From positions 960,001-1,024,000 of the forward strand of contig CBDCXM010000009.1 in assembly GCA_965223855.1 (NCBI GenBank): a stretch of DNA of 64,000 nucleotides, written 5' to 3'. Below the pieces are notes generated by a model that saw only the letters and a program-made list of their open reading frames with translations, made no database searches and was not told the DNA's origin. The DNA comes from Candidatus Multivoradales bacterium. Its GTDB lineage: Bacteria; Acidobacteriota; Thermoanaerobaculia; Multivoradales; JAHEKO01. Position numbers and translations under genes: made by a program. Below, piece after piece: positions 1-64,000 of this stretch. Position 1 is the stretch's first letter, and every line of letters starts with the position of its first letter.

Positions 1-184
1 GCGGCGGCCAACGGCGCGCCAGCTTGCGGAAGCGGTCGACGTCGCTCGCGGCGAGGGGCTTCGCCCGCCACTGGTTCTGATTGCGGGTGAAGAGCTGCAC
101 CGCGCCGCAATCGAGCTCGGCGGCCCGTTCGAGGGCACGCCACACCCCGCCCGCGGCCGAGGTGTGCGCTCCGAGATTGTCCAA
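1..184 (-). CDS. nfo: Endonuclease IV (AP endonuclease), 5' part; runs off the window start
   Basis: Not in the ORF track. Minus strand from TTG at 184 translates as MDNLGAHTSAAGGVWRALERAAELDCGAVQLFTRNQNQWRAKPL, the typical Nfo N-terminus (GAHxSxAGG...QxF..N..QW..KPL). Start codon uncertain. Confidence 0.85.
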   Translation of the reverse strand, partial: MDNLGAHTSAAGGVWRALERAAELDCGAVQLFTRNQNQWRAKPLAASDVDRFRKLARRWPP

Positions 185-201
185 CGGCGGGCCGCGTCTC
201 G

Positions 202-2529
202 TCAGATGTAGCCGAGGCTGCGCAGCCGCTCGAGCTCGGCGGCGTCCATGCCGGCGGTCGGGTCGACCCGGTCGAGACGCGCCGCCTCCGCCTGGCGCCG
301 CCAGTTGTCGAGCACCGAGGAAAGACGCTCGACGACCTCGGGATGCTCGGCAGCGACGTCGATCTGGTTGAGGGGGTCGTCGAGGTGACGATAGAGGGCG
401 TGACGGACGTCGCCGTCGTCGACTTCGTGGCGGATCAGCTTCCACTCCCCCAGCTGAATCGCGGTAGATGTGTGCCCTCGCAGGGTCATCAGCATCTCGG
501 TGATGGCTGGCCGGTTCCACAGCGGCGCCTCGGTGCCGTCGAAGAGTGGCGCCAGCGAAGCCCCCTGTGCACGCTCCGGTACGGGCAGGCCGCTGAGCTC
601 GAGCATCGTCGGCATGAGGTCGATCGTCTGCACCGTCGGCTCGACGACGACGCCGGCGGGAAGGCGCCCCGGCTGCCACAGGAGCATCGGCACCCGGTTC
701 AGCTCGCCGTAGACGGTGTGGCCGTGGAAGTGAGCGTCGTGCTCGAGGAACTCGGTGCCGTGATCGGCGACCACCGCGACCAGTACGCGGCCGCCGAGTT
801 CGAGCTCGTCGAGGCGCGAGAAGAGCTGCTCGAGTGCGACGTCCATGCCGCGGATCGAGCTGTCGTAGCCGTCGAGCTCGTGGGCGACGAAACTCTCTGG
901 GTCGAGACCCGCCGCCTCGAGCTCCTCGCGCAGCGGCATACCGAAGCGCTGCATCAGCTCGTGGTGGGTGATGTGGGGCCGCACCTGCTCGATCCACCCG
1001 TCGAGCCGGTCCATGTCGCCCGGCTCGGAGAAGATCTCCTCGTCTTCGGGCAACGGCCGGTAGGGGCTGTGGGGGTCGGCGACGTGGAGCAGGGCGAAGA
1101 AGGGCGTGTCGTGCCGCTGCTCGATCCAGGGCAGCAGTCGGCCCACGTGCTCGCGGGCGGTCTTCGGGCCGAGGTCGTCGTCGACGGACGCTCCTTCGTG
1201 CATCACCTCGTACCCCTGATGGAGGGCCGTCAGCCGGCCGACGAACGGGATGGTGGTGAGAGCCAGCGTGGCGTAGCCGGCTTCGCGGTAGACCTCGGCG
1301 AGGGTCTGGGCCGCCGCCGGCAGCCGGTCGGGGATGTCGGCCACCGTGTGGGTGCTCGGATAGAGCGAGGTCTGGATCGCCGGCACCGAGACCTTGGTCC
1401 AGGTCGCCTGGGAGACGGTGTTGGCGAACCGCACTCCTTCGTCCGCCAGCCGGGTGAGGGTCGGTGCCGTCTCCCGCTCGTAGCCGTACGAGGCCAGATG
1501 GTCGGCGCGCAGCGTGTCGGTGAGAATCAGGATGACGCCGGCGAGCTCGTCGGGAGCGGTGCGCGAGCGCACCACCGGATTGCCCCAGACGCCGATCGTC
1601 CCCTCGTCCCCGGAGAGCGACAGGGCGATCTCGACCGCCGCGCCGTCGAGCCCGTCGAGCTCGAGCCACAGCTCGTTCCACGCTTCCGGTTCGGTGATCG
1701 ACTGCTCGATCACGCGCGGTTCGCCGCTCTCCGGGATGACCTCGACACGGAAGTCGACGGCGGTCGCCCCGGTCGAGCCGACCGCGACCTCGAGCGCCGG
1801 CGCCGCCGGCAGTACGGCCTGGTAGCGCAGCGTCTCGGGTGCCCGCGCGACGATCGACTCGCGGTAGATCTCCGACATCCCCTTCCAGCTCACTCCCGAA
1901 GGGATCGACGCGAAGTGCTCGCCCTCGAAGACCAGCTTCACCGACTCGATCTCGAAGCGGGCTCCCGCGGTGTCGGACGGCGAGATCAGCAGGTGGTGGG
2001 CGGAGTCGGCGGTGACGGTGCGCGGCGGACGCAGGACGTAGGTCTGCATCTCCTCGCCCGTGCGGAGCGGAGTGCGGAACTCGCCGAACGGATTGCCGAG
2101 CGCGCGCCCGAGGACCAGCGGGTCGCCGTCGAAACGCACGGTCAGATGGTCGCCGTCGGAGACCTTCGCCCGGACCTCCACCGAATGGACCCTCTCGCCG
2201 TCGGGGACGTCGGTCGGTCGCCGGGCGACCACGAAGGCCTCCTCGCCGGTGACGCTGCCGCGCAGCACCCCTTCGACGACCTCGAGTCCTTCGATCCCGC
2301 GCTCGGCGCGGAAGTCGTTCGCGCCGTCGGCGAAGGTCCAGCTCGTCGCCTCGTAGCCGGCGGGCGCCGGTGGCGGGCTGGACTCGACCACGGAGGAGGC
2401 GAAGAGGTCGACGAGGCGGACCGGCTGCCGTGAAGGCTCTTCGGGCGCCGAACAGGCTGCGAACACGACCGCAGCGGCGCCGACCGGAATGCTGGCGAGG
2501 CGCGTCGGAGACGCGGAGAGGGGGTGCAT
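202..2529 (-). CDS. Sulfatase-like / alkaline-phosphatase-superfamily hydrolase, probable lipoprotein
   Basis: DTLRADHL, DPHSPY, ADHG and HGH motifs; C-terminal LRSLGYI; N-terminal hydrophobic stretch with FAAC lipobox-like site. Confidence 0.85.
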   Translation of the reverse strand: MHPLSASPTRLASIPVGAAAVVFAACSAPEEPSRQPVRLVDLFASSVVESSPPPAPAGYEATSWTFADGANDFRAERGIEGLEVVEGVLRGSVTGEEAFVVARRPTDVPDGERVHSVEVRAKVSDGDHLTVRFDGDPLVLGRALGNPFGEFRTPLRTGEEMQTYVLRPPRTVTADSAHHLLISPSDTAGARFEIESVKLVFEGEHFASIPSGVSWKGMSEIYRESIVARAPETLRYQAVLPAAPALEVAVGSTGATAVDFRVEVIPESGEPRVIEQSITEPEAWNELWLELDGLDGAAVEIALSLSGDEGTIGVWGNPVVRSRTAPDELAGVILILTDTLRADHLASYGYERETAPTLTRLADEGVRFANTVSQATWTKVSVPAIQTSLYPSTHTVADIPDRLPAAAQTLAEVYREAGYATLALTTIPFVGRLTALHQGYEVMHEGASVDDDLGPKTAREHVGRLLPWIEQRHDTPFFALLHVADPHSPYRPLPEDEEIFSEPGDMDRLDGWIEQVRPHITHHELMQRFGMPLREELEAAGLDPESFVAHELDGYDSSIRGMDVALEQLFSRLDELELGGRVLVAVVADHGTEFLEHDAHFHGHTVYGELNRVPMLLWQPGRLPAGVVVEPTVQTIDLMPTMLELSGLPVPERAQGASLAPLFDGTEAPLWNRPAITEMLMTLRGHTSTAIQLGEWKLIRHEVDDGDVRHALYRHLDDPLNQIDVAAEHPEVVERLSSVLDNWRRQAEAARLDRVDPTAGMDAAELERLRSLGYI

Positions 2530-2535
2530 CGCGAG

Positions 2536-2541
2536 ATTCTA
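2536..2541 (-). promoter_or_regulatory. Putative -10 element (TAGAAT) 6 nt upstream of the ATG; leaderless
   Basis: Minus strand reads TAGAAT-CTCGCG-ATG with no Shine-Dalgarno. Confidence 0.5.
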
Positions 2542-2867
2542 GCTCGTCCCTCTCGCGCCGCTGTGCCCCGGTAGGTCGCAGGTCGCTGGAGATAGGAGGC
2601 TTCCGCTCTACGTCGAGGAGCGCAGTACGGAAACGAAGCGGCCCGGCGATTCGTGTTGAACCCGGTCGCCCCGGAGGCGGACTCAAGGTTCGACAGCGGT
2701 CGTTCATCCGGAGCCGGAGACGACTTCGTAGATCAGATGAAAACCGCTGGAAGCCGTCGGGTTGGTGGTTGATTGGGCCTCCACCGACCCGGCGGCTTCC
2801 CCTGCCCTGGCCGCGCCTCGTTTTCCTTCTCGCTGACGGGCCGTTCGCGGCCTGCTAGCGTCGCGCC

Positions 2868-3986
2868 ATGTCGAGCATGACGCCTGTCGCCGTACGATGC
2901 CGCCGGCTCGCAAGACGGTTCCCCGCGGGGGTCTTGCTGCTGGCATCGTTGCTCTCCGGGAGGACGCTCACCGCACAGCCGATCGATCGACTCGGCGCCA
3001 TCGGTGACAGCCTGACCGACGAGTACCTCGAGGACAGCTACGACTACGCTCGTGCCTGGACCGAGATCCTGGTCGATGAACGGGGAATCACCTTCGGTCC
3101 CACCGCCGTCCAGGCGGGGCAGCCGGGTGGCACCTGGGGCGAGCCGCGACGGCGGGGGTTCCAGGACAACTGGGCACGCTCCGGCGCCACCACCAACGAC
3201 GCGTTGAACACGGGCCAGCACACCGGCGTCGCGGGCGGAGCACAGAGTCGCGACGTCTCGCACGTGGTGATCTACATCGGCGGCAACGACTTCTCGCCGT
3301 GGGCCGGCGCCTACGACGAGATCTACGATGGCGCGTGGAGCCAGGGTCAGATCAACGCCTGGATCGCCGGCCGGGTCGGCAACGTCGGCACGATCCTCGA
3401 CACCGTCGGGGCGACGCCGGCGAAGATCGTGCTGCTTGGCATCCTCGACTTCTCGGTCATGCCGTGGCTTCATCAGGGGGCGTACACCGATCCGGCGCGG
3501 CGCGAGGCGGTCGCCGACGCGGTCTCGCAGCTCGGCGACGGCCTGCGGGTGCTCGCTCAGCAGCGCCAGCTCGTGTTCGTGGATGTCTTCGCCTTCGGGC
3601 GCGCCGTCTTCGGCGACAACTTCAACCTGCGGCCGACGCTCACGATCGGCAACGTCGCCATCGACCTCGACGAAGTCGACAGCTCGACCGGCGCCATCCC
3701 GACCGCTGGCTTCGTCGATGACGGTGTGCACCCCAACACCGTGCTGCAGGCGCTGTGGGCGAATCTCATCCTCACCGCCCTCAATCAGGCCTACGACACC
3801 GGTGTCCCGCTCTTCTCCGAGCAACAGATGCTGGCGACCGCGGGAATCGCCTACGGCGGCGTCGACACCCTCGACGACGAGATCGGCCCGCTGTCGGAGT
3901 TCGTCGCCGACTACACCGGACGGACGATCTTCGCCGACGGCTTCGAGGGTGGCGACACCTCGGCGTGGTCGGCGACCGTGCCCTGA
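2868..3986 (+). CDS. Secreted SGNH/GDSL hydrolase with C-terminal FADGFEGGDTSAWS tail
   Basis: GDSL (IGDSLTD), GGND and DGVHP blocks; signal-peptide-like N-terminus. Confidence 0.85.
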   Translation: MSSMTPVAVRCRRLARRFPAGVLLLASLLSGRTLTAQPIDRLGAIGDSLTDEYLEDSYDYARAWTEILVDERGITFGPTAVQAGQPGGTWGEPRRRGFQDNWARSGATTNDALNTGQHTGVAGGAQSRDVSHVVIYIGGNDFSPWAGAYDEIYDGAWSQGQINAWIAGRVGNVGTILDTVGATPAKIVLLGILDFSVMPWLHQGAYTDPARREAVADAVSQLGDGLRVLAQQRQLVFVDVFAFGRAVFGDNFNLRPTLTIGNVAIDLDEVDSSTGAIPTAGFVDDGVHPNTVLQALWANLILTALNQAYDTGVPLFSEQQMLATAGIAYGGVDTLDDEIGPLSEFVADYTGRTIFADGFEGGDTSAWSATVP

Positions 3987-4067
3987 TCTTCGCGCCCGGA
4001 GACCGGAATCGCTTCCCCCTTCCCGGGTCGTCGCCATTTCGACACGCCGACGCGATAAGTTTCGCGG

Positions 4068-5921
4068 GTGATCCCGACAACAGGGGGGCTGTCATGGACC
4101 CGGCGCGCGATCGTCCTCGGCGCCGTCGCTGCGGTCACCGGTGCCGCGTCCGGGAGCCGTGCGACGGCCCAGCAGGTGGTCAGCGACACGATCCCGACGA
4201 CCTTCCTCGAGTCGCTGCGGATCGATCTGGTCGAGGTCGAGGTGTTCGTCACCGACTCGAAGGGCACGGTGGTGACCGGACTGACCGAGCGTGACTTCAG
4301 GCTTCTGGAGGACGGCCGCAAGGTCGACATCGAGCACTTCGCCTGGATCGCCCCCACGACACCGCCCGATGCGGCTGCGGCGGACGCCGTCGATGCCACC
4401 TCGGCTGCGCCGATCCCGACCGAGACCGCGGCCGCCGAGCCGGGCCGCGTCGTCTTCTTCCTCGATGGAGCGTCGCTGCCGGCGGCGGCACGCCATCAGG
4501 CGGTCGACTCGCTGGTGCGTTTCGTCGGCGAGGATCTGGACGATGGGATCGAGGTGGCAGTGGCCGCCTACGACGGCGCATTCTCGATGCCGCTCACCTT
4601 CACCGTCGGCCGTGCCGAGGCCCAGGAGGCGCTGCGATCGGTGGCGCAGCCGAGCGCTCTCGGACTCCTGCGCCAGCGCGAGCGGGAGTCGACGGCGATC
4701 GAGTCGCTCGAGCTGCTGCGCCGGATCCGCGACCTTTCACGGAGCCCGGTTCGCCGTACCGAGGTGCCACGCTACTTCGGCGCCGTCAGCCGGCAGATCG
4801 AGGCTCAGGCTCGCCGGATTCGGGAGCAAAGTGCGGGGAGTCTCTACGCCCTGAGTCATGTCGTCAATGCGCTCGGCACCCTGCCCGGGCGCAAGGCGCT
4901 CGTCTACGTCGGTGCGGGCATGCCGATGCGCCCCGGGGCGGAGCTCCACGAGGCGCTCTCCGAGGCGGTGCGCACGACCGGCCCGATCGACGTCGACGTG
5001 ACGGATGGCGAGAGCCGCGACGCGGAGATCGCCCGGCGGTCAGCAGTTCTCGGTGCGGTGGAGGAGGCGAGTCCGCGCCGCAGCCGTGAGGTCGGCGAGG
5101 CCAACCGCGATCTCGCGCTACTGGCGGCGCTCGCCAACGCAAGCGGCGTGACCTTCTACCCGTTCCGGCCCGAGGGGCACATCGGTGGCTCGCTGCCGGA
5201 GCTCGCCGGCGGTGCCGCTGAGCTCGCGACACCGCAGTACAAGAGTCTTCGCCAGGCGAATCTGGTGGACACCCTGCGGTTTCTCTCCGATCGCAGCGGT
5301 GGCGTGACCGCGGTCGGTGGTGATGTCTCGGACGTCGTCGCTCAGGCGCGCGCCGACTTCGGCGGGCGCTACTCGCTGGCGTTCACGCCTCGTGCCACTG
5401 ACGACGGAGAGATTCACGACCTCGAGGTCAAGGTCAAGGGACGCGGGCTGCGGGTGCGCCACCGTGCCAGTTATCTCGCCAAGCCGCCGGCGATCCGCCT
5501 CGCAGACCGGGCGAGCACGGCGATGCTCTTCGGCATCGAGGACAACCCGCTCGATCTCTCCATCGCTATCGGGCGACAGGAAGCGACCGATCATCCGGAA
5601 CGGGTGATCGTGCCTCTGAGCTTGCGAATCCCGCTCGGCAATCTGGTGCTCGCGCCGGAGGAAGGCGTGCATGCGACGACGGCGACCCTCTTCATCGCCG
5701 CCATGGCTCCCGACGGCCAGCTCGCACCGGTACAGGAGGCCCAGCTGAAGATCGCCGTGCCCGAGGATCGACTCGCCAACGTGAACCGCGAGGTGCACGC
5801 GACCCGCATCGAGCTGCTGATGCGCCCCGGCCCACAGCGGGTGGCGATCGGCTTCGTCGATCCGGCGACCGGCCTGACGAGCTACGTCAGCCGCGACGTG
5901 GACGTGCGAGCCGCCGAGTAG
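4068..5921 (+). CDS. VWA-domain protein, acidobacterial type
   Basis: VEVEVFVTDSKG..V.GL...DF..EDG start, GRKALVYVG, SGG..., YSLAFTP...H.LEVKVK..GLRVRHR.SY; RR-containing signal-like N-terminus. Confidence 0.85.
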   Translation: MIPTTGGLSWTRRAIVLGAVAAVTGAASGSRATAQQVVSDTIPTTFLESLRIDLVEVEVFVTDSKGTVVTGLTERDFRLLEDGRKVDIEHFAWIAPTTPPDAAAADAVDATSAAPIPTETAAAEPGRVVFFLDGASLPAAARHQAVDSLVRFVGEDLDDGIEVAVAAYDGAFSMPLTFTVGRAEAQEALRSVAQPSALGLLRQRERESTAIESLELLRRIRDLSRSPVRRTEVPRYFGAVSRQIEAQARRIREQSAGSLYALSHVVNALGTLPGRKALVYVGAGMPMRPGAELHEALSEAVRTTGPIDVDVTDGESRDAEIARRSAVLGAVEEASPRRSREVGEANRDLALLAALANASGVTFYPFRPEGHIGGSLPELAGGAAELATPQYKSLRQANLVDTLRFLSDRSGGVTAVGGDVSDVVAQARADFGGRYSLAFTPRATDDGEIHDLEVKVKGRGLRVRHRASYLAKPPAIRLADRASTAMLFGIEDNPLDLSIAIGRQEATDHPERVIVPLSLRIPLGNLVLAPEEGVHATTATLFIAAMAPDGQLAPVQEAQLKIAVPEDRLANVNREVHATRIELLMRPGPQRVAIGFVDPATGLTSYVSRDVDVRAAE

Positions 5922-5936
5922 CCGGCCGCGCCGAAG

Positions 5937-6665
5937 CTAACCGTCTTCGCACTCTTCCGAGGCATCGCAGCCGGCGATGAAGTCGAGGCAGATCTCCGGC
6001 GGTGCCGGCGGCGGGCTCGGGTCGGGCCGCACGTCGCCCGGGTCCGCGCACCCCTCGTCGTCGGTGACCTCGCGGGAGACGGAGAAGGCGTCTCCAGCCA
6101 GCGACAGGTCGCCGGCAATCGGAGGTGTGGCTTCGCCCGGCGCGAGGGTCACGGGGTCGCGGCCCGGGACCGTCACCGTCACGCTCCGCCCGTCGGTGCA
6201 GTTGCGGATCGCCCGCAGCTTCAGATCTCCGAGAGTGTCGGGGTCGAAGGTGAAGGCGGTGTCGGTTCGGCAGGTGCTCGAGGTGCGCCGGAACGGCCGG
6301 TCGTCCGTGACGACGTCGACCTCGGTGAAGGCGCAGGTGGTGAGCCCCATCCCGCAATCCTCCTCCGCCAGCTTCCAGAACTTGGCGGCGAAGACGGTGT
6401 CCTGGCAGACGGCGAACTGCTGGTTGCCGATGTAGCTGCCGTCGGCCCGGCGGAAGAGCGAGGAGCTGCTGCCGGCGGCGGGACGCGGCACGACATCGAG
6501 CGCGCCCTGGGTATGGCCGTTACTCGATTCGATCTGCAGCCGGAAGATCTCACCCGGGCAGACGACCGGCGGGTTGACGGAGAGCCGGATCTGAGGGGGT
6601 GAGACGCAACCGATCGAGATGAGCGTCGACAGAGGGAACAGGGCGACGAGCGAGAGCTTTCGCAT
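5937..6665 (-). CDS. Cys-rich hypothetical lipoprotein
   Basis: MRK plus hydrophobic stretch plus SIGC lipobox; AGGAG RBS upstream; several Cys. Confidence 0.65.
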   Translation of the reverse strand: MRKLSLVALFPLSTLISIGCVSPPQIRLSVNPPVVCPGEIFRLQIESSNGHTQGALDVVPRPAAGSSSSLFRRADGSYIGNQQFAVCQDTVFAAKFWKLAEEDCGMGLTTCAFTEVDVVTDDRPFRRTSSTCRTDTAFTFDPDTLGDLKLRAIRNCTDGRSVTVTVPGRDPVTLAPGEATPPIAGDLSLAGDAFSVSREVTDDEGCADPGDVRPDPSPPPAPPEICLDFIAGCDASEECEDG

Positions 6666-6719
6666 GGGGCAACTCCTTTCGATGGAGTTGGCGACTCGTC
6701 GCGTCGTTCCACAACAGAT

Positions 6720-8135
6720 TCAAGCCGATGCGCCTTCGCCTTCCGGGAGATCGCCTCCCAGCAGCTCGGCTACCCGGAGTCGGGTCTCGCGCCGTTCGTG
6801 GAGCGAGTGGCTCAGACCGGAGGTTCTCTCGTCGGTTTCGACTCGCAGCGTCTCGACGGTGGCACTCGCACCGGCCGGCACCGGTTCGACCTCCACGGCC
6901 ACCAGACCGGCGTAGCGCAACACGGCGCCTCCCGTAGCGAAGCGCAGCGCCAGCGTACCGACGTGCACGGAGAGCGGTGCGACGACGGCGACGATCAGAG
7001 CTCCGACGAGGACGAATCCGATGCCGACACCCATGATCGCTTCGATGATGTAGACCCACCAGGGGTCGAAGCCGTCTCCTGCAAGGAGGTCCCAACCGAG
7101 GCGACCCAGCGCCACTGCGATCCACAGGGCGACGACGAAAAAGAAGCCCAGCCGCTTCTCTCCGAGTTCGAGCAGTCGGCCCAACCCGCCGACAAGTCCG
7201 CCGGCTGTCAACTGTGACAGGCACCGGTCGATCGTCTGCGCGAGGGCGATTCCCAGGCTCGCCTCGTCGCCGGGCGTTCGCAGTGCATGGAACCGCCCGG
7301 GCATCCGATGGTAGCGATCCGGGGCGAGCAGTCTGGTGAGGCCTTCGTGCGGGCGAAGCGCCCAGTGGGGAGCGAACCTGCCGAGCAGGACAAGGGCAAC
7401 GACTACCGCCAGGGTGAGGTAGGCGATGAGACCTCCGAACTCGTCACGCTGCCACGCCCAGACAGTGGCCGAAGCGGCAATCCAGGCGGCAACGAGGGAG
7501 GGCAGCAGATCGGCCAGCGCTCGCGCCGCGGCGCCGGAGCGCCGGACGACCCATGGATAGGCCAGAAGCAGGGCACCGGCGGGCAGCCAGATCCAGCGAC
7601 TCCAACTCTCGTCCAGGGTCCAGGCGTGAAGGGAGGACGCGGCCAGCAGGCAAGCGACGAGGATGAAGAAGAAGCGGGCGCCCGAGACGAAGCGCATCAG
7701 CATCTCCGCCCGACTCGCCTTGAGCTGCCTCAGCGCCGCGAAGGGGGTGCCGAGGGTGACGAGCGCGACCGGGTTGCGAGGGAGTGCTGCGCCGCATGCC
7801 AGGGCATCGAAGGCGACCGTGCCGCCGTGGCTGTGAGCGACGATCGCATGCTCGGTGGCGCCGTCGTTCTCCATCTCGGCCGTGAGCTCTTCGCGGAGCC
7901 GCGCTGCCGCCTCGTGACGGGCGACGAACGAGTTCTCGCCCGACCATTCGAACGGTCTGAACTCGAGCGGCCGATCCGCCGCCTCACCGACCTCCCGGCA
8001 GAAGTCGGACCCCGGTCGGAACCACGGCAGGGGGAAGCGTTTCGGGTCGGCCTCGTGGCGCCGCTCCCACCGCTCGCGGCCCCCGAGGCCGTACGCCCAG
8101 GTCCCGTGCACGAGGTGGACGATCAGCGGTCTCAT
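6720..8135 (-). CDS. Membrane-embedded alpha/beta-hydrolase-fold protein
   Basis: VHGT, AHSHGG nucleophile elbow, TLGTPF; several predicted TM segments. Confidence 0.7.
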   Translation of the reverse strand: MRPLIVHLVHGTWAYGLGGRERWERRHEADPKRFPLPWFRPGSDFCREVGEAADRPLEFRPFEWSGENSFVARHEAAARLREELTAEMENDGATEHAIVAHSHGGTVAFDALACGAALPRNPVALVTLGTPFAALRQLKASRAEMLMRFVSGARFFFILVACLLAASSLHAWTLDESWSRWIWLPAGALLLAYPWVVRRSGAAARALADLLPSLVAAWIAASATVWAWQRDEFGGLIAYLTLAVVVALVLLGRFAPHWALRPHEGLTRLLAPDRYHRMPGRFHALRTPGDEASLGIALAQTIDRCLSQLTAGGLVGGLGRLLELGEKRLGFFFVVALWIAVALGRLGWDLLAGDGFDPWWVYIIEAIMGVGIGFVLVGALIVAVVAPLSVHVGTLALRFATGGAVLRYAGLVAVEVEPVPAGASATVETLRVETDERTSGLSHSLHERRETRLRVAELLGGDLPEGEGASA

Positions 8136-8139
8136 ACGG

Positions 8140-9879
8140 TCAGTAGCGCCAGCTCGTCAGGTCCGCCCCTTCGGGAGCGCTCGCCTCGATCCGTTCGAGG
8201 ATCTTCGGCAGGTACATCGTGTTGTAGCGCAGCCGCGAGATGTGGTTCCCGTTCTCGTGATCGCCGTTCCAGCAGTGCTCGGCGCGGTCGCCGTAGTCGA
8301 CCTCGCCGGCGTAGTAGGGGTCGGTGGTCGACTCGAGGAACTCCTCCACCAGGTAGACGGCGTTGTTGAGGTAGAAGTTGTCCATGTCGCCGCAATAGAG
8401 GTGGATCTTGCCGACCAGGTCGGGGCCGATCTCGGACCAGTTCTCCCGCAGCACCAGGCCGAGGTCGTACTTCTTCCAGTGCTCGGCGACCTCGCGATCG
8501 ATCTCGCCCGTGAGCTTGTTCCACAACCGCTTCGGGTAACCGTCCTCCCCGACCGGCGAGTAGACCGCCTCCCAGATGTCGAACTGGTCGCCGGAGCGGG
8601 TCTTCGTCCCCTTGGCGAGCTCCTGATGATTGAAGCCGGCGAGCGTCGCCGTGACGTTGCCGAGATAGTCGCGAATTCCGGGGCGCTCGACCCGGGTGAA
8701 AGGGCCGTCCTCGTAGTAGAGGTTGTCGTCCTCGTAGATGTCGACCAGCATGAAGGCGCGGAAGTCGATCGGGTCGGGGCAGGCGGCGAAGGCGCCGTTG
8801 TACTCGGTCGGGTAGAAGACCTGCGCCGCGAGTGCCTCCCAGCCGCCGGTCGAGCCGCCGTAGAGGAAGCGCGCCCAACCCTCGCCGAGGCCGCGGAAGC
8901 GGCGCTCGATCTCCGGGATCAGCTCATAGGTGATCGCATCGCCGTAGGGGCCGACGTTGGCCGAGTTGACGGCGTAGGAGTCGTCGTAGAACGGGTTCGG
9001 ATGCTGGATCTGGACGATCAGCACCCGGGGGAAGCCGTCGCCGGTCCACCGGCGGTAGAAGTCGTACGCCTCCTGCTGCTGGATGCGGTTGTAGCAGTCG
9101 ACGTCGAAGCGCTCGCTGTAGGCGCACTCGAGATCGGGCTCGGGCGGCGTGGTGCGAAACCCGCCGAAGTCGGACGGGAAGTGGCCGTGGAAGATCATCA
9201 GCGGATAGCGCGCCTCGGGGTGTTCGTCGAACCCCTCGGGCACCAGCACGTGGGCGCCGAGCTCCATGTCTCGTCCCCAGAACTCCGACAGGAGCTCCGA
9301 GCGCATGCGCAGGTGGCGCACGTACTTGGTGTCCTTCGGTGGCTCGATCGGCGGGATCTCGCGGTCGAGCTCCAGGGTCGGGTTGTCCTCGCCGCCGGTC
9401 CCGAGCTCGAGCCATCGTGGAGTCGAGTAGAGGTTGCCGGGGGCGCGGTTCCACTGCTGCCCTTCGCCGCGGTCCATCGGCAGCTTGACGACGTGGCCGT
9501 CGGAGCGGTGGAAGGTCTCGTAGCGGTGCAACAGCGCCTGCACCCGGTAGCGCCCGGCCGGCAGATCGCCGAGGCGGGATACCGGGTAGCCGAAGGTGTC
9601 GCCGTCGAAGACGACCGTCGCACCCGGTGCGGCTCCTTCGACATCGACGCCGAAGACCTGCATCGTCGTCGTCGCGTTCCATCCGATCTGGAAACGCGGC
9701 TCGGCGTCGTCGTTGGTGGAGACGAGCAGCAGCATCCGCCCGTCGACCGGCCTGTCGATCTGGCTGTCTGTCGGGCCGGGCTCCGAGGCCGGCAGTCGCA
9801 CCGCGATCTCGGTAGCAAGCGCGACAGCCGGCGCCAGCAGGATGAGTACGGCGAGCGCGCCTCGCGACGAAACCTTCAT
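8140..9879 (-). CDS. Secreted putative esterase (alpha/beta hydrolase)
   Basis: Signal peptide, GGSTGGW elbow, GGAGGAG RBS, strong GC3 codon bias. Confidence 0.75.
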   Translation of the reverse strand: MKVSSRGALAVLILLAPAVALATEIAVRLPASEPGPTDSQIDRPVDGRMLLLVSTNDDAEPRFQIGWNATTTMQVFGVDVEGAAPGATVVFDGDTFGYPVSRLGDLPAGRYRVQALLHRYETFHRSDGHVVKLPMDRGEGQQWNRAPGNLYSTPRWLELGTGGEDNPTLELDREIPPIEPPKDTKYVRHLRMRSELLSEFWGRDMELGAHVLVPEGFDEHPEARYPLMIFHGHFPSDFGGFRTTPPEPDLECAYSERFDVDCYNRIQQQEAYDFYRRWTGDGFPRVLIVQIQHPNPFYDDSYAVNSANVGPYGDAITYELIPEIERRFRGLGEGWARFLYGGSTGGWEALAAQVFYPTEYNGAFAACPDPIDFRAFMLVDIYEDDNLYYEDGPFTRVERPGIRDYLGNVTATLAGFNHQELAKGTKTRSGDQFDIWEAVYSPVGEDGYPKRLWNKLTGEIDREVAEHWKKYDLGLVLRENWSEIGPDLVGKIHLYCGDMDNFYLNNAVYLVEEFLESTTDPYYAGEVDYGDRAEHCWNGDHENGNHISRLRYNTMYLPKILERIEASAPEGADLTSWRY

Positions 9880-9955
9880 GGCATCTCCTCCGGGGGAAGT
9901 GAGGCCACATGGTACCGCTGCGGGGCGTCGGTCCCGCCGCCGGATGCCTTACCGA

Positions 9956-10813
9956 TCAGATGGCGTCGCGTTGTCTCGACGCGCTGTCCTGCAGCCTGCG
10001 ATCGAGCTCGCGAATCGCCCGGCGCACGAGCATCCGCGCCTTGCCCAGCAGCAACAGGGAGCTGAAGCGCACGGCCATCAGGTAGTCGATCTGCTTCGAC
10101 AGGATGAGTCCGCCCGGGGTGGCGTCGAGAGTCATCTCCGCGGTCCCGCTGACGGATTGGAGCGTGGCGAGGAGAGACTCACGCTGGGCGGCAAGGGCGT
10201 CTCCCGGCGAATCCCCGAAGGCGGTCGTGCCTCGAGGGGCTCGATGACGGGCGCCGGTTGCGTCGATCCACTCCACCCACAGGATGCCCGGCTTCCGGGC
10301 CAGCTCTTCCAGCGCATCCCTAAGCACCGTGTCAGGGGAAAGCGCCGGACGAATCTCGGTAGCGAGTGGCGGCACAAGAGCGAAGCCGACCTCGCGGTGC
10401 GACGTGGAGGCCGGTTCGCGATCGGGCGGAAGCAGCGGGCTTGTCACCAGGTGAGCCGACAGCGCTGCATGTACTGCTTCTTCGAGCTCCGCCAGGGAGA
10501 ACGGACTCGAGATGAGACAGTCGGCGCCGGCCTCTGCGGCGAGCGCGTTCGATTCCCCGATCGCATCGGTGGAGATCAAGACGATGCCGATGTCGGGAAA
10601 CTCCTCCGAGTGCCGAAACCGCTGACACACCTCGAGTCCATTCCGGTTCCGAAGGCCAAGCTCACAGATGACCACATCCGGCAACTCCCTGCGAGCCGCG
10701 CGGAGAGCGTCCTCGGCGGACTGCGCGACTGCGACGCTGTGGCCCCTTCCGAGCATCCTCTCGACCGTCTTGCCGAAGTCGACGCTCTCGCCGAAGACGA
10801 GGATCCTGTTCAT
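9956..10813 (-). CDS. Pseudo-receiver domain fused to a C-terminal Roadblock/LC7-like domain
   Basis: N-terminal REC fold (PDVVICEL..NGLEVC..GADCLI..PF) with Glu at the phospho-Asp position. C-terminus (LEELARKPGILWVEWIDATG...LGKARMLVRRAIREL) follows the Roadblock pattern. Confidence 0.65.
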   Translation of the reverse strand: MNRILVFGESVDFGKTVERMLGRGHSVAVAQSAEDALRAARRELPDVVICELGLRNRNGLEVCQRFRHSEEFPDIGIVLISTDAIGESNALAAEAGADCLISSPFSLAELEEAVHAALSAHLVTSPLLPPDREPASTSHREVGFALVPPLATEIRPALSPDTVLRDALEELARKPGILWVEWIDATGARHRAPRGTTAFGDSPGDALAAQRESLLATLQSVSGTAEMTLDATPGGLILSKQIDYLMAVRFSSLLLLGKARMLVRRAIRELDRRLQDSASRQRDAI

Positions 10814-11577
10814 GGCCCCGCTTCCTCGCGGCTCGCGTGATCCAGTCTCATGCCCGCCTCGAGCAGGAGCTCCATGCCATGGATCTCCAGGGTCTGTGGA
10901 ACTCCGACCATGCTCTCCTCGCTGGTCGATGTGAACGCGAACGGAATGCCGCCTGGTGCCGGCCTTCTCGCGAGCAGCTCGGTGACCGCTTCGAGTCCGG
11001 TCACGCTGTCGGCCTCTGCGTGGAGGAGGAACCCCCGACGGTAGTAGAGCGAGGCGGTCGCGTCACCGAACTGAAGGGAGAGCCTGCCGGTGCTGACGGT
11101 CCGCCCGAAGAAGAGAATGAGTTCGGGAAGCCCTACGCCCTCGAGACTCCCCTCGAGGGAGATCCGGCTGGCCTCGGCCGCTGGAGAGCATTTGTCGGAA
11201 CGCCGGCTCTTCGCCTCGCTCTTCTCCGGATCGAGCGCAGCGAGAATGCGGTTCGCTGTCAGGATGCGGCTCTCGTCCTCTTGCACGAAACAGGTCGCGT
11301 CAAGCGGTCCTGCCTGGATCGCCGTCTCCCGGCCGAAGATGAGAAGGGCAATCTCGCCGAGCAGATTCTCGAGATCCAGTGCCTCGACCAGCTCCCCAGG
11401 GGTCAGGCCCACCTGGTCGGCGGCGTAGACGATGGCGTCGGGTCGGCACTCCCGGACCCTTTCCAGTGCGCTGACCGCTTCGGGTATGTGCTCTGTCTCG
11501 ACACCACTAGCCTCGAAGGCCCCGACCAGGGTCATGGCGCGCCGTGCGTCGGGGTCGATGAGGAGGAAGCGCCTCAT
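10810..11577 (-). CDS. Degenerate receiver plus DUF4388 (PatA-N-like) domain protein
   Basis: Start re-called at MRRFLLIDPD (11577). LEGSLEGVGLPELILFF...TGRL...LYYRRG..HAE...GLEAV..L is the DUF4388 signature. Confidence 0.75.
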   Translation of the reverse strand: MRRFLLIDPDARRAMTLVGAFEASGVETEHIPEAVSALERVRECRPDAIVYAADQVGLTPGELVEALDLENLLGEIALLIFGRETAIQAGPLDATCFVQEDESRILTANRILAALDPEKSEAKSRRSDKCSPAAEASRISLEGSLEGVGLPELILFFGRTVSTGRLSLQFGDATASLYYRRGFLLHAEADSVTGLEAVTELLARRPAPGGIPFAFTSTSEESMVGVPQTLEIHGMELLLEAGMRLDHASREEAGP

Positions 11578-11618
11578 AGACTCCGTTTGCTCCGGAGGCC
11601 GTTGAGCAGCGACAACTC

Positions 11619-12095
11619 TCAGTCCTCGAAGAGCTCGTCGAGCGCGGGGTCTGATACTCGGAGAGGCGAGGTGGGCCGCAGTGGCTGGGCCGGGCTCTCT
11701 TCCGGGTCGTTCAGGTCCGCTAACGGTAGTGGCCCGCGGAGGCACTGTTGCACCGTCTCCTGCAAGGAGATGGGCGAAAAAGGCTTGACCAGATACTTGG
11801 TGGCGCCAAGAAGGTAGCCACGGTCGATGTCGGACTCGCTACTCTTCGAGGAGATGAGGACGATCGGCAGCTCCGCGGCCGAAGTCGACCTTCTCAGCGA
11901 CTCCAGGACCTCGTACCCGTCCGGATCCGGCATCGAGATGTCGAGGAGCAGGACGTCCGGCGCAACCTCTTCGACGAGCGCCTCTGTCTGGTTGGTGTGG
12001 CCGCTCATGTGAACCTCATGTCCGGCTCCTTCGAGGATCGAGCCGATCAGCTTTCGATCTGCTTCGGAGTCGTCGATGACAAGAAGTGATGCCAT
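11619..12095 (-). CDS. Single-domain CheY-like response regulator
   Basis: VIDD, LLDISMPDPDG (phospho-Asp), GATKYLVKPF. Confidence 0.9.
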   Translation of the reverse strand: MASLLVIDDSEADRKLIGSILEGAGHEVHMSGHTNQTEALVEEVAPDVLLLDISMPDPDGYEVLESLRRSTSAAELPIVLISSKSSESDIDRGYLLGATKYLVKPFSPISLQETVQQCLRGPLPLADLNDPEESPAQPLRPTSPLRVSDPALDELFED

Positions 12096-12188
12096 GGGTG
12101 CTGCTCCTGTTGTGAGTTGGAATGGCGAGACGGCAACTCAGGGGCTCACGAGAGTCGAGTCGTCCTGGAAGAGAGGCCCTCGAAGGTG

Positions 12189-13589
12189 TCAGCCGTGCCT
12201 GCTTCGAGGCTCTCGCGAGTCCCGGAAAGCATGCAGGGCGAGAGCCTGATCCCGGGTCAGCATCCGAGTCGCCAGCGACTCGATTTTCGTGCGCAGCTCG
12301 CTCAGTAGCGGCGACCAATCGTGCCTTCCGCCGGTGATTCCGAGCAGGCCCAGATACGGGGGCTCGTCCGGATCTGCAGCCACGGTGTTCAGCCCGAGAG
12401 GCAGGTGCCGTCCTGCCCTGGAAGCTTTCAACACCGCTTGCAGGCCGGCCGCCCAGAGCCGGTCGAATCGATCTATGGTCTCGTCGGCGCCGTACCCCGA
12501 CCACTCGAGCGCGGTCAGCTCATCCTCGAGGCTCTTGCGCTTTCGGACTACTTCCCAGATCTGGACGCCTTCCTCGAATGTCGGAAGCAGCGCAAGAGCA
12601 CGTCCGGTGGAGATCAAGCCGACGAGCTTCACGTGCTCTCTGGCCCAGGCGATCAGGTGTGGTCGCGCCAGCTCGGGCGTGTCGAAGGACCGGGTCTCGT
12701 CAGTGGCGAAGCTCCAGTTGCGAGTTTCACCGCGCGCTCTCAATGCACCCAATTCCAGCCAGGAGATGTCCTCGCGAAGTGCCTCGCTCAGGAGCAGTCG
12801 CCCCTCCACCGGCGGCCACACCGTGCCCTCGCCCACCGGAGTCAGCAGATCCGGTGTTACGTTGCTCGAGAACCGCTGTCGAGCGAGTTCGTCGAAAGAG
12901 GACGACGACGTTCGCCGGGATGCCACGGAGAGCTCAGGCCGGAGTTCATCGTCTTCGAGATCAAGCTCGGCGAGAAGGGCATTGGGGGAGGAGCTCCCGG
13001 CATCTGCCGCTTCGAGGTGTCCAAGGGAGTCGAGCTCACGGACCCGGGCCAGAGCTGCTCTCACCGCTGCAACGAACGTCTCGCGAACGCCGGTGCCTTC
13101 TGTTGCCGAAGTCTCGTGCCACTCGTGGTCTCCGGTAAGTCTCGCGTCAAGGTCGGACACTGCGATGGCGGTACGCATGTCTCGCTTGTTCAGCTGCAAG
13201 AGCATCGGAACTTGCCGGCCGCTGTCGACGAGGTAATCCAGGCATTCCTCGAGGGCGACCTGACTGGCAGCAAGGGCGGACTCGCGAGTGTCGACCACGA
13301 AGACGATCACGTCGGCGTCCTCGAGGATCCTGCGGCGCCTCGCTGCCAGAGCGGGCTGGCCAGGAACGGCAACGAGCTGGCATTGGATCGGACGCCCGCC
13401 GAATCGACCCGCGGTGTGCTCGACCCAGTCGAAGTAGAGAGTGCGACCCTCCCGCTCACCAGGTGTGATCATCTCGGCGCCGAGTGAGCGACTCAGCGCC
13501 TCGAGCGTGGCGGTCTTTCCCGCCTCCGCGGCACCGTCGTACACAAGCCGAAGGCGAAGACAACCCGTCTCTGTGTCAATCTGAGGCAT
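12189..13589 (-). CDS. mglA: MglA-family small GTPase with ~270-aa C-terminal extension
   Basis: G1 GAAEAGKT, RTLYFD (MglA switch I with intrinsic Arg), VPGQ, NKRD, TSA. Start at MPQID (13589) aligns with the MglA N-terminus; alternative TTG start at 13640. Confidence 0.8.
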   Translation of the reverse strand: MPQIDTETGCLRLRLVYDGAAEAGKTATLEALSRSLGAEMITPGEREGRTLYFDWVEHTAGRFGGRPIQCQLVAVPGQPALAARRRRILEDADVIVFVVDTRESALAASQVALEECLDYLVDSGRQVPMLLQLNKRDMRTAIAVSDLDARLTGDHEWHETSATEGTGVRETFVAAVRAALARVRELDSLGHLEAADAGSSSPNALLAELDLEDDELRPELSVASRRTSSSSFDELARQRFSSNVTPDLLTPVGEGTVWPPVEGRLLLSEALREDISWLELGALRARGETRNWSFATDETRSFDTPELARPHLIAWAREHVKLVGLISTGRALALLPTFEEGVQIWEVVRKRKSLEDELTALEWSGYGADETIDRFDRLWAAGLQAVLKASRAGRHLPLGLNTVAADPDEPPYLGLLGITGGRHDWSPLLSELRTKIESLATRMLTRDQALALHAFRDSREPRSRHG

Positions 13590-13714
13590 GCCGGGACCCA
13601 GCGGCTCCTGAGAGACGACAGTTTGGCCCTCGGTCGCCAATGCCGGGAGTTTGAGACGAGCGACAGGCTTTCGAGGAGCCTGTCGCTCTCTCAGGTCGGC
13701 GTGGGGTGCTTCGT

Positions 13715-14083
13715 CTAGGCGGCCGCCTGGACGGTCGAAGCGACGGCGCGCCGAACAAGAGCGAGATTGGACTGCGACTTGTCGACTGCCAGGTAGAGGA
13801 AGGTGCCTTTGTCGATCAGCTTGATCAGATGGATCTGGTCGCTGAGAGTCAGCAGCATGTCCTCGAGGTCCGAGTCAAGGCCGAGGGCCCCGATGGTCTT
13901 GAGCTTCATCTTGACCATCTCGCTGTTGTAGGCGCTTGCTGCGTCCAGGTCGAAGTCCGTTCTTTGGGTGCGAACGGCGATGGTCATTCCTGAATCGATG
14001 TCGGCAACCGAGGCGCCGATGAAGCCTCCAAGGCTCGCTTCCAGGCTCTCGAGGGCTGACTCCATGTTGTTGTCGTTGGGCAT
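13715..14083 (-). CDS. Roadblock/LC7 (MglB-like) protein
   Basis: 122 aa; GFIGASVADIDSGM...LEDMLLTLSDQIHLI...FLYLAVDK..NLAL pattern; AGGAG RBS. Confidence 0.8.
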   Translation of the reverse strand: MPNDNNMESALESLEASLGGFIGASVADIDSGMTIAVRTQRTDFDLDAASAYNSEMVKMKLKTIGALGLDSDLEDMLLTLSDQIHLIKLIDKGTFLYLAVDKSQSNLALVRRAVASTVQAAA

Positions 14084-14123
14084 TGCTCTTTACTCCTTTG
14101 GGTGCGGTTTGGGAAGGTCGCCG

Positions 14124-14492
14124 TCAGACGACTTCGAGATCCTGCTCGACGGTTCTCAGCGAGTGCCGTGCCATGGCCAGATTCGCCTTGGCCTTGTCGA
14201 TCACGAGATAGACGAAGAGTGCATCGTTGTCGTTCACTGGGCGGATCAGGTGGAACTGCTTGTCCAGCGTGATCAGGATGTCGTCGATGCGGTCATCGAG
14301 GTCGAGGGACCTCATCGTGGCGCGCTTGGCCCGCACGACTTCCGTATTGCCGGCGGCGGCCACTTCGAGGTCGATGCTGCTACCGCCGCCGTTCGACGCC
14401 AGCATCATGCCGCTGTCGCTGTCGACGATGCAGGCGCCGACGTAGCCATTGATCTCCGCGAGTTGGTCGAGTGCTTCTTGCGCAGTACTCAT
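14124..14492 (-). CDS. Roadblock/LC7 (MglB-like) protein, paralog of the adjacent gene
   Basis: 122 aa; GYVGACIVDSDSGM...IDDILITLDKQFHLIR...LVIDKAKANLAMAR; AAGGAGG RBS. Confidence 0.8.
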   Translation of the reverse strand: MSTAQEALDQLAEINGYVGACIVDSDSGMMLASNGGGSSIDLEVAAAGNTEVVRAKRATMRSLDLDDRIDDILITLDKQFHLIRPVNDNDALFVYLVIDKAKANLAMARHSLRTVEQDLEVV

Positions 14493-14889
14493 TCGTGAAT
14501 CCTCCTTGGGTGGGATGTCTTGCGTCGGGTCACTTTGCCCGGGCTGTACCTCCCTATCGCAAGCGGCGTACCACGGTCGGATAGGGTAGTTTGACGACCG
14601 CTAAATGTTTGTATTCAAGTGGCTTGCGGGTTTCGCGCCGGCAGAGCCTCAGAAGGGGTTGCGTCCGGATTCCGAACAGTCGTTTTCGGATACCGAACGG
14701 GGCTGCGGCGCCCGAGAGGGAGGGCTCCGGAATCTCGGACCTCCCAGGGGGTAACGATCGAGTCGGGCCGTGCGCCTAGCTCAGAAAGAAGATCGGTGAT
14801 CGAGGAATGCAGTCGGGTCGCCGCTTCGGCCCGGTGGCCGTGAGGTGGGCTGCAATCCCAACAACTATCTGTTTCTGAGGAGGAAACCC

Positions 14890-15195
14890 ATGGGAAAGTG
14901 GGCATTCATTGCCGGATTGGTACTTGCCGTTGTAGCAGCCTTCGTCGATCTGGGGTGGCTGCCCTGGGCCGTCGCCGGGCTCGGCGTCGTCGTCGGTCTT
15001 CTCAACGTGACCGAAAGCGAGACCCGGACGTTCCTGCTGGCGGCCGCCGGCCTGACGATCGCCTTGATCTCGATTCAGGCGCAGCGCTACAACCCGGACT
15101 GGCTGACCGACATCGTCTTTTTCGCCAAGGTGTTCGTCTCGCACGCCTTGCTGATCGTTGCGCTGATGTCGGTCTTCGAGACCGCGAGGGACTGA
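14890..15195 (+). CDS. Small multi-pass membrane protein
   Basis: GAGGAGGA RBS before ATG 14890; about four hydrophobic segments. Confidence 0.7.
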   Translation: MGKWAFIAGLVLAVVAAFVDLGWLPWAVAGLGVVVGLLNVTESETRTFLLAAAGLTIALISIQAQRYNPDWLTDIVFFAKVFVSHALLIVALMSVFETARD

Positions 15196-15207
15196 AAGCC
15201 GGCCAGG

Positions 15208-16227
15208 CTAGGGAACCGCTCCCACCTTCATGCCGTCGCCGGCGACCTTGGGAACACCCTGCGCCATGATGAGGCGGAAGGCTCCCCCCTTGAGGCCGCG
15301 ACCGCTACCCTGGGTCGCCGTGAACACTTCCGACGTTTCGGTCGAGAGGAGTTCGACTTCGAGCGCTGCGTCGGGCTGGAAGAAGAAGGTGCCGAGCGGC
15401 ACGCCGAGTTCGAAGGCATAGGTCGAGGTGCCGACGGCGACGATCAGGCGGTCGGTGCTGATGTTGGTCAGCGTCACCTCGAGCGTCCGGCCGTCGCCGC
15501 CTTCGGGCACCCGGAAGTCGAGGGCGACCGCCCCCTGCTGATAGGCGAGGGCCACGTCGATCCGGCGGGCTTCGGCGCGCTCGAGCGTCCGGACCGCGGT
15601 AGTTCCATGGTCGACGAGCACGGTCTCGAACGACGACTCGCCGCTCTTCTTGTGGTTCGAGGTCGATTTCTGGTGCACCAGGCCGAAGGGGATCCCGGCG
15701 TTGAGGCAGGTCTCGCCCGTCATCGTCCCGGGATTGGGTCCGCCCAGCACGGCTCGGAAGGAGAAGACATCGCACTCCACACCGCCGTGCGTCGCAGAGC
15801 CGCCGGCGTCGAAACCGCCGCCGAAGTCGGCCATCGAGTCCCGCATCGCCGTGACCATCGACGGCGCCTGCTCCATCGGCGCGCTGCCGGCGACGACGAA
15901 GCTCGCCCCCGAGAGCGCCTTCCCGAAGCTGAGAAACCGGTTCTGCCAGTCGAAGCCGGGCTCGATGACGAAGATGCTCGTCGAGCCGCCGCCGGCTCCC
16001 GGCCCTTCGAGGAACTCGGTCTCGATCTCGACCACGAAGCCGCCGTCACGGTCGGCGAGGCGGGTGTAGGTGGCGGCGGTCCGCGCCCCCGCCGATGTCG
16101 TCGTCTCATAGCGCGCCCAGCTGCCGGGTGAGGTCGATCCGAAGTAGGGCCGAGGGAGGTCGCCGGCCATCAGCGAGCCTGCTCCCAGGAAGACGAGTGT
16201 CGCTGCAACGGCACTGACTGCTTTCAT
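15208..16227 (-). CDS. Secreted hypothetical protein
   Basis: AAGGAG RBS before MKAVSAVAATLVFL; signal-peptide-like; GC3 bias. Confidence 0.65.
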   Translation of the reverse strand: MKAVSAVAATLVFLGAGSLMAGDLPRPYFGSTSPGSWARYETTTSAGARTAATYTRLADRDGGFVVEIETEFLEGPGAGGGSTSIFVIEPGFDWQNRFLSFGKALSGASFVVAGSAPMEQAPSMVTAMRDSMADFGGGFDAGGSATHGGVECDVFSFRAVLGGPNPGTMTGETCLNAGIPFGLVHQKSTSNHKKSGESSFETVLVDHGTTAVRTLERAEARRIDVALAYQQGAVALDFRVPEGGDGRTLEVTLTNISTDRLIVAVGTSTYAFELGVPLGTFFFQPDAALEVELLSTETSEVFTATQGSGRGLKGGAFRLIMAQGVPKVAGDGMKVGAVP

Positions 16228-16411
16228 CCGAGTCTCCTTCGTCGCTGATCGACGCGCGCTGCGAGCCGCTCTATACCGGACGTTCCTCGCCACACCGGTG
16301 AGCGCACGAAGCACGCAAGCCGGCCTGGCGACAGGTTGCAAGAGGGAGCGGGCAGGCTAGCACGCGGGTCTGGAGCGGCCGAGCCGGCCGACTAGAGCCC
16401 GAGGCGGCGAC

Positions 16412-17224
16412 TCAGGAAGGAGCGTTCGCCCGTAGAGACGGGCCCGCGGTCTCGACCGGCCCGCGGGGAGCGCGCTTCGCCGGATGGCCGTCGTCGGCGG
16501 AGCGGGAGCGCAGCAGCTTCAACGGGCAACGCCAGATGGTGCGCGGCAGATCGACCAGGTCGTCCGGGGCTCGGGTCGTGAACTCGAAGCTCGTCTCGTC
16601 CGGCAGCGCTGTGGAGTCGAGCAGCGCCCGTACCGCCTGCTCCCCCTGCACGTCATCTCCTGTTGCGTGGATGACGGCGCCGTCTATGTAGTAGATCTCC
16701 GCCTCCAGGCATCCGTGGCACAGACGTAGACGACCGGTGCTGCCGGTCTGCTGGAAGAACGCCATCAACTCGGCGAGCTCGACGATGTCGAGGCTGCCGG
16801 CGAGTGACGAGCGGCCGCCGCGATCGAGCCGAGGTGGTGGACCCTGCGGGTTGCCGGCACGTTCTACGCCGGCGGCCGTGAGCGCAGCGACGATGTTGTC
16901 GGCGATCAGGGCGGCATCGTCGCGCCTGCCGACGATCACCCCGCAGGCGCCCTCGACCGACTGCACCTCCTCGCGCCGCCCGTAGACGACGATCTTGTGC
17001 CGTGACAGTGCAGAATGGCTCTTGAGGAGCTCAAGAACCTGGGGCGTGGTCAGGTAGCTGGAGCCGCAGGCGAAGGCGACCGCATGGGGCGTTCGCCTGT
17101 CGGCTGCGGCGAGCGCGAAGACCGGTTCCTCGACCCGGAGCGTCTCCACACCGAGCGCCTCGAGAGCGACCTCGAGACCGAGCGCGCGGCCGCGATCCGG
17201 TTCGATCAGCAGAAGGTGGCTCAT
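16412..17224 (-). CDS. Degenerate receiver plus DUF4388 protein (paralog of 10810-11577)
   Basis: MSHLLLIEPD..R; LAGSLDIVELAELMAFF..TGSTGRL...IYYIDG.VIHA...GEQAV; same architecture as 10810-11577. Confidence 0.7.
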   Translation of the reverse strand: MSHLLLIEPDRGRALGLEVALEALGVETLRVEEPVFALAAADRRTPHAVAFACGSSYLTTPQVLELLKSHSALSRHKIVVYGRREEVQSVEGACGVIVGRRDDAALIADNIVAALTAAGVERAGNPQGPPPRLDRGGRSSLAGSLDIVELAELMAFFQQTGSTGRLRLCHGCLEAEIYYIDGAVIHATGDDVQGEQAVRALLDSTALPDETSFEFTTRAPDDLVDLPRTIWRCPLKLLRSRSADDGHPAKRAPRGPVETAGPSLRANAPS

Positions 17225-17606
17225 TGCTGCTCCCGCTTCTGGACGTGGTCCGATGAGTGGGCGGCGGGTCGGGTCGAGGAGAAGTAGATGGCTTTGTGCA
17301 AGGTGCTCCTTGGAGGCAGGGAGAAGGGATCCGTCGGTCATTCCCTGTCAGGAGCAAGGACTGGGCCACTTCGTGCCGACGGTGCATTCGGCAGGGAAGT
17401 CGCTTGGAGAGAGAGGTTTGGGTGACTCCTGGCGTGCCGACCGGAGCGGTAGTCGGGGTCCGCATTCTGAAGTCTCCGTCCAGATCCCGGACGCCGTCGT
17501 GTGCCGTCGATCGGGAGCGGCCGGTTCGGCTCTACAATCCCCTGCCATGAGAGCGGCTAGGAGAGTGCCCGGAGAGAGTCTGTTGGGAGAGCCCCCCGGA
17601 GAAACA

Positions 17607-19802
17607 GTGAAGAAGCGGCGGCGCGGCGGCTGGCTCGTCCTGGCGGTTGCCGGCGGCGTCGGGCTGCCGCTCGCGAGCCCGGCGGAGGGGCAGGCAACGG
17701 AGGCGAACCGGCGCTCGATGCGCGCCGGGCGCGCGACCGTCGTCCCGACCCTCGACGGCGAGGTTCTGGACGACGAGGGCTGGGCGGCGATCGAGCCGAC
17801 CGGCGGGTTCGTCCAGAACACTCCCGACGAAGGGGAGCCGGCGACCGAGCGAACCGAGGTCCGTGTCGCCTTCACCGACGACACGCTCTACGTCGGCGTC
17901 GTCTGTTTCGATCGCGATCCGTCCGCGATCGTCGTCTCCGACAGCAGGCGCGACGCCTCACTGAGCGAGACCGATGCCTTCCTGATCCTCCTGGACAGCT
18001 ACGACGACCGGCAGACCGGCTTCGTCTTCGGCACCAACCCGGCCGGCATCGAGTACGACGGCCAGGTGACCGCCCGCACCGAAGGGGGGCTGACCGCCGG
18101 CAACGCCTTCAATCTCAACTGGGACGCCTCCTGGGAGGTGCGCACCCGCATCGCCGAGGACGGCTGGAGCGCCGAGTTCGCGATCCCGTTCCGAACCCTG
18201 CGCTACAAAGGAGCCGGGGAGCAGCGCTGGGGCGTCAACTTCCAGCGCAACATCCGGCGCCGCAACGAGGTGTCGTTCTGGGCGCCGCTCGACCGCCAGT
18301 TCAACCTCTTCCGGGTGTCGGGAGCAGGCGCGCTCGAGGGGCTGGAGGTACCGCGACTGCGCAACCTCCAGGTGACCCCCTACGTGCTGGCGGACGCGCG
18401 CAAGGCGGGTGTCAGCGGCGCGACGACCGAGACAGACCTCGACGGCGGCTTCGACCTCAAGTACGGCGTCACGCCGAGCCTGACGCTCGATGCGACCGTC
18501 AACACCGACTTCGCCCAGGTCGAGGCCGACGAGCAGCAGATCAACCTCGACCGCTTCAACCTCTTCTTTCCCGAGAAGCGGCCGTTCTTCCTCGAGAACG
18601 CCGGGCTGTTCTCGGTCGGCGTGCCGCAGGAGGTCGAGCTCTTCTTCAGCCGTCGCATCGGGCTGAGCCCCGGGGGCGAGGCGATCCCGATCGAGGCCGG
18701 CTTGCGCCTCTCCGGCAAGGCGGGGGCGAACAACCTCGGCCTCCTCTACATGCGCGCCGAGGAGACACCCGGAGTGGCGCCGCGCAACGACTTCGCCGTC
18801 GCCCGACTGAGCCGCGACCTGCCGAACCGCTCCGCGATCGGCGCGATCTTCGTCGGCCGCGACGGCGCCGACGGCGGCGACAACCAGGCGTTCGGCATCG
18901 ACGGCCAGTGGGGGCTGGGAGAGTACGGCCAGGTGTCGGGGTTCGTCGCCCGCACGGAGACTCCCGGTATCGAGACCGACGACCACGCCTTCCGCCTCGC
19001 CGCGCGCTACGACTCGGACACGCTCATCTACTCGATCGGCTACACCGAGGTCGGCGAGGGGTTCAACCCCGAGGTCGGCTTCCTGCAGCGCCGCGGCTAC
19101 CGCAAGCCCGACGCCTTCGTCCTCTATCGCTACCGTCCGGAGAACTGGCTCGGCATCCACGAGATGCGGCCGCACATCTCGTACCGCGGCTTCTGGAACT
19201 TCGACGATTTCCAGGAGACCGGCTACCTCCATGTCGATAACCACTGGGAGTGGAAGAACGGCTACGAGGTTCACACCGGCATCAACTTCACCCGCGAGGG
19301 GGTAGAGACGCCGTTCGAGATCTTCCCCGGCGTCACCGTGCCGGCGGGCACCTACGACCACGAGGACCTCCAGCTCGTCTTCTTCACCAACCGTGGCGCG
19401 CCGGTGTCGTTCGAGACCCGGATGACGCTCGGCGGGATCTTCGGCGGCGACCGCAACTCGATCTCGCCCGGCGTGCGCTGGCGTGCCGGCGAGAAGTTCA
19501 CCGGCGAGGTCAACTGGACCTACAACGACGTCGACCTGCCGGGCGGCAGCTTCGAGACCAACCTCGGTCGCACCCGCATCTCCTACTCCTTCACCCCGCG
19601 GATGTTCCTGCAAGCGCTGGTGCAGTACAACGACCGCGCCGACCGCTGGGCCACCAACCTGCGCTTCGGCTGGCTCGAGAGCGCCAACACGGGGCTCTTC
19701 GTCGTCTACAACGACGTGCGCGACATCGGCGGCGCCGGGACCGGCATCCCGGACCGCAATCTGATCGTCAAGTACAGCCGGCTCTTCGATCTGCTCCGAT
19801 AG
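17607..19802 (+). CDS. DUF5916 / CBM9-like domain outer-membrane protein
   Basis: PTLDG..W, TEVRV.F..DTLY, WSAEFAIPF, NTDFAQVEAD..QINL.RF.LFFPEKRPFFLE, LFFSRRIG. Start uncertain (GTG 17607 or ATG 17547). Confidence 0.85.
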   Translation: MKKRRRGGWLVLAVAGGVGLPLASPAEGQATEANRRSMRAGRATVVPTLDGEVLDDEGWAAIEPTGGFVQNTPDEGEPATERTEVRVAFTDDTLYVGVVCFDRDPSAIVVSDSRRDASLSETDAFLILLDSYDDRQTGFVFGTNPAGIEYDGQVTARTEGGLTAGNAFNLNWDASWEVRTRIAEDGWSAEFAIPFRTLRYKGAGEQRWGVNFQRNIRRRNEVSFWAPLDRQFNLFRVSGAGALEGLEVPRLRNLQVTPYVLADARKAGVSGATTETDLDGGFDLKYGVTPSLTLDATVNTDFAQVEADEQQINLDRFNLFFPEKRPFFLENAGLFSVGVPQEVELFFSRRIGLSPGGEAIPIEAGLRLSGKAGANNLGLLYMRAEETPGVAPRNDFAVARLSRDLPNRSAIGAIFVGRDGADGGDNQAFGIDGQWGLGEYGQVSGFVARTETPGIETDDHAFRLAARYDSDTLIYSIGYTEVGEGFNPEVGFLQRRGYRKPDAFVLYRYRPENWLGIHEMRPHISYRGFWNFDDFQETGYLHVDNHWEWKNGYEVHTGINFTREGVETPFEIFPGVTVPAGTYDHEDLQLVFFTNRGAPVSFETRMTLGGIFGGDRNSISPGVRWRAGEKFTGEVNWTYNDVDLPGGSFETNLGRTRISYSFTPRMFLQALVQYNDRADRWATNLRFGWLESANTGLFVVYNDVRDIGGAGTGIPDRNLIVKYSRLFDLLR

Positions 19803-19827
19803 GCACTGCTGAGCCAGACCGCCTTTC

Positions 19828-22617
19828 TCAGGGAGAGCGGCGCAGCGCATCTGTCGCTGCCTTCACCGCGGCCGGGTCGATCAACGGCGTTCGCGCGGCC
19901 ACGATCAACGCCGACTCCAGCAAGGCCTTCCCTTCGGCCTCGCGCCCGACTGCGATCTGTGCGCGGCCGAGGGCGAGCGCCCCGCCCGTGACGACCTGTG
20001 TCGGTGCTCCGCTCGCGGCGTCGAGGATCGGCTGGGCTTCGGTCAGGACTGCCAGGGCTTCCTCGGCCCGTTCGAGATCCATCAGGATCTCACCGTGGCG
20101 CAGGAGGTTGCCGGCGAGGACGATGTCGGCGCTCGTGTCCCCGGGCGCAGACGTCGCGCTGACTCGAGCCAGCTCGACGGCCGTCGAGGACCGACGAAGC
20201 GCCTGCTCGAGCGATCCGTGTCGCGACAGGCTCAGCGCCTCGAGACTCAGCATCTCCGCGCGGCGTCGCTCGGTCTTGCTGCCGCTCGCAGCGGCGTGGA
20301 AGAAGCGCGCCGCCGTCTCACTGTCGCCCGTCGCCAGATGAAGCGAGCCGAGGTTGGCCGCCGCGCGCGTCGCTTGCAGGACGGTCGGGCCGCCCGCTGC
20401 CGTCGCCAACTCCAACGCAGCCTCGTGAGCCTCGCTGGCGGCTTCCAGCTCTCCCAGGCGCGCCAACGCTTCGCCGCGATAGTCGTGCAGGCCGGCGACG
20501 ATCACCGACCTGGGTCCGAAAACCTCGACCGACTGCGGCAGCATGGCATCGAGGACCGCGAGCTTCTCTTCGGCCGATGCCAGCTGCGAGGCCCAGTTGC
20601 CGCGCACGATCAGGTAGTTGGGGTGACCCGTCCCGACGACAGCCTCGAGTCGCTGCAGCACGTCGGCGAAGTGGTCTCGCGCGCGGGCCCGGTCGCCGAG
20701 GTCGGCGTAGAGCCGCGCCAGGCCGTTCAAGGTCGAAGCGATTCCGAGGTCTTCATCGGGCAGGATCTGGCGCCGGATCTCGAGCGCCCGATCGAGCAAC
20801 CCGACCGCCTCGCCGGGTTCGACGTAGCGCGACAGATCGGTCATCACCTGGGCGACATCGGTGTGCAACTCGCCGTATCGGCGGCGGTGCCAGTCGAGCG
20901 ACGCGCGCATCTGCTCGCGGCCGATCCCGACCTCGCCCATCTGGAGGTTCATCAACGCCAGTGAGTGGAAAACCTGCTGTCCGAAGGCCGTATCGCTCTC
21001 GCCGATCTGCTGTTCGAGAGCCCAGGCGCGGTCGAAGAAGTCTCGTGCCTGCGCCTTCTCTCCGCGTACGGCGCGCATCTCGCCGAGCGCGAACAGCAGC
21101 CGCGCCTGCACCGCCGGACGGTCGGCCATCCCCTCGGCCGTCTGGTCGGCGGCCGCCAGGAAATCGGCGATCGACACGGTATCGCCCTGCGCCGTCTCAG
21201 GCGCCGCCGACTTGAGCAGGTCGACCAGGGTACGGGTGACCGCTTCGGAGCGTTCCTGCTCGACGACGAGGCGATCGCGCTCCTCGCGCAATCGTTCCGC
21301 CTGGACGAGCGCATAGGCGGTGAAGGCGGCGCCGAGACCGACCAGCAGCAGCGCGGCCATCGACGCGGCACGATTTCGGGCGAAGAAACGCCGCGCCCGA
21401 TAGGCCAGCGAATCGGCATGAGCGCTCACCGTGTCGCCGCGCAGATAGCGATCGACGTCCTCGGCAAGCTGCGCCGCCGAGGGGTAGCGTCGCTCGGGTT
21501 CCTGCCTCAGTGCCATGGCGGCGATCCGCGCGAGGTCGCCGCGCAGCTCCCGGTCGAGCCTTCGCGTGCCGGTCGCGCGCCGGGCGGCGATCTCCTCCAC
21601 GGCCAGATGATCGGTACGACCGGGAGCCAGCTCGTCGTCGGTCGATGTTCTCAGCGCCTCGGCGAGCGACAGCGGAGCGGTGCGGCGGACCGCCCCTTCG
21701 ACCGTCCCGGGCGAGCTGTCGGCCACCCGGTAGGGGAAGCGCCCCGACAGCAGCTCGTAGAGCAGCAGGCCGAGAGCGTAGACATCGGTAGCCGTGGTGA
21801 CGGCCTCTCCCGACAGCTGTTCCGGGGCCGAGTGGAGCGGCGTCAGCACCCGTTGTTCGGTGCGGGTGACCTTCGGGTCGAGGCCGAGCGACTGAGCGTC
21901 GAGTAGCTTCGCGATGCCGAAATCGAGCAGCTGCACCTGGCCGTTGGCGTCGACGAGGATATTGGACGGTTTCAGGTCGCGGTGGACGATCAGGTTGCGG
22001 TGCGCGAACGCCACCGCGTCGCACACCTGGCCGAACAGCCGCAGCCGCGCGCGCACCGGCAGGCGATTCTCGTCGCAATAGCGGGTGATCGGCGTCCCCT
22101 CGACCTTCTGCATCACCAGGTACGGCAGCCCGTCGTCGGTCATACCGCCGTCGAGCAGGGTGGCGACGTTGGGGTGCTGGAGGCGCGCCAGCAACTGCCG
22201 CTCGAGGCGGAAGCGATCGAGGGCGTCGGAGCCGAGCCAGCCGGTGCGCAGCATCTTGATGGCGACTTCCTGCTGGTACTCGTCGTCGCGGCGCTCGGCG
22301 CGGTAGACCACTCCCATGCCGCCGCGGCCGAGGACGTCGAGCAGTCTGTAGGGACCGAGGTCGGTGCCGATTCTCGGATCGTCCGCTTCCGCGGCGTCGT
22401 CGGCCAGCAATCGGCGCTCGAGAGGCGAGCTCTCTCCGGCTCCGTGGGCCTCGAGCATCGCTCTCACCTCGTGGCGCATCCCGGGCTCGTCCGGGAACAG
22501 CTCGAGGAGTTGCGGCTCCCGCTCCTCGGCCGGAATCTCGGCCAGTCGGGTGAAGGCTTCCTCGACCCGTTGCCAGCGCTCGACGGCTGCCGGGTTGCCG
22601 TCGGCCGTCCCGGTCAC
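19828..22617 (-). CDS. Membrane Ser/Thr protein kinase with C-terminal TPR region
   Basis: GRGGMGVVY, VAIK, HRDLKPSN, DFG, APE; TM helix followed by TPR-like helices; GTG start overlaps the ECF stop (GTGA). Confidence 0.92.
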   Translation of the reverse strand: MTGTADGNPAAVERWQRVEEAFTRLAEIPAEEREPQLLELFPDEPGMRHEVRAMLEAHGAGESSPLERRLLADDAAEADDPRIGTDLGPYRLLDVLGRGGMGVVYRAERRDDEYQQEVAIKMLRTGWLGSDALDRFRLERQLLARLQHPNVATLLDGGMTDDGLPYLVMQKVEGTPITRYCDENRLPVRARLRLFGQVCDAVAFAHRNLIVHRDLKPSNILVDANGQVQLLDFGIAKLLDAQSLGLDPKVTRTEQRVLTPLHSAPEQLSGEAVTTATDVYALGLLLYELLSGRFPYRVADSSPGTVEGAVRRTAPLSLAEALRTSTDDELAPGRTDHLAVEEIAARRATGTRRLDRELRGDLARIAAMALRQEPERRYPSAAQLAEDVDRYLRGDTVSAHADSLAYRARRFFARNRAASMAALLLVGLGAAFTAYALVQAERLREERDRLVVEQERSEAVTRTLVDLLKSAAPETAQGDTVSIADFLAAADQTAEGMADRPAVQARLLFALGEMRAVRGEKAQARDFFDRAWALEQQIGESDTAFGQQVFHSLALMNLQMGEVGIGREQMRASLDWHRRRYGELHTDVAQVMTDLSRYVEPGEAVGLLDRALEIRRQILPDEDLGIASTLNGLARLYADLGDRARARDHFADVLQRLEAVVGTGHPNYLIVRGNWASQLASAEEKLAVLDAMLPQSVEVFGPRSVIVAGLHDYRGEALARLGELEAASEAHEAALELATAAGGPTVLQATRAAANLGSLHLATGDSETAARFFHAAASGSKTERRRAEMLSLEALSLSRHGSLEQALRRSSTAVELARVSATSAPGDTSADIVLAGNLLRHGEILMDLERAEEALAVLTEAQPILDAASGAPTQVVTGGALALGRAQIAVGREAEGKALLESALIVAARTPLIDPAAVKAATDALRRSP

Positions 22618-23186
22618 GAGTCGAGCCCCGGCAGGTCGATCTCTTTGCGCAACCACGCGCGGGCGGCGGTCCAGCGGCGTTGCACCGTCTTGCCGGACAC
22701 GCCGAGCAGCTGTGCCGCCTCTTCGAGCGTCAGGCCGGCGAAGAAGCGCAGTTGCACTACCGCCGCCCCTTCGGGGTTCATCGCCTCGAGGCGATCGAGT
22801 GCCTCGTCGAGCTCGAGGATCTCGTCGGCCTCTTCCTCACTCAAGAACGCTTCCACGTCGTCGAGCGGCACCGGTGGCACTCCGCCGCCCCGCTTGTGGC
22901 GCTTGCGGGTGCGGGCGTAGTCGATGAGGATCTGGCGCATCGTGTTGCTCGCCACCGCGAGGAACGAAGCGCGATCGGCGGCGGTCAGCCGCTCCTGGCG
23001 CTGCAGTCGCAGGTAGGCCTCGTTGACGAGCGCCGTGGCGCTCAGCGTGTGGTTGGCGCGCTCGTTCCTCAGCCGGCCGGCGGCGATCGCACGCAGCTCC
23101 GAGTAGACGATCGGGATCAACCGATCCATCGCCGCGGGGTCGCCCCCGCGCAAGCGCTCGATCCAGTGCGTCGCGTCTCCGCTCAT
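22614..23186 (-). CDS. ECF sigma factor of the kinase-associated TIGR02999-like type
   Basis: LIPIVYSELRAIA...HTLSATALVNEAYLRL...MRQILIDYAR..KRGGG...LRFFAGL..EEAA..LGVS..TV.R.W..ARAWL. Confidence 0.9.
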   Translation of the reverse strand: MSGDATHWIERLRGGDPAAMDRLIPIVYSELRAIAAGRLRNERANHTLSATALVNEAYLRLQRQERLTAADRASFLAVASNTMRQILIDYARTRKRHKRGGGVPPVPLDDVEAFLSEEEADEILELDEALDRLEAMNPEGAAVVQLRFFAGLTLEEAAQLLGVSGKTVQRRWTAARAWLRKEIDLPGLDS

Positions 23187-23284
23187 CGCTGTCGAGCCCC
23201 CGGACTCGTCACCTCGGGGGCCGCTCTGCCAGAAGTTCGTTGCAGAGAGTCTAGCGAAGGGCGCGGCCGGCGCCACGCCCGCAA

Positions 23285-24679
23285 TCATGGCAGCGTGGTC
23301 GACCAGGCCGAGGTGTCGCCGCTTTCGAAGCCGTCTTCGAAGATCGTCGCCGACTCGACCGCCCCGAGCTCGACCGAACCGATGTCGCAGCCGTCGTCGC
23401 CATTGGGCGGCGGGCCGTCGACCGGGCGGTGCCCCGTCGGGCCGTCGAAGTAGCCGCGTTGGTCGCGGAAGACGCCAGGGCAGCTGCCGCCGTCGATCGT
23501 GACAGCCGAGGTCGCCGGATCGGGGAGGTGGGTCGGGGTCGGCCCGCCGTTGTCCGCCAGGTCCATGAGGCCCGCCGCCAGGGGAGTCGCGGCGCTGCCG
23601 ACGTAGTCGCCGTTGACGTTGGGGAGACCGCTCGGAAAGTAGAACGATGCGCCGGTGTTGTCACCGATCAGATTGAACCCGAGCGTCGTTGCCGGAGAGA
23701 CGCTATCGACGAACAGGTCGTCCGCCGCAATGCCGCTGACGTCACGATTGCCGGCGACGATCGAGTTGAAGAGCAGCAGCGTACTGGCGGCCGTCGAGCT
23801 CACGTAGATTCCGCCGCCGTCCTCCGAGCCAAGTTCGAAGGCACCTTCCCGCGGGCGCTCCTGGAACTCCCCTGCCTCGTTGTCTGTGACCGTCGAGTGG
23901 TAGAGCTCGAGGTCGCCGATCGACACCCAGATTCCGCCGCCGACTCCCCCGGCCACGTTGCCGCTCACCGTGGAGTGATCGAGGATCGCCGTACCGGGGC
24001 TGGCGACGATCATCCCACCGCCGTCGCCGTCGGTGGTGTTGTTGGCGATCGTGCTGTCGTAGGCGAGCAGCGTCCCCTGGACGACGATCGCGCTGCCGCT
24101 GCCGGCAGTGACGTCGTTGAAGGCGACGATCGAGCGCCGCAGTTCGATCGTCGAGCTGATGCCGACCCGGATCGCGCCGTTGGGAATGGTGTCGAGGTCG
24201 TTGTCGACGATCCGGCAGTCGCGGATCACTACTGTGGTGCCGGTGGTGATCGTGAAAACCGCGGCACCGACGCCGTTGGCACCGGTCATCGTCAGGTCGG
24301 AGATCGAGTGCGAAGTGTCGGCAGCCTGGAAAAGGAAGATCCGGTTGCCGTCGCCATCCACCGCGAGGTCGAACGCCCCGGGGCCGACGATGTCGACCGA
24401 GTCCGTGATCAGTGGCAGGTCGGAACCGAGCTCGATCACGCCGGTCAGGCCGGTCAGGTCGATGGTGTCGGCTCCGTCGCCGGCCGGGCAGCCGCCTCCT
24501 GCCGCGTCCGAGTTCGCAGCGACGATCGCCTCTCGGAGGGTGCAGCCGCCGGACACGGCGTTGGCATCGTCGAGGGTATCGACGACGATGGTGGCGGCCT
24601 TGGCGGCCGTGCCGCAAACGAGGACCGACAGGGTGGACAACAGGATGATGGGCAATCCAGGGGCAGATCGGGTGTTCAT
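23285..24679 (-). CDS. Secreted CSLREA / choice-of-anchor-Q-type beta-helix protein with FEDGFESGDTSAWS tail
   Basis: CTLREAI motif, GGG(I/M) repeats, LADNGGPTPTH, DQRG, CDIGSVE; signal peptide; GAGGAGG RBS. Confidence 0.85.
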   Translation of the reverse strand: MNTRSAPGLPIILLSTLSVLVCGTAAKAATIVVDTLDDANAVSGGCTLREAIVAANSDAAGGGCPAGDGADTIDLTGLTGVIELGSDLPLITDSVDIVGPGAFDLAVDGDGNRIFLFQAADTSHSISDLTMTGANGVGAAVFTITTGTTVVIRDCRIVDNDLDTIPNGAIRVGISSTIELRRSIVAFNDVTAGSGSAIVVQGTLLAYDSTIANNTTDGDGGGMIVASPGTAILDHSTVSGNVAGGVGGGIWVSIGDLELYHSTVTDNEAGEFQERPREGAFELGSEDGGGIYVSSTAASTLLLFNSIVAGNRDVSGIAADDLFVDSVSPATTLGFNLIGDNTGASFYFPSGLPNVNGDYVGSAATPLAAGLMDLADNGGPTPTHLPDPATSAVTIDGGSCPGVFRDQRGYFDGPTGHRPVDGPPPNGDDGCDIGSVELGAVESATIFEDGFESGDTSAWSTTLP

Positions 24680-24795
24680 GGCTCCTCCTCGCTACCTCTG
24701 GCGACGAACGGAACTCATCCTGGACACCTCGGCAGAGCCCTCGTGCGCCGCTGCGCGCAAGGGCAGGAGCAGGGCCGGAAGGCCTGGTAGGGGCT

Positions 24796-27700
24796 TTGAC
24801 AGGGGCTGCTATAGTTCCATGCAATCTTTACCAATATTCTTTCTCGGGAAGGCGCGAGATTCTGAGAGTTCGAAGGGCGCTGACGCCCGGGTTGTTGCTG
24901 TCTTTGTGTTGGCTGTCGAGCGCCGCCGGTGCTCGGGCACAGAGCGAGATGCGACCGAGTGCGAGCGAGCCTCCTCGCGCTCGAGCCATCCCGGCCCTGC
25001 CGGCGCTGAGCGCCGAGTCCGCAGCGGCCGAGAGTCACGAGCAGTGGCTGGCGACGCTCGCGGCGCGAGACACTCCTGACAGCCGGGCTCGGTCACTGGT
25101 CGCACTGGCACGCCTCGAGGTCGAGACCGAGGCGCACTTCGAGGCTGTCAGCGAGCGACTGTCCTCCGCGCCCGCGCCGGCTGTAGCGGCGGCGCGACTG
25201 GAGGAGGCGGCCGCGCGCTTCCGAGAGTCGGTCCGCACGATCAGGGTCGTCATGGAGCATGAGGCCCCCGGAGGGCGGACGCTACGCGATCTGCTCGCAG
25301 CCTCCGTCGAGGGGCGACGCGGGCGCGCCGCGCGCCCCGTCCGCGGCTCGCTTCCCCACCGCTCCCTCTCCCTGGCGCCGAGGCCGCTCCCCTCCCTGTC
25401 GCCGATCGTCCCCAGCTACGCCGACCCGCTCGCTGCCGCCGCGACCAGCGACGACCTGATCGACTCGCCGGAGGCGCCGCGGAGCCCGGCGATCCTGGCG
25501 CAGGCGGCATCGCTCGGGTTCGACTACGCGCGGATCTACGACTTCGTCCGTAACGACATCCGCACCGAGTGGTATCAGGGCTCGCAGAAGGGGGCGGAGG
25601 GGGCACTCGCTTCCGGGGCGGCGAACGATGTCGACAAGGCGAGCCTGCTGATCACCCTCTTCCGCTCCAGCCAGCTGCCGGCGCGCTACGTGCGCGGGGT
25701 GCTGCGGCTCGACGTGGAGCCGCTCGCCGCCGCCTTCGGCCTCGCGGACGACCAGCAGGTTCCCATCGCACTGGCACGCGCCGGTGTGCCGCACGAGGTG
25801 GTCATCGCCGGCTCGCGGATCGCCGCGGTCGACGTCCTTCACACCTGGGTTGCCGCCTACGCCCCCTACGCCAACTATCGCGGCGTGGTGATCGACACCT
25901 CCGGCAAGACCTGGGTGCCGCTGGCGCCTGCGGTGCAGGGGGTCGATCGCTCACCGCCCACCCGGGTGCTCGAGGCGATGGGCTTCGACAGTGCCGGTTT
26001 CGTCACCGACTACCTGGCGACCGAGCAGCCCGACCGGCCGCTCGAGCAGATCCGGCGGGAGGTCGAAGCCTTCCTGGGAGACGACTCGTACGCTGAGCAG
26101 CTCGGCGCTCGCTCGGTGGCGGTGAGGAGGCTCGAGCTCCTGCCGAGCGGGCTGCCGACGCCGCTCGCGACCCCGTTCTACGAAGGGGCGAGCTTGCCGG
26201 CCGAAGAGGAGACGCGGTTGCGGATCGTCGCGTCGGTCGGTGCGACGGGTTCGGAGCCGAGTCTCGAATCGTCGCTGCCGCTCGCCTCGGTCACCGGAAG
26301 GCGGTTGACCCTTTCGTACACTCCCGCCAGCGCGGACGACGATGCGATCGTCAACCTCTTCGGCGGGCTCGATCTGGTGCCGCCCTACCTCGTCGAGCTC
26401 CTGCCGCAGGTGAAGGTCGACGGTCGCCTCGTCGCGCTGGGGACGATCGGGGTGCCGATGGCGGTCCATCACCTCGTCCGCCTCGAGGTCGAGGCGGCGG
26501 GGACCATGGTGTCGCACGAGTTCCTCACCCCCGCGGTCGCCTACAGCGCGATCGCCCTCCACGCTCCCGGCGACCGCGCTCAGGCGGACGCGGGCGACGA
26601 CCCGGCCGATACCGAGTTCCTGGCCGCGCGCCTGCTCAGTCGGGTGGCATACCGCTACAGCGAGTCGTGGTCGGCGGCGGAAGACGAGCTGGCGGGGCTG
26701 CTGGACGTCGCCGTCGCGCGCCCGCTTCCCGCTGTGGCGCTGGCCCACAACCGCATCGGTATCGAGCAGGTGTTCGACGTGCCCCTGCGCATCCATTGGG
26801 AGGGGGTCGATCTCGACGCCGCGCTGCGGATCGCCGAGCCGCTGCCGAACGGTGCGCCGGACGATACGAGGAGCTGGTTCCGCCTGTCGGCGCTCGAAGG
26901 GTCGAGCCTCGAGCGGCGCGTGCTCGAGACCGAGTTCCAGGTCGAGGCGGTCTCGGCCGACCGCGGCCTCGGGCTGGCGCGTGACATCGGCACCACGGTC
27001 GAGCGGCTCGACCCCGGCAACGTCGATGCCGTCCTCGATGCCCTCGACCTGCCCGCCAACGTCGAGACGAGGATCCGGCAGCAGGTGCTCGGCGGTTTCG
27101 AGGTCGAGCTACCGGACGCGCCGGTGGGAGCGGAGGCGTGGTCGGGCACCGTCTGGCGTGCGGTCGACTCAGTCAGTGGTTCCGCCGGCTACTTTCTCGC
27201 CGGCGGGCTCGCGGGGGGCGCGACCACCACCGCACCCCCCAACTGGGTGCTCGAGTTCCTCGCCCAGGCGCTCGCGGCTCCCTACTCCCTGCCCCCGAAC
27301 ACCGATCCGCTGGGAGCGGCCGAGCTGCGCAAGCTGCCCGAGGGGGACGATCAGTACGGCACCGTCGGCGACCTCTTCGTTCACCGCCTGGAGGTGCAGG
27401 TGCGCGACCTGATCGGCAGGCCGGTCGAGGGAGCGGAAGTGACGTTCCTCTCCGAGCGCGGCGGCGGCCTGCTGGTCGATGAGGACGACGTCGAGCTGCC
27501 GCTGGCGATCGTGACGACCGACCGGCGCGGCGTCGCCGGCGTCCGGCTAAGGGCTGGCACCGACGTCTCCGACAATCCGACCTACCTTCACCTGGATCCC
27601 GACGATCCGTTCCCCGCGCAGGCGCTGGCACACGAGGTCGGCGCCTTCGTCGACGGCTTGCTGGGCATCGTCTCGCTCGACCTGCCGTTCCGCGCCATCG

Positions 27701-30700
27701 CCTTTCCCACCGAGGCGGTCGGTCTCGAACGCGTCGACACCGACCAGACGCATTTCACCGGAAGGGTGGGGTTCCTGTCGGACATCATCCCCATCCGGGC
27801 CGTCGACGAGTTCGGCAACGCGGTGTCGAACGTGCCGCTTCGATTCGAGGTGGCTGAATCTTCCGGTCCCGATCCCGACTGCACCAATCCGAGTCCGCAC
27901 GTTCTCAACGCCGTGCTGGTGCTGCCGGGAGACTTCAGCAGCTGCCACAACGGCCTGCCGGCGATCGGCTACTGCGGCGAGCCGGAGCTCGAGCGCATGA
28001 CCTCGTCCTTCCCTGCGAGCGCCGGCGTAGTGCTCGGCAGTAGCGCCTCGTCGCTCTACACGGTACTGGTGTCGGCGATCGATGCGCCCGAGCTCGGCTC
28101 GCTCGCGTTCACCTACGCCGGGCTCTACGAGATCTCGAGCACCAACGGCACCTGCTCTCCGGGCACGCCGATCCTCGAGGCCTTCGATCGACACCTGCTC
28201 TACAGCCCGGTGCGGATCGACGGCATGGGCAACAACATTCAGGCGGCGCCGGTCGGCGCGAACTATCCCGAGCCCCTAGTGGTCCACTTCGCCGCCTGGG
28301 ACCCGGACGACCCCGAGGACGACGGCGACCCGCCGCTGGAAGCGGGAAGCTGGACCCCGGCGACCGGCAACGTCTACCTGAGCACCGCCCCGGGAACCGC
28401 CGCCTCGACGACTCCGACGGTCGAGATCGCGCCGGGAGTGTTCAGCACCGTCCTCACCACCGACGTCGTTGCCGCCTACAACCCGGTGCACTTCGAGGCC
28501 ACCGAGATCACGTCGGTCGAGAGCCTCGAGTGCCCCCCCTGCTCGCTCGATTGTCCGGGTGTGCCGGGCCACGACTGCCTCGAAGACTGCATCGAGATTC
28601 CAACCAACGACGCTTGCATCAACTGTCCGCTCTGCACCCTCGACTGCCCCGGTCCCGACTGCGACGCCGACTGCCCGGTGGATGGCCCGATCCCGGCGTC
28701 CGAATGCGTCGAAGAGAGCGGCCGCGGTGCGGCGCAGACGATCGACTGGGGGTTCTTCGGCATTCCGCGGCTGATCGATCCGGACGTCAACGGGGTGTGG
28801 GGGGTCGATCCGCAGCTCACCGGTTTCGCGCCCGATCCGATTCCGCTCGACGGAAGCGGCAGCGTCGAGATCGAGAGCCGCATCGGCTATTCCACCGAGC
28901 CGCTCGACTACGTCGCCGCGACCGCCGATGTCGAGCTCTTCGCCGACGGCGACTGGGTGAGCTCGGGCGGCGGATCGTCGCTCTCCGGTAGCGGCGAAGC
29001 GAGGATCCAACGCGGCTTCCCGATCGATCTGGACGCCACGAACGAGGCACGGCTGGTGCTCAACCGGGGCTCGCCGGCCGAAGTCCGCTCGCCTCTCGTC
29101 GAGCTGCCGCTGACCCAGGGGATCTTCGAGCCGGGTGACGACAACGACGACAACGATCTCGTCGGGCGTCGTCAGCTCTACGTCTCGCAGGATGTCGATC
29201 TGACGAGCCGGCGGGTCTGTTCGCAGCCCGACCTCTTCTACTTCACCCTGACGCAGGAGGCGTCGGTGACCCTCACGTTCGAGAAGCTCTCGGGCGTCGA
29301 CACCGACGGCACCCCGCAGTACGACCCTCCTGAGGAGTTCCTGCTCAACGAGATCCTGCCGGAGGGCGAACACAGCTACAGCGTCACGGCCGGCGCCGGT
29401 GCCGGCGACCTGACGCTCGGGCCGGGCGACTATCGCTTCACCCTGGTAGCCGAGGGCACGGCTACCGGCCTGGTCGAGTCGTTCGAGGGCACGGCTCGCT
29501 CGGAGCTACGGGCGTCTGACTCGCTGCCCCTCGGGCATGTGCTGGTCGAGGGGGTCGATCTGTTTGACGGCCATCTCACCCTGCAGCGTGAAGATCTCGA
29601 GATCCCGGGGAGGGGCTCGCATCTGGCTTTCCGGCGGACCTACTCCTCGAGCGCGGATCGCGACCCGGGCCCTCTGGGCGTCGGCTGGACCCACAACTAC
29701 GCGTCGTTCGTCACGATCACTCCCTGCGGCGAGGTGATCGTCGTCGGCGGCGAGGGTTCCGGCATGCGCTTCGTCGACGACGGTGCCGGCGGCCTCACGG
29801 CGCTGGCCGGCTACCACGGAGGCCTGGTTGCCAGTTCGGACGACAACTCGTTCGACTTCTTCAGCCTGAACGGCACACGGTTTCACTACGAACCCGACCC
29901 GCGTTCTCCCGGCCGCTGGCCGCTGCGCTCGATCGAGGACACCAACGGCAACCTGACGCAGCTCTTCTACGACCCGAACACTGCCGAGCCGCTGGTGGCC
30001 GCGGTGGTCGACCCCGCCGGGCGGCGCCTCGAGTTCGGCTACGAGAACCGGGTGTTCGAGATCGTCGGCGAGGTCGAGCTCCGCAGCAAGCGGGTGCTGA
30101 CCTCGATCGACGGCCCCGCCGGCCTCGAGATGCGCTTCGAGTACGACGACTTCGGCCATCTGGTGCGCGCCGCCCGCGAGGGGGACGCGCGGGTCGAGTT
30201 CTACGGCTACGACTGGGTGATCGATCCGCTCCTGGCGCCGCAGCGGGCGCTCGTCTCCACCACCAACGCGCTGACCGGCGCGACCACCGTCTATCAGGGA
30301 GCCGGAGGCCTGACCGGGATCGACGCCGACATCAAGCTCGCCCGCCTGCGCACCACCTCGGTGACGCGTCCCGAAGGTGGCGTGACCCGCTTCGTCTACG
30401 ACGACGCCGGCCTCCTCGATCGCACCTCGCTCGAGCTCTCGCAGCAGGTGATCGACCCACGCGGCTTCGCGACCACCTATCGGCTCAACCAGTACGGCGC
30501 GCCGCTCGCGATCACCGATCCGCTCGGCCACACCACCGCCATGACCTGGGATCTCGACGACGTGGTGATGACGAGCCGTACCGACGCCAACGGCCACACC
30601 ACCAGCTACACCCACGACGAGCACGGCAACGTGCTGACCGAGGAGATCGAGGTCACCGACGCCGACGACGCGGTCCACCTCTACCGGCGCACGAACACCT

Positions 30701-33700
30701 ACCACCCGCCGGCCGACTTCGATCCTCCGTTCGTCAAGGAGCGTCTCGCCTCGCGCACCGACCGCGACGGCGACGTGACCACCTTCGAGTACGACACCGC
30801 CGGCAACCTCACCAGGAGCGCCACCGTCGTCGGCACGGCGACGATCGAGACCCGCCACGGTTACCTAGCCAACGGCGATCGCGCCAGCACCACCGATCCG
30901 CGGGGGGCGATCACCCAGTTCGGCTACGACGCCTACGGCAACCTCGCCTCGGTGCTCGACCCGCTCGGTCACGAGACGACCACCGAATGGGACGAGCGCA
31001 GCCGTGCGGTGCGCGTGGTCGATGCGCTCGAGCGCGAGACGCTCCTCGCCTACGACACCCTCGACCGGGTGACGACCCGCAGCCGGCCGCTCGGGGCGAT
31101 CGAGACGACGGCCTACGACGACGTCGCCAGTACCGTCACCACCACGGATGCCGAGGGGCGGGTCACCGTCGAGCGCCGCGATCTCGAAGGCCGGACGGTC
31201 GAGACCACCAACCCCGAGGGCGGCACGAAGCTGGTCGACTACGACCCGGCCGGCAACAAGGTGCTCGAGACGCTGTGGTTCGACGCCGCGACGCCGCGCC
31301 ACGACGTCACCTTCGAGTACGACGACGCCGGGCGCCTGCTGCGTCGCCACGAGCCGCTCGGACGTACTACCGAGTTCGGCCACGACGCAGTCGGCAACGT
31401 CACCTCGGAAGTTCTCTCCGACGCCACCGACGCCGGCTTCGCTGTCCGGCGGATGGAGACCGAATACGACGCCCTCGACCGGGCGATCCGGAAGCGCGAG
31501 TTCCTCGACGCCCGTCCGCTCGAAAGCCGCATGCTGCTCGACGGCGAGGGCAACCTGCTGCGCGAGACCGATCCGCTCGGCCGTGTCACCGACCACGCCT
31601 ACGATGAGCTCGACCGCCGCGTCGAGACGCTCGAGCCGCAGTGGCGGCCCGCCGAGCGCAAGCGCACCACCTTCGAGTACGACGCCAACGGCAACCTGGT
31701 GCGCGAGGTGCGCGCCAACGACCCGGCCGATCAGGAGCGCACCTTCACCTGGGACCCCCTCAACCGCGCTCTCACCACCACTGATGCGACCGGCGGCACC
31801 ACCAGCTTCGAATACGACGCGGTCGGCAATCGCATCCGCGAGACCGACCCCAACGGCAACGTCACCGCCCACGCCTACGACGAGCTCGACCGACTCGTCG
31901 CCACCCTCCAGCACCTCACCCGGGTCAGCGTGCCGCCGCGGGTCGTCACGACCACCTACGGCTACGACCGGGTCGGCAACCGGGTGAGCGAGGAGTGGCC
32001 GAACGGCAACGTCGTCACCCACACCTACGACGGCCTCGATCGACTCCTCGCCTCGGCGGACTCGCTGGGCCCGCTCACCGCCGCTACCTACGACGCGCGC
32101 GGCAACCCGCTTGCCGAGAGCGACGCCAACGGCAACCTCACGACGAGCACCTGGGACGCGCTCGACCGGCTGGTCGAACAGGAGCTGCCGGAGGCGCGCA
32201 CGCTGGCCTTCACCTGGGACGTCGCCGGCAACCGTCTCAGCGCCACCGACGCCCGTGGTGCCACCACCGGCTTCAGCTACGACACCCTCGACCGCCAGAT
32301 CGAGATCACCCATCCGGAGACCGAGGGGGTCGTTTACATCGAGAGCTTCACCTGGGACGATGCCGGCAATCGCCTCACCGCCACCGACCGCCGGGGGCTG
32401 ACGACGACGTTCGCCTACGACGACCTCGACCGTCTCGTCTCGGTCACCGATCCCGACCCGCTCGGCTTCGTCACCAGCTACGGCTACGACGCCGAGGGCA
32501 ACCGCACCTCCGAGACCGACCGCCGCGGCATCCTCTCGCGCACCGACTACGACGCCGAGAATCGGCCCGTGCGGATCGAGCGCGACGGCCTGACGCTGCG
32601 AACGATCGCCTACGACGCCGCCGGCAACCGGATCCTCGAAGTCGACGCCGAGGGGCGGCCGATCGAGTCGGCGTGGGACGAGCGCGACCTCCTCGTGGAG
32701 ACTCGCTACCCGCTCGAGGACGAGGCGATGGCCTACGTGCTCGACGACCTCGGCGACCGGCTCGAGACGCGGGTCGGTGAGGGCGTGCCCGACACCACCG
32801 TCTCGACCGCGACCTGGGACCTGCGCCGGCGGATGGAGAGCGAGACCAACGCCGTCGCCGAGACGACCGGCTACGAATACGACGGCAACGGCAACCGCAC
32901 CGCCATGGTGCGCCCGAAGTCGACCCGCTGGGAGTACGACTTCGACGGCGCCGACCGGCTGGTGGCGGTGCGCGACCCGCTCGGCAACGAGACGACCTAC
33001 GGCTACGACGGCAACGGCAACCTCACCTCGCAGACCGACGCCGAGAACCGCACCACCACCTTCGCGTGGGATGCGCTCAACCGGCGCCTGCGGCGCACCT
33101 ATCCCGACAGCGCCTTCCGCACGGCGACCTGGGACGGCAACGGCAACCAGCTCTCGGCGACCGACGCTCTGGGCCGCACGACCACCTTCGGCTACGACGA
33201 GCTCAACCGGCTGACCACCACCGCCTACCCGTTGCCGAACCCGCCGACCGGCGACGACCTGGTGTCGATCACCACCACCTATGACGCCAACGGCAATCCG
33301 ACCGAGGTGGTCGAGAGCTACACCGGCGCCACCGGCACCCGCACCACCTCCCGCGCCTTCGACACCTTCGACCGGCTGACCGCGGTCACCGACGGCCACG
33401 GCGAGACGCTCGGCTACCAGTACACCGCGAGCGGCAACCGCGCCCGCCTCACCGATCCGGACGCGAAGGTCACCCGCTACGAGTACGACTCGAAGAACCG
33501 CACCACCCGGGTCGAGATCACCGGCTCGGGCACTACCGAGTACGCATGGCTGCCGACCGACGACCTCGCCGAGATCCGCTATCCGGAGGGCACCGTCGCC
33601 GCCTACGGCTACGACACCCCCGGCCGCGTGACCTCGATCGAGCACACCCGAGCCGCGGCGCTCGTCTCGCGCTTCGACTACGTCTACGACCCCAACGGCA

Positions 33701-35628
33701 ACCGCCTGACCCAGCGCGAGCAGCGTTTCGACGGCACCGACGAGCTGACCGGCTACACCTACGACGACGCCGATCGCCTCACCGAAGTCGCCTACCCCGA
33801 CCAGACCGTCACCCACACCTACGACGGCGTCTCCAACCGCCTCACCGAGACCACCGTCGATCCCGGCGGCACCACCACCGGCGACCTCAGCTACGCCTAC
33901 AACGACCGCCACCAGCTCACCGCCGTCACCGACCACCTCGATCCGACCGGCGACGTCGCCTGGACCTGGGACCCCAACGGCAACCAGACCTCGAAGACCG
34001 AGGGCGGCACTGCCACCACCACCTACACCTACGACCTCCGCGACCGCCTCATCGAGATCGCCAACGCCTCAGGCCTCCTCGGCCGCTACCGCTTCGACCA
34101 CCAGGGCCTGAGGATCTCGAAAGAAAGCGCCGCCGGAACCGAACACTTCGTCTGGGACGACCAGGCCCTCCTCCTCACCACCGACGCCACCGGCACCACC
34201 CGCGCCAAGCACAACTACGGCCCCAGAAACCTCCTCTCCGTCGAGAACGCCGGCGCCACCCGCTACTACCTCACCGACGTCCTCGGCTCCCCCTTCCAGA
34301 TCTCCAACGCCGACGGCTCCGTCGACACCTACCGCCAGTACGACGCCTGGGGCGAAGTGAGAAGCGAGGTCGTAGGAGACGCCGACCAGCGGTTTGGCTT
34401 CACGGGGTACCAGGCGGATGGGGAGAGCGGGTTGCTGTATGCGAAGGCGAGATTCTACGACGGGGCGGTGGGGCGGTTCGGGAGGGAGGATCCCTTTGAG
34501 GGTGAAGGGTTGGTGCCGCCTAGTCTTCATCGGTATTTGTATGGGTACGCGAATCCGGCCTTCTTCGTGGATCCCGACGGAAGGCAGGTCAAGTGGCAGA
34601 AGGAAGACGACATCCCCGAAGGGGTTCCCTATTTTGTAGTCGATCAGGAGATGGAGACCGGCGGATCCTTCGAGGTCTTCTTTAGTGCGGACCCTGGGGC
34701 GTGGAGCGAGGCAGATCCGATCTTGGACGGGTCCTTCTCAGCGGTTCGCGACAGGGCCAAAGAAAGACGCCACAAGGGGGTCGCTGTTGGACGAGAGACC
34801 TCGAAGAACCTGCTTGCTCAGTTGCCTGGGGTCGGACGTTTCTTCACCGAGAAAGTGGCTGAGGCCGCCGAGAGGGGGCGAAGCGCTCGGCAAAGTGCGA
34901 CTCGGCTCAACGCGACATTGGACCAGGGCCTTACTCGAAATCGCGGTGGGGACACAGAAAGCTATCTGGCAGCTTGGCAGAGATCAACGCTGGCGGACGT
35001 CAACCAAGGTACACAGGTTCTCAAGGAGTCGCGAGATGAAGCTGGCATAGTGGTGCGCGAGAGCGCCCGATCTCTGGGTGCGGCCATCGAGGCTGCAGAG
35101 CGCCTGAGCGTTCTCTCCCTTAGTCCTCGGGTCGCAGGCAGACTCTTCGCTGCCAGCCGGCTACGCGGCGTCAGGGGTCTTGGAAACACAGCAACGAGCC
35201 CGTGGCTAGAGGACTCGCGGGATGCCGTCGTGGCTCATCTCGAAGAGTTCAGAGAAGGTGCTTCCTACCTCGTGCCGGAGTCGACCTACGTCAATTGGAT
35301 CAAGGGAAAGAAGTCGATTGGAAGAGTAGACGGTCAGTTCGTGACCACAAGGGTAGCAATGGATCGATTGCTCTCCGATGCGAGGGGCAGAATAGGCGAA
35401 GTTAAACGCAAGCTCGGAATACCCGCCGACGCCTGGAACGAGCCCCTCTATCGAATCGATGTGGATAGCCCCCTGCTATTCAATGCTCGCTTACCCATGG
35501 GGGTCGAGTCAGGTGCCAACGACATGTTCCGATGGGGCGGGTACACTAGCGGCGGTCTCCCAGAAGCGGTGATCGACCAAGTTCCGAGCTGGGCAGTTTC
35601 TGTATCGGCGGTAGGAGTGCGACCATGA
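24796..35628 (+). CDS. Giant Rhs/YD-repeat polymorphic toxin: transglutaminase-like N-domain, Ig-like region, YD repeats, Rhs core, C-terminal toxin
   Basis: Many YD..GN repeats, RTYSS..PLGVGWTHNY, RFGFTG...LYAKARFYD...GRF..EDP, NPAFFVDPDG cleavage motif, lower-GC tip. Exact start uncertain. Confidence 0.93.
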   Translation: MTGAAIVPCNLYQYSFSGRREILRVRRALTPGLLLSLCWLSSAAGARAQSEMRPSASEPPRARAIPALPALSAESAAAESHEQWLATLAARDTPDSRARSLVALARLEVETEAHFEAVSERLSSAPAPAVAAARLEEAAARFRESVRTIRVVMEHEAPGGRTLRDLLAASVEGRRGRAARPVRGSLPHRSLSLAPRPLPSLSPIVPSYADPLAAAATSDDLIDSPEAPRSPAILAQAASLGFDYARIYDFVRNDIRTEWYQGSQKGAEGALASGAANDVDKASLLITLFRSSQLPARYVRGVLRLDVEPLAAAFGLADDQQVPIALARAGVPHEVVIAGSRIAAVDVLHTWVAAYAPYANYRGVVIDTSGKTWVPLAPAVQGVDRSPPTRVLEAMGFDSAGFVTDYLATEQPDRPLEQIRREVEAFLGDDSYAEQLGARSVAVRRLELLPSGLPTPLATPFYEGASLPAEEETRLRIVASVGATGSEPSLESSLPLASVTGRRLTLSYTPASADDDAIVNLFGGLDLVPPYLVELLPQVKVDGRLVALGTIGVPMAVHHLVRLEVEAAGTMVSHEFLTPAVAYSAIALHAPGDRAQADAGDDPADTEFLAARLLSRVAYRYSESWSAAEDELAGLLDVAVARPLPAVALAHNRIGIEQVFDVPLRIHWEGVDLDAALRIAEPLPNGAPDDTRSWFRLSALEGSSLERRVLETEFQVEAVSADRGLGLARDIGTTVERLDPGNVDAVLDALDLPANVETRIRQQVLGGFEVELPDAPVGAEAWSGTVWRAVDSVSGSAGYFLAGGLAGGATTTAPPNWVLEFLAQALAAPYSLPPNTDPLGAAELRKLPEGDDQYGTVGDLFVHRLEVQVRDLIGRPVEGAEVTFLSERGGGLLVDEDDVELPLAIVTTDRRGVAGVRLRAGTDVSDNPTYLHLDPDDPFPAQALAHEVGAFVDGLLGIVSLDLPFRAIAFPTEAVGLERVDTDQTHFTGRVGFLSDIIPIRAVDEFGNAVSNVPLRFEVAESSGPDPDCTNPSPHVLNAVLVLPGDFSSCHNGLPAIGYCGEPELERMTSSFPASAGVVLGSSASSLYTVLVSAIDAPELGSLAFTYAGLYEISSTNGTCSPGTPILEAFDRHLLYSPVRIDGMGNNIQAAPVGANYPEPLVVHFAAWDPDDPEDDGDPPLEAGSWTPATGNVYLSTAPGTAASTTPTVEIAPGVFSTVLTTDVVAAYNPVHFEATEITSVESLECPPCSLDCPGVPGHDCLEDCIEIPTNDACINCPLCTLDCPGPDCDADCPVDGPIPASECVEESGRGAAQTIDWGFFGIPRLIDPDVNGVWGVDPQLTGFAPDPIPLDGSGSVEIESRIGYSTEPLDYVAATADVELFADGDWVSSGGGSSLSGSGEARIQRGFPIDLDATNEARLVLNRGSPAEVRSPLVELPLTQGIFEPGDDNDDNDLVGRRQLYVSQDVDLTSRRVCSQPDLFYFTLTQEASVTLTFEKLSGVDTDGTPQYDPPEEFLLNEILPEGEHSYSVTAGAGAGDLTLGPGDYRFTLVAEGTATGLVESFEGTARSELRASDSLPLGHVLVEGVDLFDGHLTLQREDLEIPGRGSHLAFRRTYSSSADRDPGPLGVGWTHNYASFVTITPCGEVIVVGGEGSGMRFVDDGAGGLTALAGYHGGLVASSDDNSFDFFSLNGTRFHYEPDPRSPGRWPLRSIEDTNGNLTQLFYDPNTAEPLVAAVVDPAGRRLEFGYENRVFEIVGEVELRSKRVLTSIDGPAGLEMRFEYDDFGHLVRAAREGDARVEFYGYDWVIDPLLAPQRALVSTTNALTGATTVYQGAGGLTGIDADIKLARLRTTSVTRPEGGVTRFVYDDAGLLDRTSLELSQQVIDPRGFATTYRLNQYGAPLAITDPLGHTTAMTWDLDDVVMTSRTDANGHTTSYTHDEHGNVLTEEIEVTDADDAVHLYRRTNTYHPPADFDPPFVKERLASRTDRDGDVTTFEYDTAGNLTRSATVVGTATIETRHGYLANGDRASTTDPRGAITQFGYDAYGNLASVLDPLGHETTTEWDERSRAVRVVDALERETLLAYDTLDRVTTRSRPLGAIETTAYDDVASTVTTTDAEGRVTVERRDLEGRTVETTNPEGGTKLVDYDPAGNKVLETLWFDAATPRHDVTFEYDDAGRLLRRHEPLGRTTEFGHDAVGNVTSEVLSDATDAGFAVRRMETEYDALDRAIRKREFLDARPLESRMLLDGEGNLLRETDPLGRVTDHAYDELDRRVETLEPQWRPAERKRTTFEYDANGNLVREVRANDPADQERTFTWDPLNRALTTTDATGGTTSFEYDAVGNRIRETDPNGNVTAHAYDELDRLVATLQHLTRVSVPPRVVTTTYGYDRVGNRVSEEWPNGNVVTHTYDGLDRLLASADSLGPLTAATYDARGNPLAESDANGNLTTSTWDALDRLVEQELPEARTLAFTWDVAGNRLSATDARGATTGFSYDTLDRQIEITHPETEGVVYIESFTWDDAGNRLTATDRRGLTTTFAYDDLDRLVSVTDPDPLGFVTSYGYDAEGNRTSETDRRGILSRTDYDAENRPVRIERDGLTLRTIAYDAAGNRILEVDAEGRPIESAWDERDLLVETRYPLEDEAMAYVLDDLGDRLETRVGEGVPDTTVSTATWDLRRRMESETNAVAETTGYEYDGNGNRTAMVRPKSTRWEYDFDGADRLVAVRDPLGNETTYGYDGNGNLTSQTDAENRTTTFAWDALNRRLRRTYPDSAFRTATWDGNGNQLSATDALGRTTTFGYDELNRLTTTAYPLPNPPTGDDLVSITTTYDANGNPTEVVESYTGATGTRTTSRAFDTFDRLTAVTDGHGETLGYQYTASGNRARLTDPDAKVTRYEYDSKNRTTRVEITGSGTTEYAWLPTDDLAEIRYPEGTVAAYGYDTPGRVTSIEHTRAAALVSRFDYVYDPNGNRLTQREQRFDGTDELTGYTYDDADRLTEVAYPDQTVTHTYDGVSNRLTETTVDPGGTTTGDLSYAYNDRHQLTAVTDHLDPTGDVAWTWDPNGNQTSKTEGGTATTTYTYDLRDRLIEIANASGLLGRYRFDHQGLRISKESAAGTEHFVWDDQALLLTTDATGTTRAKHNYGPRNLLSVENAGATRYYLTDVLGSPFQISNADGSVDTYRQYDAWGEVRSEVVGDADQRFGFTGYQADGESGLLYAKARFYDGAVGRFGREDPFEGEGLVPPSLHRYLYGYANPAFFVDPDGRQVKWQKEDDIPEGVPYFVVDQEMETGGSFEVFFSADPGAWSEADPILDGSFSAVRDRAKERRHKGVAVGRETSKNLLAQLPGVGRFFTEKVAEAAERGRSARQSATRLNATLDQGLTRNRGGDTESYLAAWQRSTLADVNQGTQVLKESRDEAGIVVRESARSLGAAIEAAERLSVLSLSPRVAGRLFAASRLRGVRGLGNTATSPWLEDSRDAVVAHLEEFREGASYLVPESTYVNWIKGKKSIGRVDGQFVTTRVAMDRLLSDARGRIGEVKRKLGIPADAWNEPLYRIDVDSPLLFNARLPMGVESGANDMFRWGGYTSGGLPEAVIDQVPSWAVSVSAVGVRP
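34253..34580 (+). repeat. Rhs core end, copy 1 of a ~330-bp direct repeat (copy 2 at 37143-37470)
   Basis: Direct alignment at offset 2890: 2 mismatches in the first 115 nt, then mostly synonymous divergence. Confidence 0.95.
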
Positions 35629-35888
35629 TTGAAGAAGTTGCGCGTGATGACGACCGGCTTTTTCGGTTGGTGAAACTCGAGGACGGGAATCTCCTGCTGA
35701 CAGTCGTGTGTGGAGGGATCGGGATGTACGAGACGCATCTCGTGCTGAGCTCGGAGGAAAGGCTGAATTGGGACGCGAACGGTGTGGCATTCCTCTCCCA
35801 GCTGGCTCGATGTATGTGCCAGAGCCAGAACATGTTCGGCAACAGACTGCTCAGACACCTACCTGAGGACGAGGCCTCGGCTGAATAG
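35625..35888 (+). CDS. Putative cognate immunity protein of the main Rhs toxin
   Basis: 87 aa; ATGA overlap with the toxin stop; AGGAG RBS; position. Confidence 0.75.
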   Translation: MIEEVARDDDRLFRLVKLEDGNLLLTVVCGGIGMYETHLVLSSEERLNWDANGVAFLSQLARCMCQSQNMFGNRLLRHLPEDEASAE

Positions 35889-35889
35889 T

Positions 35890-35931
35890 GCAGCGAGATA
35901 GAGGCAGCGAGATAGAGGCCGAGATAGAGGC
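35890..35931 (+). repeat. Short tandem repeat (GCAGCGAGATAGAG x2 plus GCCGAGATAGAG) abutting the left inverted repeat
   Basis: CGAGATAGAGGC is read three times in succession. Confidence 0.9.
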
Positions 35932-35932
35932 C

Positions 35933-37129
35933 TCACAGGAATACTGAAGGACGCACGCTGCCGTAGCGGCTCGCGCCTCGTCCTCGCCGACCGCACCCGT
36001 TCTCCGACTCGGCAGCCTCTCGGAGCGCTTCGCAAGGGGCGTTGTCGAGCTTGTCGCCGCGACTCAGCGACCTCTCGGCAGTACTCCCGAGACACCCCTC
36101 CACGCCGCGACCGGCCGGCGCGCTTGGCGCCAACCGATCTGGCCTAGAGCGCGAACTCCTTCTAGGTCCTCAGCGGGAAGAAGCGCCCAGCCGGCAGAAA
36201 GCAGCCCGGCGGAAACTGCGCCGGCTTGCCTGCCTGCAGAGCTTCCGCAGCCCGGCGGTACTCGATCACGAACCACTGGTACGCTTCTTCCAGCGTCCTG
36301 CGAACGTTCCGGTCGATCGCATGGAACCTTGGAGCAGGTGTGCGCTGCGGGTCGCTCGAGGGGCGGTCGTGGGGGTCCTGCTTGAGGATGGCCTTCCTGC
36401 CCAGCACTTTGTGACCGTCCGTCTCCGCCTCGACCTCTCGCACGATCGAGCGAACGCGTGCCTGGCGCTGGGCCTCTGTCAGGTCACCCCAGGTCGGCAG
36501 CGGTGTGATCTCGAGTCGCTCTTCCTCGGTGAACTCGCGCTCGGGAGCTCGGTGCCCGCTCTCCCGAGCCCGGTACTGCGCAGTGCGGTCGATCCAGATA
36601 CCTTTGAGCTCTCGGCCTTCGGTCAATACCCGCAGGCTCGTGGCGCCGGGCCAGTGCCGGGGAGAAGCGACGAGCCGGTCCTTGCACCCCTGCGCGAGCA
36701 GGTAGCGCAGACGCTTCTCCGGCTGGGCCTCTTCCTCGCTCAGTTCGATGGCGGTGTAGCGGCGTTCGAAGATCCCTCCTCGCCAGTCGTGGATCCGGCC
36801 GAGTTCTTTGGCGATCTTGGACAGCGCGTAGCGCATGAAGTCGGCAAGCTGCTTTGAATCGTCGGGCCACAGGAGCAGGTGAGCGTGGTTCGAGAGGAAG
36901 ATGCAGTAGCAGACCTTCATGCCGTACTTGCGCTGGGCACGGGCCATCGCTCCGAGGATGACGGCATTCACCTTGGGCGAAGGGCGCAGCAGGAAGCGGC
37001 GCTGCACGGCGCGGGTCGTGACCTCGACGAGCCCAGGGCCGGCGAGGTGGCGAAGTCGGTAGCCCATCTCGTCTCTTCAGACGGAGGGTCCATCTGCATC
37101 CTTGCACTGGTCCTGCAGTATTCCTGTGA
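35933..37129 (-). mobile_element. HUH/RAYT-type transposase element bounded by 20-bp inverted repeats
   Basis: TCACAGGAATACTGAAGGAC (35933-35952) versus the reverse complement of 37110-37129, TCACAGGAATACTGCAGGAC (19/20). Confidence 0.75.
36162..37067 (-). CDS. REP-associated tyrosine transposase-like (Y1 HUH) protein
   Basis: VEVTTR, CIFLSNHAHLL (HUH), G.IFERRY, LRYLL...LV.SP..WPG.TS (catalytic Tyr region). Confidence 0.85.
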   Translation of the reverse strand: MGYRLRHLAGPGLVEVTTRAVQRRFLLRPSPKVNAVILGAMARAQRKYGMKVCYCIFLSNHAHLLLWPDDSKQLADFMRYALSKIAKELGRIHDWRGGIFERRYTAIELSEEEAQPEKRLRYLLAQGCKDRLVASPRHWPGATSLRVLTEGRELKGIWIDRTAQYRARESGHRAPEREFTEEERLEITPLPTWGDLTEAQRQARVRSIVREVEAETDGHKVLGRKAILKQDPHDRPSSDPQRTPAPRFHAIDRNVRRTLEEAYQWFVIEYRRAAEALQAGKPAQFPPGCFLPAGRFFPLRT

Positions 37130-38235
37130 CACCTACTTGACTGCGCCACCCGCTACTACCTCACCGATGTCCTCGGCTCCCCCTTCCAGATCTCCAACGC
37201 CGACGGCTCCGTCGACAGCTACCGCCAGTACGACGCCTGGGGCGAAGTGAGAAGCGAAGTCGTCGGCGACGCCGAGCAGCGGTTCGGGTTCACGGGATAC
37301 CAGGCGGATGGGGAGAGTGGGTTGCTGTATGCGAAGGCTCGGTTCTATGACGGGGCGGTGGGGCGGTTTGGTAGGGAGGATCCGTTCGAGGGTGGGGGGG
37401 TGGTGCCGCCGAGCTTGCACCGATACCTGTACGGGTACGCCAACCCTATTCGCAACGTCGATCCGAGTGGAGAAGCAACGGTCAGTGTTCTTGGCTTCGA
37501 GTTCGAGGTTCCTGATGAGCTGGTCGACTTGGTCATTGCTGGCATCAACATCGCTACCGGAGCAGCGCAGGAGATCGACGACGATGTCGATCAGATCCGA
37601 GAAGTGTCTGAAGACCCAATAGCGCCTTTGCTCGATCTCGCAGGCAGAGCTCGTGAAGTGTCCGATCGCAGTCTTGAGGGTGCGCTAGATGCGACTGCTG
37701 CTCTGGTTGTAGAAGGGGCAGACGGTTTCCTTGAAGCTCGCCAAGGTCTCATTGAGAGTTCAAGTAGTCTCCTACGTTCGGAGCTGACGAGAACGGCAAG
37801 GTCGGTGCCCGTAGCCAATGCGCTTTCCCGCCTGGGGGATGCGCATGTGCTCGCGGTCGAAGGAAGCACCGGCGAAGCTCAGAGAGAGTTCGGCGCAGCT
37901 TTGGTCCAGGTGGGGCAGGACGCTATCGCGTTGTTCGGTCTTCGTGGTGCGATCCGAGGAGGGCAGACAAGCCGTGCGAGCGGACTAGGCCAGGCTAGCA
38001 GGTCTGACTCGCTGCTTGTGAACGGGCCAGGCGTCAACGTTACGGCGCGGGCGGATGCGCTGGCGTACAGGCAGATCATCGCCGGTGGTCGGCGAGGAGC
38101 GGGCACTCCCCTCACCGACCTTCGGGCTGTTGAGCGAGTGATCGGGAGAATTCCGGACGGCCCTCGCGTGACCATTACCACAGCACAAGCGGCGGCTCTT
38201 GAGGAGGCCTTGGGACTCCCAACAGGTCGGCTAGC

Positions 38236-39281
38236 TGTGGAGTCTCAAGACGTTGTTCAGTAGATGAGGTTGTCCATCCGAGCCTCTTCGTAGAGGCTTC
38301 CTGGTGTCAGACCAAGGAATCTTCAGAGGAGGAATCGGATGGACATGCATGAGAATGCCCGAAGCTGCCCTGCAAGTCGAGCGCTTCTCGTCAATCGAGT
38401 GCTGACTCAAGGTTGGTCTGTCGGCCAGGCCGCGGAGGCCATCGGAGTCTCGACACGGACCGGCTACAAGTGGCTGGCTCGCTACCGAGCCGAAGGCCGC
38501 AGTGGCCTGGCCGACCGCTCGAGTCGACCGCACCGCATCGCTCGATCCACCAGTGCTTTCCGGGTACGCCAGATCGTGAAGCTGCGTCGTCGGCGCATGT
38601 GCGGAGCCGAGATCGCCGCGCGACTCGGGATGCCTCGCTCGACCGTGGCACGGATCCTCAAGCGGGAAGGCCTGAATCGTCTCAAAGCCCTGGAGCCTCC
38701 AGAGCCGGTGGTGCGCTACGAGAAGGACCACCCTGGCGAGCTCGTGCACCTCGACATCAAGAAGCTCGGGAGGATCCGTGGGATCGGGCATCGGATCACC
38801 GGGAATCGACGCCACACGACGGCTGGAATCGGCTGGGAGTTTGTCCATGTCGCCATCGACGACGCGTCACGCCTTGCCTACGTGGAAGTCCTTCGCGACG
38901 AGCGCAAGGAGTCTGCAGTGGCCTTCCTCGAGAGAGCCGTAGCCTTCTACGAAAGCCACGGCATCCACGTCGAGCGCCTCATGACCGACAACGGGTCGTG
39001 CTACCGCTCCAAGCTCTTCGCCGACGAGCGTCGGCGGCTTGGTCTCAAGCACACCTTCACCCGGCCGTACCGGCCGAGGACCAATGGCAAGGCGGAGCGC
39101 TTCATCCAGACCTTGCTCAGAGAGTGGGCCTATCGCTTCCCCTACCGCTCTTCACGAGAGCGGACGAGACGACTCCAACGCTACCTGCACTTTTACAATC
39201 ACCATCGAATGCATCAGGCACTCCATGGACTACCGCCCATCAGCCGGCTACCCCGACTGAACAACGTCATGGGAATCCACA
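38236..39281 (+). mobile_element. IS481-family insertion sequence (1046 bp)
   Basis: TGT...ACA ends; 25-bp IRs matching 22/25 (TGTGGAGTCTCAAGACGTTGTTCAG / TGTGGATTCCCATGACGTTGTTCAG); 6-bp target duplication GCTAGC at 38230-38235 and 39282-39287. Confidence 0.96.
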
Positions 39282-39286
39282 GCTAG
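38339..39286 (+). CDS. IS481-family DDE transposase
   Basis: H.NAR, LADRSSRPH, PGELVHLDIKKL, TDNG, TNGKAERF; the TAG stop lies in the target duplication. Confidence 0.96.
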   Translation: MDMHENARSCPASRALLVNRVLTQGWSVGQAAEAIGVSTRTGYKWLARYRAEGRSGLADRSSRPHRIARSTSAFRVRQIVKLRRRRMCGAEIAARLGMPRSTVARILKREGLNRLKALEPPEPVVRYEKDHPGELVHLDIKKLGRIRGIGHRITGNRRHTTAGIGWEFVHVAIDDASRLAYVEVLRDERKESAVAFLERAVAFYESHGIHVERLMTDNGSCYRSKLFADERRRLGLKHTFTRPYRPRTNGKAERFIQTLLREWAYRFPYRSSRERTRRLQRYLHFYNHHRMHQALHGLPPISRLPRLNNVMGIHS

Positions 39287-39457
39287 CAGGCGGGGCGGTA
39301 CTCTCTGTCGTGGATGATGTTCAGATGCGAGCACCGCGCTCGCCCTTGGCGGGCAACGACCTGTTCCTGGGGCGAGGGAGAGGCCTGCCAGGAGGGGGAC
39401 CAGAGATCAACGTTGCCCCGATTAGCACCGCAGGCGGAGGTGGGGTACGACAGGTGA

Positions 39458-39961
39458 TTGTGGACGTTGAGTGAAGAGATGATCTTGACCGGAGAGGTTG
39501 AACCGGTAGAGAGACGAGGTTGGAGTCGTCAGTGTCCGGGTTGTCACGAGACAGTCCGGTTCACCGTACTCAATCTCAATACAGGGGTTGAGCCGTTCTT
39601 GTACTGCGATGGCGGATCCGATCTGCTCCTGCGGGAGGAGGATAGGTTGGCGCTGGCTCAGCTCGGTTCCCCCTCAGAGGCGCCCTCGCTTGAGGTCGTG
39701 CGAGCCTTCTATGAGGATCTCGAAGACAGGCTTCCCTCGTGCCCGCTCGGTGGTCGGTTTGGTGTTTGGGCCAACGCAAGGTGTCGCCATTGCGGGCGAG
39801 GCTTGCTTGGGTCTATTGCGAGAAGAGACGAGCACCTCAGGTTCTTTGAGACGAAGCTAGTTTGGCTGGAGGGAACGACAGTTTTCAGGGGGGCAAGCCT
39901 CCCTAGTAGTCGGTTGGACAAGGTCCGCGTCAGCCTCCGAGGAGAAATGCCGGGTGAGTAG
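39458..39961 (+). CDS. Putative immunity protein for the orphan toxin, Cys-motif containing
   Basis: Overlaps the restored toxin stop; CPGC and CRHC plus two further Cys. Start may be 39467 or 39479. Confidence 0.65.
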   Translation: MWTLSEEMILTGEVEPVERRGWSRQCPGCHETVRFTVLNLNTGVEPFLYCDGGSDLLLREEDRLALAQLGSPSEAPSLEVVRAFYEDLEDRLPSCPLGGRFGVWANARCRHCGRGLLGSIARRDEHLRFFETKLVWLEGTTVFRGASLPSSRLDKVRVSLRGEMPGE

Positions 39962-39966
39962 CGCCC
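39939..39966 (+). repeat. ~28-bp cassette-end repeat (copy M2)
   Basis: GAGGAGAAATGCCGGGTGAGTAGCGCCC; 22/28 to the copy at 40536. Confidence 0.8.
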
Positions 39967-40072
39967 CGGAGGAGGAGGAGAGGTGCCAACAGATCTCTGT
40001 CGACGTGGTTGGGGGCGGCATCACCCAGGTGCGCAAGTTCCGCCTATGTGAGTGGATCAAGAAATAGTGATC

Positions 40073-40558
40073 ATGGGTAACTCGGAGTTGGTCATTCCAG
40101 CATTCAGGGAGTTTCTGGAGGAAGCAGAGAGGGCTTTCAAACTTCTCGCCCAACGATTCGATTTCGAGTCAGAGCGGTCAGTTCATGGTCGAGAAGCATC
40201 CTTCCTGCTCACCAAGAAGCAGCGCCTGAATCTCCGTGTTTTCTTCGAGCCGTTCACGAGTCCGTGGCTGGAAGTGGTCGGAGTCCGTCGACAAGGTCTC
40301 GTTGTTCGGACTACCTTTGAAAGGCTCCTAGGTGAGTCGCAGCGTGCGAGTACGCCACTTAGATTGACCGATCCTGACAACCCGGATCGAGCTGGCTTCA
40401 AAGTTCTCCTGACGGCTTGGGCACAAGTGTTCGCCGATAGCTTTGAAGGGCTTCTCAATGCGGAAGAGGGCGTTGGAGACATGCTAGCGGCCCTCCGCGA
40501 CCGTGGGGGGCAGTTGCCCCTTTCCCTTCCGGAGGGAGGAGAGGTGCCGGGTGAATAG
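40073..40558 (+). CDS. Hypothetical protein, probable orphan immunity gene
   Basis: Lower-GC ORF in the post-toxin array; ends VPGE* inside the repeat; alternative GTG start at 40052. Confidence 0.6.
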   Translation: MGNSELVIPAFREFLEEAERAFKLLAQRFDFESERSVHGREASFLLTKKQRLNLRVFFEPFTSPWLEVVGVRRQGLVVRTTFERLLGESQRASTPLRLTDPDNPDRAGFKVLLTAWAQVFADSFEGLLNAEEGVGDMLAALRDRGGQLPLSLPEGGEVPGE

Positions 40559-40563
40559 TGCAG
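40536..40563 (+). repeat. ~28-bp cassette-end repeat (copy M3)
   Basis: GAGGAGAGGTGCCGGGTGAATAGTGCAG; contains an RBS, a GTG start and a TAG stop. Confidence 0.8.
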
Positions 40564-40871
40564 TAGAAGTTGATATCGACGCTGCGCTAGCTGAAGCACT
40601 CGTCTTCTGGACGGGATGGAAGCGTACTCATAGCCCCTCCAGAGATAAGACCGAGTTTGTCAGCAAGTTTGGGCCGCGAGTTGCCGACGAACTACTACCT
40701 CGTGTGCGGCGCTTGGAAGAGGTGTTCTACAGCTCGGACGCCAGATACAAGGCCGCGAGCTTGACGGAGCTGGCTGAGCGATCGGCAGCGGATTCTCGCG
40801 AGAAGCTACCCGAGACCCCAAGGGAAGTCACAATGGCTTTGGCCTGGTGCTACGCCTTCGATTTCAAGTAG
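40551..40871 (+). CDS. Hypothetical protein, probable orphan immunity gene
   Basis: GTG start inside the repeat with AGGAG upstream; small helical protein ending ALAWCYAFDFK. Confidence 0.6.
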   Translation: MNSAVEVDIDAALAEALVFWTGWKRTHSPSRDKTEFVSKFGPRVADELLPRVRRLEEVFYSSDARYKAASLTELAERSAADSREKLPETPREVTMALAWCYAFDFK

Positions 40872-40896
40872 GGCTTCCGCGACTCGTGCCCCCACC

Positions 40897-40924
40897 GAGA
40901 AGGGGTGCCGGCCGACTAGTGCAA
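40897..40924 (+). repeat. ~28-bp cassette-end repeat (copy M4, intergenic)
   Basis: GAGAAGGGGTGCCGGCCGACTAGTGCAA; 22/28 to M3. Confidence 0.75.
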
Positions 40925-40976
40925 GATTCGCTGCCTCGGTAGCACGCTCCGCCCATTGGCATGCTGAAATAGCGCC

Positions 40977-41726
40977 ATGTCACATTCCGGTGTAATCCTC
41001 GCCAGGCTCGACTTGCGTCCCGTCTTCGCTGTGCTCGCGGTTGTGCTCGTGTCGGCCGTGATCTGGTCCCTGCTCGACAACGACTCCGCGGAGGACTCGA
41101 TCGAGGAGCCAACCGGCGGCCCCGCTGCCGTCGGTGACCCTGAGGCAGAGAAGGAGCGGCTTCGCGCCAGGATCTTCGCACTCGAAGGAGAGCTTCAGGC
41201 GGTGGCGGATCGGTTGACGGCTGCGCGCATCCCTCCCTCCGAGGATGTCTTCGAGACGATCCGGGAGATCGACCGCATCGCTCGGAGTCGAAACGAGGAG
41301 AGGGACTTTCGACGCTTCGGTGGGCTCGAGGACCTCGACCGGGAGCTGTCTCGCCTGCAGGAACACGAGGGGATGCTCGAGGCTGCGCTGATGCGACTCC
41401 GCAAGCGACTGCCGAGGCCCAGGGCCGAGACCGAGGCCGAGCCGACGGCTCTGGTGCGAAGCCGCTCAGTGGTGGCGGGACGACTGAGGCTCTCGATTCG
41501 GGTCTCGAATCCGGCGCCCGTCGTCATCTACCCGACGCTGGAGATCTTCGCTCACAGATGCTCCGAGTCGCTGGAGGCGCTGGGTCCGGAGATCTCTCTG
41601 GGTACGACGACACTGCTGGTCGAGAGCGGGTCGGGCCGGTCACAGGACCTCGAGTTCGATGACCCTGCGCCGGCAGAGGACGAGGTGCCCTGTCGGTTCC
41701 GAATCGAGATCCTGAGTCAGGACTGA
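40977..41726 (+). CDS. Membrane-anchored coiled-coil protein with a beta-rich C-domain
   Basis: N-terminal TM helix, heptad-rich middle, beta-rich C-terminus. Confidence 0.6.
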   Translation: MSHSGVILARLDLRPVFAVLAVVLVSAVIWSLLDNDSAEDSIEEPTGGPAAVGDPEAEKERLRARIFALEGELQAVADRLTAARIPPSEDVFETIREIDRIARSRNEERDFRRFGGLEDLDRELSRLQEHEGMLEAALMRLRKRLPRPRAETEAEPTALVRSRSVVAGRLRLSIRVSNPAPVVIYPTLEIFAHRCSESLEALGPEISLGTTTLLVESGSGRSQDLEFDDPAPAEDEVPCRFRIEILSQD

Positions 41727-41769
41727 GGGGTGAGTAGAGCATTGTCGAAGAGGTACCGTAGGCCTCGTC

Positions 41770-41967
41770 ATGCCAGTCGATCGCGAAGACTCGCGGAACT
41801 GGACGTTCCATGCCGAAGAGGTCTCCGTGGGCGCCTACCTGGTTACGGCCAACAATCTCGATGGGCACCAAGTCGAGGTGACGGGGACCGACCTGGACGA
41901 AGTGGTCTCCAGGTGCAAGGAGGCTGCGCGAGATATGGATGAGGCATCTCGCGAGCATCGGTCGTGA
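41770..41967 (+). CDS. Small acidic hypothetical protein (65 aa)
   Basis: WTFHAEEVSVGAYLV..GHQVEVTGTD reads like a compact beta-alpha fold; GTGA overlap with the next gene. Confidence 0.5.
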   Translation: MPVDREDSRNWTFHAEEVSVGAYLVTANNLDGHQVEVTGTDLDEVVSRCKEAARDMDEASREHRS

Positions 41968-42392
41968 GCAAGGATCCTCGTCCGGCGCTGTTGTTCCTCC
42001 TTGCAGTCGTCGCGGTCGGGCTCGGTTGGATAGCCCTGAGGTCGAGCGACGACCTCCAGGAGGCCGATGCCGAGACCGAGGCTCTGGAGCTTCGCAAGCA
42101 AGCCACCCGCGACGAAATCGCGGAGCTGGAGCGCGAGTTGCAGCTCCTGGCCGATGACCTCGATCTGGGGGACGGCATCAAGCCCGGCGAGATCGATCTG
42201 AGGATTCTGGAAGTCGCTCGGGCGGCGACCCGTCGGGCGAGCAGTTGGGATCCGGCCAAGCACTCGGGCGACGGTGTGATCGACGTCGAGCTGCTCGCCC
42301 TGCTCGAGCAGAGGAGGATGCTGGAAGAGGCCAGGGAGCGGTTGGGGCGAAAGGCAGAGGTCCCCGAAGGGAAGCCTGGGATGCCCGAGTAG
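41964..42392 (+). CDS. Membrane-anchored coiled-coil protein, likely paralog of the 40977 N-half
   Basis: D.RP..LAVV TM start resembles 40977; coiled coil; ends MPE*. Confidence 0.55.
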   Translation: MSKDPRPALLFLLAVVAVGLGWIALRSSDDLQEADAETEALELRKQATRDEIAELERELQLLADDLDLGDGIKPGEIDLRILEVARAATRRASSWDPAKHSGDGVIDVELLALLEQRRMLEEARERLGRKAEVPEGKPGMPE

Positions 42393-42698
42393 CACGGCCT
42401 GGAGCTTCTCCGCGGCTTCGCAGCGCTACGAATTGCCAGTTTGCGGCGGAACGCGCTCTCGACGTACCTTCCGGCGAGGCCGATTCGGCAGGGCCTGCGC
42501 TTTACGAGGGCAGGCGGCTGCAAGATCGGCGAGTCGAGTTCCGTCTGAAGTTGCGAGACGGCGTTACCATCGCCGCAAGCAACTCAGTCCGACTTCCGAT
42601 CCGCCCCGGTGCACCCGGCAGAGCCGAGTGCGCAACGAGCCCGCTGAAATATGCTGGAATAGCGCTATGTCACAGTTCGCTGTCGAGGTTCCCCGCTC

Positions 42699-45600
42699 TT
42701 GAACGGGCGTGATCGAGCACCGGCCGGCCCTGCCGTTCGTTGTCTGCTGGCGGTTGCGGTCGCGGTGCAGCTCGGGGGCGCGCCACTCGTCTACCCCGAG
42801 TCGGCCGCCCCGGAATCGGCCGACTCAGGGAAGGCCGCCTCGGAGATCAAGCCCTTCTCGGCAGCGGAACGACGCGCGGTCGAGCTGGCGGCGCTCTACC
42901 TGGAGGGCGGCGCGGAAGCACTGGCGGGAGAGTTCGCCGAAGGCAGCTCCTGGAGCGCGCTTTCGGAGGCCGGTCGCCGGCTCGAGATCGAGACGCGGCT
43001 CGGCCCCGTGGCGGCTGCACATTGGACTCTGCTGACGCCTTCGGGAGCGATCGGCGAGCACCTCGCCGGCTTCGAGGTGGCCTTTCCTTCCGGCGCCGAA
43101 GACGTCGTCGAGTTCGCCCTGCTCGAAGAACGGGGCGTCTGGAAGCTCGACCGGATCGTCTCGAGTGTCGAAGCGCGGCCGGAGCCGATCTCTTTCGAGG
43201 AGCTGTTTGCCGGCGCTGCGGCGGAGGACTCCGACGCGATGTGGCCGGCGCCGTCAGCCGATCGCGGCCCGCCCTGGTGGCTGGCCCTGCTGATCCTCGC
43301 ATGCGCTCTGTGGACTGCCGGGAACGGAAGGAGAGCCCTGCGCCCGGCGGTTGGGCTCCTCTCGGGGGCGCTGCTCGCCCTGATTGCCCCAGCCTGCAAG
43401 GAGGCGCCGGAGGAAGTCGACGCCGCTCCCGAGCTCGAGCTACTCGCCGCCGCGCGCGACGCTCGATGGACGACCGCGGGAGCCGCCGTGGCAACCATCG
43501 CCAAGCCACCACCGGCGAGTGCTGCCGAGCGCGCCGACCGGATTTGGCAGGCGGAGCGGGCGCTGGCGCGCAGCGACTTCGAGACGGTGGAGCAGTTGCT
43601 GTCTCTCTTCCCGGAGCCGAGCGTGGTGCCGAAGGTCGAGGAGCTGCGCGGCGAGCTCGCCCTCCTGGAGCGCGATGCCGACTCCGCCATCGCAGCCTTC
43701 GAGCGGCGGCGTGATCTCGGGCTCGCCTACGACAGCGTCACCTACGACCTGGCCATCGCCAAGGCGGGCCTGGGCCAGCCGGAGGCGGCCACCGCGACGA
43801 TTCAGCTCATGGCAGAGGTCGGGTCGCGGTTCGCCTGGCCGCACTACGCGGTCGCCAAGCTGGCGCTGGCCGATGAGGACGAGGAGGGGGCGCTGGCAGC
43901 CTTCGAGCGCGCCTGGCAGCTCGGGCCGATGAGCTGGCAAGAGACCTTCCAGGACCCGACCCTCACGGCCATCGTCGGGCGGCCCGAGCTCTTCGACACC
44001 CTGCGCCTCGACCGCAGCAGCGAGCCCGTCGTCCTCGCTCCGGAGGCGGGCGCGAGCGCCGTGCCGCTCCCCGAGTCGGGTGACTACCGGACGTACGGCA
44101 GCTACCTCGTGGCGCGGCTCGGCGGGGCGGCCCTTCATGTGCCGAACGGCGCGGAACTGGGGCCGGACGACGCGCTGCCCCAGCCTGCGGGATCGCTGGA
44201 GACTCAGGTTCAGGAGGAGGCGCTCGAACGGGTGACGGCCGGGCTCGAGGAGGGCCGCCCGTTCTCGGAGATGGAGCACCTGGTCGAGCTCGCCGCCAGC
44301 GGCCTCTACCGCGACGGGAAGTGGGACGAGGTCGTCGACCTGACCGGTCGGCTCGACGTCGGCCTCGAGCGTGGCTCGCCGATCCTGGTGTGGCTGCGGG
44401 CGTTCTCGATGGCGAAGATCGGTGACGACGAAGCGGCGCGGGCGATGCTGCTCGAGGTCGCACAGCGCGATGTCGGCACCGGTCACCTGAGCCCGATCCA
44501 CCTGTCACAGCTCGCGGAGCTCCTTGCCGAGCGCGACGCCTACGACCAGGCGGTCCGAGTGCTGGCGAAGGCGAATGCGATGTACCCGTCGCCGACACTC
44601 GAGACGCGGATCCGGCAGCTGCGCCTCGAAGGCCGATTGCAGAGTTCCTACCGGACGCTCCGCACGAAGCACTTCGAGCTGCGCTATCCGGAGGGCACCG
44701 ATCCGAGCCATTCGGAGGCGCTGGGGAAGGTGCTCGAGGCCGAGCGGGTGCGGATCCGTCGATGGGTGCCGGCCGAGGCGGCGGGTCGGGTCGGGGTCGA
44801 TCTCTTCCCTCTCGGCTCGTTCCTCTCGACCTTCGGCGAAGGGGGCGTGATCGGTCTCTTCGACGGCCGGGTGCGGGTGCCGCTGGCAGACCTCTACAGC
44901 CTGCACCCGAGCCTCGTCGCCATCCTGTCGCACGAGCTGGCACACGCGCTGATCGACCGGCGCTCTGCCGGCAGGGCGCCGAAGTGGTTCCACGAGGGGG
45001 TGGCGATGCACGTCCAGATGGTCGATCAACCGACCAATCCGCTGCCGGAGCTCGCGGGCAAGAACCGGATCTTCTCGCTCAAGGCGCTCGAGGCGGTGCT
45101 CGCCGGGATGAGCGACCCGAGCTTCAATCAGGCCGCCTACACCCAGGCGGCGTGGCTGGCGCACTTCATCGAGGCGCGCTTCGGCCGGCGCACGCTCGAC
45201 GAGCTGATGCTCGCCTTCTCACGCGGGCTCGACACCGAGGGCGCCATCGGTGCGGTCACCGGACTGGAGGTGGCGCAGTTCGAGCAGCAGTTCCGAGACT
45301 GGGGGGTGACTCGTGCCCCGCTGACCTGGGACACCGAGGTGCGGCGCTACGACCGCGAGCAGGAACGGGAGCGTAGGCTCGAGGCGTTCGAGCGCGACAA
45401 GCTCATCCAACCCTCGACCCGCTCACGCCGCCAACCTGAGCGGGAGCGACGCCGGGTCACCGTAGACGAGGATTTGCGGCGGCGGATGCACGCCTGGCAC
45501 GCCGGGTACGCGGAGACGGTGCGCGACGTCAAGCTGCGGCTCAAGCCGGTCCTCGAGATGCTCGACGGACGGCGCAACTCCGGGAACCTCGGTACGTCGT

Positions 45601-45830
45601 GTCGTGCGCTCGAGACCTCGCTTCGCCACGCGATGAGTCGCGACCACTTCACCTCCTCTCCGGACCCGCAGGTGAACTCGGCGCTGCGCACTTCGTTCTC
45701 GACCTTCCTCAAGGCGAGCCAGGCGTGCCAGCGCGGCGCTCTGCAGTCGACCCGTCAACGTATCGCCGAGGCAGACCGCAGCCTGGCGAAAGCGGCGGCG
45801 AGACTCGGGATCTACGGCCTCGCGCCGTAG
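42699..45830 (+). CDS. TPR-containing membrane protein with an HExxH (peptidase MA-like) domain
   Basis: SHELAH...PKWFHEGVA gluzincin motif; TPR-like helices; internal TM pair. Start uncertain. Confidence 0.75.
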   Translation: MNGRDRAPAGPAVRCLLAVAVAVQLGGAPLVYPESAAPESADSGKAASEIKPFSAAERRAVELAALYLEGGAEALAGEFAEGSSWSALSEAGRRLEIETRLGPVAAAHWTLLTPSGAIGEHLAGFEVAFPSGAEDVVEFALLEERGVWKLDRIVSSVEARPEPISFEELFAGAAAEDSDAMWPAPSADRGPPWWLALLILACALWTAGNGRRALRPAVGLLSGALLALIAPACKEAPEEVDAAPELELLAAARDARWTTAGAAVATIAKPPPASAAERADRIWQAERALARSDFETVEQLLSLFPEPSVVPKVEELRGELALLERDADSAIAAFERRRDLGLAYDSVTYDLAIAKAGLGQPEAATATIQLMAEVGSRFAWPHYAVAKLALADEDEEGALAAFERAWQLGPMSWQETFQDPTLTAIVGRPELFDTLRLDRSSEPVVLAPEAGASAVPLPESGDYRTYGSYLVARLGGAALHVPNGAELGPDDALPQPAGSLETQVQEEALERVTAGLEEGRPFSEMEHLVELAASGLYRDGKWDEVVDLTGRLDVGLERGSPILVWLRAFSMAKIGDDEAARAMLLEVAQRDVGTGHLSPIHLSQLAELLAERDAYDQAVRVLAKANAMYPSPTLETRIRQLRLEGRLQSSYRTLRTKHFELRYPEGTDPSHSEALGKVLEAERVRIRRWVPAEAAGRVGVDLFPLGSFLSTFGEGGVIGLFDGRVRVPLADLYSLHPSLVAILSHELAHALIDRRSAGRAPKWFHEGVAMHVQMVDQPTNPLPELAGKNRIFSLKALEAVLAGMSDPSFNQAAYTQAAWLAHFIEARFGRRTLDELMLAFSRGLDTEGAIGAVTGLEVAQFEQQFRDWGVTRAPLTWDTEVRRYDREQERERRLEAFERDKLIQPSTRSRRQPERERRRVTVDEDLRRRMHAWHAGYAETVRDVKLRLKPVLEMLDGRRNSGNLGTSCRALETSLRHAMSRDHFTSSPDPQVNSALRTSFSTFLKASQACQRGALQSTRQRIAEADRSLAKAAARLGIYGLAP

Positions 45831-45891
45831 AGTGGGTGATCTTGTCAGCGACGAATTGTTGACTCCCAAGCTCCTCCACCAGGCAAGAAGT

Positions 45892-48060
45892 ATGGAAACC
45901 ATGTCCTATCTCCCTCTGGCGATCCTCGGCCTCTGGCTGCTCCTCTCCGTCTACTACCTTCAGGCCTCTCGGAAGCCGGAGACCAATGGCAAGGCCGCGC
46001 TCGGCCTGGGTGGGTTCTTTGCCGCTCTGGGTGTCTTCGCTGTAGCCGATGCTCTGAGCGACCTGCCGAGTCGGGTCGCTCGGGGTCTCGGGGTGGCAGT
46101 TTCGGGCATCGGATGCGTCGGGCTGCTGGTGGCGTTGGCTCTCGCCGTCTGGGGCCTGGTGGAGATCAGGAGGGCGCCAGACCGCTGGAGTCGAGGTCGG
46201 GGAATGGCATGGTGGGCGGTGGCACTCTCGGCCGTTCTGGGCCTTGTCCTCGCCAGCGTGGCCCTGCAGAGCATCTCGTCGAGTCTGAAGCTCCGAGAAG
46301 CCGCCACCGAAGGTACTCCTGCGGGGCCGGTCGTCGTCGAGAGTCTCAATTTCTCGGTGACGGTCGATCGGCCGTGGCAGCAGCTCAGCAGGGCCGCGGA
46401 CGTGTCCGAAGATGCTGCGGTCGCCTTCCTCCGTGCCGATCCGGCGCAGTATTTCATGGTGATCGCAGAGGCGTACGAGGCCCCCCTGACCCTCTATGCG
46501 GACGTGGTTCTAGCCAACGCGGCGGCAGTTGCCGATTCAGTGGAGGAGATCTCCAGATCCAGTCTCGAGCTGAGCGGCCTGGAAGGGCTCGGACTCGAAG
46601 CGACGGTCGTCATGGAGGGTAGGAGTTTCGACTTCCTTTACGGGCTGGTCGTTCACAACGGTTTCGCCTACCAGTTGATCTCGTGGAGCGACTCGACTCC
46701 CAATCGCGAACCGCTGAGCGCGCGGGCGATGGAGGTCTTTGCCAGTTTCGAGATCCTGGATCCGGACCGTCAGGCGGAGCTTCCGGAGGTCGAGCCGTAC
46801 CGATCTCCCTACGGCTTCTCTGTCGAGGCGCTCGAGGGTTGGTCGGATTGGTCGTCGCTCGGAGACGAGATCCCAGCGGCCGATTTCGGAGCGTTGTCTT
46901 CGAGGGGGGAGGCTCTTGTCGTTTTGCCTTTGCTGCTCCCTGACAGTCGCGTTACCGACAGGGATCTGCTCAGGGCTCTCCTCGGAGAACTCAACGTGGA
47001 CCTGGAGTCGGTGAATGTCGCTTCCCAGCAGGTCAGCAGCGACAGCGTGACCAGCGGCTTCGACCTGCAGTTCCGGGACGAGGTGGACGGGACCGCCTTC
47101 CAGAATGTGGCCCGTCTTCGGCGAACTTCGCGAATGGCCTACCTGTCGGCAGCGTGGCACGAAGAAGCGTTGGACCCCGACCTTGACCGGCTCACCGGGT
47201 TGCTGGATTTCGTCCGACTCGAGGGCGAGATCTCCTACCGTGCGGCGTCGGAGATCTCTGATGAAGCGGAGAGAGCGGGCCACGCGCGCATCTACCGGGC
47301 ATTGGCCGGACTACTTGAGTCCAGAGGCCTCGATGATGAGGCCGGAACTCTCTTCCGGGAGGCTTTCGAGCTGGATCCAGAGAAGGTCGATAGCATCGTC
47401 GCCTATCTTTCCTTCCTCGACAGACAGGGAGATTCCGAGGTCGGGCTGCGATTCTTCGAGGAGGTCCTATCGGACTTCGATAGTCCCGAGCTGGTGCAGT
47501 CCTTCTACCCGTACTTCCTGGCCCGCGAAGGTCGACTCGAAGAGGCCGCCGGGAGCTACTCCGATCTCTTCGCCGACGGCTGGCGAAGCGACAGCGACTT
47601 TGAGCTCTACCTCGATCTCCTCTGGCAGATGGGCAGGACCGGCGAGGCGGTTGCGCGCGCCTCTAGTTATCACGAGGCCGGAGGCAACGCGCTCTCGAAG
47701 GTGCTTCTGGCCTCGGCGCTGAGACAGGCCGGCGACGTCGAGGAGGCACTGGAGCTCCTCGCCGGCGACTCACCTGAGGCGCTCCCGCTGAATCCTCGCC
47801 ACGCCAGGGAGCTGATCCACTGTCACTACGACGCGGGCCATCACGACCTGGTGTTGGCGCTGACGGAGCAGAGTGCCTTCAACAATGGCCCCGATGCCCC
47901 TACCCTGGTCCTCCAGGGGAAAAGCGAGGCCGCTCTCCAGCGCTTCGACGAAGCGATCCGATCGTTCGAGCAGGCGCTCGAGCTCGATCCCTTCCACGGA
48001 GGGGCAGCCGAGGAGCTCGGTGCCGTCCGCTCCATTCTCGCCGCCGGTCGGGAATTGTAG
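45892..48060 (+). CDS. Multi-TM membrane protein with extracytoplasmic domains and C-terminal TPRs
   Basis: Four N-terminal TM segments (GRGMAWWAV.L); FREAFELDP and FEQALELDP TPR ends. Confidence 0.7.
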   Translation: METMSYLPLAILGLWLLLSVYYLQASRKPETNGKAALGLGGFFAALGVFAVADALSDLPSRVARGLGVAVSGIGCVGLLVALALAVWGLVEIRRAPDRWSRGRGMAWWAVALSAVLGLVLASVALQSISSSLKLREAATEGTPAGPVVVESLNFSVTVDRPWQQLSRAADVSEDAAVAFLRADPAQYFMVIAEAYEAPLTLYADVVLANAAAVADSVEEISRSSLELSGLEGLGLEATVVMEGRSFDFLYGLVVHNGFAYQLISWSDSTPNREPLSARAMEVFASFEILDPDRQAELPEVEPYRSPYGFSVEALEGWSDWSSLGDEIPAADFGALSSRGEALVVLPLLLPDSRVTDRDLLRALLGELNVDLESVNVASQQVSSDSVTSGFDLQFRDEVDGTAFQNVARLRRTSRMAYLSAAWHEEALDPDLDRLTGLLDFVRLEGEISYRAASEISDEAERAGHARIYRALAGLLESRGLDDEAGTLFREAFELDPEKVDSIVAYLSFLDRQGDSEVGLRFFEEVLSDFDSPELVQSFYPYFLAREGRLEEAAGSYSDLFADGWRSDSDFELYLDLLWQMGRTGEAVARASSYHEAGGNALSKVLLASALRQAGDVEEALELLAGDSPEALPLNPRHARELIHCHYDAGHHDLVLALTEQSAFNNGPDAPTLVLQGKSEAALQRFDEAIRSFEQALELDPFHGGAAEELGAVRSILAAGREL

Positions 48061-48161
48061 GACCCACCTCGAGCGACGGCTCTGACTCGGATCCGGCAGA
48101 ATGCAACCTTCCTGCTCGTTCGCTCGTTCGTAGGGCAGACGCACCAACCAGGAGGTCCCCG

Positions 48162-49670
48162 ATGAGAACAGTGTTCTTCCCCTTTCGCAGTGGCCATTCT
48201 TCGCAACCGCTTCTGCCGGCGGCCTGTGCCGTCCTCCTGCTGGCTCTCGCCCCGCTGACGGCGCAGGAGGCCCCCCCTCAGCCAACCTTCCCCACGCTCC
48301 CCGAAGACGCCCCGGCCGGCACCGGGATGATGCAGCCGTGCCTCGAAGGTCTCGAGGGGACCGTCCGCTGCGGCCGCTACCGGGTGTGGGAGGACCGCGA
48401 GGCGAAGGAGGGACGAACGCTCGACCTGGCGTTCGTGGTTGCCGACTCGCTCGGCGAGGAGGCCGATCACACGACGGCGGCGACCTGGTTCTTCGGCGGG
48501 CCGGGAACGTCGGTGACCCGGCCGGCCTATCCGGTGATCGAGTTCTTCGCGCCGCTGCGCCAGAGCCGCGACCTGCTGCTGATGGATTACCGGGGCGCCG
48601 GCAACTCGCAGGCGCTTCATTGCAACGTGCCGTATCCGAGCGGCGTCTCCTCGCGCTTCGGATCGATCTTCCCGATCGACCACGTCGAGGCGTGCCGCGA
48701 CGAGCTGTCGAAGCGGGCGCAGCTCGACCTCTACACCTCGCGCCACAACATCGACGACCTCGACGAGCTGCGCGAGTGGCTCAACTACGAGACGCTCGAC
48801 CTCAACGGTGGCTCGTACGGCACCTTCGAGGCGCAGATCTACGCCCGTCGGCATCCGCAGTCGGTCCGCACGATGGTCCTCAACGGCGTGGCGCCGATCA
48901 ACGTGCGTGGGTACGTGAAGCATGCGCGAGGGCTGCAGACGGCGCTCGAACGGCTGATCGCCGAGTGTCTCGGGCAGGAGAAGTGCGCCGCGGCCTACCC
49001 CGACCTGGAAGCGAAGACCGCGGCGGTGCTCGAGCGCGTGCGCACCGACCCGCCCGAGGTCACCGCCGAGGGTGAGACCGTCGCCTTCGGCCCGGGCGAG
49101 CTCGCCTATGCCCTGAGGGGGCTGCTCTACGGCCGTGCCGCCGAGGTGCCGGCCAAGATCTACGGCGCCGCCGCCGGCGACTGGCAGCCGCTGGCCGACT
49201 ACTACCTGCAGCGCAGCGGCTGGGCGAACAACGAGAACGACCAGGCCGGCATGCACTTCTCGGTGATCTGCGCCGAGGACATCACGCGGGTCGACCCGGA
49301 GATCATCGCCCGCGAGACGGAGGGCACCTTCCTCGGCGACTACCTCATCGGCGGCTACTACGAGGTCTGCAAGGTGTGGCCGCACGCCGAGCTCGAAGCG
49401 TCGTTCTGGGAGCCGATCGAGAGCGACATCCCCACGCTGCTGCTCTCGGGCGACCGTGACCCGGTGACACCGCCGTCCGGCGGCGAGGCCGTGGCCGCCG
49501 GGCTCCCGAACAGTCTTCACATCGTCGTCCCCGGCGCCGGTCACGGAGTCGGCGGACCGTGCATTGCCGGGATCGAACGCCAGTTCGTCGAGTCGGGCTC
49601 GGTCGAGGGGCTCGACACCTCGTGCATCGAGGCGCGGCCGGAGACGGAGTTCGTGATCGCCGAGGACTAG
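48162..49670 (+). CDS. Secreted alpha/beta hydrolase (TAP-like peptidase)
   Basis: FGGPG, DYRGAG.S, GGSYGT, DPVTP, GAGHG; AGGAGG RBS. Confidence 0.88.
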   Translation: MRTVFFPFRSGHSSQPLLPAACAVLLLALAPLTAQEAPPQPTFPTLPEDAPAGTGMMQPCLEGLEGTVRCGRYRVWEDREAKEGRTLDLAFVVADSLGEEADHTTAATWFFGGPGTSVTRPAYPVIEFFAPLRQSRDLLLMDYRGAGNSQALHCNVPYPSGVSSRFGSIFPIDHVEACRDELSKRAQLDLYTSRHNIDDLDELREWLNYETLDLNGGSYGTFEAQIYARRHPQSVRTMVLNGVAPINVRGYVKHARGLQTALERLIAECLGQEKCAAAYPDLEAKTAAVLERVRTDPPEVTAEGETVAFGPGELAYALRGLLYGRAAEVPAKIYGAAAGDWQPLADYYLQRSGWANNENDQAGMHFSVICAEDITRVDPEIIARETEGTFLGDYLIGGYYEVCKVWPHAELEASFWEPIESDIPTLLLSGDRDPVTPPSGGEAVAAGLPNSLHIVVPGAGHGVGGPCIAGIERQFVESGSVEGLDTSCIEARPETEFVIAED

Positions 49671-49688
49671 TTACCGCGCCACCAGGGT

Positions 49689-49719
49689 GCCCTGAGCCCG
49701 TATCCCTCGGGCTCAGGGC
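49689..49719. terminator. Perfect 12-bp hairpin between convergent genes (possible terminator)
   Basis: GCCCTGAGCCCG-TATCCCT-CGGGCTCAGGGC; no U-tract. Confidence 0.5.
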
Positions 49720-49795
49720 TCGGGCTCAGGGCTCAGCGCTCAGAGCCCAGGGCTCAGGGGATCAGGGCTCGGAGCACAGCGCATCGGGGTCAGGG
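49709..49795 (+). repeat. Degenerate heptamer tandem repeat (GGGCTCA)n, about 10 units
   Basis: gggctca / gcgctca / gagccca / gggatca / gagcaca units read directly. Confidence 0.8.
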
Positions 49796-51457
49796 CGACG
49801 TCCGAGGCTCGTCGGCCTCCTCTTCCCAGGCCAGCGTGCGGGCGTTGAGGAAGCCCCAGACGAAGTCGACCTGGAGCACCTCGAGGTTCGGCGGCTGGTT
49901 GCTGCCGTGGAACCAGTCTTCGTTCGGGATGCCGTGGCTCGACAGACCGTAGCCGTAGTCGCTGAGCTGGTTCTCGAAGACGCTCAAGGGGAAGACTCCG
50001 CGCCCTGGGATCCCAGGCGCCAGCACCCCGTGCGCGTCGGCACCCGCGCGGGCATGGCAGGTAATGCAGCTCGAACCGTTCATGAAACCGGCCTCGGTGA
50101 CGGAGTTGCCCAGCAGCGTCGTGCGGCCCATCGAGTCGACGAACTCGACCTGCGAGCCCTTGAGGCGGTAGGAGTGCCATGCCCGATCGGCGGCAGTCGG
50201 CTCGTGCTCCGCCTGGGCGGCCGAGACTCCGATACCGGCCGCGTCGAAGATCGCCGCGAGCTCCGGTCGGATCTTCCCCGGCGCGTAGACCTGATCGCGA
50301 TCGAAGACCCATGACGAGTCCACGAGGTCGTCGCAGCGCACCTTGGGGCGGATGAAGTTGTCGGCCGCGCCGGCCGGCACCCTGTCGGGGCTCCGGTGGC
50401 CGTAGGAGTCGTTGCAGCCGGTGAAGTCGCAGCGGCCGGGGAGGGCGACGTGCTCGAAGGTGGTCCACACCCAGTTGGGGATGTCCTTCGAGGAGACGTG
50501 GAAGGCGACCAGCCAGTGGATCTCCTCATCGCTGCCGTCGGCGTCGGCCATCCGCTTCTTGATGAACGGGAACTCGGGATCGTCCTCGATCCCCAGCGCC
50601 TTGCCGAGACTCTCCGCCAGCCAGTTCGACTTGATCATCACGGCGTGGCTCGGCAGGTCGATACGACTGAGGTCCGCCGACCGGTCGCCGCTCGCCGACA
50701 GGCTGGTCCGGTGGTAGGGGGCGTTGGCCGGAATGTTTCCGGCGTTGGCGGTAAAGACGTCGATCACGCCCTCGGCGTTGTAGAGGTTGTTGACGAACAG
50801 GTACTCGTGGAACGGGGCGTTGCGCACGGTCAGCTCCGAGTTGTCCTGCCGGATGATGCGGCCGATGCTCTCCTGCCCCTCCTTGTCGAGTTCGGCGGCC
50901 GGGATCAGCCGTTGGAGCCGCGAGCCGAGTCCGTGGACCGCGGGATTGACACCGGAGCGCAGACGACGGGGCACGGCTTCCATCTCCGCGGCGTCGAGAC
51001 GCTCCGCCACGAGGTCGCCGCCCGGGAAGAAGGGGCAATGCTCGCGGCTGTTGGCGGCATCTCCCGGCCGGCAACAGGAGTCCGATCCGGGTGACTGCCC
51101 CGTTTCGCACAGCGGCCACGGCTTCGGCGGCCAGTTCTGAGGCTCGTCGGCCCAACGCGTCCACCAGCCGTCGAGCACGGCATCGACGAACAGCTTCCAG
51201 GAGAACATGTCGGGGCAGGTCATCGCCGGGTTCGAGACCCGGTCGTCGATGACGAGGCGCCCCTGGTCGTAGCGCATCGAGCATTCCTCGCCGTCGCGAA
51301 CGTCGGCGTTGAAGTACATCGCGAAGTCGATCTGGTTCTTGCCCGGTGAGCACGACTCGGCGTCCGCCGGAGCGGCGAGGCCGCCGGCGAGCAACAGGAC
51401 GATCGTGGCCGCCGGCGCCCGAGAGCGCAGGTCGGCGGACAGGGGTGAGAAGAGCAT
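49790..51457 (-). CDS. Secreted Cys-rich protein with a single C-terminal CxxCH (putative c-type cytochrome)
   Basis: AAGGAGG RBS, signal peptide, WVWTTFEH, SSCITCHARA. Confidence 0.7.
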   Translation of the reverse strand: MLFSPLSADLRSRAPAATIVLLLAGGLAAPADAESCSPGKNQIDFAMYFNADVRDGEECSMRYDQGRLVIDDRVSNPAMTCPDMFSWKLFVDAVLDGWWTRWADEPQNWPPKPWPLCETGQSPGSDSCCRPGDAANSREHCPFFPGGDLVAERLDAAEMEAVPRRLRSGVNPAVHGLGSRLQRLIPAAELDKEGQESIGRIIRQDNSELTVRNAPFHEYLFVNNLYNAEGVIDVFTANAGNIPANAPYHRTSLSASGDRSADLSRIDLPSHAVMIKSNWLAESLGKALGIEDDPEFPFIKKRMADADGSDEEIHWLVAFHVSSKDIPNWVWTTFEHVALPGRCDFTGCNDSYGHRSPDRVPAGAADNFIRPKVRCDDLVDSSWVFDRDQVYAPGKIRPELAAIFDAAGIGVSAAQAEHEPTAADRAWHSYRLKGSQVEFVDSMGRTTLLGNSVTEAGFMNGSSCITCHARAGADAHGVLAPGIPGRGVFPLSVFENQLSDYGYGLSSHGIPNEDWFHGSNQPPNLEVLQVDFVWGFLNARTLAWEEEADEPRTSP

Positions 51458-51711
51458 GACGCCTCCTTCCGCTGGAGATTGCTGGAATGTGCAAACCAGT
51501 ATGGCCCTGGTGCGCCTGCCGGCGCAAGCGGCTCGACCGGCGAGACCCCCTCCTGTGCCCGGGCCCTCGCGGCCGGATCGCCGCAACAAGGCACCCCCGC
51601 GGAATTGAACCTCCAGGAAGGAACCGCGCACTCATGACCTGACCCTCTGGTCAGATCCGGGTGGCTCTCACAGGCCCGGTGTCATCGGTTACCGTCCATG
51701 GGAGGACTCTC

Positions 51712-52539
51712 GTGAAGAGACTTGCGATCGCCGCATTCCTGGTTTTCTCCTTCGGAGCAACCTCAGGCTTAGACGCTGGATCGGTGGTGCCCTTCCTCTT
51801 CGGTGCGGATGGGGGCCAGGAGGTGCCTCCGGTCGCGAGTTCGGCGACCGGAGGTTGTTACGCCGTGCTCGACGAGCCGGCGTCCCTGCTCAACGTCACC
51901 TGCGCCCACGACCTCGGCGACGCTACGGCGGCGCACATCCACGCCGGCTCGCCCGGGATGTCCGGGCCGGTGGTCTTCAATCTCGGCGACCCCTCGACGA
52001 GCCCGTTTTCCGCCTCGTGGAGCGGCATGTCGGCGGCTGAGATCGCCGAGCTGCTTGCCGGGAACTACTACGTCAATATCCACACCACGACGCATCCGTC
52101 GGGCGAGCTTCGCGGGCAACTCGTCGCCAACGAGTCGTTCGACTTCGTCGCCCGACCCGACGAGTCGCAGTCGGTGCCACCTACCGGCTCGGAGGCGATC
52201 GGGGATTGCACGATCGACTACGACACCAACTTCGCCATGCTGAGCGTCGACTGCACCCATGACGTGGTTGCTCCCACTGCGGCCCACATCCACATCGGCG
52301 CGGTGGGCATGAGTGGGCCGATCGTCTTCAATCTCGGCGACCCAGTGAGCCCCATCACCTTCGACACGATTCCCAGCCCCGCGGAGCTGGCGGAGCTCGC
52401 GGCGAGCCTCTACTACGTCAACATCCATTCCGGCGCCTTCCCAGCCGGCGAGATCCGCGGCCAGGTGATCACGACCCGGCTGTTCGCAGACGGTTTCGAG
52501 TCCGGCGACACGTCGGCATGGTCTTCGGTCCTGCCCTGA
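51712..52539 (+). CDS. Secreted tandem CHRD-domain protein with FADGFESGDTSAWS tail
   Basis: Two copies of QxVPP..S.A.G...TAAHIH.G..G.SGP...YYVNIH...P.GE.RGQ. Confidence 0.9.
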   Translation: MKRLAIAAFLVFSFGATSGLDAGSVVPFLFGADGGQEVPPVASSATGGCYAVLDEPASLLNVTCAHDLGDATAAHIHAGSPGMSGPVVFNLGDPSTSPFSASWSGMSAAEIAELLAGNYYVNIHTTTHPSGELRGQLVANESFDFVARPDESQSVPPTGSEAIGDCTIDYDTNFAMLSVDCTHDVVAPTAAHIHIGAVGMSGPIVFNLGDPVSPITFDTIPSPAELAELAASLYYVNIHSGAFPAGEIRGQVITTRLFADGFESGDTSAWSSVLP

Positions 52540-52779
52540 GCCACCCGAAGGCGTAGTCGCCGAAGAACACCTCCGCAGTAGACCGATCTCCCGGCATCCG
52601 CCGCTGCCGGGAGGTCGAGTTTGCCAGGGTGCAGCGGCGCGAGAAGTTCAGGCTAAACTGCATGAGCGAATTCGTGCAGTCGAAGAGCGACTCGACCCGG
52701 AGGTGGGGTCGCGACAACCCTCGCAGCGGACCCTCGCGCGTCGGCTCGGCCGCGCGCCGTGGGGAGAGAGGAGAGCCCC

Positions 52780-54738
52780 ATGCCGGACGGCCAGAGTAGA
52801 GCGAAGTTCTTCCGCGAGAACCCGCGGGCGAGCGCCTGGGCGGCGCTCGACGAGGCGACCAATCAGCAGCAGAAGACCGCCCCGGGTGCGATCAAGCTCG
52901 GGAAAGGGCGCTACGACGGGAAGCGGGCCGTCATCCTCGGTGCCGGCGTCGCCGGGCTGACCACCGCCTACGAGCTCCTCGCCCAGAAGAGCGGCATGGA
53001 GGTCACCGTGCTGGAGGCGCAAAACCGCACGGGAGGGCGCTGCCTGAGCCTGCGCACCGGCGACACGCTGACCGAGGACGCCGACTCGAAGCTCACCGGC
53101 TCGGAGCCGGGCGAGACCCAGGTGGTGCGTTTCGAACAGCCGGTCGGCGATGCGGCGCCCTACCTCAACGCCGGGCCCGGGCGCATCCCTTCGGCGCACA
53201 AGCGGCTGCTCTCCTACCTCAAGCAGTTCGGCGTCGCCGTCGAGGTCTACGTCATGAACTCGATGTCGAACCTCGTGCAGATGAAGGACGGCCCGCTCGG
53301 CAACGACGAGCCGGTGGTCTACCGCCGCCTCGACCACAACACCCGCGGCTGGCTGGCGCAGATGGTCTACGAGCGGGCCGAGGATCTGCTCCGCTGTTCG
53401 GGGATCGAAATCGCGGAGGAGGACATCCCGGAGCGCACCCGGCAGCTGCGGAGCCTGATGATCAGCTTCGGCGAGCTGATCGCCGAGGACGACGAGCATC
53501 CCGAGAACGTCGGCAAGTACGTGCCGACGGAGGGTGAGGAGGGGTTCGAGAACGCCCGTTCGCGCGCCGGTTTCGACGTCCTGCCGGGCGTCCACGCCGG
53601 CAGGATCGCCGAGGCGCTCGATCTCGCCGCCCTGCTCGAGTCGAAGTTCTGGAAGAAGACCCGCTTCTACCAGCCGGTGGACTTCCTCTGGCAGCAGACG
53701 CTCTTCCAGCCGGTCGGCGGCATGGACCAGGTGCAGCACGCCTTCGCCCGCCAGGTCGCCTCGCTCGGCGGCACGATCCACCTCAACAGCCCGGTGCGGC
53801 ACATCGGCTGGGACTCCGAGACGCGCGAGTTCGTCATCCAGGTCGGTCAGATGGGGACCGAGGAGACGATCGAGTATCGAGCCGATTACTGCTTCTCGAA
53901 TCTCGCCATGCCGTTCCTGCGCGACATCGTCTCGAACGATCTCCAGGGCGAGGGTGAAGGGGGCTTCAACGCGGAGTTCAAGGCCGGCCTCCACGCCGTC
54001 TACAAGGCGCAGTTCGATCCGACGCCGCCGAAGGACTGGAAGCCGTGCGACCTGAAGGACGACGACTGCTACATCCCGCGCTTCCTCGCCAACACCACCA
54101 AGGTCGGCTGGCAGGCCGATCGCGAGCTGTGGCAGGGGCGGCCGATGGAGAGGAGCCACGACGACGAGCACGGTGCCGAGACGATCGACCCTCCGAAGTC
54201 GGAGGTCGGCGTGGTGCCGATCTTCGGCGGCATCTCCTGGACCCAGCACGAGATCGTCCAGATCTGGTACCCGTCGAACGACTACCACGACGAGAAGGGC
54301 ATCCTCACCGGTGCCTACAACTTCGCCGACACCGCCTTCCGCTGGGGAAGGATGGACGTTCAGGACCGGCTCGACTGTGCGCGGCAGGGAGCGGCGCGCT
54401 TCGACGAGACGTTCGCCGCCGGGCTCGACGACGGCGTCGCCATCGCCTGGCAGAACATGCCCTACATCAAAGGCGGCTGGGCGCAGTGGCAGACGGTCGA
54501 CGACGCCGTCGCGCACTTCAACGTCCTCGACCAGGGCACCGGCATCGTCGGCGCCGACGGCACCGAGTCCGACCCGGTCTTCTTCGTCATCGGCGACCAG
54601 ATCTCTTCCCTGCCGGGCTGGCAGGAGGGGGCGATCGCCTCGGCGCTGATCGCGCTCAGCCGTATGGAGCGCCCGGACCTGGCGACGCCGCATCTCAGGA
54701 CGCTGCCCGATCCGCGGCTCATGGTGGAGGGCGTCTAG
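52780..54738 (+). CDS. Flavin monoamine oxidase / L-amino-acid-oxidase-family protein
   Basis: GAGVAGL, LEAQNRTGGR, NAGPGRIP..H, FQPVGGMD, GDQIS.LPGWQEGAI.SA. Confidence 0.88.
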   Translation: MPDGQSRAKFFRENPRASAWAALDEATNQQQKTAPGAIKLGKGRYDGKRAVILGAGVAGLTTAYELLAQKSGMEVTVLEAQNRTGGRCLSLRTGDTLTEDADSKLTGSEPGETQVVRFEQPVGDAAPYLNAGPGRIPSAHKRLLSYLKQFGVAVEVYVMNSMSNLVQMKDGPLGNDEPVVYRRLDHNTRGWLAQMVYERAEDLLRCSGIEIAEEDIPERTRQLRSLMISFGELIAEDDEHPENVGKYVPTEGEEGFENARSRAGFDVLPGVHAGRIAEALDLAALLESKFWKKTRFYQPVDFLWQQTLFQPVGGMDQVQHAFARQVASLGGTIHLNSPVRHIGWDSETREFVIQVGQMGTEETIEYRADYCFSNLAMPFLRDIVSNDLQGEGEGGFNAEFKAGLHAVYKAQFDPTPPKDWKPCDLKDDDCYIPRFLANTTKVGWQADRELWQGRPMERSHDDEHGAETIDPPKSEVGVVPIFGGISWTQHEIVQIWYPSNDYHDEKGILTGAYNFADTAFRWGRMDVQDRLDCARQGAARFDETFAAGLDDGVAIAWQNMPYIKGGWAQWQTVDDAVAHFNVLDQGTGIVGADGTESDPVFFVIGDQISSLPGWQEGAIASALIALSRMERPDLATPHLRTLPDPRLMVEGV

Positions 54739-54867
54739 CCGCTGGCCGTGAGCGGGACGGGCCGGCTCTCGCATCGCATCGCTTCGACAGGCCAACGGAC
54801 GAGTTTCCACGGTCCCATCGGGTCGGGTAACTTGAGCGGACACCGCCCATCCGACAGGAGTCCCGCG

Positions 54868-56628
54868 ATGATCGCTTCTCGAGTTCGTTCTCTCACGCTT
54901 CTGCTGCTGGCTTCGAGCCTGCTGGCAGGTTCGGTGGCTTCGGCCGGGCCTGCCGAAACCACCCCGAGTGTGGCCCTCGAGGCGCTCCTCGCCGATCATT
55001 GGGAGCGAGCGAACGAGGAGCAGGTCTTCTTCCGCAGCGACCCCGATGCCTGGCGGATGAACGGGCCGCTCTCCGAGCACACGGCCGAAGCGCGGGAGCG
55101 CCGGCGGGCGTTCAACGAGCAGGTGCTCGAGCGGCTGGCGGCGATCGACGAGCAACAGCTCCAGGGCGAGGACCGCATCACCTACCGGCTGTTTCGCTAC
55201 GAGCGCGAGATCGAGCGTGAGAGCTACGAGCTCTACGACCACCGCTTCCCCTTCACCAGCCTCTTCGGCTACCACACCTACTTCGCCGAGGCGCCGGCCA
55301 ACATGTCGTTTCTCACGGCCGACGACTACGACCGGTATCTCGTGAGCCTGGCCGACTTCACGCGCTACAACCGAGAGCGGATCGCCGAGCTGGCGGAGGG
55401 GGTCGAGACCGGCTACACCCACTACTGCGAGGCGATCGCCGACTACGGGCGGACGATCGAGACCCACATCGTCGACGAGCCGACCGAGAGCGCTCTCTAC
55501 GTGCCGTTCCGGGAGTTCCCGGCCGCGATCGACGAGCCCGCCCGGGAGCGATACCGCTCGAGAGGCGCCGAGCTGATCCGCGAGGTCATCGTCCCCGGCT
55601 ACCGCGAGCTCGACGCCTTCTTCCGCGACGCGTACCTGCCCGCGTGCCGAAAGGAGGTCGGTATCACGGCGCTCGAGGGGGGCGACGCCTACTACCGATA
55701 CCTGATCCGCTACTTCACCACCACCGACATGACGCCTCGCGAGATCCACGACCTGGGGCTCGCCGAGGTCGAGCGGATCGGCGCCGAGATGGAGGCGATT
55801 CTCGCCACCGTCGGCTTCGAGGGCGACGTCCCGGCGTTCCTCGAGTACCTGCGCGACGAGCCGCGCTTCTACGCCACGAGCGTCGACGAGATTCTCGGCC
55901 GCGCGGCGCTGATCGCCAAGACCGCCGAAGGGGAGCTGCCGCGCTTCTTCGGCTTGCTGCCGCGAGGCACCTACAAGCTGGCTGCCAACACGGGCCGCGG
56001 CAGCTTCTACATGCCGTCCTCAGGCGACGGGACGACGTCCGGCACCTACTTCGTCGGCGTCGAGGATCTCTCCTCGCAGCCGCTCTACACCCTCGAGGCG
56101 CTCACTCTCCACGAGGGGGTGCCGGGCCACCACCTCCAGACCGCTTTGGCGATGGAGCTCGGCCTGCCGGAGTTCCGGCGCACTCTCTACCACTCCGCCT
56201 TCGGCGAGGGGTGGGGGCTCTACTCCGAGTGGCTCGGCAAGGAGATGGGCTTCTACACCGACCCCTACAGCGAGTTCGGTCGGCTGAGCTACGAGATGTG
56301 GCGTGCCGTGAGGCTGGTGGTCGACACCGGCCTCCACGCCTTCGGCTGGTCGCGCCAGGAGGCGATCGACTACATGCTCGCCAACACCGCCGCCAGCGAG
56401 CTCGAGACCCGCCGCGAGATCGACCGCTACATCACCTGGCCGGCCCAGGCACTCTCCTACAAGATCGGCGAGTTGCGAATCCGGGCGATGCGGGCGCGCG
56501 CCGAGGAGGAGCTGGGCGCCGCGTTCGACCTGCGCCGCTTCCACGACACCCTCATCGGCCACGGCTCCCTGCCGATCGCGGTGCTCGAGTCGGTGGTGGC
56601 GGAGTGGATCGCCGGCCGGAGCGAGTGA
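54868..56628 (+). CDS. DUF885 family secreted protein (putative metallopeptidase)
   Basis: HEGVPGHHLQ, EGWGLYSE, RAVRLVVDTGLH, EIDRY..WPAQALSYKIG. Confidence 0.93.
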   Translation: MIASRVRSLTLLLLASSLLAGSVASAGPAETTPSVALEALLADHWERANEEQVFFRSDPDAWRMNGPLSEHTAEARERRRAFNEQVLERLAAIDEQQLQGEDRITYRLFRYEREIERESYELYDHRFPFTSLFGYHTYFAEAPANMSFLTADDYDRYLVSLADFTRYNRERIAELAEGVETGYTHYCEAIADYGRTIETHIVDEPTESALYVPFREFPAAIDEPARERYRSRGAELIREVIVPGYRELDAFFRDAYLPACRKEVGITALEGGDAYYRYLIRYFTTTDMTPREIHDLGLAEVERIGAEMEAILATVGFEGDVPAFLEYLRDEPRFYATSVDEILGRAALIAKTAEGELPRFFGLLPRGTYKLAANTGRGSFYMPSSGDGTTSGTYFVGVEDLSSQPLYTLEALTLHEGVPGHHLQTALAMELGLPEFRRTLYHSAFGEGWGLYSEWLGKEMGFYTDPYSEFGRLSYEMWRAVRLVVDTGLHAFGWSRQEAIDYMLANTAASELETRREIDRYITWPAQALSYKIGELRIRAMRARAEEELGAAFDLRRFHDTLIGHGSLPIAVLESVVAEWIAGRSE

Positions 56629-56683
56629 GCGACGGCGACCACTCTGAGGCTCCACGGCTCCAGCCGACTTCCGAGTTCTCGGC

Positions 56684-57109
56684 TCAGCGAGGCACGACGA
56701 AGACGTCGATGATGTAGTCGAGCCCGTCGCGATGACAGATCGCGGGCAGGTCTTCGTCCGAAGCGGCCTGAATCCGGGTCAGTGTCCGCCGGATCTCGAG
56801 CGCCAGCTCGTCCAGAACCACGCCCGAGCCGCCGGACGCATGTCGCAGAGCCAGCCGGGCCTCTCTCACAGCGCCCTGGCGATCGCCCTGCGCGCCGCGC
56901 GCGAACGCGATCAGGTAGTGACCGGCTGCCGGCCAGACCTCCAGCAAAGGTCCGTTCGGCTCGTTGCGGATCCAGGTGCGCGCTGCCGCTTCCACGGCCG
57001 CGTAGTCTCCGTCGCGCCACTTCACGTCGAGGCCGGGCAGGGTCAGGGCCGGCAGGTGGGCCGCGAACAGCGCGACCAGCAGGGTGAGGGCTGTAGCGAT
57101 TCGTTTCAT
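56684..57109 (-). CDS. Small secreted helical hypothetical protein
   Basis: GAGGA RBS; MKRIA plus hydrophobic signal peptide. Confidence 0.6.
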   Translation of the reverse strand: MKRIATALTLLVALFAAHLPALTLPGLDVKWRDGDYAAVEAAARTWIRNEPNGPLLEVWPAAGHYLIAFARGAQGDRQGAVREARLALRHASGGSGVVLDELALEIRRTLTRIQAASDEDLPAICHRDGLDYIIDVFVVPR

Positions 57110-57240
57110 GGCAGTTCCTCCTGTCTCTCATGGCGCCATCAGGGTGAGAAGAAGGACACTGCGTCCTCGCGACGTGCGCGCAGCTCGTCGCTCCTGCCGA
57201 GCTGACGTAGGCTCGGCATGGTCGGCCACCCGTCCCGCTG

Positions 57241-58119
57241 ATGAAGATCCGACGTCGCCCCAGCCCGATGTTCCGAAGCCTTTTCGTCACGCTCGTCCTC
57301 GTCGAGGTCGGCCTGCCGCTCCTCCTCTTCGTGCTGCGCGACCGGTTCGTTTTCCTGCCTTCGCAGGTCCCGACCGCCGAGCAGGGAATGGCCGCGCTTC
57401 GCGGTCGCGCGAAGGTCGAGCTCGTCGGCGTCCGGCGCGACGACGACCGCCGGCTCGCCGCCTACGACGCGACCCCACCCGACGGCGCCGATCCGACCGA
57501 CCCGGTCGTGCTCTTCCTTCACGGCAACGCCGGCAACCTCGGTCTGCGGGCTCCCCAGCTCGAAGCGTTCGTCGCCGGCACCGGTCTGCGCACCCTGATG
57601 CTCGACTACTCAGGCTACGGCGGCAATCCCGGCCGTCCGTCGGAGAAGACCGCCTACGAAGACGCCGTCGCCGCCTTCGACCACCTCGTCGCGAGCGGCG
57701 TCGAAGCAGACCGCATCGTGCTCTACGGCGAGAGCCTCGGCGCTGCCGTCGCGTTCGGACTGGCCGAGCACCGCTCGCCCGCCGGCATCGTTGCCCAGTC
57801 TGCTTTCTCTTCCCTGTCCTCGATGGCGTGGGAGGTCTACCCGTGGCTGCCGCTCGGCAGCCTGCTGGCGCGCGGTGCCTTCCCGTCGGCAAGCCGGGCG
57901 GCAGAGCTCGACGTGCCGCTCCTCGTCGTCCACGGCACCGAAGACCGGATCGTCCCCTTCAGCGAAGGCCGGAGGCTCCACCGCGCGGCGGGCGCCGGCG
58001 CCGAGCTGCTGGCGATCGAAGGGGCCGGGCACAACGACCTCTTCGCCGTGGCCGGTAGCGGGTACCTCGAGCGGCTCGGCGAGCGGCTAAGGTCGTGGTG
58101 CGGCTCGAATTCGCTCTGA
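57241..58119 (+). CDS. Alpha/beta hydrolase (ABHD13/BEM46-like)
   Basis: LHGNAGN, DYSGYG, YGESLG, HGTED.IVP, AGHND. Start may be 57268. Confidence 0.9.
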   Translation: MKIRRRPSPMFRSLFVTLVLVEVGLPLLLFVLRDRFVFLPSQVPTAEQGMAALRGRAKVELVGVRRDDDRRLAAYDATPPDGADPTDPVVLFLHGNAGNLGLRAPQLEAFVAGTGLRTLMLDYSGYGGNPGRPSEKTAYEDAVAAFDHLVASGVEADRIVLYGESLGAAVAFGLAEHRSPAGIVAQSAFSSLSSMAWEVYPWLPLGSLLARGAFPSASRAAELDVPLLVVHGTEDRIVPFSEGRRLHRAAGAGAELLAIEGAGHNDLFAVAGSGYLERLGERLRSWCGSNSL

Positions 58120-58601
58120 TGGGAGAGATCACGCTCCGAACCACGGTGATGGCGCCGATCGCCACGGTCTTCGATCTGGCCCGCGACGTCACCGCACACT
58201 GCCGCACCTGCGACTTCACCGACGAGGCCGTGGTAGCTCCCGGGCGAACCGAGGGACTCCTGGAACTCGGAGACCTCGTCACGTTCGAAGCGAGGCACCT
58301 CGGCCTTCGCCAGCGACTCACCGCAGAGATCGTCGAACTGGAGCGTCCGCATCGGTTCGTCGACGAGATGAGGCGGGGAGTCTTCCGAGCGCTCACTCAC
58401 GAGCACACCTTCACGGAATCACCGGCCGGGGTGCTCATGACGGACCGGCTCCGATGGACCTCTCCCCTCGGTTTGCTGGGGCGAGTAGCCGACGCGCTGA
58501 TCGTCGAGCGGCACTTGGAGTGGTTCCTCCGGCGGAAACAGACCAATCTGAAACTCCTTGCCGAGGGGGACTCGCCCGAGCAGATCGGCACATCCCAGTA
58601 G
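58119..58601 (+). CDS. SRPBCC family protein
   Basis: AP..VFDL.R, VTFEARHLG, FVDEM.RG.F...HEH.F, MTD....SPLG.LG; TGATG coupling to the upstream gene. Confidence 0.85.
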   Translation: MGEITLRTTVMAPIATVFDLARDVTAHCRTCDFTDEAVVAPGRTEGLLELGDLVTFEARHLGLRQRLTAEIVELERPHRFVDEMRRGVFRALTHEHTFTESPAGVLMTDRLRWTSPLGLLGRVADALIVERHLEWFLRRKQTNLKLLAEGDSPEQIGTSQ

Positions 58602-58748
58602 TTCAGTGTCGCTGGGTGCCTCAATCGGCTCGCGCCTGCGCCCAGTCGAGCCCGACGCCAGGTAGTTGCGAAGCCGCTGGGCGGTAGAGGTCGCGACCGG
58701 CAACACCCCGACCTGAGACCTTCCTGAGACAGAGAAACGAGTAACGAC

Positions 58749-60146
58749 ATGCGGGCAAGAGAACTCAGAGAGATCGGCTTCCCGGCCGGGGAGTCCACCA
58801 GGGCGGCGCTCGAGACCGCAGGGGCTCTGCGCAAGCAGGGCCGCAGCGTGCGCCAGATCCGCGACGCCTTTGCCGAGCTGGTGGCGGCGCCGGAGAGCTT
58901 CGTCGACGACGAGGCTCTGGGTGCCCTGGCGGCCATGGTGGTCGAGAAGCGCGCTGCCGAGGCGAGCTTCGTGCCGCGCGACGAACCGGCGCCGTATCGC
59001 CGCTGGGGTGACGACCTGGAGGAGCAGTCGATCCGCCAGATGGAGAACGCCTGCGCCCTGCCGGTGGCGGTGCGCGGTGCCCTGATGCCGGACGCTCACC
59101 TCGGCTACGGCCTGCCGATCGGCGGCGTACTGGCGGCCCGCAACGCGGTGATCCCGTACGCCGTCGGCGTCGACATCGCCTGCCGGGTGAAGATGACCGT
59201 GCTCGACCTGCCGACCACGGCGATCGAGGACGAGGCCGACCGCCTCAAGAGCGCGCTGGCTCGCGAGACGCAGTTCGGCATCGGGGCGAGCTTCAAGCGC
59301 CGCCGTGAGCACGCGGTGATGGACGCCGACTGGGGCGTCACGCCGGTGACGCGCGGTCTCAAGGATCGCGCCTGGGCGCAGCTCGGCACCAGCGGCTCGG
59401 GCAACCACTTCGTCGAGTTCGGGGTGCTGACGATCGACAACGACGAGCTGCCACTCGAGCATGGCGAGTACCTGGCACTGCTGAGCCACAGCGGCTCGCG
59501 CGGTGCGGGTGCCGCGGTCGCGAGCCACTACAGCAAGCTGGCGGCGCGCCTCCACCCGGAGCTGCCGCGCGAGCTCGGCCACCTGTCGTGGCTCGACCTC
59601 GACACCGAGGAGGGCGACGACTACTGGCAGGCGATGAGCCTGATGGGCGAGTACGCCTCGGCGAACCACGCCTGCATCCATCGCCATGTCGCGGCCAGCC
59701 TCGGTGCCGAGGTGCGGCTCGACCTAGAGAACCATCACAACTTCGCCTGGAAGGAGGTCCACGACGGCGAGGAGGTGATCGTCCATCGCAAGGGGGCGAC
59801 GCCGGCGGGCGAGGGTGTGCTCGGCATCATCCCCGGCTCGATGGCGACCGAGACGTACGTGGTGCGTGGACGCGGCAGCGACGAGTCGCTGCATTCCGCG
59901 GCACACGGTGCCGGTCGGGTCATGAGCCGTACGCAGGCGAAGAAGACGCTCAACTGGGAGGAGGCGCGAGCCTTCCTCACGGAACGGAAGGTCACCCTGC
60001 TCTCGGCCGGGCTCGACGAAGTCCCCGCGGTCTATAAGGACATCCACTCGGTGATGGCCGCTCAGGCCGATCTGGTGGATCCGCTGGCGACCTTCCAGCC
60101 TCGGATCGTCAAGATGGCGCGCGCCGGAGAGCGGCCGGAGGACTGA
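58749..60146 (+). CDS. rtcB: RtcB RNA ligase (3'-phosphate/cyclic-phosphate to 5'-OH)
   Basis: MPDAHLGYGLPIGG, VGVDIAC, GTSGSGNHF, HSGSRG, HHN, HRKGAT, PGSM, HGAGR, DEVP..YK. Confidence 0.95.
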   Translation: MRARELREIGFPAGESTRAALETAGALRKQGRSVRQIRDAFAELVAAPESFVDDEALGALAAMVVEKRAAEASFVPRDEPAPYRRWGDDLEEQSIRQMENACALPVAVRGALMPDAHLGYGLPIGGVLAARNAVIPYAVGVDIACRVKMTVLDLPTTAIEDEADRLKSALARETQFGIGASFKRRREHAVMDADWGVTPVTRGLKDRAWAQLGTSGSGNHFVEFGVLTIDNDELPLEHGEYLALLSHSGSRGAGAAVASHYSKLAARLHPELPRELGHLSWLDLDTEEGDDYWQAMSLMGEYASANHACIHRHVAASLGAEVRLDLENHHNFAWKEVHDGEEVIVHRKGATPAGEGVLGIIPGSMATETYVVRGRGSDESLHSAAHGAGRVMSRTQAKKTLNWEEARAFLTERKVTLLSAGLDEVPAVYKDIHSVMAAQADLVDPLATFQPRIVKMARAGERPED

Positions 60147-60173
60147 CCCTGGCCGTCCTCTCCGGACCGGCGT

Positions 60174-60461
60174 TCAGTAGTGGTAGCGGGCCTGCAGGAA
60201 CCGCACCGTGGTGTCAGTCACGGCGTAGACCACGCGATGCTCCTGCGTCAGGCGGCGCGACCACAGGCCCCTCAGTTGGCCCCGGAGCGGCTCCGGCTTG
60301 CCGATGCCGTTGAACGGGTCGCGTAGGGTCTCACGGACGATTCGCACGAGCCGAAGCGCGGTCCTGCGGTCGGTGCGGATCCAGTGATCGAGATCCTCGA
60401 GAAACCCGCCGGCGAAGACGGCGCTTCGGTCAGGACTGCGATCAGCGCTGAGACCGCCCAT
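60174..60461 (-). CDS. yoeB: Txe/YoeB family toxin
   Basis: RDPF.GIGKPEPL...GLWSRRLTQEHR.VY...QARYHY. Confidence 0.95.
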   Translation of the reverse strand: MGGLSADRSPDRSAVFAGGFLEDLDHWIRTDRRTALRLVRIVRETLRDPFNGIGKPEPLRGQLRGLWSRRLTQEHRVVYAVTDTTVRFLQARYHY

Positions 60462-60735
60462 CGCGATCGAAGCGCCGCTCCAGATCCTCTACTGTGAGTT
60501 CGACCCCCCCGCCGCCACCCACCTCCTCGAGAGCGGCGGCGAGTCTCTCGGCGTTGCGAGGCGAACGCAGCAGGTGCGCCGTCTCCTCCAGCCCGACCAG
60601 CTCGTCGACGCTCACCAGAGCCACGTCGGTACCGGACTTGCGGCGGACGAGGATCGGCTCGCCGTTTTCGGCCACCTCGTCGCAGTAGGACTTCAGGTGA
60701 GCACGCAGGTCGCTGTAGGTCGTGACCCTGAGCAT
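60442..60735 (-). CDS. yefM: Phd/YefM antitoxin
   Basis: TYSDLRAHL...D.V, LEETAHLLRSPRNA.RL; overlaps yoeB. Confidence 0.93.
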   Translation of the reverse strand: MLRVTTYSDLRAHLKSYCDEVAENGEPILVRRKSGTDVALVSVDELVGLEETAHLLRSPRNAERLAAALEEVGGGGGVELTVEDLERRFDRDGRSQR

Positions 60736-60741
60736 GCTGGG

Positions 60742-60761
60742 ATTGTACAACAAACCGTACA
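60742..60761 (-). promoter_or_regulatory. yefM-yoeB -10 box (TACAAT) overlapped by operator palindromes
   Basis: TGTACA (60744-60749) and CGTACA (60756-60761), 12 bp centre to centre; TACAAT lies 6 nt before the ATG. Confidence 0.75.
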
Positions 60762-60811
60762 GCTCGGTCGCTGCCGACGCCGATCGGCAGGCATCGCTGC
60801 GCGTGCTCCCT

Positions 60812-62545
60812 TCAGGACGAGCCGTTTCGCACCGGCATCGCCAGTGCGGCCATCTCTTCTGCATTCCGCACGTAGAGGCGGTCACCCACCAGCGCCGGGT
60901 GGTTCCAGGTCTTGCCTTCGATCGCTTGGAGGCGCGCCAGCTCTTCGAGCTTGTCGGGGTTGGTGCGCAGCAGCACGACCTCGCCCTTCTCCGAGAGCAC
61001 CAGCAACTGGCCGGCATCGGGCAGCAGCAGGACTTGGCCGTTGCCGTAGCGCCCCCCCTTCCAGCGCCGCTCGCCAGTCTCGAGATCGACGGCGGCGAGG
61101 ATGTTGGGGTCGAAGCCGTAAAGCACGCCGTCGTGGGCGACGTAGTCGTTGAAGCCCGACTTCATCGATCTCGACGTCCAGAGCGGCTCGGTCGTGAGGC
61201 TAGCGCCGCTGTCGCTGAAATCGACACGCCGGGTCCCCTCGAAGTCGCTCGTCATGAGGAGTGACGAGCGGCCCACCGAGAGCGGCTGCAGCACCCGGTA
61301 GTTGTTGTGCGGCCAGTCGTGTTTGCCGACCACCTTGCCGCTTGCCGGATCGATCAGGGTGAGCGCGGCGTCGCACACCTGGGCGACCACCTTGCGGTCG
61401 GCGACTTCCAGCAACTGCGGCGAGCTGTAGCTGTGGCCGCCGGCCGGGACTCCCCACCGGATCCGGCCGTCCTCCACGTCGTAGGCGATCGTCCCGCGAT
61501 CGCCCTCGCCGCCCGCGTGGACGACGACGACTCCCGCGACCACGAGGGGTGACGACGAGAAGCCCCAGGTCGGCGGCTCGCGGTCGGCGTCCTCGCGCAG
61601 ATCGGCCTGCCAAACGACCTTCCCGGTCGCCGGGTCGAGCCGGTGCAACAGCCCCTCGGCGCCCAGCGCGAACAGCATGCCGTCGGCGAGCGTCGGCGTT
61701 GCCCGAGGACCGGCACCGCCCAGCGACTCGAAGAAGCGCGAGCGGTACTCGCGCGCCCATATCTCGCCGCCGGTTTCGGTGTCGTAGGCGACGACGGCCT
61801 CGAACTCGCCGCGCTGCTCCTGGGTGAAGAGCCGCCGCCCGGCGACGGCGAACGATGACCAGCCGGGACCGATCGGTCTGCTCCACAGCATGCGCGGTGC
61901 CTCGGACTCCCAGTCCTCCGCCAGAGCGACCCCGCGAACCACACTGTCGCGATCCGATCCCCTGAACCCGGCCCAGTCGGCGGGAGGCACGGTGGTCGGC
62001 AGACCGGTCGCGGTGGCCGCTGCGTCGCGCCCGGCCAGATAGCGGTCCTCGGTCGTCGGCTCCCAGCGCCAGGCGCGCTGCGATTGGAAGTCACCCCAGA
62101 CTCCGTCCATCCGCATCAGGCACCAGAAGGCGCACGACAGCGCGACCGCAGCGAGCGCCACCGTGGTGCGCGAAAGCCGCGGCAGCCACTTCGAGCCCAC
62201 GAGACCCGCGACGAACGCCGTCCCCGCCCATGGCAGCACCATCGAGAGGACCGGGTAGTCGCGCATCGTCGGGTGGAGGAAGAACGCGGTCGCCACCAGC
62301 AGCACCACCACCCCGCCGAATCCCACCAGCTTCTCGCGTCGGGTTGCCCTGCTGCCCGCCACCCACCAGACGAAGATCAGGATCACACACAGCACCGGGC
62401 CGAGGAAGGCCGCCATGAAGACCGCCATCGGCGGCTCGGCGAAGAGCTTGGGCAGGAAGGCCAGGCCCCACTGCAGCGCCAGCAGCGTGAGGGCCGGCCA
62501 GAGACGAAGAGATGGAAGAGTTCGTGCGACGGGCTCTGAGGGCAT
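60812..62545 (-). CDS. Membrane protein with a PQQ-binding-like beta-propeller
   Basis: About five TM segments then WAGFRG..RD, GWSS, GPRATPT, SYSSP, KTWNHP..LYVRN; GGAGGA RBS. Confidence 0.88.
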   Translation of the reverse strand: MPSEPVARTLPSLRLWPALTLLALQWGLAFLPKLFAEPPMAVFMAAFLGPVLCVILIFVWWVAGSRATRREKLVGFGGVVVLLVATAFFLHPTMRDYPVLSMVLPWAGTAFVAGLVGSKWLPRLSRTTVALAAVALSCAFWCLMRMDGVWGDFQSQRAWRWEPTTEDRYLAGRDAAATATGLPTTVPPADWAGFRGSDRDSVVRGVALAEDWESEAPRMLWSRPIGPGWSSFAVAGRRLFTQEQRGEFEAVVAYDTETGGEIWAREYRSRFFESLGGAGPRATPTLADGMLFALGAEGLLHRLDPATGKVVWQADLREDADREPPTWGFSSSPLVVAGVVVVHAGGEGDRGTIAYDVEDGRIRWGVPAGGHSYSSPQLLEVADRKVVAQVCDAALTLIDPASGKVVGKHDWPHNNYRVLQPLSVGRSSLLMTSDFEGTRRVDFSDSGASLTTEPLWTSRSMKSGFNDYVAHDGVLYGFDPNILAAVDLETGERRWKGGRYGNGQVLLLPDAGQLLVLSEKGEVVLLRTNPDKLEELARLQAIEGKTWNHPALVGDRLYVRNAEEMAALAMPVRNGSS

Positions 62546-62739
62546 GCTGTCCTCCGATGGGTAGCGGTGTTCGCAAGGATGGTAGCCGAGTGAGAGGAGC
62601 ATCAGGTGTCTTTCCCGTCTCGAACGCGCTTCTCGCCCGAGCGTCCTGCCCTCAGGCTCTCCGTCGATTCGGCCGGAAACCTGACATATGATTCGCTTTC
62701 GCCTTACCTTTGATTTCACGAAAACCAAGGGAGCGCCTC

Positions 62740-63432
62740 ATGTCTCGAAGAGTTATCGCCTGGCTCTGTTGTGCCGTCCTGTCCACCTGTCTCGCCTCGG
62801 CCCAGAGCTTCTCCGTCGATCCGAACGGCAGCCCCGGCGAGTCGCAGATCCCGCTGTCGCCCGGCCCGACGACGATCACCCAGAGCACCGACACGACGAC
62901 GATCACCGCGCTCAACTCCGTGGCGTGCCCGATCGATGACGACAACTTCGCCCGTCGATTCGATCTCGATGGTGATCACTCCATCGTCGGCCAGTTCGAT
63001 GTTTCCTCCGTCGACTTCGCTGTCGAGAGCGGGACGATCGGCGCCAGCCTCACCGTCAATCTCTATTCGATCGCGGCCAGCGACCCTCTCCTGGTAGCCA
63101 ACCTCACCCTGATCGGGACGGCGACCATCTCGGCGACGACCGCGGGCCCGGGCTTCGAGACGGTGGCCGTGGCCGGATCGATCGCCGACCCCACGACGAC
63201 CGACCTCTATGTGGAAATCTTCGTTCCCGACTCCACCCAGGCGTTCGTGTTCTTCCCGGGTTCGAACGCCAATGGCCAGATCGCCCCGAACTACCTGAGG
63301 TCTGCGGGCTGCGGAGCGGACGAACCCACCGCGACCGGGGATCTCGGCTTCCCGGACATGCATCTCGTGATGCTGGTCGACGGCACCGAGAATCAGATTC
63401 CGGTGACGCTCCAGAGCGTCGAGATCGAGTAG
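62740..63432 (+). CDS. Secreted beta-rich hypothetical protein ending IPVTLQSVEIE
   Basis: AAGGGAG RBS, signal peptide (ASA-Q), Thr/Ser-rich body. Confidence 0.7.
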   Translation: MSRRVIAWLCCAVLSTCLASAQSFSVDPNGSPGESQIPLSPGPTTITQSTDTTTITALNSVACPIDDDNFARRFDLDGDHSIVGQFDVSSVDFAVESGTIGASLTVNLYSIAASDPLLVANLTLIGTATISATTAGPGFETVAVAGSIADPTTTDLYVEIFVPDSTQAFVFFPGSNANGQIAPNYLRSAGCGADEPTATGDLGFPDMHLVMLVDGTENQIPVTLQSVEIE

Positions 63433-63452
63433 TTCGCAAGAGTCGGGAGCCT

Positions 63453-63474
63453 CGCGGCAGCTCGAGCTGCCGCG
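63453..63474. repeat. Perfect 22-bp palindrome downstream of the gene (possible terminator)
   Basis: CGCGGCAGCTCGAGCTGCCGCG. Confidence 0.6.
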
Positions 63475-63625
63475 CATCAGGCGTCACGGGGTGAAGGCCC
63501 TGGCGGGGCTCTGACCGGCAGAACGGGTTCTCCGAGGTTGAGCCCGGGTAACGGCTCCGCTCGAGCCGCTACCCGGGCGGCCCGGTGCTATCGTCGGGTC
63601 ACAACCCAACCCAAGGAGGGCTTCC

Positions 63626-64000
63626 ATGTCCCAACGAACCGTGCTGGCTGCGGTTGCCGGAGCGATCGCTCTGTTCGTGCTCGGCTACCTCGTCTACGCT
63701 CTCGCTCTCGCCGACTTCTTCGCCGCGCAGGGCGCCGATACCCTCGAGAGTCCCAACCTCGTCTACATCTTCATCGGCGAACTCGCCTTCGCCGTGCTGC
63801 TGACGTTCCTCTTTTCGTACTGGGCGTCGATCTCGACCTTCGCCGGCGGGTTCAAAGGCGGCGCGATCGTCGGCGCGCTGGTCTCGCTGTCGATGGGCAT
63901 GATCATGATGGGTGCGATGGGGATGGGGACGCCGATCGGCGTCGTCGCCGACGTGGTGGCCTCGATCGTGCGGGTCGGCATCGCCGGCGGCGTGATCGGG
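63626..64000 (+). CDS. Small multi-TM membrane protein, truncated by the window end
   Basis: AAGGAGG RBS; MSQRTVLAAVAGAIALFVLGYLVY..., open to the window end. Confidence 0.7.
   Translation, partial: MSQRTVLAAVAGAIALFVLGYLVYALALADFFAAQGADTLESPNLVYIFIGELAFAVLLTFLFSYWASISTFAGGFKGGAIVGALVSLSMGMIMMGAMGMGTPIGVVADVVASIVRVGIAGGVIG

Follow-up and report, generated by a model that had tools for sequence, protein, structure and literature searches.

The DNA analysed here, a window of 64,000 nucleotides from a Candidatus Multivoradales bacterium, carries an ordinary Rhs polymorphic-toxin locus, comprising a main gene with a putative immunity gene and, displaced from them, one orphan module. The locus has been invaded by mobile DNA twice, by a TIRtron copy encoding an HUH transposase and, separately, by an IS481-family element. 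The HUH element is probably a passenger with a bias towards the 3' regions of Rhs genes; its insertions, and homologous recombination, would reshape the array. The first-pass annotation had proposed a more active role, with the HUH enzyme serving as a dedicated diversifier of Rhs toxins; nothing shows the element itself shuffling toxin tips.

The main Rhs gene (24796-35628, + strand) encodes 3610 aa, within which a domain search found 14 RHS_repeat stretches together with DUF6531 and Transglut_core. Its Rhs_assc_core match (TIGR03696) occupies 34339-34581 of the window, equivalent to C9:994339-994581 on the contig, and places the end of the core at about 34581. The C-terminal tip is about 350 aa long, and no Pfam family was matched within it (34546-35628). 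A full Rhs toxin followed by an immunity gene had been annotated at this point; the toxin gene and a small downstream ORF (35625-35888, + strand, 87 aa) are both present, the ORF being a putative immunity gene of the main tip by its position. Its start overlaps the stop of the Rhs gene, its stop codon falls within an end-like repeat, and it has no Pfam or NCBIfam match.

The HUH gene (36162-37067, - strand) encodes a TIRYT-like Y1 tyrosine transposase of 301 aa, recognised by motif and profile matches. Neither the HUH motif (SNHAH) nor the catalytic tyrosine, Tyr122 (RYLLAQG), is disrupted, and residues N60, H61, H63 and Y122 are invariant across 23 HUH-family sequences. The window protein matches Y1_Tnp with an E value of 0.008, and all 23 family members match this domain; its score against the NCBIfam model REP_Tyr_transpos, 38.5 bits, is under the cut-off of 80. 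A profile of the family matches PDB entries 2xm3, 2xma and 2xo6, each named TRANSPOSASE (E 2.5e-5), which we take to be ISDra2 TnpA. The gene lies between inverted repeats at 35928-35952 and 37110-37134. The earlier description of a RAYT-type HUH nuclease within 20-bp inverted repeats thus holds for the gene, while the repeats are 25 nt long and 88% complementary. Repeats and an alignment of five group-A copies define the 3' (right) end as 35871-35952, made up of a degenerate end-like copy (35871-35893), three short GAGATAGAGGC repeats and the inverted repeat. The 5' (left) end, 37110-37142, consists of the other inverted repeat and a further 8 nt, which the alignment shows to be common to other group-A copies.

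The orphan Rhs homology begins at 37143, 0 nt past this extended group-A end. A duplicate of the Rhs core had been noted 13 nt beyond the repeats; the duplicate is real, and its distance from the repeat arm is 9 nt. The 5'-truncated core end (37143-37471, + strand), identified by repeat comparison and TIGR03696, shares a direct repeat of 300 nt with the main gene (34253-34552 versus 37143-37442, 90% identical), with near-identity over the first 113 nt. Its Rhs_assc_core match (TIGR03696, E 3e-16) spans 37229-37471, and past approximately 37470 the homology to the main gene fades into a different tip. A different tip had indeed been annotated; 37247-38263 does not contain all of it, as the tip lies in two pieces, 37472-38235 and 39288-39474 (+ strand), cut by the IS481-family element. 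Both pieces match one unbroken gene on contig C13 of another genome, G029, with 48% and 68% identity, and this gene is followed by a homologue of the window gene at 39458-39961 (33% identity, E 1.8e-21). No immunity gene lies directly behind 37247-38263; from the toxin-immunity order kept in G029, the cognate gene is that at 39458-39961 (+ strand). It encodes 167 aa with Cys pairs, and its last codons and stop lie within an end-like repeat.

The element that splits the orphan tip (38230-39287, + strand, 1.05 kb) escaped the first-pass annotation. It is recognised as an IS481-family insertion sequence by its inverted repeats of 32 nt (91%), with GCTAGC at each extreme, and by its transposase (38339-39286), which has the domains LZ_Tnp_IS481 (1e-25), rve and rve_3. 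In read run X4 one contig connects 38229 with 39282 across 6 shared letters, its shorter side being just 30 nt. The genome has only two rve transposases; since one of them sits in the orphan tip, other mobile DNA uses this same place. Insertion sequences are also found beside Rhs genes in E. coli, as the H-rpt/ISAs1 elements.

Downstream of the module, short repeats recur at the stops of small ORFs. The conserved repeat of about 28 bp described between the small genes does lie on stop codons; its copies are unlike the ends that flank the HUH gene nearby and, judged by sequence comparison, are ends of a sister subfamily, group B, standing alone or decayed. Counting the copy at the HUH right end, they stand at 35871-35893, 39939-39964, 40536-40563 and 41719-41740, with 74-85% identity. 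The second is a solo end-like repeat, a degenerate group-B end (+ strand). The third (+ strand), with core GGTGCCGGGTGAATAGTGCA, lies on the stop of ORF 40052-40558 and is classed as a solo group-B left end, with 20 nt at 40543-40562 that match the left ends of group B exactly. Genome-wide, the exact core GGGTGAATAG has 15 occurrences, and 13 are no more than 500 bp from an HUH gene. A further stretch, 40880-40945 (+ strand), aligns to group-B 5' regions at C9:93795, 526617 and 3053968 and is the remnant of a group-B element: a left end with a leader of about 25 nt and no HUH gene behind it. Of the 17 genomic copies of the group-A motif, 15 are no further than 500 bp from an HUH gene or a fragment of one; for the other two the distance is 1,050 bp and roughly 19.7 kb. 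Another type, GGTGCCAGGTGAAT, has 28 copies, many clustered away from HUH genes. The solo repeats are not palindromic and gave no significant fold (z -0.5 to -0.65). Two small ORFs (40052-40558 and 40503-40871, + strand) matched no Pfam or NCBIfam family, and the first has no homologue among 200 other genomes of the class. Beyond them a 1.7-kb segment (40961-42674, + strand) lies between the 24-bp direct repeats that the first-pass annotation correctly recorded (40961-40984 and 42651-42674, 22 of 24 positions agreeing); a 27-nt pattern of this repeat has only two genomic matches at up to five mismatches. The segment contains the repeat at 41719-41740 and ORFs 40977-41726, 41770-41967 and 41964-42392, which match no Pfam family, the last showing a weak FtsL-like match only.

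The HUH family has 19 full-length copies, one split copy and four fragments in this genome, each subfamily bearing its own end motif. Five group-A copies have about 1.2 kb in common from end to end and differ in their flanks; these copies are 80-91% identical in amino acid sequence to the window copy. Of 41 related genomes, 34 carry the family, with as many as 23 matches in a single genome, many homologues being on contigs just 1.0-1.5 kb long. In this genome 14 of 20 copies adjoin unrelated genes, among them RNR, PPK2, Nqr, LexA, VWA and WD40 genes. The search for the same element at many unrelated sites was thus positive, and with so many sites and mostly unrelated neighbours the enzyme is not dedicated to Rhs, contrary to the role first proposed for it. 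Typically a copy lies directly past the stop of a gene that converges on it, where the DNA is variable and low in GC: 10 of the 13 copies mapped have their 3' end opposite that of a convergent gene, and the flanks have a mean GC content of 0.650, against 0.679 for the genome, with 57.5% of them under the genome's 25th percentile. Orientation on contig C9 (8 versus 6) reveals no replication-strand bias, so lagging-strand targeting fails to explain the convergent arrangement. In the read-run contigs no empty site, excision product of the HUH element or tip swapping was seen, and mobility is therefore inferred solely from the structure of the copies.

Within this wider distribution the family is strongly over-represented behind Rhs toxin-immunity modules, and the suggestion that the proximity of HUH and Rhs genes is not random was borne out, HUH copies being enriched approximately 10-fold or more at distances of up to 4 kb from Rhs cores. 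In the genome of the window, six of nine Rhs cores have an HUH gene no more than 1.6 kb away, and five of 19 non-redundant HUH copies lie within 4 kb of a core, against 0.27 expected. Five relatives contribute another five such copies (0.56 expected), giving 10 over six genomes (0.83 expected); the fraction was two of three and three of ten copies in two relatives, while in three others, which have 57 Rhs cores, none of 15 copies was close to one. Adjacency was found in at least five assemblies (this genome, G014, G032, CBDFNS01 and JBDTQT01), and in only three of 39 assemblies of a similarity-ranked sample. The distance from core end to HUH gene is 1.2-3.2 kb in eight of nine measured cases; in the ninth, at 0.4 kb, the element has cut the tip short. 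The enrichment is large, and a general taste for variable DNA may not explain it, which was counted against the passenger interpretation.

The junctions at these sites suggest how the elements may act. In two unrelated genomes, that of the window and the one containing locus L049, a 5'-truncated orphan Rhs starts exactly at the 5' end of an element, the other end of which faces unrelated DNA; the two cases involve different HUH subfamilies. Simple insertion does not predict such junctions; each needs a second event. On contig C8 a solo end stands about 28 nt ahead of a truncated Rhs fragment, and in the window the four end-like repeats stand at one ORF boundary after another, all facing one way, and look orderly; both observations weigh against a mere passenger. 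Another assembly has at its HUH copies an inverted 2.2-kb segment (96% identity) and truncated HUH pieces, along with an orphan whose match to a full Rhs gene, at its core end, runs for 770 bp at 97% identity, and in a further locus, L055 of another assembly, one Rhs gene lies between two inverted HUH copies. HUH elements would thus insert into or behind Rhs genes, and their dispersed copies could then serve as stretches of homology for ordinary homologous recombination. Recombination across them would delete, invert or join flanking Rhs pieces, giving rise to orphan modules whose truncated core starts at an element end. In this manner HUH elements may remodel Rhs arrays passively.

An alternative, which sharpens the role first proposed, is that the Y1 enzyme breaks and reseals single DNA strands at its terminal and subterminal repeats, capturing, inserting or deleting tip-immunity cassettes, either with a distant second site replacing its own far end or with its 5' end joined into an Rhs core, as an HUH counterpart of integrons or recombinase-linked immunity arrays. 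The excess near Rhs cores (10 versus 0.83 over six genomes; 5 versus 0.56 without this one), the six of nine cores within 1.6 kb and the exact junctions formed by different subfamilies in two genomes would all agree with such an activity, as would the element-type ends (37110-37142 and 39939-39964) bracketing the orphan module, the unidirectional placing of small-ORF stops in end repeats, the L055 arrangement and the absence of strand bias on contig C9. We nevertheless consider it unlikely. The contexts of 14 of 20 copies are unrelated, none of 15 copies is near the 57 cores of three relatives, and adjacency extends to just three of the 39 ranked assemblies. The array repeats are of group-B type whereas the neighbouring enzyme has group-A ends; copies share the 1.2-kb element only and never flanking cargo; the solo repeats lack a significant fold; and no copies of the small ORFs turned up elsewhere. 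Moreover, the homologous toxin-immunity pair of G029 lies in an orphan array with no HUH gene within the 14 kb examined.

The opposite view, that HUH elements have no special relation to Rhs, would hold that Rhs 3' regions are tolerant, horizontally acquired DNA in which any mobile element survives, with the exact junctions as accidents of deletion. Low-GC flanks are general for HUH elements, the majority of copies lie elsewhere, adjacency is absent in three relatives, and one of the two genomic rve transposases belongs to the IS481-family element in the same orphan tip. Against this stand the repetition of adjacency in at least five assemblies, the core-to-HUH distances of 1.2-3.2 kb in eight of nine cases and the same exact-junction architecture in two genomes; informally, low-GC islands also far outnumber Rhs loci, so that five of 19 copies exceeds what island preference would give, and we regard co-location alone as quite improbable. 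A domesticated RAYT, a host housekeeping gene maintaining dispersed repeats of which the 28-bp repeats would be ordinary REPs, is very improbable. Homologues carry the JGI label 'REP element-mobilizing transposase RayT', inverted repeat copies flank the HUH gene, and many of the 28 GGTGCCAGGTGAAT copies cluster away from HUH genes; however, there are about 20 gene copies, recent ones 80-91% identical, plus truncated ones, the REP_Tyr_transpos score is 38.5 bits against a cut-off of 80, 15 of 17 group-A motif copies have an HUH gene or fragment no more than 500 bp away, and the repeats are not palindromic. The tyrosine motif is Y-x3-Q, as opposed to the Y-x3-NP of class 2 (RAYT) in the portion of PMC6006769 drawn on here.

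The window element fits the TIRtron/TIRYT kind, Y1 (HUH) tyrosine transposases with terminal inverted repeats, and is matched by published descriptions in the consulted portions of Di Nocera et al. 2013 (PMC3733652), where an acidobacterial group is sharply defined, and of Quentin et al. 2018 (PMC6006769), where TIRYTs are also discussed. As with the TIRYTs described there, its Y1 gene is RAYT-like, exceeds IS200 TnpA in length and is flanked by terminal inverted repeats in place of hairpin REPs; its repeats at times form dimers or clusters, and its group-A end, GGTGTCAC, is one position off the published GGGGWSAS motif. The element differs in its approximately 20 copies per genome, with recent copies and fragments, where those portions give mostly 1-3 genes, in its Y-x3-Q motif and short subterminal repeats, and in its enrichment behind Rhs, which the same portions do not mention. 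With IS200/IS605 elements (IS608, ISDra2; single-strand 'peel and paste') it shares the HUH motif, the catalytic Tyr with Y-x3-Q, the profile match to 2xm3, 2xma and 2xo6, and many copies with fragments; unlike them it encodes a protein twice as long with a conserved C-terminal domain, has terminal inverted repeats and short subterminal ones where they have subterminal hairpins, and lacks replication-strand bias (8 versus 6); nor was any tnpB gene noticed next to its copies. RAYT/REPtrons (E. coli TnpA-REP, REP/BIME) likewise have a Y1 gene between inverted short repeats with subfamily-specific cognates, whereas here the gene is multi-copy, the repeats are few, non-palindromic and mostly beside genes, the NCBIfam score is under its cut-off and the Y-x3-NP signature is absent. 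Orphan Rhs modules, with tip exchange by homologous recombination, are attributed to Koskiniemi et al. 2014 (PMC3967940) in the part of 10.64898/2026.07.13.738213 that cites it. The window resembles them in having a full Rhs gene followed by a module with a core piece (300 nt, 90%), a different tip and an immunity gene of its own, and differs in that an HUH element exactly fills the gap between modules and an IS481-family element disrupts the tip. The same part of that work (10.64898/2026.07.13.738213) describes recombinase-linked poly-immunity arrays, and insertion sequences beside Rhs/T6SS immunity clusters; there, as here, mobile-element or recombinase genes and repeats adjoin tip-immunity arrays, the enzymes being Xer-type tyrosine recombinases or DDE insertion sequences in contrast to the HUH/Y1 enzyme of the window.

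The main Rhs gene of the locus (24796-35628, plus strand) is an open reading frame of 3610 aa, in whose product a domain search found DUF6531, an N-terminal transglutaminase-like core and 14 stretches of RHS_repeat. At 34581 the Rhs-associated core gives way to a tip of about 350 aa, which has no match to any family. An 87-aa ORF overlapping the Rhs stop codon (35625-35888) is the putative immunity gene of this tip, assigned by position only. Next comes the HUH gene on the minus strand (36162-37067, 301 aa), between inverted repeats of 25 nt (35928-35952 and 37110-37134) which are 88% complementary. From 37143 runs an orphan core end of 300 nt, 90% identical to 34253-34552; its first 113 nt are nearly identical to the main gene and similarity fades just past the core end. 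The orphan tip is split in two by an IS481-family element of 1.05 kb (38230-39287), which is bounded by 32-nt inverted repeats, shows GCTAGC at each end and encodes a transposase in which LZ_Tnp_IS481 and rve domains were recognised. Both pieces of the tip align to one uninterrupted gene on contig C13 of a related genome, G029 (48% and 68% identity), and behind that gene lies a homologue of ORF 39458-39961 (33% identity, E 1.8e-21). Because the order of toxin and immunity gene is the same there, ORF 39458-39961 is predicted to be the cognate immunity gene of the orphan tip. All the marks by which an Rhs polymorphic toxin with an orphan module was defined are present: RHS repeats, a core ending in a DPxG motif, a variable tip, a downstream immunity gene (putative in each case) and a core fragment retained by the orphan. 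The locus thus carries one orphan module, with a TIRtron-type HUH element lying between the two modules. The first-pass annotation had described a full Rhs toxin with its immunity gene, an HUH gene within 20-bp inverted repeats, and a duplicate of the Rhs core with a different tip and a second immunity gene. The duplicate is borne out, as are the toxin, the presence of the inverted repeats and the second toxin-immunity pair; the length of the repeats needed correction, and the IS481-family element within the orphan tip had been missed.

Downstream of the orphan module, ORFs 40052-40558, 40503-40871, 40977-41726, 41770-41967 and 41964-42392 match no family. The 24-bp direct repeat reported in this region was confirmed (40961-40984 and 42651-42674, agreeing at 22 of 24 positions); it brackets 1.7 kb and has no further sites in the genome. 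The bracketed stretch, 40961-42674, looks like an inserted or duplicated segment ahead of gene 42699-45830. ORFs 40977-41726 and 41964-42392 within it each open with a membrane helix, after which comes a coiled coil, and the start codon of the former lies inside the first copy of the repeat. No orthologous locus for comparison was found in genomes of the same genus: the sole match to gene 42699-45830 was a 2.4-kb contig of G001, and the Rhs N-terminus has no match in G001-G004.

The order of these parts was also seen in sequencing reads, which came from four runs of one study and were assembled into contigs at depth 2-8. One contig covers 34338-37257 with no differences, and therefore confirms the order of tip, immunity gene, HUH gene and orphan. 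A contig of run X4 connects 38229 with 39282, sharing 6 letters at the joint and extending 30 nt on its shorter side, consistent with a strain that lacks the IS481-family element. The joints listed for the contigs of the four runs included none that would indicate excision of the HUH element or tip exchange between 34253 and 37143; contigs cannot exclude either event. Two other apparent joints were discarded as too short to trust, one from 40563 to 40961 (sides of 24-27 nt) and one from 37251 to 42606 (a side of 21 nt, with 32 other letters between).

Taken singly, the HUH protein scores below the cut-offs of Pfam Y1_Tnp (PF01797; 16.8 bits, cut-off 23) and NCBIfam REP_Tyr_transpos (NF047646; 38.5 bits, cut-off 80). 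Homologues numbered 409 in a database search at E <= 0.001; the best 120 of these are about 250-340 aa long and, where the source gives a name, are called RayT or transposase, and many among the homologues listed have a precomputed PF01797 match. In an alignment of 23 homologues N60, H61 and H63 (the HUH motif) and Y122 are invariant, Q126 is nearly so, and conservation extends over a long C-terminal region. Each of the 23 has a Y1_Tnp match at E <= 0.01 (best 4e-8). The family profile finds PDB entries 2xm3, 2xma and 2xo6, which we take to be ISDra2 TnpA, at E 2.5e-5 over a span that includes the HUH motif and the tyrosine helix, and its alignment with 2xm3 pairs HLLL and the tyrosine helix. 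The protein thus has an HUH metal-binding motif and one catalytic tyrosine on a C-terminal helix. The invariant residues, the Y1_Tnp matches throughout the family and the profile match to the PDB entries together identify it, at the level of sequence, as an intact Y1 HUH protein. The tyrosine motif of the family, R-Y-L-L-x-Q-G, is of the form Y-x3-Q, which PMC6006769 gives for class 1, Y-x3-NP being the motif of class 2 (RAYT).

The element which carries this gene is present in many copies. In the source genome, G000, 19 HUH copies are full-length; a further copy, on contig C4, is split, and there are four fragments besides. On C9, the contig of the window (which is C9:960001-1024000), the stretches at 88-98 kb and 72-85 kb have the same order of genes and the same repeat flanks as two small contigs, C4 (10 kb) and C7 (12.8 kb), respectively. 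The duplicated content includes one HUH copy and one Rhs core. C4 and C7 are probably assembly redundancy or a strain variant, so that each count falls by one and 19 is the safer number of HUH copies. Four other copies are 80-91% identical in protein to that of the window. The five aligned copies of this subfamily, group A, have about 1.2 kb in common and unrelated flanks; the shared stretch starts at AGGTGTCACAGGAATACTGCAAGG, about 45 nt before the ATG, and ends at an inverted copy about 220 nt past the stop codon. Other subfamilies, 52-58% identical, each have their own end motifs, and subfamily-specific ends were identified for groups B, C and D. Short tandem repeats mark the element ends, GAGATAGAGGC in the window copy and CCTAGAGGTGCC or GAGAGGAGGTGCC in other subfamilies. 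The HUH family occurs in 34 of 41 related genomes, a tally which takes in the unpublished genome G005, with up to 23 matches each. G000 is otherwise transposase-poor, with 2 rve matches and no DDE_Tnp_1 match. From the structure of the copies we infer that the element is mobile.

TIRtrons, or TIRYTs, are described in PMC3733652 as RAYT-like Y1 genes bordered by terminal inverted repeats, in place of REP hairpins, among which there is a sharply defined acidobacterial group. The same arrangement is found here, with ends common to the five group-A copies, and fits that description. IS200/IS605 elements, by contrast, lack terminal inverted repeats and have subterminal hairpins recognised on one strand, whereas the ends here fold weakly (z -1.4 to -1.9 at the left end). 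An inverted repeat of 12-14 nt (35866-35880 and 35972-35985) encloses the element 3' end, one of its arms falling in the final codons of the putative immunity ORF and the second within the element, and a 131-nt region at this end folds better than shuffled sequences (z -3.1 and -3.4). A small hairpin, CGTCT-GAAG-AGACG, stands directly before the HUH start codon (37064-37085) and is conserved in the other group-A copies. By analogy with IS200, where translation control of this kind is known, it may control translation.

The association of HUH copies with Rhs cores is marked in the source genome, where six of nine Rhs_assc_core matches lie within 1.6 kb of an HUH gene. The window copy (C9:996165) is 1.6 kb from the core of the main gene (C9:994339) and 0.16 kb from that of the orphan (C9:997229). 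The other pairs, core then HUH gene, are C9:1068855 and C9:1069704 (0.6 kb), C9:1991508 and C9:1993163 (1.4 kb), C8:738855 and C8:737563 (0.4 kb), and C3:150824 and C3:152579 (1.5 kb). With C9:1071006, a tandem copy next to C9:1069704, the Rhs-adjacent HUH copies number six. Three cores have no HUH gene nearby: C9:2750054, C9:81596 and the duplicate of the latter on C7. Random placement would give 0.27 adjacencies in G000, against 5 observed. Five near-complete relatives give 5 against 0.56 expected, although they were picked for contiguity after matches in G014 and G032 had been seen and are not an unbiased sample. Within these, HUH copies less than 4 kb from an Rhs core are 2 of 3 in G014 and 3 of 10 in G032, but none of 8 in G040, 5 in G034 (one at 7.6 kb) or 2 in G017. 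A similarity-ranked sample of 78 loci from 39 assemblies has an Rhs core within 10 kb at 9 loci from 3 assemblies, 6 of the 9 from one assembly. In that sample, core and HUH gene are on opposite strands in all 12 core matches; in G032 one adjacency has the two in the same direction. The link is thus strong in certain genomes, and in others none was seen. At one locus from another assembly (L055, CBDFNS01; 9890-19612) two oppositely oriented HUH copies flank an Rhs gene on the minus strand (13270-18873), an arrangement resembling a composite transposon.

Most copies in G000, 14 of 20, have unrelated neighbours, among them TPR/flavin oxidoreductase, CHAT, ribonucleotide reductase, PKD/Ig, biotin-lipoyl, DUF4365, PPK2, WD40, T2SSE/LexA, Nqr/ABC, VWA and SH3 genes. 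The element 3' end faces the 3' end of a convergent gene at 10 of 13 mapped copies. Orientation against GC skew on C9 is 8 versus 6, which rules out replication-strand bias as the cause of this arrangement and differs from IS200/IS605, whose insertion is biased to the lagging-strand template. Flanks of HUH copies have a mean GC of 0.650 versus 0.679 for the genome, and 57.5% of them fall below the genome's 25th percentile.

The short repeats between the small ORFs belong to a different subfamily from that of the adjacent enzyme. The segment 40543-40562 is identical to the group-B left end, 40880-40945 matches a group-B left end with about 25 nt of leader and no HUH gene behind it, and degenerate versions lie at 39939-39964, 41719-41740 and 35871-35893. 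The genome has 15 exact copies of the group-B core, and 13 of these have an HUH gene within 500 bp. Since the repeats carry TGA and TAG, the small ORFs end inside them; the solo copies have no significant fold (z -0.5 to -0.65). On the strength of the group-B matches and of the position of most cores near HUH genes, these repeats are solo or decayed ends of a sister subfamily, here at ORF boundaries, and not as sites for the neighbouring group-A enzyme. In an integron-like or recombinase-linked array, cognate sites of one recombinase separate every cassette and cassettes recur in other arrays. Here the inter-ORF repeats are of group B and the enzyme's ends of group A; a search of 200 genomes from the class gave no homologue for ORF 40052-40558 and a single one for ORF 39458-39961, and the array in G029 which holds this homologue has no HUH gene in the 14 kb fetched. 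The first-pass annotation had proposed a dedicated diversifier acting on its own repeats of about 28 bp. The repeats exist, but their sister-subfamily origin, the many copies of the element and the unrelated genes beside most of them contradict that proposal.

At two places an element end meets Rhs DNA exactly. In the window, the truncated orphan core starts directly at the element's extended 5' end (37142|37143). In L049, a locus from another assembly with a different HUH subfamily, a truncated Rhs likewise reaches the element's 5' end exactly; for 770 bp it matches, at 97% identity, the core end of the full Rhs in locus L054, and it has a different tip beyond. L049 and L054 share an inverted 2.2-kb segment adjoining a truncated HUH piece. 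A truncated Rhs fragment on contig C8 is preceded, at a distance of about 28 nt, by a solo end, and the frame of this fragment terminates within another copy's 3' end. No common target motif is evident at the two exact junctions (n=2). At both, the opposite end of the element faces unrelated DNA, which implies a second event after any insertion. The Rhs-TNT 'orphan' by C9:1069704 was rejected as a further junction, as it has its own signal-peptide-like start and is uncut by the element.

The acquisition of new toxin tips and immunity genes in Rhs-type loci is usually ascribed to homologous recombination, with no dedicated machinery. The HUH element is probably a passenger mobile element with an insertion bias, to which recombination has been added. 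It would prefer sites just behind genes in variable DNA, as its convergent placement and low-GC flanks suggest, and recombination between dispersed copies would give rise to orphans that start at element ends. Were proximity to Rhs pure co-location, the unrelated neighbours and the genomes without any adjacency would be accounted for, but not the excess over random placement or the exact junctions, and this explanation is quite improbable. That the HUH gene is a domesticated RAYT, as the names of some homologues might suggest, is highly improbable: the equivalog-level match fails, the class 2 motif given in PMC6006769 is absent, and there are some 20 gene copies, against the one or few of a RAYT/REPtron with its many dispersed palindromic cognate REPs.

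A more active part for the enzyme is unlikely, though the exact junctions speak for it. TIRYT-type HUH enzymes of Thermoanaerobaculia would then be single-strand cut-and-join recombinases which build and reshuffle Rhs orphan arrays, with terminal and subterminal repeats serving as cassette boundaries. Joining of an element end into Rhs core DNA would yield orphan modules of core end, tip and immunity gene, later recombined onto the main gene. The group-B type of the repeats between ORFs, beside an enzyme with group-A ends, counts against this. If insertion bias and recombination are all, the locus is a tidy case of mobile elements shaping toxin arsenals; direct participation of the enzyme would make it a new class of cassette recombinase, an HUH counterpart of integrons and recombinase-linked immunity arrays, and would give the poorly understood TIRYT proteins their first assigned role. 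Published accounts already exist for TIRtrons, for orphan modules of Rhs and for recombinases or transposable elements next to immunity arrays. A link of RAYT or TIRYT genes with Rhs loci was not found in the open-access text searched, where the one paper rich in both terms treats each separately. The enrichment behind Rhs modules and the exact junctions are thus a new, testable observation, and an HUH transposon family found there above chance in several acidobacterial genomes is a concrete lead.

Some further features of the genome deserve mention. A variable region 19-56 kb past the window end (C9:1043000-1080000; loci L013 and L015) holds three full and two truncated group-A copies, more than 10 solo ends, and a 548-aa Rhs-like gene with a signal-peptide-like start of its own, a few RHS repeats and a TNT tip, of the NAD-glycohydrolase family. 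From its GC skew, C9 has a clear origin at about 0.76 Mb and a terminus at about 2.98 Mb; the distance from this origin to the window is about 0.2 Mb, and the Rhs gene is on the leading strand. End motifs number 11-28 per genome, and those of types A and B mostly adjoin HUH genes. A degenerate pattern tried for solo ends genome-wide, GGYBYC-N4-GAAT, was too loose (153 matches versus about 104 expected). The repeat GGTGCCAGGTGAAT, present 28 times in the genome, forms tandem clusters, the first of which, at C9:1978285-1978688, packs 8 copies into 400 bp; others are at C9:3069152-3069411, 3123912-3124219 and 2635223-2635316. All of them are a long way from HUH genes, and this repeat is the only end type which behaves as a dispersed REP-like family.
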